The notes under the pieces: model-generated
The model's database searches: none
What the model was told of the DNA's origin: nothing
What the model saw: only the letters and a program-made list of their open reading frames with translations
In this document: positions 1 through 64,000 of the stretch, in pieces
How the letters are laid out: each line of letters starts with the position of its first letter
How positions within the stretch are numbered: position 1 is the stretch's first letter
Source of the DNA: Chrysomallon squamiferum
Lineage: Eukaryota; Animalia; Mollusca
Direction of reading: 5' to 3'
NCBI GenBank assembly: GCA_012295275.1
Contig: CM022669.1
Location: 12,090,001 to 12,154,000 of the forward strand
DNA: 64,000 nucleotides
Made by a program: the position numbers and the translations under genes

Positions 1-3000
1 TCCTAAGCAGTTGAGCCCCAGATCGGCAGTTTACAGCAGGAATTCAGTTTTCTTTCCTATTCAGAATTACGTGCCTTACCCACTTGCTAATAATGTTCTA
101 CTGCACAGCATCGCAACATTAGCAGTCTTGAAGTCTGTTGCCAGCGGACACTTTGAATCTGACGTGAGAGAAAATATCCGAGCAGACATTTTGAAAAAGA
201 TTAACCACTGCTCTCAGTCTGATTCTCCTGTAGCTGAAAAGTTTACCTCTCCAAACATACTTTCACACATAGTGAATTGTCCTATGTCGTCAAACAGGCT
301 TTCTCCAGCATCAAAACCAGTGTCAGCATCTGGGATTTCACCTGTTCCAAGCCAAGTGTCTCCATCCAGACTTTCACTTGTTACAAACCAAGTATCATCG
401 TCTAGGCTTTCACCTGTGTCAAACACAATGTCGTCTGAGTCAACTTCAAAACAAGACAAAATGTATACGTCAAAGCTTGGAAAGTATGATTATTTTTTTA
501 TATTTATTAATTATTTTTTATGTTCAGTTTTCCTGTTGGTGTTTTTTTAATATAAATTTTGTAGTGTTGTTTGTTTTTATAACTATAAATTGCTAAAATT
601 ACTGCTTATACTTATAGTAGAAAGAGTTTCTTTTTTTTAGCGAAGTTTTAAAGTGTAACTAAGGCAGTATTTAAACAAAAGGTTTAATAAAATTACTTAT
701 ATTTCTCTAAGTTACTATTTTATTGTTCATGGCAACAAAATGTGTCAAAACTTTGAATGTTGTCATTTTATCTCTTTGCACCAAGAATCATGGCTTGATA
801 GTGTACGCCGTGGACTGAATTCTGCTTATTTCTGACATTTCCACGGAAAAATGGCTGCACCCAGATTTTTTTCAGCTGTACTCTGTTGTTGTTATTCTTT
901 GTTGTTAATTAAGATTGGAACAAAATAAAAAATATCACGGAAATAGACTCTTTCAACAAAGATACACTTAAAAAAACTTTAACCTTTTGAAAATTGTATT
1001 ATATAGTTCTCTTGCTTGTATTTTTATTTAATTTTTTATGTAGAGAAATACTGTTCATTGTAAATGCCAATACCAAATATTGATTCTTTGATGAACCATA
1101 TTTATTCAGTATAAGCATTGCCAAATATTGCCCTGAAAATTGATAGAAAATTTATTTAAGAAATAATGATGTTTTACTGATAAATCACATGTTGCAAGAC
1201 ATTTTCAACAAATACTTTTATTATAATTATAAATATAAGGCATTAATATTAAACAACCATATCATGTAAAGTTGGTAAAATAAGATTCCTTGTCCTGCGT
1301 TTATGCAACATTCAAACTTTTTTATGTTGAATTTATGTGCTAAAATGTGTTACTTACACATGAGTAAATATGGCAAGTAATTTTATGTTTGTTACACTTC
1401 TGTTTCTTTAAGAATTGCTTAGTATGAATGTTTATATTCTGAAACGTTAAAATTTAATTTTTTACTAGGCGAAGTCGTCAGTCAAGTCCTAAATATTCTC
1501 CTAAGAAGGCGAGAAAAGAAGAAAATAAACAGAGACAGAAAAGTCCAATACCGGATAATATTTTGCCAAGTACACCTTCTGGTTCAACTACAGACAAGGT
1601 ATAAAGTATTTGTAAAAAACTCTGTTAGCATTTCAGGAACTTAGCAGTTACTCTTGGTCTTGTGCCTTTAAATCTGATTATTTTGAGTTGTGCGATTTTT
1701 ACCTTCTCTGCATTTTGAGGCATAAGATTTTAAGTCTCGCATTACTTACTTTCTGAGGAAAAAATATTCATATAAAAAATATCCCTTACTGCTAAAAGAA
1801 ACAATTAGGGCATTTCTTCACATGACTTACAGTCAGAAATAACAGCAGTTGCTGATGATCGACAGATTCATCAGTTTTGTGTTCTTAATACTGTTATTAA
1901 ATTAAACACACTTGAACTTTTTTTTATTTTATTATTTATTTTATTTTGTTAATTTTATTTTTTTAAGATAAGTGAAGCTATAAATATATATTTTTTTTCA
2001 TTTCTTCTTTTTTTAAGATAAGTGAAGCTATTTGGTGTTACTATGTTCAGCAAAGACAGACAGAAGATATTTACCAGAGAAAGATCCAGTTACGGAATGC
2101 CCTGTATGCTGTTCTCAAGGGAGTATTTCCATGTAATTAAAACAAACTTTATTATAAGTGTTCTGTTTGGTTTTGTTTCTTCTTACTGTCACTTTGTAGG
2201 ACACTTGATTCATAAGTTAGCAATGAAATGTTACTCTTGTAACATATTCAGTTTATGAAAAATTACTCTTTAAATATTTATATTTGATTTATTCAGTTTA
2301 TTTGTAGTTTCTTATCGTTAGATTGTTAAGTTAATATTGATTTGTTTATTCTGTATAATTGCATATGTATATATTATATGGCTTAGGTTAAACGTAGTGA
2401 TCTGTATATTTATTTTAATTTTAATGTAGAAATATTAATTTCATTGGCTGCTTATTGCATTTGTATTTATTATTGCTTATTATTAAATTATTATTATTAC
2501 TATTATTATTATTAAATTGTTATTGTTACTCCTGCAGCACAATGTTGTTAATATTTTTATTATTATTTTTATTATTACTGTTCTCATTATAATTATTATT
2601 ATTATTATTATTTTTATCATTATCATTATTATTGTCAGACTGTGGTCTTTACATTGTGGGCTCATCAATGAGTGGTTTCGGAACAAAAACATCAGACATG
2701 GATCTCTGTCTCATGTTGTCTCCTGCACAGGTATCATTTTGGCAATTAATCAAATAATCAAATGGTTTGTTAAAAAAATCAAACTAAATAATAACTGTAT
2801 TAAGCAGAATTAAGCAAATAAACTTCTGAAATAGAAATTTTATTTGTAATACCCAAGTTGGTTATTAATCAACAAAATAATTCATACTCCAATAATTTTT
2901 ATTTGCCACGGTAGTCATTTAATATTTCCTCTGTTTTTAATATGAACAGTTACTTTCTATTTTTTTTTTTTTTTCCAACACAAATGTATGAGAAGAATAA

Positions 3001-6000
3001 CTGCTTTCGTTTTATAAGCTGACTGATGGCTCTCTCTCTCTCTCTCTCTTTAGGTAAGTTATAACATTATTATTATTTTTTTTTTTTTTTTTTTTTTTTT
3101 TACTGTTTTGAACATCTTTTACTTGTTTAAAACAAATTTCTGTTTTTATTTTTACAGATAGATCAGAAGAAAGAAGCAACAGAAATACTATTCATGATCC
3201 ACAGAGCAATACGCAAATGTTGTAAGTGTCCTGAATATTAAAGAATTTTTTTATTTCTCACTCATTTTGAGGTACCGTTTATTTATTTAGTAATAAGCAG
3301 TTATTAGCAGTTATTAGCAGTTATTAGCAGTTATTTTCTGGATTTCTTTTTTTTTTTACTTATTTTTTTTTATTAACAAATCCTGTTTGCTTTTTTCTAT
3401 TACTGTTGTTACTTTTCTAATTTATTGTTATTTTTTTTTGTTTTTTTAAGCTTTCATCAAAAGTCCTACTGTGATAAGAGCAAAAGTTCCTATCATGAAA
3501 TTCTTTGATCATATAAGGTATGCTTAAGTTTAACATATTTAAAGAAAGGTTTCTTTCTTTTTAAAGAAATGTCATACATAACTTTCTTTCACTTTTGCTT
3601 TAAATTTTTTTTATATTCAAACGTATATACATGTTCTGTATTTTACTGATTATATTTTCAAGCAATGTTTAAAAAAATAAATATCAGTTATTACTGAAAA
3701 TTGCTTAGTATTAATTTAAACTTTTAAAAAATAATTTGGATACATATGTATTTATTATTAGTTTAATGTTTAAGAACGTGTTGTTTTTTAGTGGTGTAGA
3801 ATGTGACCTCAATGTGAACAATTCAGTAGGAATCAGAAACACTCATCTACTCAGGTACTATGCATCCAGTGAGTATGAGCACTTTTGTCACAATATCATT
3901 ACAGTAATAATTAATTAATAACTGATTTGTATTTCTTGGAACAATGTGTCACATGTGTGCATGTAGGTATAATTTAAAAAAAAAATCTACACATACAAAA
4001 ATAAAAGTGGTTCATATTTGACTGTTAATAACCATAGAGAAAGATGTTGGAAACAACATTTGCTTATTCATGTATAAATCTCTGTCGGAAAATAATTTTA
4101 AACCTGATTTTTGTGTGTTTTTCTCTAACTCAGTGGACTGGAGAGTTCGTCCATTGATGTTGTTCATTAAACACTGGGCTCGGTTCCATGACATCAACGA
4201 TGCTCGAAAGATGACGTTGTCCAGTTACTCTCTAGCCCTGATGCTCATTCACTACCTACAATGTGAGTCAAACTGTAGAAAGAAATTAAATCTATATTTG
4301 TAAAAATAAAAAAATAATAAAACACTATATATTGTGAATTTTGAAACTCTAATTATTATTATTATTGCTGCTGTTGTTATTACTACTTATTACTAGCGAT
4401 AACTATAATAATTATTATATTTTCAAAATATTATAACTGTTACTATTATTATTATCATTATTATTATATTGTTGCTGTTGTTATGATTATTATTAATAAT
4501 ATTATTATTACTATTATTATTTAATTTGTTGCTGTCACATTTAATACTGCATATAGTGTGCATTATTAAAAGATAATTATAGAGTGAATATTCTGTTTGA
4601 AATCTTGAGGCTTAATTAGATTGTAATAAAAACAATTAAAATACGAAGTAAAAATTATTAATGTCAGTACTTCAGTATCTAAGGCAGAGGGAAAATAATC
4701 ACGCATTCAGTCTTTGTTAACTACTGTCAGTTGTTCATTAACCTTCACCATCAATGTCAGATTAGTGTTACTGTTTTGACTGATCTCTTTGTCTGTATCA
4801 AATTTGTTATCTTTTCTCCTTTTTCTTCACTTACAAAGCCTGCAAGCCTCCCGTTCTTCCATGTTTGCAGACGTTATACCCTGTGAGTATCGTATTCACG
4901 GTTTTGTTTTTCATTTCTCTGTAGTTTTAATTACTACTATCATATGACCTTTGATGTAAAAAAAATTTAAAATAAAATACAAAAAAAGTTATTAATAAAA
5001 ACATTAAAATAATAATATGATACAAAGAAAAAATAAATTGTACAACCTGCTTTGATAAATAAATAATTATTTCGTTACTTTATTCACGTATTTTAAAAAA
5101 TATAAATTAGTTTTTATTGATGCTGTTTGAAAAAGGGTATCCCAACAAGCAAGAAAAACTACTGATTATCTTGGATATACCAGAGCACTGGTTATAACAC
5201 AAAACAATACTGAGAGCAAGTATTGTAAGATTATGTTATTGATACTGTTTGTAATTGTTGTCTAGGATCATTTCAACCCGAGTACTGACATCCGAGATCT
5301 CAAGCTCAGTGCTCCGTTGTCAATGCAGAAAATGCACAACAGTGATTCAATGGGTGACCTGTTTCTTGGCTTCCTCAGATACTACACATGTGACTTTGAG
5401 TAAGTTTTATTTGAAAGTCTTTATAATGCTGATAAATATATATATAATATTTCTGTTTTTTTTTTTTGAATCCCAATATCTGGAATTATCATTGCTGCTG
5501 TTGATTCTGCTACTACTTACTATTATTACAAGCTATCTTGTTTCAAAACCCAAAACACAGAATACTAAAACGTTTATTTTTGGGGTCTGAAATATCATAG
5601 CTACTTTTTTTCAGTGTTCTGATACAAAATGGCTGACATCAGTTGATATTTGTTAGGAGAGTTCAACTTACATCAAGTATTTCATGTCTTAATGCTGCCA
5701 AACTCTGTTAATGATGTGTGTGTATATACTTTTTTTTTTTTTTTTTTTTTTTTTTGAAGCTACAAGAGTCAAGCTATAAGTGTCAGAAAAGGCTGTAGAA
5801 TACAGCGAAGTTCATTGCACTCTCTGGACAGTCCTAGTCAGTGGAAATGTTTCTGTATTGAAGGCAAGTCCACTTTTAACCTACTGTGTAAATAATTTCT
5901 ATGATATGCATATATGTGTGTGTATATATATATAAACATTTTTGTTATTATTATTATTTTTTTTTTTTTTTTTTTTATTGAAATATGTCATATGTAACAG

Positions 6001-6903
6001 TAAACAATTTCTAACAGAAATATTGACAATCCAAATAGAAAGAAAGGTTTTTCAACCCTACATTCCATACTAATATAATTTCTGAAATTTTTCTAGGTTT
6101 AGAGGTATGGAAAATGATTTCTAATTATTAACAAACAAAAAATGTTTCTGCACTGACAAACACATGATATGTAGTAACAAAATGTCAGAGTTTCTTTATT
6201 ACTAATTTTATAAAATTGTAGGATGTTATAAAGTATAATTTTAAAAATCATGCAGCCTTATGTTCTGAGACGATTTCTCTTAATATTTCATTACTGAGAC
6301 TTCTTATTTTGGTAATATTATAGTCTTACTGTATATGAAAAAGAAAGTAAAAAATCAACACTTGCAGTATCCTTTTGTTTTATAAAAAGAAGAAGCAATT
6401 TGTGAATAATCTCTTAAGCATTTTGGTATTAATTACTAACACAGAAATAAATCTTAAATTATTTGTATTAATAGGGGGCTTTGTATTTAATAATTAAAAA
6501 CAAAACGACATATTATAGTCTAGTAAACATTATTTCATATAAATGTGTTTAAAACTAATAATAACATAATTGGTACTGCAGTAAGTAGTGTTGTTTTTAT
6601 TATATTAAACATAATTATTTATTTTTTATTTTTTGTCTCGTTTCTCAACTTATTATTTTTAATTTTCAGTGGTATTGGTGCTATTTTACATATTAAATTA
6701 AACATATTAAACATATTCAAACTGATATTTTTAAATGAACATTACATTATCATTTTGTTTTAGAGCCATTTGATGGTTCAAACACTGCAAGAGCTGTTTA
6801 CGATGAGTACACCTTCACCAGAATCTACCGAGTGATACGAAACAGTTACCTGAAACTTGAACAGACCAAAGATGTAGAAGAAATACTGAAATTTCCCTTT
6901 TGA
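1..6903 (+). CDS. TENT2: Cytoplasmic poly(A) polymerase GLD-2 / TENT2 (PAPD4), 5'-partial, 12 coding exons in window
   Basis: Exons <1-483, 1469-1598, 2018-2132, 2639-2730, 3158-3221, 3451-3517, 3792-3868, 4134-4262, 4839-4882, 5266-5399, 5760-5863, 6764-6903 join in phase. Nucleotidyltransferase motif VGSSMSGFGTKTSDMDLCL, then RAKVPIMKF, VECDLNVNNSVGIRNTHLL, KHWARFHDINDA..TLSSYSLALMLIHYLQ and PAP-associated CIEEPFDGSNTARAV; stop TGA 6901-6903. The frame is open back to the window edge. Confidence 0.93.
3296..3335 (+). repeat. 10-bp tandem repeat (AGCAGTTATT)x4 in a GLD-2 intron
   Basis: Four perfect copies read directly. Confidence 0.9.
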
Positions 6904-8000
6904 CATAGCTGTAGAATGGTCATGTATATATGTATATAGACTCCATTTGTCAACCTTAATTGTAGTTAAAGAGGACACAAATGAAAATCTGGATACAAAT
7001 TTCTAGGATATAACTATTATTTTAGTCTTTCTTGTCTTTTTTCTTTCTTTCTTTCCTTTTTTTTATTTTTTCATTATTTTTTTTATATGTGAATGTGAAA
7101 GATGTTTCATCATTGTGTCTGTTATGTTCATTTCAGAATTATTCAGGATTAATTTATGCTGACAGTTGTGTAAAATATTCGAATGGATTATAATTTTATA
7201 TTTATTTGGCTTTGAAGAAAAAATCAAATTTCAAAATTGTGTTTGTGAGGCAGCTATGTGAAAATTGGAATTGCATTTGTGAATTAATTTAAAGTTGTGA
7301 GAAGCACTTGGTCACTTGCAATGTTTATGGTTCATTTTTGTCACCATGTTTTTCAGGAATGTTTTTAATGAACTGAGCTGCAATATGCACACAAATGGAA
7401 ATATAATTCTTTGAATAAATCTACTTAAAAGCTGAGAATATTTATATTCTTTTAATTTTTAATATATTAAGACCTTTGCTACAGATTTTATAAAGATTTT
7501 ATGAATTTGTATATTGAAAACTAACTTATAAACATAATTTTCATTAAATCAATCAGTGTTACGTATTAAGAAGATATTGAGAAGAGTAAAATTTTGCAAT
7601 ATTATGACAAACTCTTCTTATGCTTGAAAATAAATATTAATACAGTTAAAATAATAATATTAATAAATAAATAAATAAAAACATTTAAAATAATGATTAC
7701 CAAATGTGTTAATCATTGTTAAGATTCATTTAACCAACAATTATTACTATAACCTATTTCATTGTTGTTGTTGTTATGTCACTGATATGAAGTAAAAGGA
7801 TAATCAGTGTTGAAACATTTGTGAACACTTTTCATAAAACACACAAACTGTATAGCTTTTATTATTTTGTATGTGTGTGTGTGTGTGTCGTTAATGGCAA
7901 TGATACTGAATTTTCTAATTCCCAAGGAAGAGATAAAAAGAATCAATTGATATTTTAAATCTTTGAGAGTGCTGGTAAATTATCAAGATATGAAAACTTT

Positions 8001-8760
8001 ATGAAATGTTGGTATGGATTGATTTTTTTTTTTTTTTTAAATCTCAGGAAATGTTGTTCAGTATTTATACTTTAAAAAAGTGAAATATTAGTATGAACTG
8101 ATTCTTTATATCTCATTGAATCCTCATATTTATTGATGCTTGAAAAAAATTGATGTGGATGAATTCACTAAATCTCAGTAAATGATTATGAATAGTGATA
8201 GTTGAAAACTGAAATGTTATAGTGAATAGATTCTTTAAGTCTCAGAGAATGGTTTTAAGTATTTAAACTGAGAAATTTAGTGAAATGTTCATATTGATTG
8301 ATTCTTTAATTCTCATAGAATGATCTTAAAGTGCTGAGTTGTGAAATGTTGATATAGATTGATTCTTTGTATCTCGGTGAATTCTTTTGTGTATTGATAC
8401 TTGAAAAACAGTGAAATATTGATGTGGATCAATTCTTTGGATCTCAGCAAATGATGTTGAATACAGAAACTTCAAAAGAATGTAATGTTGATATGGATTG
8501 ATTATTTATATTTCACTGAATGCTGTTTAGTATTGAAATGTGCAAATGGTGAAATATTGATGTGGATTGATTCATTAATTCTCAGCAAATGTGTTAAGTA
8601 TTGAAACTTGAAAGCAGTGAATGCTTATATATATATTATGATGCTTGAAAACATAGTCAAATGATGGTGCAATACTTATATGGATGAACACTTGAAAACT
8701 TAAACTGTTGTGTAGTTACTCTTTAAAATTCAGTGAATGGCTGTTAAGTACTGAAACTTG
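8001..8760. repeat. Degenerate ~70-bp tandem array (about 9-10 units) downstream of the GLD-2 stop
   Basis: Recurring GTGAAATGTTGATATGGATTGATTCTTT..ATCTCAG..AATG......GTATTGA.ACTTGAAAA; unit starts near 8002, 8081, 8141, 8210, 8281, 8342, 8412, 8481, 8550, 8618. Confidence 0.8.
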
Positions 8761-9991
8761 GTGAACTTGGAATACATTATCTGTGAAAGTTCAGCTACAT
8801 TTTTTGTTTGTTTTCTTCTTATTAGAAGAACTAATTAATATACATGGCATTTCATGTTTGTAATCTTTATCAGTATGACAAGCAGGGAGAATGAAAATTA
8901 TTGGTTTAGAATTTGATGAAAACCACAAAATAGTTAATATTTTTATAATTTAAAAAAAAAAAAAAAAAAAAAAATATTGAGACATCTTATTATATCTACA
9001 TATTAGTGTATTTTGTTTTATACAACTGAGGTTTATGTGCATTTCTTATATCCTGTATATTATATTTGATAATAAACACATTGATTTACACTTCATTTTA
9101 TTACTTTTGCCTTTGTGCATTGAGTGTTTTGCATTTTGTGGTCTTTCATGTTTGTACTGTTAATAATTATTTAATGTCACGAGGCTAAAAATTAGACTGT
9201 GATCTCACCTAAATATAAATAAAAATATTTTTCCAGAGGTTCTAGTCTCCTTTTTTTAAATTTTTTTATTTTTTTAAATTTTTTTTTTTTTTACTATGGA
9301 ACAAGTTGCTTTTGATCAAGTGAGTAAAAAATTAAGATGCTCGAGTTATGGTATTAACCTGTATCAGTTATGTGCTTTGGCCAGTGCCAAAGGGTGCAGT
9401 TCAGGGAGGGAAAAGATGTAGATTCTCATCATGCTTGGCAAGATACAAGGAAATGCAGGGTGCATGCAGCTGGCCATGCAGTTTTGTTTGTTCTTTTCAC
9501 TTCTCACTTTTTAAATCTTCTGATGCTGTCTGTCGTTCTGTTGTCTGATTGTAACACCCAAAACAATTCCCAACTTTTTTTTTTTTTTTTTTTTTTTTTT
9601 GCCAGTGGTCTTTTTATTATTAAAACTCATTATATACAGATAAAAATAAAGAAAAGAAAAAAATGAACCAAAACAAAAACAAGGTTTTGGGATGCAAAAA
9701 ATCCTATATAAATAAATCCTTTAAGAAGAGTAGTGCATAAGGAATTTGCCCACTACATATAAATACTCAAATGTTAAATGAATGTTTCATTTCTAAAGAA
9801 TATCTATATCTTTATATAGATACATAGAGAGAGAGAGATAGACAAAGTTACAATCTACATACCTGCAAATTTCTATTTATTTATTATTTATTTACTTGAC
9901 TGTTCACTTGCTTACTTACTTGTATTTATTTATTTATTTATTTTATTATTATTATTGTTATTGTTATTGTTATTGTTATTCATTGGTCTGT

Positions 9992-11615
9992 CTATGTATC
10001 TTCGTTCGGCTGTATTTCATCTCCAGGAACTTTGTTTGGGTGCATTTCATCTCCAGGAAGTTTGATCGGGTGCATGTCATCATCTCCAGGGCCTTTGTTC
10101 GTGTGCATTTCATCTCCAGGGACTTCAGCATGCTCCTGAGGTGAGACACCTTTTACGTTTCCCGGTGAACCACCTTTGATCGCCCATTCTTGCTGCTTCT
10201 TAGGTTTCTTTGGCTTTTTCGTAGTCGCCGGTTTATCATAATTTTTTCTAGTCCGCGATCTATTACTTTTCACATATCCAGATTCCATGACGGTGTCTAA
10301 ACCCACTTCTTCATAGTCTTTCTCCAAAGCAGCAAGATCTTCGCGAGCTTCGCGAAATTCGTCCTCCTCCATCCCTTCCCCTATGTACCAGTAGACGAAA
10401 GAACGCTTGGCGTACATCTTATCGAATTTGTTGTTCAGAACAGCGAAGGGTTCGGCGATTGCTGTGGTATTGCACATCATGCACAGTGAACGGTTGACTT
10501 TGGGCAGATCACCGTGCGGTACTGCTGTTGGTGGTTGGTAGTTGATACCAACCTTAAAACCTGTCGGACACCAGTCTACAAATTTGACGTATGACCCAGC
10601 TTTGGCATCGATAATTGCTTTATTTACATCCTTTGGTGTTACATCACCGCGGTACAACATGCAGCAGGCCATGTATTTCGATTTCGACGGATCGCATTTT
10701 ACCATCTGGCTGTCGAGACTGAAAGTTTGCCGTGTCAGCGATTTAATCGAAATTACCTTTTTGAATAAATCCTCTTTTGTAGCGATCGGCGCATATGTCG
10801 CTAGTGGAAAGTGGATTCTTGGGTAAGGCACCAAGTTAGTTTGAAATTCCGTCAGGTCTACGTTGAGAGCTCCGTCGAAACGAAGAGATGCAGTGATGGA
10901 ACTAACCACCTGGCCAATCAGCCGGTTTAAATTAATGAAATTTGGTTTTTTAACTTTGAGTCTCTTATTACACATATCATAGATTGCCTGGTTATCAATA
11001 AGAAAGCTGACGTCAGAATTTTCTAGAGTAGTATGAGTTGTTAGGATAGAATTGTAAGGCTCTACGACTGCCGATGAAATATTAGGAGACGGATATACGG
11101 AAAATTCCAGCTTGGATTTTTTCCCATAATCTTCTGAAAGGTGTTCCATGAGGAGCGAGGTAAATCCAGACCCGGTTCCTCCACCAAAACTGTGAAAAAC
11201 TAGGAAACCCTGCAGACCGGAGCAAAGATCGGCCACCTTACGGATTCTGTCCAGAGCTAGTTCTATTATCTCCTTACCAACAGAGTAACGACCACGAGCA
11301 TAATTATTAGCTGCGTCTTCTTTGCCTGTGATTAGTTGTTCTGGATGAAACAGATGTCGATAGCTTCCTGTTCGCACTTCATCTGTCAGGGAGAAAGGAT
11401 TAAAAGGAAATGATGTATAACGCTGTGGTGTGTATGTCTGTCTATATATCTACTACGAATATTATTTAAAGAATTTTTCAGGCCGAACGGGAAAGACGAA
11501 CCACTATTATTTCAGTCAGTTAGACTAAAAGTTAGCTTATCTTTAAACATATGCTGTTATTATTGCTGTTGTCGCTAATGTTAATACATCAGTCAATAGA
11601 TTTTATTTTCAGTCA

Positions 11616-11648
<33 letters not shown>

Positions 11649-12166
11649 TTATCATACCTATCACGGTTGGTTCCAAGTCTACAAAAATTGCCCGAGGAAC
11701 GAACTTTCCCGATCCCGTCTCACTGAAGAACGTTTCAAAGCTGTTATCGCCAGTGAAAACGTTTCTGCGTTTAGAAAGAAGACCATTGCGCTTGATTCCG
11801 TGCTCAAGACAGTACAGTTCCCAGCACGCGTTCCCGATCTGACATCCAGCTTGACCAATATGGACACTGATACATTCCCTCTGAAAAAAATAGTCATGAC
11901 CATAGAAAAATATGTGAATACTACTGAACATTATTAATAACTGCCTAAAGTTTCATCTGATTCGGATATCAGGTAAAGGCATATTTTGCGTCGTGATAAA
12001 TAACAACGACAATAATACAAATCGATAATCATACACATCACTTCGAATTTAAGCCATGCAAGATTCATATAAATACGTAGCAGACCTCCATGTCTATGCT
12101 TCTATCATCTATCTATCTATCTATCTGTCTATCTATCTATCCATCTATCTGTCTATATATATATAT

Positions 12167-12200
<34 letters not shown>

Positions 12201-12420
12201 CATACATATATATGTTAGTGTGTGTTTTTAACAGTAAATCAATATCTGTATCTACCTATCTATCTAGCTGTACACACACACACACACACACAAATATGTA
12301 TATATATTTAAAAGTAAACAAATATTAAAAACAAATAACAAAATTAATAATAAATAATGAATATATATATATATATATAATCTTCTTAGCGGAATAAAAA
12401 TCTTTGAAATCACTTACCAT
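9992..12420 (-). CDS. Divergent alpha-tubulin 1 (538 aa) with long C-terminal extension
   Basis: Exons 12418-12420 (ATG only, followed by GTAAGT), 11658-11880 (223 nt, typical of animal alpha-tubulins) and 9992-11382. MRECIS start, GGGTGSG signature, [38 protein letters not shown]. Confidence 0.95.
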
Positions 12421-12648
12421 TATAAAAGTCAGTCGGATTCCTAGATGTTTTTTTTTTCCCCTCACGACTCTTAAGGGAGGGTTTTTATTATGTAACTGAA
12501 TGTATCAGTGTATTCGCCAAAAATTTAGTAAAACAAAATCTTTGTTGAAGATAAAAAAAAGAAAAGAAAAATAAACAAAAGAAAAGAAAGGAAAAGTTAC
12601 TAAATCAAAATGTAGAAAAAAACAAATAAAACTGACGTAATTCATATA

Positions 12649-12656
12649 TGACGTCA
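12649..12656. promoter_or_regulatory. Palindromic CRE (TGACGTCA) about 230 bp upstream of tubulin 1 ATG
   Basis: Perfect 8-mer; variant sites TGACGTAA (12633) and TGATGTCA (12683) nearby. Function not shown. Confidence 0.45.
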
Positions 12657-14095
12657 CGTACCAAAAGGGTGTATCGCTAATGTGATGTCACACTGATTTT
12701 ATAATATAATCTTTTGAATGTGTAAACAAACAAACAAAAAAACTTGTTGTTCACTGTATATTAATTATTATAGAATATTTTGACAGTTTATCATTTAGAT
12801 TATGTTCTTGGTGAACCAGCGTCAACACTGTAACTTCCGAATAAATACACCATCCGTTTTTACCACGATGTGACCCAGGCAAAATAAAACACACTTTTAT
12901 CCTTGTTGTTGAATATTCATTGCACAAATTAATTTAATTAGAAGAAAATAAAATAAAATAAATCTCAGTTACATTTTAAGTTAACGTAGCATCGAGACAG
13001 GTTTCTGTCATAATATCATTTTAGATTTCAACAGCTACATTTAATAAGATTCTTTTCGTTATTATTATTTATTTATTTACTTATTTATTTTTGTTTGTTT
13101 ATTAAGAGAAGAAGAATCGGAAACTCTTTTCCGATTAGCAGGGGATACTTTTATACTGTGGATTCCAATATCATTTTGAATATGGAGTCCTTCATGGAGC
13201 CATTGACCTTTTATCAACTCCTTTCATTTCTTGTAATTAAGAAAAATAAAAATAAAATTATTAAAAAGAGAATGCCTTATCGACAACAACAACAACAACA
13301 ATAATAATAATAATATAGAAAGTTTGCTCGACGTCATTAAAGGGAGTGAGTTTTGAGAATTACTGAGCTAGATCAGAGAGCTTCGTAGCCTTTTTCAGCA
13401 GACGAAATGTACTCCCTGGAAATAAATTAAGCCCATATTAGGAAACCTTAAGCTAAAGTGTTCAAAAAGAATCAAATACATATAGCATGTAGGATGCTGA
13501 AGCAGTAATAGGTTTTAACATTGTCTTCATTATGTATAAGAATTTTTATCACAAAAAAAAACATAACATAGGGCTTCCTCGATTTACAGTTCGTTTACTT
13601 TCTGTTGACGTTGCATGAATGAGAATACACGTATCGAAATAACATTAATTCATAATAGTACCTCATTATTAAAAGACTCGATCATATAATGCTTGTTTCA
13701 TAAAAATGATTCCGTCATAAGGTTTGTGAAAAATCATCCGTTTAGAGATACTGAATAATCACTTAAATAAGGTAACTAAATTACCATTTCCGATTTCATA
13801 TAATTATTAGTAACATTTTATACATAAATCTTTTTTGGTTGAAGAATGATAGTTTCTTTGGACATGGAAATAGATGCTAATTAATTGCCATTGCTATTAC
13901 TAATTAAATACCTTTAATGCTTATCTAACCTAATCTTATAATTTCTTAAAACACGGTTCACAGCAACATTTTATGATCAGCAAGCTATTGCAGGACTTTA
14001 TATATATATATATAAAAAAAGTTCACATACACACATAAATACACACCCACCCACCAACACACACACACACTCACTCACACGCACACACACACACA

Positions 14096-14134
<39 letters not shown>

Positions 14135-14510
14135 GATTATGGCACAGTTTCAATGATGATTTGATAAATAATTAAAAAAGAATAGCACAAAAACCTTGGG
14201 CTACCACACTTGTTGAAATAAGTAATATTTGTTGGCATGTTTTCTTAACTTTTTCCTGAATTTCCATCACTTTTTTCATCATATCTATTTTCTCTGTCCA
14301 ATTAAAAAAATGCCCATTTCCATCATTTTAAGATTTTGTGACCAATGGTTACTCTTTAATAACATTTTATTTTATTTTTTTTTTTTTTTTTTTTTTTTTT
14401 AACGATACCCTTCGGTGAAATAATCGAGTTAAAGTGTATACTGTATATATTTCCGCTTCCGTCATATTTTATAAACGTGTGAGAGTGTGTTGTGTGTTTA
14501 CGAGTTTGTG

Positions 14511-14582
<72 letters not shown>

Positions 14583-14889
14583 AGAGAGAGCAAACTCATA
14601 ATCAAACATAATTCAATCATAAATTAATTAAATAATTCAACAGAAATAGCAGCAAAATAATATTTTATTACTTTTAATAATTAATCTAAGTTAATAACTT
14701 TATAATATTTTACGTATTACCTTTTAAAGTCATAAACTTTTATTGTAATTAGAATATATATGTATTTAAAGAATATAAATTTAAAAAAAATAATGTTTAT
14801 CACAATGGAAAAACATTGTATAAACTTAAATATAGTTTCGCTTTCTGCATTTTTCAAAATATTCCTGTGACATCCGTTTCTAAATCAGC

Positions 14890-16081
14890 CTATCTCTTTA
14901 CAGACTTATTCAAAGATTTCTTGATATTTTGTCGGCTCGCTATCTGCGACTTCTTTTGCTTTGGCGTCTCTGACTGCATGACAGTGTCTGCAGACACCTC
15001 TTGATAGTCTTTCTCCAGAGCAGCAAGATCTTCGCGAGCTTCTTGAAACTCGTCTTCATTCATGCCTTCCCCGATGTACCAGTGGACAAAAGAGCGCTTG
15101 GCGTACATGAGGTCAAACTTGTGATTCAGACGAGAGAAGGGCTCGGCAATGGCTGCGGTATTGCTCAGCATGCACAGTGCCCGGTTGATCTTGCCCAAAT
15201 CACCGCCGCGAACTACGGTGGGCGCTTGGTAGTTGATACCTATCTTAAAACCTGTCGGACACCAGTCTACAAATCTGACATCGGTCCCGTTTCTTATGTT
15301 GTTAATTGCTCTGTTTACGTCCTTTGGTGTGATGTCACCGCGATATAACATGCAGCAGGCCATGTATTTCGACTTCGTCGGATCGCACTTCACCATTGCG
15401 CTCTGAAGTTGAAAGATTTGCTGCGTTATCGACTTAATAGATAATTTCTTTTTTGGAGCTTCTTCTTTCGAAATGATAGGAGAAAATGCAGCCAATGGAA
15501 AGTGGATTCTTGGGTAGGGAACCAAGTTAGTTTGAAATTCCGTCAGGTCTACGTTGAGAGCTCCGTCGAAACGAAGAGATGCAGTGATCGCACTGACTAC
15601 CTGGCCAATCAGACGGTTCAGATTAGCATATGATGGTCTGTCCACTTTGAGTCTCTTATTGCACAGTTCATAAATAGCCTCGTTGTCGATAAGAAAGCTG
15701 CAATCGGAATATTCCAGGGTGGAATGAGTTGTCAAGATGGAATTGTAAGGTTCTACGACTGCCGTGGAAACCAGAGGAGACGGGTAAACAGCGAACTCCA
15801 GCTTGGATTTTTTCGGATAATCATGTGAAAGTCGTTCCATAAGGAGCGAGGTAAATCCAGACCCGGTTCCTCCACCAAAACTGTGAAAAACTAGGAAACC
15901 CTGCAGACTCGCGCACAGATCGGCCACCTTACGGATTCTGTCCAGAGCTAGTTCAATTATCTCCTTACCAATGGAGTAATGACCACGAGCATAATTATTA
16001 GCTGCGTCTTCTTTGCCTGTGATTAGTTGTTCTGGATGAAACAGATGTCGATAGCTTCCTGTTCGCACTTCATCTGGTGAA

Positions 16082-16136
<55 letters not shown>

Positions 16137-16229
16137 TAATAATCTTGGTTTTGTTAATTTCGTTAATTTTATTTTATTTTATTTTACTATTTTTTTATTT
16201 TTTTACGTCTTTATTATTATTATTATTAT

Positions 16230-16264
<35 letters not shown>

Positions 16265-16738
16265 TTATTAGTAGTAGTAGTAGTAAATTTAGCTGGAAGT
16301 TCAGATCAGTTACAATTCTTCGATTTGGTTCCTGAGAAGAAATTTTAAAATACCTATCACAGTTGGTTCCAAATCTATGAACACTGCTCGAGGAACGAAC
16401 TTTCCCGATCCCGTCTCACTGTAAAAGGTATCGAAGCTGTCGTCCCCGATGCCAATATTTCTTCTTTTAGAAAGCAGCCCGTTTCGTCTGATTCCATGTT
16501 CAAGACAGTACAGCTCCCAGCAGGCGTTGCCGATCTGACAACCAGCTTGACCAATATGGACACTAATGCATTCCCTCTGAAAACAGTTTTAACGAATTAC
16601 CGATATTTTACATTCCGAGTACGTGTAAATGTCAGCCCACAGTAAACAACTGCAGAAACGTTATGTTGCCTAATGCACATGGCCTTAATTACATCGAGGC
16701 AAACGAGGCGAATTGACGATTTTTATTTAATTATTAAA

Positions 16739-16771
<33 letters not shown>

Positions 16772-17088
16772 GATTTTATTTTAAAATATATAAAATATAA
16801 ACCCCAATCCATTCCGATAGAAACGATATCCACTGAATGAATTCGTTTATGTCTACGGTTACCGTTTGAAGTCTACCGATATTCGTTACGGTCATGGTGT
16901 TTAAGTTAGGGGACGATTAAGTGTTTCTGCTTCGTTTCAAAAAGAGTCTAGTTATGGCCATTTAATAGGCTATAAATTATTAATATACAAAAAAAAAATA
17001 AAAAATTGGTATTTCATTAATAAAAGAAATATGCAGATAATTTGTATTGTTAATGTTTATAATTATCAACATTTAGAATACATACCAT
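14890..17088 (-). CDS. Divergent alpha-tubulin 2 (469 aa) with basic C-terminal tail
   Basis: Exons 17086-17088 (ATG|GTATGT), 16354-16576 (223 nt) and 14890-16073; same alpha-tubulin motifs; ends ...[10 protein letters not shown]. Confidence 0.95.
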
Positions 17089-17128
17089 TATGCAAAAAGA
17101 CTTGAGATGCGCTCTCGTCCCTGATCTA

Positions 17129-17136
17129 TGACGTCA
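17129..17136. promoter_or_regulatory. Palindromic CRE (TGACGTCA) about 40 bp upstream of tubulin 2 ATG
   Basis: Perfect 8-mer read directly. Confidence 0.4.
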
Positions 17137-17797
17137 CCCATTATCTACCTTAACAACAACTCGTTACTTTCTATCTGTTCTATATATATTTTTATTCACA
17201 TGTATGAACAAACACAATCACACGCGTGCACGTTAACAAATACATATCATAGAGAAAGACAGAGATTAATAGTGTATTAAAAAGATCTAAACTGAAATAA
17301 TACAATAATTACTCGATAAAAAAATATACAAATTGTCCATGAAATAAACCATGCAATTAAGATTATAATAGTAATTATAATAGATAGATAGGTATACTGC
17401 AGATAGACTAATAGATCAGAGAGACAGACAGAGATGATAAAAATAAAACGCCAAGAAAAGCAACAAAAAAAAAAGAGTAAATGTTTTTTTTTTTTTTTTT
17501 TTTTGCTAAACAATTTTTCAAATTGTATAGTATTTATATTAAAGAAAATAGGTACGAAGGTAAAAAATCTGATATATCATAGATATTCTATATTTTAAAA
17601 TGAAAAGAACAAGTGAAAAATAAACTAGAAGTATTTATTAGTCCATAAATACAACAGGGTTTATATATTTTTTAAATATCATTACATTCTGGACTTGTTT
17701 GGGTTTGATGGAACTAAAGTAACGTGTTTCTGTTATTTATTTATTTAATTTATTATTATTTATTATATATATATTTTTTTTTTTTTTTTTTTTTTTT

Positions 17798-17931
17798 TTA
17801 TGGTGGCAAGGGACAGTTAGGATCCTGCATACATTTTGACCAGTACTCGTTTTGTTCCTTGGCGTAAGCTTCATCAACGCACGTGTAAGGTGGACAGCAA
17901 ACACCGGTCATAGGACGGTAACAGGATAGAC
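17798..17931 (-). CDS. Duplicate (alternative) terminal exon 5b of the Cys-rich secreted protein gene
   Basis: Acceptor TTCTTTCAG, 134 nt, same phase and length as exon 23542-23675; encodes (G)LSCYRPMTGVCCPPYTCVDEAYAKEQNEYWSKCMQDPNCPLPP*; 30/44 aa identical, all 6 Cys kept. Confidence 0.85.
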
Positions 17932-19018
17932 CTGAAAGAAAATAAAAAAGATGTCACTAAAATCAGCGTAGTTAAAAATCTCTCGTCCAGTGAGAATTCG
18001 TCATTTACTGCCGTGAAATAAAAGTTACTCCAGCTGAATAATCAGTGACTTCTCTCACTAAAAGAGACTTGGGATGGATATGGTAAGGAGATTAAAACGT
18101 ATTTTAAGTTTATCTGTTATACTTTATCTCCGTTCTATTTTCAAATGGCATCAATTGAGCGAGTTTAAATATAGATGGTTTCGACCAGTAATATTTATTT
18201 AACATATAGCAGTCGTAAATTCAAATACAAAATGGTACTCGTCTTCGACAATATTCATATGACACATTTGACCATTTCATTTGGTCGTTCAGTATTATGA
18301 CAGACACTTTTTCACACTTTTCAAAAACAGTTCTATGTTATTTACATCTTGACTGTGCCAAACCTGTCCAAAGCCTTAGTTAGACAAAAAGCCAGTTACA
18401 ACCACAATGACACCGAAGCGTATCTTCAAAAAGTGATTTCAAAAATGCAATTCCCTGTTCTTAAAAGTTTTAACCGATATTTAATTATTCTTATTTTTCT
18501 AACAACATATAAACGAACTTCTACGGAGTTCAGATAACATTACAAGATCTGAAGCGATTTTCTTAACATTTAAAATTCTCTTGCAGAAATTCGTACGAAT
18601 CTTTCAACATCTTGAACAGAATGGAAATCCCATATTTCACAACAGTAATTTAAAACATTGGAAACGCACTTACCAAACAACGCGCAACTTCGTTTCAGTA
18701 TTAAGTGACAGTTTATTTATTACATAAACTCAGAAATAGCCACATACATTTCCCACGTTGAGATAGGCGATTACCTTCTGTGTTTTTGTGAATTTACTAT
18801 TAAAATCTAGTGTAGAATTAGTGGAAGCGGTAGAACTAGTAGTATTATTTGAGTTATTTTTATTGGAAAGCCTGACGCTGACTCACGAGTTTGGGTGTAA
18901 ACCGCCAAATCTATTATTTTTATTAATCTTAATAAAGCAAGACACACACACGGATCAGTAATGCACAGTGAGAAAAAGGCAGACGCAACACTTATAAATA
19001 TATGATTCTATTATAACA

Positions 19019-19049
<31 letters not shown>

Positions 19050-19104
19050 TAATGTTTATAAATTCCAGATTTAAACTTCAGTTTATACACTATATATAGA
19101 AGAA

Positions 19105-19167
<63 letters not shown>

Positions 19168-20001
19168 CACGCCAACACAAACCCAAAGCACGCAGACCAA
19201 CGCACACTCATATACAGAAATATGCGCACGTGCACGCTCACGTAAATACAGGCGTTTTAGTTTAATTCCTGCTTTATCATCATCATCATCATCATTATTT
19301 TGTTCATTTGTTGCTTGTTTGGTTACATAACAAAATAACGAAGTCTAGTTCATATTTCTATAAAATTTATTTATTGTCCATTATTTAAGAAGAAAGAATC
19401 TATCTAAATCTAACAAACATGCAAGACTGACTGTCTGTGACGTTATGTAAAGTTTTTTTATTTTAAGCAAAGAAAAAATCCGCTCTATATTTTATAGCTT
19501 TATATTTTAAAAAATTACGAATTTGTAAATATATGTATATATATAATAATATTTAATATATACTCAACTATAAATGGTACTTTTTTTTTAAATTTTAAAT
19601 TAATGTATTATTTTATGCCAAACTATTTATGATTCTAGCGAACAAGATAACTATAAAAAAAAAAAGAAGGGGGGTACCTCCATTTTAAATAAATAATCTC
19701 GAATATATTTATCGTAAATACATAATAATAGTATATAATATTAAAGTGATTATATAAATAACGCCATTAATCTATTTTAGTCGTATTTCGTCAAGCAGTT
19801 TCGTTATATATATACATAATTATATATATATTTCTAACATGATGCTGATTGTAACATACATTCCTTTTTATAATTATCATTTTTCTGATTTCATTTATTC
19901 ACCATAACAACAACAGCAACAAAATGTCCTTTACGTTTGTGTCTTGTCTTTCGTTTAAATCCTATCGTTCGTCATGTTCAGTCTTGTGTCCTTGTGGATT
20001 C

Positions 20002-22503
20002 TCACATGTCTTCAGATTCAGTGGTTTCCATTACCGTGTCGACGGCCACCTCCTGGTAGTCCTTCTCCAGAGCGGCCAGGTCCTCGCGGGCTTCGTGGAA
20101 CTCGCCCTCCTCCATCCCCTCGCCGACGTACCAGTGGACGAAGGAGCGCTTGGCGTACATCAGGTCGAACTTGTAGTTGAGACGGGACCACGCCTCTGCG
20201 ATGGCCGTCGTGTTGCTCAGCATGCAGATGGAGCGGTTCACTTTGCCCAGTTCGCCGCGTGACACGTAGTAAGGCGGCTGATAGTTGATGCCCACCTTGA
20301 AGCCCGTGGGGCACCAGTCGACGAAGTTGATGCCCGTTTTCTTTTTCATTGAATTGATGGCGTGGTTGACGTCTCTCGGTATGACGTCGCCGCGGTACAG
20401 CATGCAGCAGGCCATATACTTACCTTGGGTGGGATTGCACTTGACCATCTGGTGATTCTGGCTGAACGTCAGCCTTGTGATGTCCAGCGTGGACAAGGTT
20501 GTTTTGAAAGCTTTTTCCTTTGACATGATGGGCGCAAGCGTCGCCAGCGGAAAGTGGATTCTGGGGTAAGGCACCAGGTTGGTCTGGAACTCGGTCAGGT
20601 CGACGTTGAGTGCTCCGTCGAACCGGAGAGACGCCGTAATGGCGCTGACCAGCTGGCCAATCAGACGGTTCAAAGTGATGTACCTGGGGCTGTCAACGGC
20701 AAGTTTACGGCGGCAGAGGTCAAAGCAGGCTTCGTTGTCGATGAGGAAAGCGCAGTCGGAGTTTTCCAGGGTCGCGTGCGTGGTCAGGAGGGAGTTGTAC
20801 GGCTCGACGACAGCCGTGGACAGCTGAGGAGCCGGATACACCGCGAACTCCAGCTTCGACTTCTTCCCGTAATCAGTGGTAAGATGATCCATTAGCAAGG
20901 TCGTAAATCCAGACCCTGTGCCTCCTCCGAAGCTGTGAAATATAAGGAAGCCCTGAAGGCCCGTGCACAGGTCGGCCACTTTGCGGATTCTGTCGAGGAC
21001 TAGCTCGACGATTTCTTTCCCTGTCGTGTAGCGACCACGTGCGTAGTTGTTGGCTGCGTCTTCTTTACCCGTGATCAGCTGCTCCGGATGGAAGAGGTTT
21101 TTATAGCTGCCGGTTCTGACTTCATCTTGAGAAAATAAGAATAAGAATAATTAAAAAAAAAAATAATAATAAAATAAACAAATTCATTCATTCATTTAAT
21201 AATTAACCAGCTAACTAACTAACTAACTAACTAAATAAATAAATAAATAAAATTCAAAGACCACTTTCTAAATTAATGATTTCTCCTCAGAAAGAATAAT
21301 GATTTTCTGAACCGATATAATATATGTACTGTAGACATACAGTGGCACTTATATATTAGTATATATATTGATTTTCGATTACTTTAGTCAGTATAACCCT
21401 GACATACCAATAAATAAATAAATAAATACATATATAATATGATATGATGATAAGATAAAATGCGTTCAAACAGTGATAAACGAATACTGAGTAATAATCT
21501 ACTAGAGTCCAGTATTAATTAAATGACCAATGTGCAAAGAAGGCCTGAAATAATTATTTTGTGTTTAATTCCTTTTCAGTATAAATTTGTTTTAAAAAAT
21601 GCTGTATTTAAATTGTTCAATATGTGGCACAAAGCGCTATGTTTCAGACTTCCTTAGCCCTGTACAGTGTCGAATCATAATATAAAAATATTTTGTATTT
21701 ATTTGTTTATTTTTAATTTTTTTCAGGACTTCCCAAACCAATTTTAGTAGGAAAAAAAAAAAAAAAAAAAAAATTATAAAAGTTATATATATATATATAT
21801 ATTACAAAACAACCCACTGTAGGAATTGCAATGAATAAAATAAATTAAAATATCGGTTATTTCAAGAAATATTTTTAAAGTTTTGTACTAATATTGGTTT
21901 GGAGGTATTCAGTTTGATTCGTATGTTTTGTCAAAGCTGTTTTGAAATGATTACAACGCAGCTCGAAATGCTTATCAAAAGCTGGGGTGTGCAGTTTGCT
22001 TTGCAAAGATGCATATAAAAGGTTCAAAGCAGACCATACTACGATATTTCTTATCTCACATCAAGACAGTGAAACTCTTTCCTCTTTCTCATTTTTAAAT
22101 TTTGTTTTCTCCCTCTTTAATATTAAATTACCGAGACGTCGTTAAATCATTCGTGCCTTTCGTTACTCACCAATAACAGTTGGTTCAAGATCTACGAAGA
22201 CGGCACGCGGCACGTGCTTGCCGTTTCCCGTCTCATGAAAAAAAGTACTGAAGGAGTCATCGCCATCTCTTACGCGTTTTCTCTTGGTAGACATCAGCCC
22301 GTTTCGTCTGATTCCATGTTCAAGACAATACAGTTCCCAGCAGGCGTTGCCAATTTGACAACCAGCTTGACCGATATGAATGCTAATACATTCCCTCTGA
22401 AAAATATATATTTTTATTTCATAGTTCATGAAAAAAAAAAAAAACTTTAATATATTTTTATTTATTATTTATTACACATTTCAGTTACTGTGCAAAACAC
22501 ATG

Positions 22504-22579
<76 letters not shown>

Positions 22580-22713
22580 AAATACTGTTATAATTTATTA
22601 TCGTTAAACAGAAATGACAGAATTATTATGTTTTATTAAAATAGTTATGAATGATATAAATTAATCCTAAATATTCATATATAATAAAGAACTCTCTCGT
22701 CAGTACTTACCAT
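20002..22713 (-). CDS. Divergent alpha-tubulin 3 (450 aa)
   Basis: Exons 22711-22713 (ATG|GTAAGT), 22171-22396 (226 nt, one extra codon in the luminal loop) and 20002-21125; ends ...[15 protein letters not shown]. Confidence 0.95.
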
Positions 22714-22786
22714 TATAATTGTAATTTTTCGATACTCGACGTTGAAATCAGAAATATATTTTTATTCGTTTTATATATGTTCACCA

Positions 22787-22942
22787 TGACGTCATCGTCA
22801 TCCTCGCAGTTGTGGATGACGCTTATGAGTAGAATTTCGCGTAAAATAGTTTCCAATGGTAATCGCTTCAAAAATTTCTTTCTTCGTTAAAAACGCCTTG
22901 TAGTGAAATAACGTTAGAACTGTATGACGTCAAATGACGTCA
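22787..22942. promoter_or_regulatory. Three palindromic CRE sites upstream of tubulin 3
   Basis: TGACGTCA at 22787-22794, 22925-22932 and 22935-22942 (the last two one helical turn apart). Confidence 0.55.
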
Positions 22943-23541
22943 AAATCATAGTCCCAGCACTGATAACAATAACACGAATAATTCAGCAACAAATCAAATT
23001 TTCGGAAAGGACCCAAATAATTATTTTAAATAAAGTTTGAAATACTTAAATAATTCATAAAAGATTAGTTAGCTAAAGATTAATAAGATTTTGTTTGTAT
23101 TTTTGAACTTATTTTTTAAAAACTATTGTATTAATATTGTCAGTAATGTCGAACGTAACACTGGAAACAAGTGCTCCGAAAACCGTGACAAAAAAGAAAT
23201 TATAATAATAATTAAATAAATAAACAACAACAACAACATCAACAGCAGCAGTTATAATAACAATAACAATAATTTAAATATGAAAAATTAATAAAATTTT
23301 GATATATTAGACGACATTATGTCTTATCAACGGAAGGTGCCAAGTCAACGTAAAGAGCCTAATGTTATGTGTAACAGCATAGCCAGTGCAGCATTTAGAT
23401 GTGTATATAAACCATCATATAATTTCAGCCTTTTTTTTTTTTTTTTGTATTATAATTTTCTATTAAAAGTGATAATTACGACTATGACTCATTTGCAAAC
23501 ACTTTTGCTCAAGATTTAGCTTTTATTTTACTTTTTCGATT

Positions 23542-25329
23542 TTATACGGGTAAAGCACATTTAGGATCTGAAAAGCAGTTTGCCCAGTATTCTCTTTGTT
23601 TTTCAGCGTAAGCGGCGTCTACACACGTGGACGGTGGACAGCAGATGCCGGACATTGGGCGATAGCAGGACAAACCTGAAGTAACAAGAGTACCACGCAT
23701 TTTGAACACTGTGAGGAAATGTCACCATAAACAGTATAATAACTAACTAAGTAAGAAAGGCGTTTTCTCACTGGGGAGAGCATGGATGGTGTTGTGAATG
23801 TTTATCTTGTTTTCTTTTTAGAACTATCCTGAATTTTAGAACAATGTTTGAATAAGAAGTGAATTTGTTAATTTATAAAAGATAGATAAAAAAGAACAAA
23901 GAAAAAGAAAGAAAGAAAGAAAGAAAAGAAAAGAAAAAGAAAAAAGAAGCTTACAACACAAATAAGACACAGACTAATAAAAAAACAAAATTAAAAAAAT
24001 CAACATATCAGATAATAAAAAGTCAAACACAGCTTAAGAGTAGCGAAATGGTAATAACAACAGGTACATTCTCAAGACAGACAGCTTAATAATTCATATC
24101 CGTTTAGTATACATCAGATAATTTTAGGAGAATAAAAATATTACTTCTTGACAAAGAATGTACGAATGTATGTATGTATGTATGTGTGTAGCGCACCTTT
24201 TTTAATGAGTGAATTTGTCAAGAAAATCGATGGAGGTTTTTTGCAGTGTTTGTTATTAAAATAAGGCTACTTTAGTGATAGAATCATAGGCCAAAGGGTT
24301 GCAGTTCTTAATACAGGGGTGCCCCCACCCTTATTCAGCTTGCGAGCTACTTTTAAAACGAACAGGTCAAAATGATCTACCTTGTGAAAAAATGCTAAAT
24401 ATATTTATTTATATATGCACTGAGTAAACTTTATATATACAGTATATCTTGACGCACCGTGCATCACTGCATGGACCCTCACAGCACAATACAACTGAAT
24501 AGATTTAAGAATATTTGTTTGTTGTTTATTTTAAAGTTTACCTTCCTTGCACTGAACGGCGTGCGATCTACCCCCACTATATTGGCGACTGACGTACTGG
24601 GCAGCCCCACCTTAGAATATGCTTTAATACTCATTTCATGTGGCCAAAACATTTCTCTGCAATTGGTCAAATTTCTAAATTTGGGACCTTGTTGCCCTTT
24701 TGTTGCTGATCCCTAAAAATCGTTCAAACTTCAGGGTCCCAAAAATGTTGGTCCGCAAGTGAATAAACATACCCACAGAATATACCTACTAGTACTAACA
24801 CGCACACGCTAAAAATATCGCTCTTTTAAAAGAACTGAACGAATACTAAAATGTTTAAAAGGGTTAGGTTTCCATAAAAAAAAAATTATATGCTTTTAGA
24901 TGTGCTTCTCTATAACGCACTTATAATATAAACCCTAAAAACTGCAGAAAAAACAAGCGAATACCAATGACGACAACAATAATAACAACATTAGTAATAA
25001 CAAGAATTGGAGAAGAAGAAGAAGAAATTACACATCAAAACATTACGTGACATGCTTTGTCCATCCCAACAGGAAAACGGAAACAATAAAGATAAATATG
25101 GGCAACAGCTTGTATAATTTATGTATCTTTGTCTGTTTCTCTGTCTCAAATGTCACCTAGAGGCCTCCATTAACGCTTCAGATATAATTTAGAAATACAT
25201 TAGTAACGTAATTTTCAGGTGATTCTTCATATATCAGATACTAAAACAATTAAAGCGTAACAAACTCAGCATGGAGACGAAACTCTATTAAACAAACACA
25301 CAAACAAACGAATATAGATAATGATGATG

Positions 25330-25398
<69 letters not shown>

Positions 25399-25449
25399 GT
25401 AATAGTAATAATAATAATAATAATAATAGTAGTAGTAGTAATAGTAACA

Positions 25450-25483
<34 letters not shown>

Positions 25484-26123
25484 TATAAATAAATAAATAA
25501 ATAATAACAGTAACAACAATAATAACAGTAATAAAATAGAATTAAATCTCAAACTAGAGATTTTTAAAAATTTAGCTATATCCTGAATCTGCTTTTCTTT
25601 TTTTTTTTGTTTAATCTTCACTTCACAAAATTTACATTAGACGCGTACACCGAAATTGTTTAAAAAACAAATATTTAGTTAGACTTACCTGCATCACACT
25701 TGCAAGTGCTATCACACATTTCACCTTTCTGAGCCTTTCCAGGTACACATGTTCCTGAGTGAGTTTGCCCAAATTCAGGTCCGCCTACGACACAAACCTT
25801 ATATTAATTCTTCATGTGCTTCAATTAAGCGACAAAATTAACATTCCCCCTACCCCATTATTTTAAAGTTTATTCAGTACGAAATGACGTCATCATACAA
25901 CACATCCATAATATTATTCATCTAGATATTACAGAATATATTTTTCCGAAATATAATAGTAATACATTCTTATTTCAATAATATTAATGATATTAAAAGT
26001 AGTAGTAGTAGCAGCAGCAGTACTAGTAGTACTAACAGCAATACCAGTAGCAGTAACATTAGAGCAGTGATTATTAGTATTAATAAACAATATTTTTACA
26101 TTATTGTATTAATTAATTAATTA

Positions 26124-26162
<39 letters not shown>

Positions 26163-27000
26163 CAGTTTTAAACCTACCGAACGGACCTCCGGGACCGTTG
26201 CCTTCTGCAGTTGAAATCACGTGATTGTTAGAATCACGGCAGCAGTGATTTGCACCGCACGAATAAGAACTGGTACATGTTTCTGCAGCCTAAACAGATT
26301 GTAAATAAAACAGATTAATGCAGTAATACAGACTAACAAAAAATATAAAAGAATAGTTAATAAAAATGTAAAAGAAAACAAAAGAAACTATATAAATAAC
26401 TAGATGAATAAAAATTATATAAATAGTTAAAATAAAATAAACGATTCAATGAACAGTTATAATGTTGAATATCGTTAATAAAGGTTTTTTATTTGTTTGT
26501 TTTATTTTCGATTTATATTAAGTTTAACATACTTTATCATCATTATTCTAAATAAAATATAAATAAATAAAAATTAATAATAATAATACCATGGCCTACG
26601 CATTTATCTTGCCAAAAGATTATCTACATCTGACATAAATCATGCCAGCTATGAGTCAGATAAATGTACCAGCTGGAATAGCAGCAGCAGCAACAACAAC
26701 AAACAACAACAACAACAATACTAAATAGATTTGTAAACATTTTATAAATACGGAGACCTTCGAGACAGGGAAAGATTATGTCAGATTTATTGAATAGCTA
26801 ACAGCCGTTTTGTTTGGGGTTGGTTTTATTTTATTTATTTATTTATTTATTTATATTTTATATTTTTTATTATTTTTTTTTGGGGGGAGGGAGGGGGAGG
26901 GGGCATGGCAAATTAATAAATAGAATTAACAAACAAAAAAATATAAGAAAGAAAAAAAGCTTATTTACCTGTGTGCCGCTTATAATTATAGCCTGAAATG

Positions 27001-27036
<36 letters not shown>

Positions 27037-27216
27037 TAATGATAAACATTAAACCACTAAATATACACGTATAATTGATAGAATTTATGATCAGTAACAT
27101 GCACTGCTTTTATATTATGAAAATTGATATTAAATATTATACAAAGAATAATCGAATTATATTAATTCAAATTTTTAAATTTTATAATAACAATAATACT
27201 AATCAAAAACATCAAT

Positions 27217-27254
<38 letters not shown>

Positions 27255-27441
27255 AATTAATTAATTAAATTACAATAACTAATAATTATGATATAACAAT
27301 AATATTCATTTTTATAATACAAATCTAAAACAAATTTCTTTTTAATAATAAAATTTAAAAAGAAGAAAAAAAGGAAAGAAACAACAACAACAACAACAAT
27401 CAACTTACGGACACAAAAATAAAAGCAGCTTGTCGATACAT
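23542..27441 (-). CDS. Secreted 14-cysteine protein, prokineticin/colipase(MIT/AVIT)-like framework, 132 aa
   Basis: Exons 27409-27441, 26969-26992, 26178-26289, 25689-25784, 23542-23675 have GT-AG ends and join in phase (399 nt): MYRQAAFIFVSAIIISGTQA-AETCTSSYSCGANHCCRDSNNHVISTAEGNGPGGPFGGPEFGQTHSGTCVPGKAQKGEMCDSTCKCDAGLSCYRPMSGICCPPSTCVDAAYAEKQREYWANCFSDPKCALPV*. Kozak-like GCCATG and hydrophobic signal peptide. Not present in the ORF track. Fold assignment is from Cys spacing only. Confidence 0.88.
24314..24609. mobile_element. Degenerate Charlie/hAT-type non-autonomous DNA transposon in intron 4 of the Cys-rich gene
   Basis: Left end CAGGGGTGCCC, right end GGGCAGCCCCA (decayed inverted repeat), internal GCGAGCTAC/GATCTACC/GCGATCTACC subterminal motifs; TSD not clean. 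Confidence 0.55.
25320..25480. repeat. (AAT)n/(AGT)n compound microsatellite
   Basis: Read directly; source of the spurious poly-Leu ORF 25250-25621. Confidence 0.95.
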
Positions 27442-27864
27442 GGCGTTAGGCGTTTGTGCATCCGCGACAGCGCGCGCAAGCTGACGTTTTCACTGACTGT
27501 TCCAAATACATATTAATTAGATAAGGATTTATTTATAAACTTTAAAGTCACGACGTTTTCTGACAAGGGAAGACACTGACCTCGTTAGGAACAGATTGAA
27601 AAAACAAATACAAATTGAAAAAATTATATTTACAGAAAGATTTACAGTTATAATTTAAAATTTTATATGGTTTTTTCCTTATTTTATTTATTTATTTGTT
27701 TTACTTTTATTACTTCATTAGTGTAATTCTCAGTATTTTTACATTCTCAAAAAGCCAAGAATAACGAAGATAACATGTCTAAATTTGTACTGCTCTTGTT
27801 CACCGATAAGAAACATGAAAGGTAACCTTCTGACTTTGAAATGCTTTATAGACTTATTATGTGT

Positions 27865-27907
<43 letters not shown>

Positions 27908-28186
27908 TTAATATTATTGCATAGTACAACATCATATGCTCCATTTCATAACCGGATCTCGATACATTACAACAAAAGGAAAAATATTTGAAACCTGCTG
28001 AATTGAGTAATAAATGTTAAAACGAAAACCATTAATCAAGGACATGTTTACGAATAAATAAAACAGACGACAATGTATAAATACAAGAATAAATAAATAA
28101 TAAAAAAAACAATAAATTAAGACAAAACATGAATACTGCAATAAAAGTTACTGCATCAAGCTAGACTTAAAAATGTAGGATGTAGT

Positions 28187-28548
28187 CAGGGTCGGCGCTA
28201 TCATATATGCAAACTTGGAAGCCGCCTGGGGCGCTGATTTCTGGGAGCGCATTTCTCCAAATCAACAACAGCATTGAAAAATAAATAAATTTCGGTTTTA
28301 CTGAAACCAAACTAAGGGCGGTAACTCCTTATTTTAATGGTATAAACAAGGGGGAAGAAATGACCTGTGTATGGTATTAACTGTCCGTAACCGAAAAATC
28401 TTGCCTGTAGAGATCGCATACGATGTTGAAAATAAATGGTTTTAAAATACTGTTGATAAATTTTGAATCTGATATTTTCCTGGAGGGGGGGTGGGGCGCC
28501 AGAATCTAAACTTTGCCTAGGGAGCCATATGGTCTGGCGCAAGCCCTG
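28187..28548. mobile_element. hAT-type MITE between the divergent Cys-rich and TM2D3 genes
   Basis: Imperfect TIRs CAGGGTCGGCGCTA / TGGCGCAAGCCCTG; 8-bp flanks GATGTAGT and GGTATAGT (6/8 match) consistent with an aged TSD. Confidence 0.65.
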
Positions 28549-29225
28549 GGTATAGTGACGTCTCCTTCTAAACACGTTAAGGCGAAGTGAGGTTTTGCGA
28601 AGAAGAAATAAGCTAATAAGCTATAAGTGATGAAAACAACAAACATTTATTTAAACACCCAACATAGACATTTGTACACTTAAGCCAAAATTCAGTACTT
28701 TTGCGGTCAGTGGTTAACAGTTTTTCGAATTTTATCTGTCATCCATTTTTAGAAAACAAGCAATGTTTGGTCCGTCCTACATAATCCTCATTAGGTCGTT
28801 CATTGTGTTATGGTTCATTTTTTAATTATGACGTTTATAAGTTAATTTAATTCGAATACAAGTTTATTGTCCGTGTCTCTAATTACAAAGAGCAAAAGAG
28901 TGCATTTTTGAAGTAGTCATGTAGCGGATCACGTGATAAAACATCCGTCTCAAAAGTATTCGGTCGTAGATAAAAACTCTGTATCTGTTAACTGAATGGC
29001 GTGAGAAGATTTGTGTTTGTTGTCATTAAACATTTTCAGTGAGGCTCGCGGAGGAAACAAAACAAATAAAGCCTATTAATGATCTTTACTCTTGGTAACT
29101 GAAAGCACTGAATGCGCGTTAGAACGTACAAAAAACGCGAGTATTTTGCCCACGTTGTTCCTTAGCTTGAACCCTGATATCTAACACTTGTATATTGACA
29201 TCAGTTAAATAATTTCTTAAAATAG

Positions 29226-29257
<32 letters not shown>

Positions 29258-29565
29258 ATAATAATAATAATAGTGATAATAGTGATAAACGGGTTTTGAC
29301 ACAAACTAAACATGAATGAGTTGTACGTGTAACCTTTGGCAATTAGCGGGCACGACTGATTGATACGTATGTGTTTGGGTATGTGTGTGGGTTTGTGTGG
29401 ATGCGACTTCATAGATATTTATTTCTTTAAATATTTCTAAAATCAATTTTAATGGAAACTGATAGCGATTAAAGAATGTAATAATATATATAAATCTAAA
29501 AATATTCATAACTAAGTAAATAAATGTTTGAATTGCGATAGATTATTATAATACAGAAGAAAACC

Positions 29566-32510
29566 ATGTTCTTGCACTTGTTATGCTATTTTGTAAGTAT
29601 GTATAATAAACAATTTAATATTATCTATTCAACTAATGATTCCTTTAAGTTAACAGTGCTTTGGATATTAGCATCAGAAATTAAAAGTAATTAAATCATT
29701 ATAAATAGATTTTGAGGTCTTCTTTACGAATTATCTCCCCATTTTGTATGACAGCATTATCTCCCATTAGTTATGGTGGGAAACGAACAAAAATGGGTGA
29801 ACGTTATTATTCTAATTTTGGTTCAGGTTCTCAGTTCTTTGACATCAAACATAGATGGTATTAATATTATTATTATTATTACTATAATATTATTTATGTA
29901 AAAATACCAGAAGAGAACGACTGAATTTGACGTCTTATCAGTTACTCTGTTTATTCAGTAAATTACTGAGTAATTCTAATTCATTAAATGAGTAATTGTT
30001 ATCATTAATGATTAATCCATTATGATTTGTATGAAACGATTATTTATATTATGTCATTATGATAGTGATGGTTACTATGTATTTATCATACATTTTTTTA
30101 TATTATTATTATTATTATTATTATTATCATTCAGTCAGTATCGTCATTGAAAAAATGATTTATTTCCTTGTACAGAAGTATTTACTATATATTCATAATA
30201 TTGTCATCCTCAACCCTTTATGCTGTTTTGATCAAATTAGTGAGAATGACCTTTATAAGAGCACACTGTAATCACCTGATCAGTTTGATACTTTGTATCT
30301 CATTCAGTTAACATCAGATTCAGTCAATAAAATAATTATAGCATAAACTGATAAAGGTAAAATTAATATGCTTTTTCAACAAGACTGACGTTAGACTGGT
30401 AATGCTTTTATCAAATAATGGATTGATTTATTTTTGGTATAATTTTTAACATTTTTAAGAAAATTATTGTTTTAATTTAATTTGATTTACTATTATTATT
30501 AGTAGTAGTAGTAGTAGCATTATTTCTTTATTTGTTAAATCATTATTAGTGCAAATCTTTAAAAAGAAATTGTATCTTTTCTTAACTTTTTAATTTAATT
30601 TTTTTTTTTATTCATTTGGAGTATCTATGTAGTGTTTTTACACATATTTTGTATTTTATTTTATTTATTTATTTAAAAAAAAAAAATGGTAGGCAACACA
30701 GAAGATAATTCAGTATTGAGGATATCAACATCAACATCCACATCCACATCCACATCCACTGAAGTATCAACTTCATCATCATCATCTGCAGCTAACAACA
30801 AAACAGAAAAACCTAAACAAAGGTTACTGGTTTCTTCTCTGATAAACACCAGTGAGGTGTGTCCATCTGGAGTAGAATGCAGTATTCTTGGTGGAGACTG
30901 CATCTCGTGCATGTTCAATACATCCTGTGTTTATGGCAGTATCCAAACTGCTACATGTAGAGTGAGAAAAGGAGTTAACTGTACAGTAAGTACTGAATTT
31001 TTGTATTATATTATGTTTTATATATATATAAACACACATTCACAAATCAACAAGTGTTTTTTTAATGTGTTTTTTTATAAAGATACTATAAATTGTTGAA
31101 ATTTTGAAAATACTTTTCTAAAAAAGCCATTTTATTCGAATTTTAAATTATAAAAAATTAGGAATTATAGTTTGAATAAAATAATTTTATAGGAAATATA
31201 TTAAATCAAATTGCTAGCAATCTGATTGATTAATAATTAAAAAGAAACAATGTTCAAAAACAAAAATTAATAGATTACTTTCAGTCACACTAAAGGGAAC
31301 TTAACATAATATAATGTTTATCATTTTCTAAAATGATATATATCTTTTTTCTTCCAAATTATCTCTGGACATTAGGGTAACCACACATTTGAAAGAACAT
31401 ATCATTGTCGATACTGTTACCAGCTAGATTCCTGGCAGTACACATGTAATGCATCTTTGTGTCAAATAAACATTCCAAGGAAAACCTGGCCTGCAAGGCC
31501 TTTCTATACATCTCTGTGCACAGCAAAACATGAAGTTATCTGTATGGGTAAGTTTCATATGTATAAATGCATTATGCTGTAGGTCTTGACAACCAACATT
31601 ATTGTCTGATAATAAGCTAGTTTCAGTAATTCTGGGGAATATTGTTTTATTCTAAAAACAAAATGTAAATAAAAAAAAGAAAAAAAGATTTATTAAGAAA
31701 TCCTTGTTTTTGTGTGTGTGTGTGGTTTTTACAGATTAATACTTTTCAAGACAAGTTTTAAAGATCAGGGTAACAATTTAAAAAAAAACATTTGTCAGTA
31801 GGATAACCCATAATAATTCCTAACATCAAGTACTGTTTTTAATTTGTTTTGTATTTTTTTGTAAATGCTGACAGAATTGTGTACATTCTTTTAGGAAGAA
31901 GAAGATTTTACAAACAACGACTGTGTAATTGGACTAGAGGATACAAATGGTCTACTGCATTTATTCTGAGGTATTATTTCTTAATTAGCAGATGACACAT
32001 TTGTTAATTTCTTTTATTGTTCATAATGTGCTGCAACTAAGTTTACCAATGTTTACAGGTTTAATCAACCAATATGTTTGCATTATCAAAATCAGCAGTT
32101 AAGATAACTTACTTGTAAAGAAACTTTGTGTAATAATTTCTGAGCTATTATTTTTATCTTTTATTTTTCATTATTATTTTTTTTAAGTAACTGTTGTAGA
32201 TTTTAAAGGACATAAGACTAAATATTTTAATGTTAGAAAATCATTAAAAAATACTCCTGAAAAAAACCCAGCCATTGTGTAATCAGTATCAGTTCTGTTG
32301 CTTTATAATTATTTGAAAACGTCCATTTGTATTTAATATTCCAGTGTCACACTTGGAGGTTTTGGGGCAGACAGGTTTTATCTCGGTCTCTGGCGAGAAG
32401 GAATCGGAAAACTGTTTAGTTTTGGTGGTCTTGGTGTGTGGACATTGGTCGATGCCATCCTTATAGCTGTGGGTTATGTTGGGCCTGCTGACGGTTCAGT
32501 GTACATATGA
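29566..32510 (+). CDS. TM2D3: TM2 domain-containing protein 3 (almondex)
   Basis: Exons 29566-29592 and 29827-29857 (signal peptide MFLHLLCYFVLSSLTSNIDG; less certain), 30693-30985, 31376-31547, 31895-31970, 32345-32510. Cys-rich ectodomain (CRYCYQ, CNWTRGYKWSTAFILS) and TM2 domain TLGGFGADRFYLGLWREGIGKLFSFGGLGVWTLVDAILIAVGYVGPADGSVYI*. Confidence 0.92.
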
Positions 32511-33564
32511 TTAAAACGACATTTTTTTATTTCTTGTTTATCTTAAATCAAATATTACCTAAACCACATATTTTTCAAGAAGGTGGATTTTTGTACAAAT
32601 GTGTATGTGTGTAAGTTGTGTATGTAAAAGACAAGACCAGTCACACATTTGATAAAAATAAAAATTTATTTAAATGCCAGGTTAATGATAACAATGCATG
32701 TTTAACAAAATTCGTGTTATTTACACAGTAACAGATTTTCACATTCTAGACTCATCTGATCCTGAATAATTAAAATTAGTCTGGCCCTTTTAGCACTAAT
32801 AAAAAGAAATGAAGTCACGTAACTAATCAGTGTATAAATGTAGATGATACTATTATTTATGCTTTGTTGTGATAATTTATTTGAAATTTTGGTTTTATAA
32901 TTGGTTTTATTTAAATGTGTTCTCAAGAGGATTCTTTATTTTTTTTATTTTTTTTTTTTTTTTTTAAATTAATAATTGTAATAAAATATGTAAATATATA
33001 TAGAAAATTCTCTGTATAAATAAAAATATGTAGTTTTTACAAAATTCATATTACAACAGTTAATAAAAAAATATTGTAAATGAGTATTTTTTCAGACTGT
33101 TATTAACATCTATAAACAGAAAACTGTTCTCAATAATTTTTATGTTGCAACTATTTCAGATAATTAAACATTACACAATAGTATATACCATGAGGGAATG
33201 CACAATAGAATTTAATTTTAATTAACTTTTGCTAATGAATGTGATGGTATATTTTACCCAATAAAGTAACAATACCTGAAAAATTATGCATAATAATTAC
33301 TCTGAAAGTTGCGGAAAGATCAACATCATCAACATGAACAAGTCTTTGTAACTTGTCTTGCTTTTTAAATTTTATTGTTAAACTGCATTTAAAATAATGC
33401 ACGAAAACTGAAATTTATAGCTCAGTGACATAGATAATATATTTAACTGAACTTTTCTGAACTAAAAAGAGTTCATTGGAATAAGGTTCCAACTTTTCAA
33501 ACACTGGTAGTCTGTTCGGAAAACCAAGGACAAATTTTCACATACAGTCAGTTTCCTGACTGTC

Positions 33565-48744
<15,180 letters not shown>

Positions 48745-49057
48745 CTTTCTGCCTGCGTTCTCATATCACAACTGGGACTCGGGCTCGGACTCAAGCTTCT
48801 CTTTAGTTACTCTCCGGACATAATGTTGACAAATATGAAAGCGGAGGTATTTGTAATCTTTGTAAAATGTGAATTTTTATTTATAAAGATGACTAACATT
48901 CTACGTATTTTTGTGACTGTCAAACATAATTTATTACTCTTTTATATTTTTTTAAAATTGTTTTATAAAAATGTCTTTCTTTCTTTCTTTCTCTCTATTT
49001 TATTTTATTATATATTTATTTGTATTATGTGAGTGGGTGTCTCTGAATTTTTTTTTA

Positions 49058-49611
49058 TTATTAAACGTTGTCATCGATGTTTAGATCTGTTTATAGCATT
49101 TTATGACATGATTAATTGAATGGTTTCCGTATCTAGCTTTTAATAACTTTTCAAGTTAATCTGATCTGTTTTGATGTTTTTTTTAATTTATTTTTTATTT
49201 TTACTTGGCATAGCCAAAGAAATCACAATATGTGGAAAACAAAACGGAACAATAATAATAATTAAGGTGATGCTAATGAAGATAAATATTATTTGTTTGG
49301 TAAATATTCGGCTAACAAATAAAATCCCTTTGTTTAATTTTCCATATAGAATAAAAAAAAAAAGATCTAGATTAAATCAGAAGATACTTTACCGTATTGT
49401 TCTAGGATAAATTTGATATCAAGAGGGAAGGTGTTCCGTTTTGTTTTCCACATATTGTGATTTCTTTGGCAATGCCAATGAAAAAAAAAAAAAAAAAATC
49501 AAATTAAATTGAAAAGTTATTAAAAGCTACATACGGAAACCATTCAATTACTCATGGCATCTAAACATCATGCTCTAAACAGATCTAAACATCGATGACA
49601 ACGTTTAATAA
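49058..49611. repeat. Long inverted repeat / foldback element about 310 bp upstream of the AP5B1 ATG
   Basis: Arms 49058-49251 and 49432-49611, spacer 180 bp; e.g. TATTAAACGTTGTCATCGATGTTTAGATCTGTTTA and GCCAAAGAAATCACAATATGTGGAAAACAAAACGGAACA have exact reverse complements in the right arm. Confidence 0.9.
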
Positions 49612-50983
49612 AAAATAATAATTATTATTGTTGTTGTTACTGTTATTTTTGTTGTTGTTATTGTTGTTGTTGTTGTTGTTATTATTATTATTATTATTAT
49701 TATATTGTTATTATATATTATTATTAATATTATCTCACTTTTTTATTATTATTATGTGAGAGATGGACATAAAACAGCTGTTACTTCATGGACTACAGAT
49801 ATCCATTAGCAGCATAACATATTTTATATGCATTTTCAGAAGAACGGAAATAATGTAATTATGACTATAATGCAGCAGGTCGCACACCAAGCTTTTATAA
49901 TTGCCACACTGGGCTTCTCCTTTTTTTCGCCAGTGCAAGATGCATTGTATCATTCAAACAGCCCGTACTTCAGTGAACGAACAATATTATTTAATCAAGA
50001 CTAATTCGTCGTTTGTAGTTGCTAGTTGTTGCTGGATTTGTTCGTTTTCTGTTCTTTTTACCGCCGGTTTTATTATTATTATTATTATTATTTTATTTTT
50101 ATTATTTTTTATTATTATTTATTTATATATTTATTTATGCCTACAATAACAGCGATATCATGTTATCACCAATCTTTTTTATTTATTTATACATGTAGTC
50201 TAATCAAAACATCTATTTACGTTTTCACAAGAAATTAGAAGAATAATAGATCTACATTTTAATCACTGCAACCATGCATAAAATAATAAAGTTTTGCTCG
50301 TACAGCCTTAATTTGAATTTCTAATGTGCAATGATTGAGCAGATTAATGTTGATACAAGTTAATTTAATTTCACGTCTGACACTACAAAACTGCAATAAA
50401 ACCAGCAGCCTTTTGTTACGTTGCAGACACACATTCAACAAACTTAATAAAATGTTGGAACGAATATAAAATAGAATAATAATCTAATAATAATTAAGCC
50501 GACCGCATTTATATTTAATTTAAGGCTGGTCATCGTTTTCAGAATAATTATATTAATAGCTATACCTTAAAAACATATATAGGCCTATAAACACAACGGA
50601 GAGTGTCGGAAACAGATTTTGAAAATGCAGATAGACATAAACGTAATTCTGTATTTTCTGTTCTATACGGAAGTATGTTGTACTTAAATTAGGCTTTAAT
50701 AAACGCGTCGTTTTCATTATCACCGACTCTCCCTCGGTTGGATACATTTGCAAGTGGCGCCAAAAGCTTATTTTCAGAATCGAAATTGGTTTTCCTAGGA
50801 GTATTAATAATTTTATTAGTTGTGTCGATGGTTCAGACTTGTCAGAGAGACATAAATGGATTAGATGAATAATCTTGTATCTCTTCCCCACTTTTTGGTT
50901 TTCTTCTTTATTTACTGGGCACTGGTGAAGGTTGTTTCGTTAAAATTATCTAGAAGATGGACTTTTTCTGACATACACCAAAA

Positions 50984-51055
<72 letters not shown>

Positions 51056-51391
51056 GCATAGTAAAAGAGATGATGATTTGATAGAAGTAAGAAATAGAAC
51101 ATGACTGAATTCGGAATAAAAAAAGAAAGAAAATAACAGACAAAATGTATTTAATTATTTTACGAATACCTCCCAAAATAAAATGTATAGCCAATAAAGC
51201 AAAAGAGAGAGTTAAAAAAAAAAAAAAAAAAATTAAAATGAATATTGTGCATTTCTAATGCCTTAATAGGGCGTGGATCTTAAATCAACCGTTGTCTATA
51301 TGAACCCACACTGCTCATGAATACAAACGTTTTATAATGTTATTTTTGCCAAAGGGCAAATAAAAGAAAAAGTTATCTATTTTCTTTCTTT

Positions 51392-51422
<31 letters not shown>

Positions 51423-51441
51423 TTATTATTATTATTATTAT

Positions 51442-51473
<32 letters not shown>

Positions 51474-52187
51474 TCTATTAAAGAAATAAAATACATTTTT
51501 TTTGTATCCCAAAAGATTTTCGATAGGATATTTTTCGTCACATGACTGTTGACCTAAACTCTTTTCGTGTCTGCCCGTAAACTTCCGGCCTACAAAACTG
51601 TTTTATTTCCACCCCACTTGATCGGTCCCTATTAATACAAATGAGTTGTTTTCAGAAAACGTGCTAGTCGACCAACAGGTGTGCAGTAATAAACCGATAA
51701 AAGTTTTCGAAGTGAAATATTTACGACTTCGAGTCATCAGCCCTGCGCGCAATCCAAACATCGACAGAATGTTCGAAATTTGCGAAATTAAAATGCCTAA
51801 AAATAGCATTTTCGCTTTTCAAGTCGAATTGTCGAGATATTTTTGAGTTTTCAAAAAATGCCATTTTTTAAATTTATTTATTATTATATTTTTTGACAGT
51901 ATGACCTACGATAAAAACAATTTGAAGTTAAAAATATTTTATACATTGAGGAAAAAAAAAAAAAAAAGAAGAAGAAAAGGTTGAAAGGAAGAACAGTAAT
52001 AGCATTGAACTTTTCTATTGTTATCAATTTCGATGATCATAGAATATATACTATTATGTGAAAAGATGAGGATTTATTATTATCATCATCATCGTCATCA
52101 TCTAAATAATTAATTACCTACTGTTACCTTTTTTAAATATAAATTATACACATATATTATAGTTCTCTCTCTATCACTCTGTTATAC

Positions 52188-52392
52188 CAGTGGCGTGCAG
52201 AGGGAGGCCGAAGGGGTAGTAGCCCTGGACATCCGAATGGGGGGGGGCTATCCAATCGGAGAAAATAAATTTACATATTCAAAATATCTTCCTTTCTGAT
52301 ATTCCTCATATTTCTAGGCCTTATACTTAAGTCTTTGGGGCATACAATCAAGTAGAGTGCCCTGGGCATCACCAGACCTCTGCACGCCACTG
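52188..52392 (+). mobile_element. Intact 205-bp hAT-superfamily MITE
   Basis: Perfect 16-bp TIR CAGTGGCGTGCAGAGG / CCTCTGCACGCCACTG and perfect 8-bp TSD TGTTATAC (52180-52187, 52393-52400). Confidence 0.93.
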
Positions 52393-52469
52393 TGTTATAC
52401 TAATATTGTATTTAATTATTTATTTATTGTAACAAGTGAGAATACTATAATTATATTTGTTATAATTTA

Positions 52470-52540
<71 letters not shown>

Positions 52541-52973
52541 TTTGTATTTATATCTTTATTGTCGTAGGTTCATTATAAACTGTAACTTCATGGATTCTCC
52601 ATCCTGGATAGAGAAATTAAGGCTCAATACAATTACTGTGATACGATTCGACAGGTATGAGATATCGATAATTACGCAAATGGCTGGAAACAGCAGTAAG
52701 TTGAACTATAGACTGTTACATAATAGTTGTACACAAAACCGGATGTTAAGATGCGAGTGGGTGAACCTTGGCTCCGTGAATTTGTTATCGGGGCTTGTTT
52801 ATCAATAATACATGTCAACTAAAGTACTGATATATAAGATAATAAGTTAATGTTGTCTCAAAAACTTGGACGTACTCTCTGACTTCGTTTTACATCCTAC
52901 GCATCACTGCTTGTCTCGACCGGCGTTTTATTTACCGCATTCTGTGACTCCTTTCTCTTCTCTGTTTATGAAT

Positions 52974-53081
<108 letters not shown>

Positions 53082-55007
53082 TTTATTCTTACAAACAACC
53101 TATTTGGCTTAGGTTCAGTTACGAGACTGATCGCCTAAGGCGTCACAGGTCATAATTTTTCATCCTAATCGTACATAAAGGGCGGTTAGTATTGAAACGA
53201 ATGATTTATGAAAGATTGTGGTACGTAATATCATGACATTATGATGTTTCTTTATGGTATCATTTTAGAAGGAATTGATAACGTACTGACAACTAATAAT
53301 TAACCGTCAATATTAGAATACATTACGTTACAACCATATGTAAACATTTCCTGTGAAAGAGAAACTACTGTAATTTATTAATGAACAACCAAATTTAGAC
53401 CGCACGAAGGTGTGTCGTTTGTGCGTCATAATATGACAGTTGTAAATTAAAAAGGAAACGCGTGTCGAATAAATTCCCGTCTTTTATGTTGCTCATAACC
53501 TTCTCCTCCCACAGTGTGTTTATTGTTGTTTTAATTGACAACTTAACATTATTAATAAGTTGAGGTTGTCACATGTACAATATTCCACCTTTCAGAGGTT
53601 AAAAAGAAGAATTATAATAATCATTGTAAACAACATCAATCAAAACAAATAAATAAATAAAATGTTCTCTGAAAATTCTGTTTTTAATATAAATAAATAA
53701 ATAAAACAAAATAAAATAATGTTATTAGAGGCAAAAGTTACGTCTACAGAAAATGAAAAAATAAGTAATTTTAGTAGTAGTAGTAATAATATAAATTAAT
53801 TTAATTTAATAAATATTACAGATAATTAAATAATAATAATTATTATAAATAAAATGAAAAGAGAAGAATAAATAAATAACGTAAAGTAAAAGTGTGTTTT
53901 TGAAGAGATGCATATTATAATGAAAGATGTGTACGCCATTTTTTAAGTCCTAGACCTAGAGCGTGTTTCTCAACATCGGACGATTAACAGTATAGTTAGG
54001 AATGTCATTAAATAAACATTCCTTTCATTTGACAGTTTGAGAACACATACACACACGAAGACATGCGACCTATTGTTGGAACATGCCCGTATACATGTAT
54101 CTAAACAAAAGCACGTTTCACCACAATCTCTGTTTGTAATCCTGTTAAAAGGAAATAATTATAACAGCATTCTTTGTTAAAAAGTGAAGTGGAACCTTTA
54201 TCATAACAATATATAGTGACCAGACAATATTTTGTCAGGTTATAATATATTAGCATAAATTCATTATCAACATCTGCAATTGTCGTTTCTTAGTTTTATA
54301 CTCTCAGCCTTCCCTAAACAAGTTTACAGGATTCTGTAATTGATTAAAATGCTCAGAAAGTAGATTGTTTTACATGGTCGTAATTGCAATAATAAAAGAT
54401 TTGTTTGTACAAGCAGTGATAATAGTAATAGTAGTAACTGACTAACTGTAATATTAATGGTAGTTGTAGTAGTTTGTTGATAGATATAGATGTAGTAGTA
54501 GGCATAGAAGTCACAATAGTAGTAACTAACATACTGTCGCTTTATGCAGACATAATGACACACTCTAATTGCAGTAGTAGTAGTCGTAGTAATAGCAACA
54601 GTAACCACTGAGGCAGTTAAGATATTACGAATTCAGTTAGCAAAAAGAAAATATTTAACAGGTGATGATTCCTTAAACACATACAAAACAACAACAACAA
54701 TATTCCTGAAGATAATCATGCAGGCCCAAACACCCACAGACACGCAAATACGGAGTGTTAAGCTTCTAAATGTTAAAACGATGTTGTGTCTGTTAATCGG
54801 GTTACTAGAACGCGTCACTCAGTTTGTGTTTACTTCATATTATTTTCCAGGTCATTTAATACATTACTACGAATTGTAAACACCATGACAAGCAAAATTT
54901 AAATGCCACCATATAAATCCAGGTGTCACCGATTATTAAACATGAAACTGTTGAAATAAAGTGTATATTCACACACACAATGGCTTTTATACGTTATTGT
55001 AAACTTG

Positions 55008-55115
<108 letters not shown>

Positions 55116-55120
55116 TTTCC

Positions 55121-55344
55121 CTCTCCCTTTATTTCACCTATTGTGGGTCTTTTTCACTCCTACTTTTTCTCCCTGTCTTTTAATTTCCTGTCTTGCTTTC
55201 TGTTGTTCAGATTTGGAATCTAATATAAATACTTTACATCGCTGAATAAAACAGTATATCTTTAAAAATTTCTTTTTCTAGTCAATGTATGAAGATGGGG
55301 TTGATATTACTGCAAAAACAGAATATCTTTCTACCTTGGAGCAA
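55121..55344 (+). pseudogene. Inverted duplicate of AP5B1 intron 1 end plus part of exon 2
   Basis: Reverse complement of about 48068-48291; intron part appears identical, exon part has 3 substitutions; flanked by (CT)n and an A20 run. Confidence 0.9.
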
Positions 55345-55572
55345 AAAAAAAAAAAAAAAAAGCCTACATGAACATATCCAAACTTGCATATCTCCAGGCT
55401 GTTCGCAGGGAAGATATTTTTACAAAGTCAATACACCGTCTTTATGCAGATTTTGTTTTTGATTTTTTTTTCTTCTCCATATTGTATTATTATTATTCAT
55501 GCCCAAAAAAAAAAAAAAAAAAAAAAAAACAACCCCAAAAATCACTTCATGTTATGATACCCATGAAAAAGA

Positions 55573-55751
55573 AATAATTCACTTTATATTTTACTGTCGA
55601 GTCAAAAGAAATAGCAATTCACTTCATATATTTTATACCGAGTCAACACACGAACATTAGTTCATTTTATGTTTTATAGCGAGTCATCCGAAATAACAAT
55701 TAACTTTATATATTTTATAGCGAGTCAAAAGATACAACAGTTCACTTTATA
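55573..55751. repeat. ~41-bp minisatellite, about 4 copies
   Basis: Recurring AATTCACTTTATAT.TTTTATAGCGAGTCAAAAG. Confidence 0.8.
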
Positions 55752-55854
55752 AAATTAACTTTATCAAGCACTAATGAAATATAATTTACAACTCCTTCTG
55801 TGTTTTTAATTTTGCATTTCACTGACTACAAAAAAAAAAACAACAACAACAACA

Positions 55855-55892
<38 letters not shown>

Positions 55893-56294
55893 CACGAAGT
55901 ATTATAATAATATTTAGGACAGCCTATTTAGATACCACACTATCACCAGCTGTGGATTTTACACCAAGTATCACGACATATATTTTAATAGTTTAAAAAA
56001 TATGTCAAACGTCATTGACATTTGTGACTACGATTAAAGTAACACAACGGTCGCGGGTACTGTAATAAAGTAGGCTTACAAATTATGCGGATTCGGGGAG
56101 TGGGAGAGTTAAGTGAAAGAAAAACACAGAAGATTAAACAAATGAAAAAAAAAAAAATTTCCACAGAATGAAAGAATAAGAGAAATGAATGCATGAAACA
56201 CACTGACCTTGATACAAAGATGTAAAAAGAGGTAGACGGATATATTTACATACGATGTTCTGTTTCGCCTATGTGTGTGTGTGTGTGTGTATTT

Positions 56295-56367
<73 letters not shown>

Positions 56368-56975
56368 TTATGCATAACGCCCCACATCATTACAAGAGTA
56401 AAACTTTTTGACTAATCTGTGTTATGTTACAGACAGTCGTCCAACGTACCAGAACAGTGTCGTTCAACACCGAAGAAATATTTGACCATTTCACGCTGAA
56501 CGCCGGTCAGTTCACGTTGTGCCAGCTGCGGTTTGATCGAGTCGCCGCTGTGACGTACGGAAACTGTGTAGATTAAACGCTGCTGATAAGCAGCATGCAC
56601 ACGTCTTCAGAATTCACAGTCATCAGAACAAAGATGTAATTTCTCTGCCCGTGAGATAATTATTCATAAATCTCACCATGATATGTGGAATTATCGACAA
56701 TGTGTCTTATATTTTAATTAATTACACGGTAGTTTAGGATATTTCGATTATGGTACCTGCTGAATTGCAGCTCTATGATCGACACTTACATACATTCTAT
56801 CATGAGCTTTTTCTGGTTCCAGCCAGTGATTACTCACTACTGGTAGACGCCGAAAGACGTTTGAACTATGTAATAAAATAGATCTTGATTTGTACTGTGG
56901 ACTAATTACTTTTTCACAGAAAACGATTTATAAAATTAGAGAAAAAGAGGTAAAGAGAGAAACAGATAGGCAGAC

Positions 56976-57036
<61 letters not shown>

Positions 57037-58087
57037 TATGAACATACAAACTCAGCATCATGTGTACGTGCACATACACACACACAACCCACACACTAAA
57101 CTATATAAATGCACACAAGTACGCATGCACTAAAAATCACTCAAGTAATTCTTTTAACTAATTCTCTTTAGCAAATTTCAGAATCAGGTATATCTGAAGC
57201 ACACCTCAAATTTCCCACCTAGAGCTTTTGTTTCCAGTCGGCCTCAGTTTGCCTAGCCCAGTGTTAAATTATCATTTTAAAATGAATGGCACTTTGACCT
57301 TTGCTTCACTCAGCAAGTGATCGTAATGTGTCAAGCAGTCATTTTTAATTTGTACGTGACCTATACTTTACGTCTGGATTTGCGTCACATTGCGTTTGTT
57401 GCGCTACATCTTAATCTCATATATATATACTTTATGTTTCCAGTGACCTCATTATATATGTATCTATATACATACATGTATAAAATTATTATTTTTACTT
57501 TTATTTCTTTACCACATGTATACAGTCTGAATTTTCTGCGCTCCAGGCAGAATCTTTATATTAATGTATTCGAACTGGCCGATTCCCAAATGAAGAATAT
57601 TTATTGGTTAAGCAAAAAGCAAAACTTTGGCACCATTTGTTAAATATTATATGTAATTAAAAAACAAATTTAAAAAGACAGAATTAATCATTTTAATTAT
57701 ATTGGTAATAATATCTTTAAAATAAGTCTCTCAGCTTTTATCAATAATAACACGTGCATGCATGTGCTTAGGTGTAAATATGTACTGTTTTGTATATTAG
57801 TGTTAGAAGAAATTATATATATCCTATGAATCAACAACAACAACATAAACAAAAATAGAGATATTCCTTAGATATGGCCACGAATTTTCTAGGGTGATCC
57901 TAGGGCATGTCCCTCTTGAAATTTTTGAAATGTAGATAGCGGGAAAACGATTTTAATATAAATAATATTTAATCGAGATAAAATGTGTTGCAAAAACCAT
58001 ATCATGGGACAGGAATATTAATTATGTAGATCTCTTTGCCAATCTAATGTAACGACAAAAACTGATTTGGACGCGAACCGTTTTACA

Positions 58088-58189
<102 letters not shown>

Positions 58190-59911
58190 AATTAGGTAGA
58201 AAAATAAACAACACAAAATAGCACTAATATATATTATTCTTTCGATCAGAATGGTGTTTATATTAACATTAATTAAGTGTGTTTGTTTTATGAATTAAAT
58301 AAGAAGGTAAAACATAAAATATTACTAAATAAATAATTAATATTCCAATTTAATTTTTAAAATATTAAAAAATATAAGTTTAAAATATTATATTTAATTA
58401 TGTGAATATATTTATAGCAGGTAATACACATACATATCTTAGTATTTTTATAGATAAATAAATTAAGAAAAATATACTGTTATAAATAAATAAGTAATCA
58501 TAATTTGTACAAATCACAAACATAATGTTTTTCATCGTAGGTAGATTTCTTTTTTAATTTTTTCCCCCCACCGAAATGAATTTCGTTACAACAAACGAAA
58601 ATATACAAATAAGCAAAACAACATATCAGAAAAACAACAACAACAACACACACACACACACACAGACAAACAAACAACAACAATAAAGTAAACAATACAT
58701 AAGTTTAACAAAATCCGTTGTCTGTTGAAGATGGGGGTGTCAATATCTATATTTATATTATAAGCAGCATTTCAAGAAATTAAAAATAGTATTTACTCAG
58801 AATCGGTTGTTTCAACTATGATACAAACAGAGAGACATTAGAAATATTCATTTTTTTTTTTTTAATATTAACTTTCACGTTTACAGGTGTTTGAAAAATC
58901 TTTTCGTCGAAACCTAACTCAGTTCAGGTGATCATTACATTTACGGAAACGGGAACAAATTACAAATACTTTAATTTATACTCATCCATCCATACACGCA
59001 CTGACATGCACATTTGCATTATACATGCATTTACCCTTTCACACATTAAAAGCGTATACAAATAGACTCAGTTATGCTTTAGCCTTTTCATTTTAAATGC
59101 AAACAGTGTGTACTAAACAAAAATCGATCGATCATTTTTATTTACGGGTTTTAACGACAGTCCTGGTCACTTTTAATATTTGTATTATACAGTAAAAATA
59201 TAGGATATCTAGTGAAATGTCTTAAGGGCTGTACGCATTCTCAAAAATATATTAAAAACCTGTACATAATTTTTTTTTTCTTTTTTTTTTAAATGTATTT
59301 AGTGTGTGTACGTGTCTATGTGTGCGTGTATATATATGGGTGTGTGTATGAATGTGTTCATTTATGTGCGTAAGTCTATTTTTGGTTACTTTGTTGTTGT
59401 TGTTTACTATGTATATTTTGTCCGCTTTTTTGCTTCTTCTTTTTCGTTCTTTCCTTCTTTACTGTTATTATTATTATCGTCATTATTATCATCGTCGTTA
59501 TTCTCATAATCATAATCGTCTTCATCATCATTACTGTTGTTGTTATAATATTATTATTATATAATTAAATTTTGTAAATATTTAAATTTCTTTCTCATTC
59601 TGGTTTTACCTTCATCGAACTCTCGGGTTTGTTTCACTGGTTGTTTTCCATTTTAAGCCGTTTTTTAATCCTCCTTATGTAATCAAAGATCATAATTAGT
59701 CATGGGGAATTACATTTGAAATCATTTAAGATCTACATTTAGAACTGTAAATGATACATGTCTTCGACTTTTTGGTTTTCATTTATTTAATATTAGATAC
59801 AGCTAATGAAACTAGAAAGTAAAACATGTATGTTGACAGGTTTCCCTCTGATGATGTCACAAGTTCTAATTATAGTCACGGAATCCCTGGGGAAGCCCTA
59901 TCGTATCGAGA

Positions 59912-59951
59912 CCAATGATTGGTTTCGTTTAGTAAAACTGCTAGGGATTGG
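59912..59951. promoter_or_regulatory. CCAAT-box cluster in ELL promoter
   Basis: CCAATGATTGG (two opposed boxes, 59912-59922) and ATTGG at 59947-59951, 30-70 bp upstream of the ELL ATG. Confidence 0.5.
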
Positions 59952-59982
59952 CGAAGTGTAAGCTCGGCACGACCAGACCAAT

Positions 59983-60114
59983 ATGGCTGCATTATTGGAA
60001 GGACAGGATTATGGTCTCATCTCAAACGAAGCTTCCAGTGGCCACAAAACTGTAATTCATGTTAAATTAACAGACTCTGCTCTTAGAGCATTAGAAGAAT
60101 TCTCGAAGATCAAA
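59983..60114 (+). CDS. ELL: RNA polymerase II elongation factor ELL, first coding exon (further exons not identified)
   Basis: MAALLEGQDYGLISNEASSGHKTVIHVKLTDSALRALEEFSKIK followed by GTAAGT; matches the ELL N-terminal signature MAAL....YGL...HVKLTDSALRA. Confidence 0.9.
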
Positions 60115-63100
60115 GTAAGTGTTGCTAATTTGTGAAGGAAAGTGTGATTTATAAGCTTCCAACTGTTAGTTAGTGGAAGTGCAAACTTCGCAAATTTTTC
60201 GTTCGCCTGGGTGGCTAAAGCGAGCATAAGGTGACTAGTTTCTACTCATTGTGAAACTTTATTTACTAAATTACACGAGAAGAGATATAGTTATTATATA
60301 TGTTAACACTAGATGTTAATAAATTGCCGCCGGTCTATAAGTTTTTCCACAGTGGAAAATTTTCACAACTTCGTGCAATTTCAGATTTCCTAACATGGAC
60401 ATATCAAATCGATAAATAATGCACTTTTCGTTTTTTCTTTATTAGTGTTACTTTTTTTTCTTTTCAGGACGTAACATATTCAATTTAATTTAAGGAAAAT
60501 TGGTTTAGTTTTTCATCTTATCAATTATTATTAATCTGTCAATCTTTATTGTAGTGAAAAACAATGTTTTTGTTCGGTGTGGTGGGGATGTCTGGGAAAT
60601 ATATGTGTATGTGTGTGTATATATATATATATATATATACACATATATAAAAATGTCTTGCCATGAACTAGTTGAAGTATGTATTTATAACATGATTCAT
60701 ATTCCTTACACATTTCTGTATATAAATTGAAATAAATGGACAAAAAAGTTAATTTAAGGAATATTAAATAAGGAACAATTACTGTGGGTTTATACAAATC
60801 TGAATGCATACTGAAACTTTAGAAGTATATACTATTATATATATATATATATAGATATATAAGTATAACTCAGTTAACTGGAAGTTTATTACTTTCATTT
60901 TTTCCCATGTAGTTCAGAAAGAAAACTCTGTTTTCATTTTCATATGGAATAATGCCTGTCCAGCTTGAAACTGATATTGTTCATTGAATCAGTAGCATGA
61001 TGGCTGTACATTTGATTACTTGATGCACATCTGGCAAAACCTGGACAATTGTTGGCCTACTTAATGTTGAGAATAGTCATGAACACAGGCATACAATGTA
61101 TCTAATGTACAAAAGGAACAATAGTGATGTACAAATAAACAATTTTACAAAGACTAAATCGAAAAAATATAAATTGTTATGGTTATTCTTTTATAATATT
61201 TAACAAAATTGGCTCTCCACGTAGGAGTAGTATAGCTTTCAGATAGTTAAATATATCCATGAACAACAATTATTTATACTCTCCTTAATATACATTTCTT
61301 GATATACTAACATATGGCATAAACTTGATAAAGATTATAACAAAAATGAATTAATGAAATAAAGCTTGGGAAATTATTTATTATCTACAAATTTCCACAT
61401 CAGCAGTTAGACAAATAATAGAAGATTAACTGAGAACATCACGTTTACTAGATATTACTAACCATTTAGGAAGATGGATTCATTATATTTTAACTGAAAA
61501 CATTCATCGTTTTCATTTCAAATGATGTTAATCACAATTTTATATTAAATGAGGTCTGTAAGAGATATAGTATATTGTTCTTTTTAATATTATGTAGAAC
61601 TGATGAACAACAACTGAACTTCATCTCCTGTCAAAAAATGAAAGCCAATTTTCAAAAAGTTGTTTTCAGGCATTGTTTCAAATAGCAACTTTAATTTTGA
61701 ATGTTAATATAAGATACGCCTAGGCAGTTTTCTCTTTGAAAACGGCATCTCTTAAATAATGTTCTACCATATGCCAGTGTATAGTGAAGTAATAAAACAA
61801 AATTCACACAAGAAGCATTAGTGGCACTATTTCTTTCAGATTTGTAAAAATGTACTTCAGTCAACATAATTAATTTTTGTTATAACATCTATCATTATTT
61901 GCACATTTATTAATGATAATTTCAATGGTCCCATGATTTACAAAATACCTAAATGTAAAACCTCATTAAATCAAAATGGAAACATTCATTTGGTTTTGAA
62001 ATTTGCTACTGTATTTCAGTTAATTAATGCAGGATAGTATTAAAGAAAAAATGTGATGCTCCTTATTAAAAAATGAACAATTTAATAATATTTTTTGTTA
62101 CAAATTTGCTAGAAGTATATGTTGTTTATTTTTATTTTATTTTTTTATTTATTTATTTATTTTTATACTGCTTCTATATAAACCATAATCAAAAGCCTCC
62201 ATTTGGTATACTGCTGATTATTAAAAAGAAAAGCTTCATAAAGTGTTTATTTTGTATTTAAGCATGAATTAATGTATCATTATTGAGATAAAACTGCATT
62301 TTGAAAATTTAATGATCATGAAAATAATACATAAAACATAAAACACAAAAATTAACATAAATGCTGATACTGCATTCCTTAAATTTTATATTTATTTATT
62401 AGTTGGAACTAATAAAAATGGATTTTTGTTGATTGGATAACAGTTTGGTCTAATCAAGCGACTGCCAATAATAGTTGTATATTATACTTTTTAATATATA
62501 AAAGACACTGTTTATTTTTTTTTGTGCTATTTTTGCTATAGCTGCTGCTGTATAGTTTGCTTATTTCTAAAAAAAGATGCTTTACTGGATTCTTTCATTA
62601 ACAGTTTCATACAGATGTTCGTGTGATATAGTCAATATGGCTAAATTTGATTTACGTATGGATGCAGCTAATGATCATTATTAAGTACTAATTTCAAATA
62701 AATTAGTGTGCACTTGGGTTCACTACATTAAACATCATTGCCATCTAGCCACGGTGGCCATTGCTGTCTTCATTAAATATTCCAGCATCCCAGATGTGGG
62801 GCACCTTATGATAATTTTCTGTTTTTTTTTATTAAAAGCTATTTTTATTATTATAAAACAAGTTCTCCAAATATCTATGTACATGCATCCCACCATATAC
62901 ATATGTACAAGCTTGTATATAACACGACTGTGGAGATGACAAGAATTAAAGATTACCTATTCCAGGCAATATACAGGATGGCACATACCACAGTTTTTAA
63001 ATGACACAGGTTTGATGCTTCAAAAGAATGGTGCATATGTACATATTGAATTTATGTGGTATAAAAGAACTTGTACCACAACTTTGGTTGACACACATTT

Positions 63101-63117
63101 ATTATTGCAGACAGTTG

Positions 63118-63340
63118 CTATAAATGCATACTGAATATGCAGGATTTTGTGAATACCATATTAAACATCCTTTGATGGACCTAGCTTATTTATATTACAG
63201 CAGTATAAATGTGCATATTGAATATGCAAAGTCTTGTGACACCCTGTGATATATCCTTTGAAGGACCTGACTTGTTGCTGCAGAAAACTGGTATAAAGGT
63301 GCCTATTAAATATGTTGAGCTTCATGAAATACATTGTGAA
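63118..63340. repeat. Degenerate ~85-90-bp tandem repeat (2.5 copies) in presumed ELL intron 1
   Basis: TATAAA.G(TG)CATA.TGAATATG...TTGTGA...ATCCTTTGA.GGACCT recurs at about 63119, 63204 and partly 63293. Confidence 0.65.
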
Positions 63341-63387
63341 AGAAAGTATACCATATAATTTAATGAACAGGCTTTATGGTGTGTTTA

Positions 63388-63451
<64 letters not shown>

Positions 63452-64000
63452 TTTTGAATCTATAATCATCTGTAGTGCACACTGTACATTTTAAGTACAC
63501 ATTGCATTGTCCAGACTAGTGTTGATACTTTGTGGGTGTATGTCAATAAGAACAGGTGTTTGAATTCAGCCATTAACAACTACAGTGTTTGCTGCTCTGT
63601 ACAGGTGTACATATATACCTGTTCTTTTCAACATTTGCAAATAAGAACCAAATTAAACGAAGATAAATGTTACAGTAAAACACTTTGTTGTGGAAGTTAC
63701 ATTTTAGATTAATTTTATTTGTCTTGTTAACTGCAAAGAGAAAGTGCAAACTTTGATAAAATATTTTTAACCGTTTCCTTGCAATAAGCAGATATATCGA
63801 CTCAAATTTTATGAGTTAATTGCGGAAAATGGATATACCGCATAGCCTTAAAAAAAAAAAAAAAAAAACCTTTTCATTATGCTGGAAGAAGTAAATATGC
63901 TCAAAGGTACTCCCCAAAATATCAGCCCAAAATAAAAGTACATTGCGCCATGTGTGGGGTGGCAGTTATTAGTCTTTTTATTTTGCTTGGGCTGTTTTTA

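What the first reader, a model, noticed from the sequence alone, without database searches (positions are those of the whole stretch)
17798..25784. Two alternative last exons of a secreted Cys-rich gene straddle an entire same-strand tubulin gene
Exon 5a (23542-23675) and 5b (17798-17931) are both 134 nt, phase 1, with intact acceptors and stops. They share 30/44 residues, and 15 of those 30 codons differ synonymously, the signature of purifying selection on both. I found no copies of exons 1-4 between 5b and tubulin 3, so 5b seems usable only by splicing from the donor at 25689 over 5a and all of tubulin 3. Each exon sits 0.7-0.8 kb upstream of a tubulin ATG, implying an old ~5.7-kb [last exon + tubulin] tandem duplication that produced both a new tubulin and a variable C-terminus. 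Same-strand nesting requires read-through of two poly(A) regions, which may couple or mutually exclude the two genes.
Basis: partly seen in the sequence, partly recalled or inferred. Interest (0 to 1): 0.86.

Follow-up and report, generated by a model that had tools for sequence, protein, structure and literature searches.

The report
Spare gene ending beyond a tubulin
A small gene for a likely secreted, cysteine-rich protein, probably in a sea snail, has a second, well-preserved copy of its last exon on the far side of a complete tubulin gene and no other front end nearby, so it likely makes a second protein version by splicing over the whole tubulin gene, a joint that no RNA data here could confirm.

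Summary
Observation confirmed. A minus-strand five-exon gene encodes a 132-aa, 14-cysteine protein of an unnamed mollusc/brachiopod family (closest hits abalone). Its last exon occurs twice: 5a (23675-23542) and 5b (17931-17798). Between them lies an intact three-exon alpha-tubulin on the same strand. Both copies are 134 nt, phase 1 and under strong purifying selection (pS 0.68, pN 0.19, p=1e-6). A family profile finds exons 3 and 4 once in 64 kb, none beside 5b. 5b keeps 12 of 12 family-conserved residues; by simulation an unused 5b would have decayed within about 7% of its age. So 5b most likely borrows exons 1-4 by read-through splicing (0.55) or trans-splicing (0.1); recent loss of its own front exons or an assembly fault remains (0.22). 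The junction is not shown: the RNA contigs were uninformative. New here: abalones have whole-gene copies with near-identical heads and diverged tails, so a whole-gene origin is open, and the age match with the tubulins is near saturation. Duplicated last exons and same-strand nesting are both known; nesting by a boundary-spanning duplication is the unusual part. The scan noted analogous duplicated last exons in other genomes, not this locus.

The parts
27409..27441 (-). Cys-rich gene, coding exon 1 (ATG, start of the likely signal peptide)
   Evidence: donor GTAAGT
26969..26992 (-). Cys-rich gene, exon 2 (24 nt, rest of the likely signal peptide)
   Evidence: inferred from splice sites and frame, no transcript
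26178..26289 (-). Cys-rich gene, exon 3 (4 cysteines)
   Evidence: family profile 39 bits, single copy in window
25689..25784 (-). Cys-rich gene, exon 4 (4 cysteines), ends in a phase-1 CAG|GTAAGT donor
   Evidence: (52 bits, single copy)
23542..23675 (-). Proximal last exon 5a (6 cysteines, TAA); AATAAA at 23527
   Evidence: (94 bits)
23676..23708 (-). Possible in-frame 33-nt extension of 5a from a second AG
   Evidence: sequence only
20002..22713 (-). Alpha-tubulin 3 (ATG exon 22713-22711, 22396-22171, 21125-20002; 450 aa), the gene that would be nested; AATAAA at 19899
17932..20001 (-). Spacer between tubulin 3 and 5b with no family exon and no plausible own start
17798..17931 (-). Distal orphan last exon 5b (6 cysteines, TAA), strong acceptor (16 of 17 pyrimidines), several AATAAA behind it
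   Evidence: (89 bits)
14890..17088 (-). Alpha-tubulin 2 (ATG exon 17088-17086, 16576-16354, 16073-14890; 469 aa), partner of 5b in the duplicated unit
9992..12420 (-). Alpha-tubulin 1 (538 aa), younger copy of tubulin 2, with no exon-5 copy in front of it

Best explanation
Exon 5b is likely a live second last exon of the Cys-rich gene, reached when RNA polymerase would read past exon 5a and through the whole of alpha-tubulin 3, so that exon 4 would be spliced to 5b across a 7,757-nt intron and tubulin 3 would be a same-strand nested gene. Shown: one set of exons 1-4, two intact, selected, in-phase last exons, an intact tubulin between them. Inferred: isoform A (short intron, first poly(A) signal 14 nt after the stop) is the default; isoform B needs two poly(A) signals (23527, 19899) and three acceptors (23675, 22396, 21125) to be passed, helped by the stronger acceptor of 5b. 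Inferred by analogy with H13/Mcts2: when tubulin 3 is transcribed (probably in few tissues, such as testis) it would block read-through and favour 5a; when it is silent, 5b is open. The products would share signal peptide and eight cysteines and differ at 14 of 43 residues in the second half of a disulfide-knotted domain and its closing helix, probably changing partner specificity. Origin (inferred): one old tandem duplication of about 5.7 kb that cut through intron 4 and included a tubulin gene, or a whole-gene duplication followed by loss of the second exons 1-4.
For: Selection on both copies: pS 0.68, pN 0.19, p = 1.4e-6; 5a and 5b each keep 12 of 12 columns conserved in at least 90% of 20 homologues, and are equally close to abalone (73% and 70%). 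An untranslated 5b would pass this test in under 5% of simulations beyond 0.06 substitutions per site, against about 0.88 since the split (half of the corrected dS 1.76). Single copy of exons 3 and 4 in 64 kb, 36 kb of it upstream. No ATG in frame before either full-consensus donor in the spacer. Exon 5 is not a free-standing domain: in the model of the abalone homologue the knot-like part runs over residues 64-104, across the exon 4/5 border at 83/84, and it has no signal peptide. The phase-1 acceptor before exon 5 is in the same place in 4 of 4 metagenome loci. Abalones show the same outcome by another route: within species heads are 94-100% identical and tails 72-93%, although tails are the more conserved part between abalone and this gene (70-73% versus 55-57%). 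Same-strand nesting with host poly(A) choice is known (PMC13309782 abstract).
Against: No transcript evidence for the joint or even for expression of 5b. Read-through would meet well-formed tubulin exons: exon 4 to T3 exon 2 gives a stop after 92 aa, exon 4 to T3 exon 3 an in-frame 462-aa chimera; intron-bearing same-strand nested genes are under-represented in Drosophila (72.5% of same-strand nested genes are single-exon; PMC3814207 passages). Relatives use whole-gene copies, which raises the prior that 5b had its own front exons. The decay simulation is rough (F81 model, assumed indel rate, saturated dS). No relative's genome could be checked for synteny.
Confidence: 0.55

Rival explanations
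1. 5b is the left-over last exon of a whole second gene whose promoter and exons 1-4 were deleted recently (in the species, in this haplotype, or in the assembly). It looks selected because it was translated until then; nothing is nested.
For: The family is repeatedly found as neighbouring whole-gene copies: consecutive locus numbers in Haliotis rubra, Patella, Sinanodonta and Dreissena, a two-copy fused model in H. rufescens, an inverted pair in locus L004. No transcript of 5b was seen.
Against: The loss must fall in roughly the last 7% of the time since the split and have left no trace: no similarity between the spacer and the first copy's introns or exons. Collapse of two near-identical front ends in assembly would remove 5a and tubulin 3, not the second front end (inference). 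The window has no N.
Confidence: 0.22
2. 5b is used, but by trans-splicing: exon 4 of the Cys-rich pre-mRNA is joined to 5b carried on a separate RNA (tubulin 3 run-on transcript or a promoter in the spacer), as for variable last exons of Drosophila lola and mod(mdg4).
For: Explains selection on 5b without passing two poly(A) signals and two tubulin exons; trans-splicing of variable 3' exons is documented (PMC3228551 passages).
Against: 5b is downstream on the same strand, so cis-splicing is possible; trans-splicing of coding exons is called uncommon in the same paper.
Confidence: 0.1
3. 5b is joined to a different upstream part: tubulin 3 (its exon-2 donor at 22170 or an internal AAG|GTAAGT at 20423, both in frame), a non-homologous first exon in the spacer, or exons 1-4 of a family member beyond the window.
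For: Both tubulin donors are full-consensus and phase 1.
Against: A tubulin-5b chimera has no signal peptide and only half of the knotted domain, so the conserved cysteines would have no purpose (inference); spacer donors lack an in-frame ATG except inside a GT microsatellite; no family exon in the 36 kb upstream, where an unrelated gene faces the other way.
Confidence: 0.08

Closest known systems
Duplicated alternative 3'-terminal exons with separate poly(A) sites (human CAPZB; Drosophila PGRP-LC 3' cassettes; PMC3228551 and PMC6191721, passages read)
   Same: Homologous last exons of equal length and phase behind shared exons; proximal and distal poly(A) choice.
   Different: Here a complete, intron-bearing protein-coding gene lies between the two copies on the same strand; no docking/selector pairing was detected; use of the distal copy is not shown.
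Mouse H13/Mcts2 host/nested pair (PMC13309782, abstract read; PMC11694760, passages read)
   Same: Same layout for regulation: a host poly(A) site upstream of a nested gene and another downstream, with nested transcription favouring the upstream one.
   Different: Mcts2 is an inserted, imprinted retrogene (PMC3113556 listing; recalled) and the short host form is truncated; here both host forms would be full-length paralogous endings, and the nested gene is a three-exon tandem duplicate.
Same-strand nested genes of Drosophila (PMC3814207, PMC5174743, passages read)
   Same: Same-strand nesting exists (about 29% of nested genes), often narrowly expressed, 58% peaking in testis.
   Different: Described as arising mostly by insertion or de novo origin in long introns, mostly single-exon; here the host would have grown round its neighbour through a duplication across the gene boundary.
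Abalone paralogue arrays of the same uncharacterised family (e.g. XP_046564794.1 and XP_046564795.1)
   Same: Near-constant front half with two or three diverged tails beginning at the exon-5 border.
   Different: Annotated as separate whole genes; tubulin interleaving could not be checked.
Colipase / prokineticin / Dickkopf / draxin cysteine-rich fold group
   Same: Signal peptide, C-x5-C-x4-CC start, weak structural matches (colipase Z 4.2, draxin 3.6, Dkk1 3.4; IGFBP N-domain 5.4) and Atlas neighbours at 0.76-0.79.
   Different: 14 cysteines rather than 10, an added C-terminal helix, no Pfam hit at cut-off, no AVIT start (motif recalled).

Membership tests
Duplicated alternative last exons | Equal length, same phase, intact acceptor, homology | tested here: met
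   134/134 nt, phase 1, AG, 95/134 nt identical
Duplicated alternative last exons | Other exons not duplicated (not a tandem gene pair) | tested here: met
   single exons 1-4 in 64 kb
Duplicated alternative last exons | Each copy has its own stop and poly(A) signal | tested here: met
   TAA in both; AATAAA 14 nt after 5a and 33-56 nt after 5b, but background is 3.8 per kb
Duplicated alternative last exons | Transcripts join the shared exon to each copy | tested here: inconclusive
   0 contigs from 3 RNA runs on 17812-19010, but the DNA run also gave no cover of 5b
Same-strand nested gene | Complete inner gene on the same strand | tested here: met
   tubulin 3, 450 aa, three coding exons
Same-strand nested gene | Inner gene lies inside a spliced intron of the host | tested here: inconclusive
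   depends on the unshown exon 4-5b joint
H13/Mcts2-type transcriptional interference | Inner-gene transcription shifts host poly(A) choice upstream | not testable with these tools
   needs tissue or cell-level isoform data
PGRP-LC-type competing RNA pairing | Docking site pairing with selectors before each cassette | tested here: inconclusive
   best duplexes -21.9 (5a) and -20.5 (5b) kcal/mol; 2 of 15 and 10 of 15 shuffles reach them; one species, about 530-590 nt scanned per side
lola/mod(mdg4)-type trans-splicing | Variable exon on its own transcript, joined in trans | not testable with these tools
   needs allele-phased reads
Prokineticin/colipase/Dickkopf families | Pfam model at curated cut-off | tested here: not met
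   none for 4 exon translations or 26 family homologues scanned; best related hit Dickkopf_N 19.8 bits, cut-off 25
Prokineticin/colipase/Dickkopf families | Colipase-type fold | tested here: inconclusive
   Foldseek E 0.26-0.76, VIA Z 3.4-4.2 on the abalone homologue model
Alpha-tubulin (tubulin 3) | Tubulin and Tubulin_C domains; best matches alpha-tubulins | tested here: met
   152 and 122 bits; at most 78% identity among the 120 hits listed, nearly all named alpha-tubulin

The most novel reading that the evidence does not exclude
One duplication that cut through a gene's last intron created at a stroke a new tubulin, a second protein ending and a same-strand nested gene, and the tubulin's own transcription now acts as the switch that chooses which ending the secreted protein gets; this replaces the 'constant head, variable tail' whole-gene arrays seen in abalone.
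Probability: 0.25. Interest if true: 0.75.

Novelty: new variant of a known kind. Interest (0 to 1): 0.5.

Why it matters
If the joint exists, this is a compact natural case of nesting that arose without insertion: the host gained an exon beyond its neighbour. It would show that a three-exon gene with its own poly(A) signal can be skipped in cis and kept so for a very long time, against the general trend that same-strand nested genes lack introns. One RT-PCR pair tests it, and tissue data test whether the inner gene switches the host's ending, so far shown mainly for imprinted mammalian retrogenes. It also points to an unstudied lophotrochozoan family of secreted cysteine-knot proteins in which tail diversity on a constant head appears in two lineages by two routes. 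Gene predictors would likely miss 5b.

Tried and rejected
No whole genome is held, so copies outside the window and synteny were not searched. Run search found 3 RNA runs and 1 further run of the organism, with shares 0.17, 0.13, 0.01 and 0.67 of 1031 words; shares cannot be assigned to exons. Contigs laid on 17812-19010: 0 from each of the 3 RNA runs and one 43-nt repeat-like piece from the fourth; since the DNA-like run also missed 5b this says nothing about expression, and the stretch did not include exon 4. Protein database search with 5b for longer proteins: no candidate; the family profile search returned 14 proteins, none from this window, so neither isoform is on record and absence is uninformative. 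Tubulin 3 search for syntenic gastropod orthologues: none among the 120 listed of 6623. Tree of 23 exon-5 rows (43 columns): 5a, 5b and abalone tails unresolved, so I cannot say whether 5a/5b correspond to abalone tail types. Long-range RNA pairing: not above shuffles; the 25 longest of 790 inverted repeats are all low-complexity. Third exon-5 copy before tubulin 1: none. PDB sequence search: best E 0.16, draxin. Atlas search with 5a alone: no usable hit. Literature: no paper held all of 'nested gene, origin, partial duplication, terminal exon'; two searches gave nothing relevant in the listings; a search for family locus identifiers was swamped by a numeric term and none of the 20 listed papers held the identifiers. 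These searches cover only the open library, so they are weak evidence of novelty. No supplements were read.
Full report
What is there. The window is AT-rich animal DNA without N. On the minus strand a gene with exons at 27441-27409, 26992-26969, 26289-26178 and 25784-25689 ends exon 4 in phase 1. Joined in a script to either 23675-23542 (5a) or 17931-17798 (5b) it gives a 132-aa frame with a hydrophobic start and 14 cysteines. Three alpha-tubulins follow on the same strand: T3 (22713-20002, 450 aa) between 5a and 5b, T2 (17088-14890) and T1 (12420-9992), all intact with the same two introns.

The family. A search of 1.84 billion representatives with 5a gave 25 hits at E up to 0.001, one of them an unrelated repeat protein; the named ones are uncharacterised proteins of abalones, limpets, bivalves and Lingula, the best from Haliotis, so the organism is probably a gastropod (inference). 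No family homologue has a Pfam hit at cut-off. The model of the H. asinina homologue is confident (pLDDT 89) and weakly resembles IGFBP N-domain, colipase, draxin and Dickkopf (Z 5.4, 4.2, 3.6, 3.4; Foldseek best E 0.18), below the level at which a family can be named. The knot-like part spans residues 64-104, across the exon 4/5 border, so exon 5 is half a domain plus a helix, not a protein by itself (inference). In 4 of 4 metagenome loci an AG acceptor sits at the same phase-1 place.

Is 5b alive? Between 5a and 5b 68% of synonymous and 19% of non-synonymous sites differ (Fisher p 1.4e-6). Each keeps 12 of 12 columns conserved in at least 90% of 20 homologues (21 tried, 1 dropped for register), and 5b is as close to eight abalone tails (70%) as 5a (73%). 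In a neutral-decay simulation 5b kept its acceptor, frame and those 12 residues in 4.5% of 4000 runs at 0.06 substitutions per site (8% without indels) and in none at 0.4, against about 0.88 per branch since the split. So 5b was translated until very recently, or still is.

From what front end? A profile built from 25 non-window homologues finds exon 3 once (39 bits), exon 4 once (52 bits) and exon 5 twice (94, 89 bits) in 64 kb; the best scores in the 2,070-nt spacer before 5b are 1.1 and 4.3 bits. nhmmer and tblastn with the window's own exons agree. Of 62 donor-like sites between 5a and 5b, the two full-consensus ones in the spacer (18886, 18673) have no in-frame ATG, and two is what chance gives (1.4 expected); the only spacer sites with an upstream ATG are weak ones inside a GT microsatellite. 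Two donors in T3 (22170, 20423) are in frame with 5b but would give a tubulin fragment without signal peptide. This leaves exons 1-4 of the upstream gene as the only fitting partner in the window.

What was not shown. RNA contigs from 3 runs gave no cover of 17812-19010, but neither did the DNA-like run that holds 67% of the region's words, so the test is void; the stretch did not include exon 4. Neither isoform turned up in the protein collection. No genome was available. The joint therefore remains an inference.

How it would work. Default: exon 4 to 5a (2,013-nt intron), AATAAA 14 nt after the stop. Alternative: polymerase passes that signal and T3's single nearby AATAAA (19899), and exon 4 is spliced to 5b (7,757-nt intron). 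The 5b acceptor is richer in pyrimidines (16 of 17) than those of 5a (12) and T3 exon 2 (9), and T3 exon 3 uses AAG; this fits a weak-proximal, strong-distal arrangement but is a crude measure. Errors are possible: exon 4 to T3 exon 2 stops after 92 aa, exon 4 to T3 exon 3 is in frame. At mouse H13/Mcts2 transcription of the nested gene drives the host to its upstream poly(A) site (PMC13309782, abstract; PMC11694760, passages); by analogy T3 on would mean 5a, T3 off would allow 5b. T3 is a divergent tubulin (at most 78% to listed hits); narrow, perhaps testis, expression is a guess from such divergence and from Drosophila, where 58% of same-strand nested genes peak in testis (PMC3814207, passages). 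No PGRP-LC-type pairing stood out (PMC6191721, passages).

Origin. Exon and tubulin repeat with periods of 5744 and 5625 nt and similar spacers (829, 710 nt); no non-coding similarity survives. pS is 0.68 for the exons and 0.70 for T3/T2, both near saturation, while T2/T1 is younger (0.38) and has no exon-5 copy. One boundary-spanning duplication is the simplest history. A new observation complicates it: in four abalone species, copies within a species are 94-100% identical before the exon-5 border and 72-93% after it, and tail types match across species (H. asinina and H. rubra, 98%), the reverse of the between-lineage pattern (55-57% heads, 70-73% tails). These are annotated as whole genes. 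So constant head with variable tail recurs in this family, which supports a use for 5b, but it also makes whole-gene duplication with later loss of the second front end plausible. The tree could not tie 5a or 5b to abalone types.

Comparison and novelty. Homologous alternative last exons (PMC3228551, passages) and same-strand nested genes (about 29% of Drosophila nested genes, mostly single-exon and mostly from insertion; PMC3814207, PMC5174743, passages) are known. I found no paper on nesting created by a duplication across a gene boundary, in a library limited to open papers. Earlier notes of this scan describe duplicated last exons in shark POGZ and CRB1 (unchecked), and nothing at this locus or for this family.

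Verdict. Real, well-preserved architecture; cis read-through 0.55, trans-splicing 0.10, recent orphan or assembly fault 0.22, other partner 0.08, remainder unforeseen.

Noticed in passing
proteins P0001, P0066, P0073-P0079 (Haliotis): Abalone copies of this family have near-identical front parts within a species (94-100%) but diverged last-exon parts (72-93%) that match across species: looks like gene conversion of heads with retained tail types.
   Followed up: partly
window 23676-23725 (-): A second AG 33 nt upstream of 5a would add 11 residues in frame; it follows a GTGACAT motif also found 26 nt before the 5b acceptor (9 such motifs on this strand of the window).
   Followed up: partly
window 20002-22713 (-): Tubulin 3 has GC3 0.70 against 0.49 and 0.43 in its neighbours, and a full-consensus in-frame donor inside its last exon (20423).
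   Followed up: partly
window 9992-22713 (-): All three tubulins have a basic stretch near residues 31-44 in place of the usual loop and lack a terminal tyrosine (canonical features recalled); T2 and T1 have long basic C-terminal extensions, T1 with a 30-nt unit repeated 4.1 times at 10000-10125.
   Followed up: no
window about 29500-32450 (+): A multi-exon gene resembling TM2-domain protein 3 (label recalled from motifs, no call) faces away from the Cys-rich gene.
   Followed up: no
window about 4020-4300 (+): Exon resembling a GLD-2/TENT2-type nucleotidyltransferase (label recalled; only a weak OAS1_C hit, E 0.025), converging on the tubulins.
   Followed up: no
window 8030-8630: Imperfect tandem array with a 69-nt unit.
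   Followed up: no
L004 870-1001 (+) and 1771-1830 (-); L002: Two family genes tail to tail; in L002 and L004 the parts matching exons 3 and 4 lie in one open frame without an intron.
   Followed up: partly
window 48068-48388 and 55020-55344: A 325-nt inverted repeat pair, 97.5% identical, that includes a GA microsatellite.
   Followed up: no
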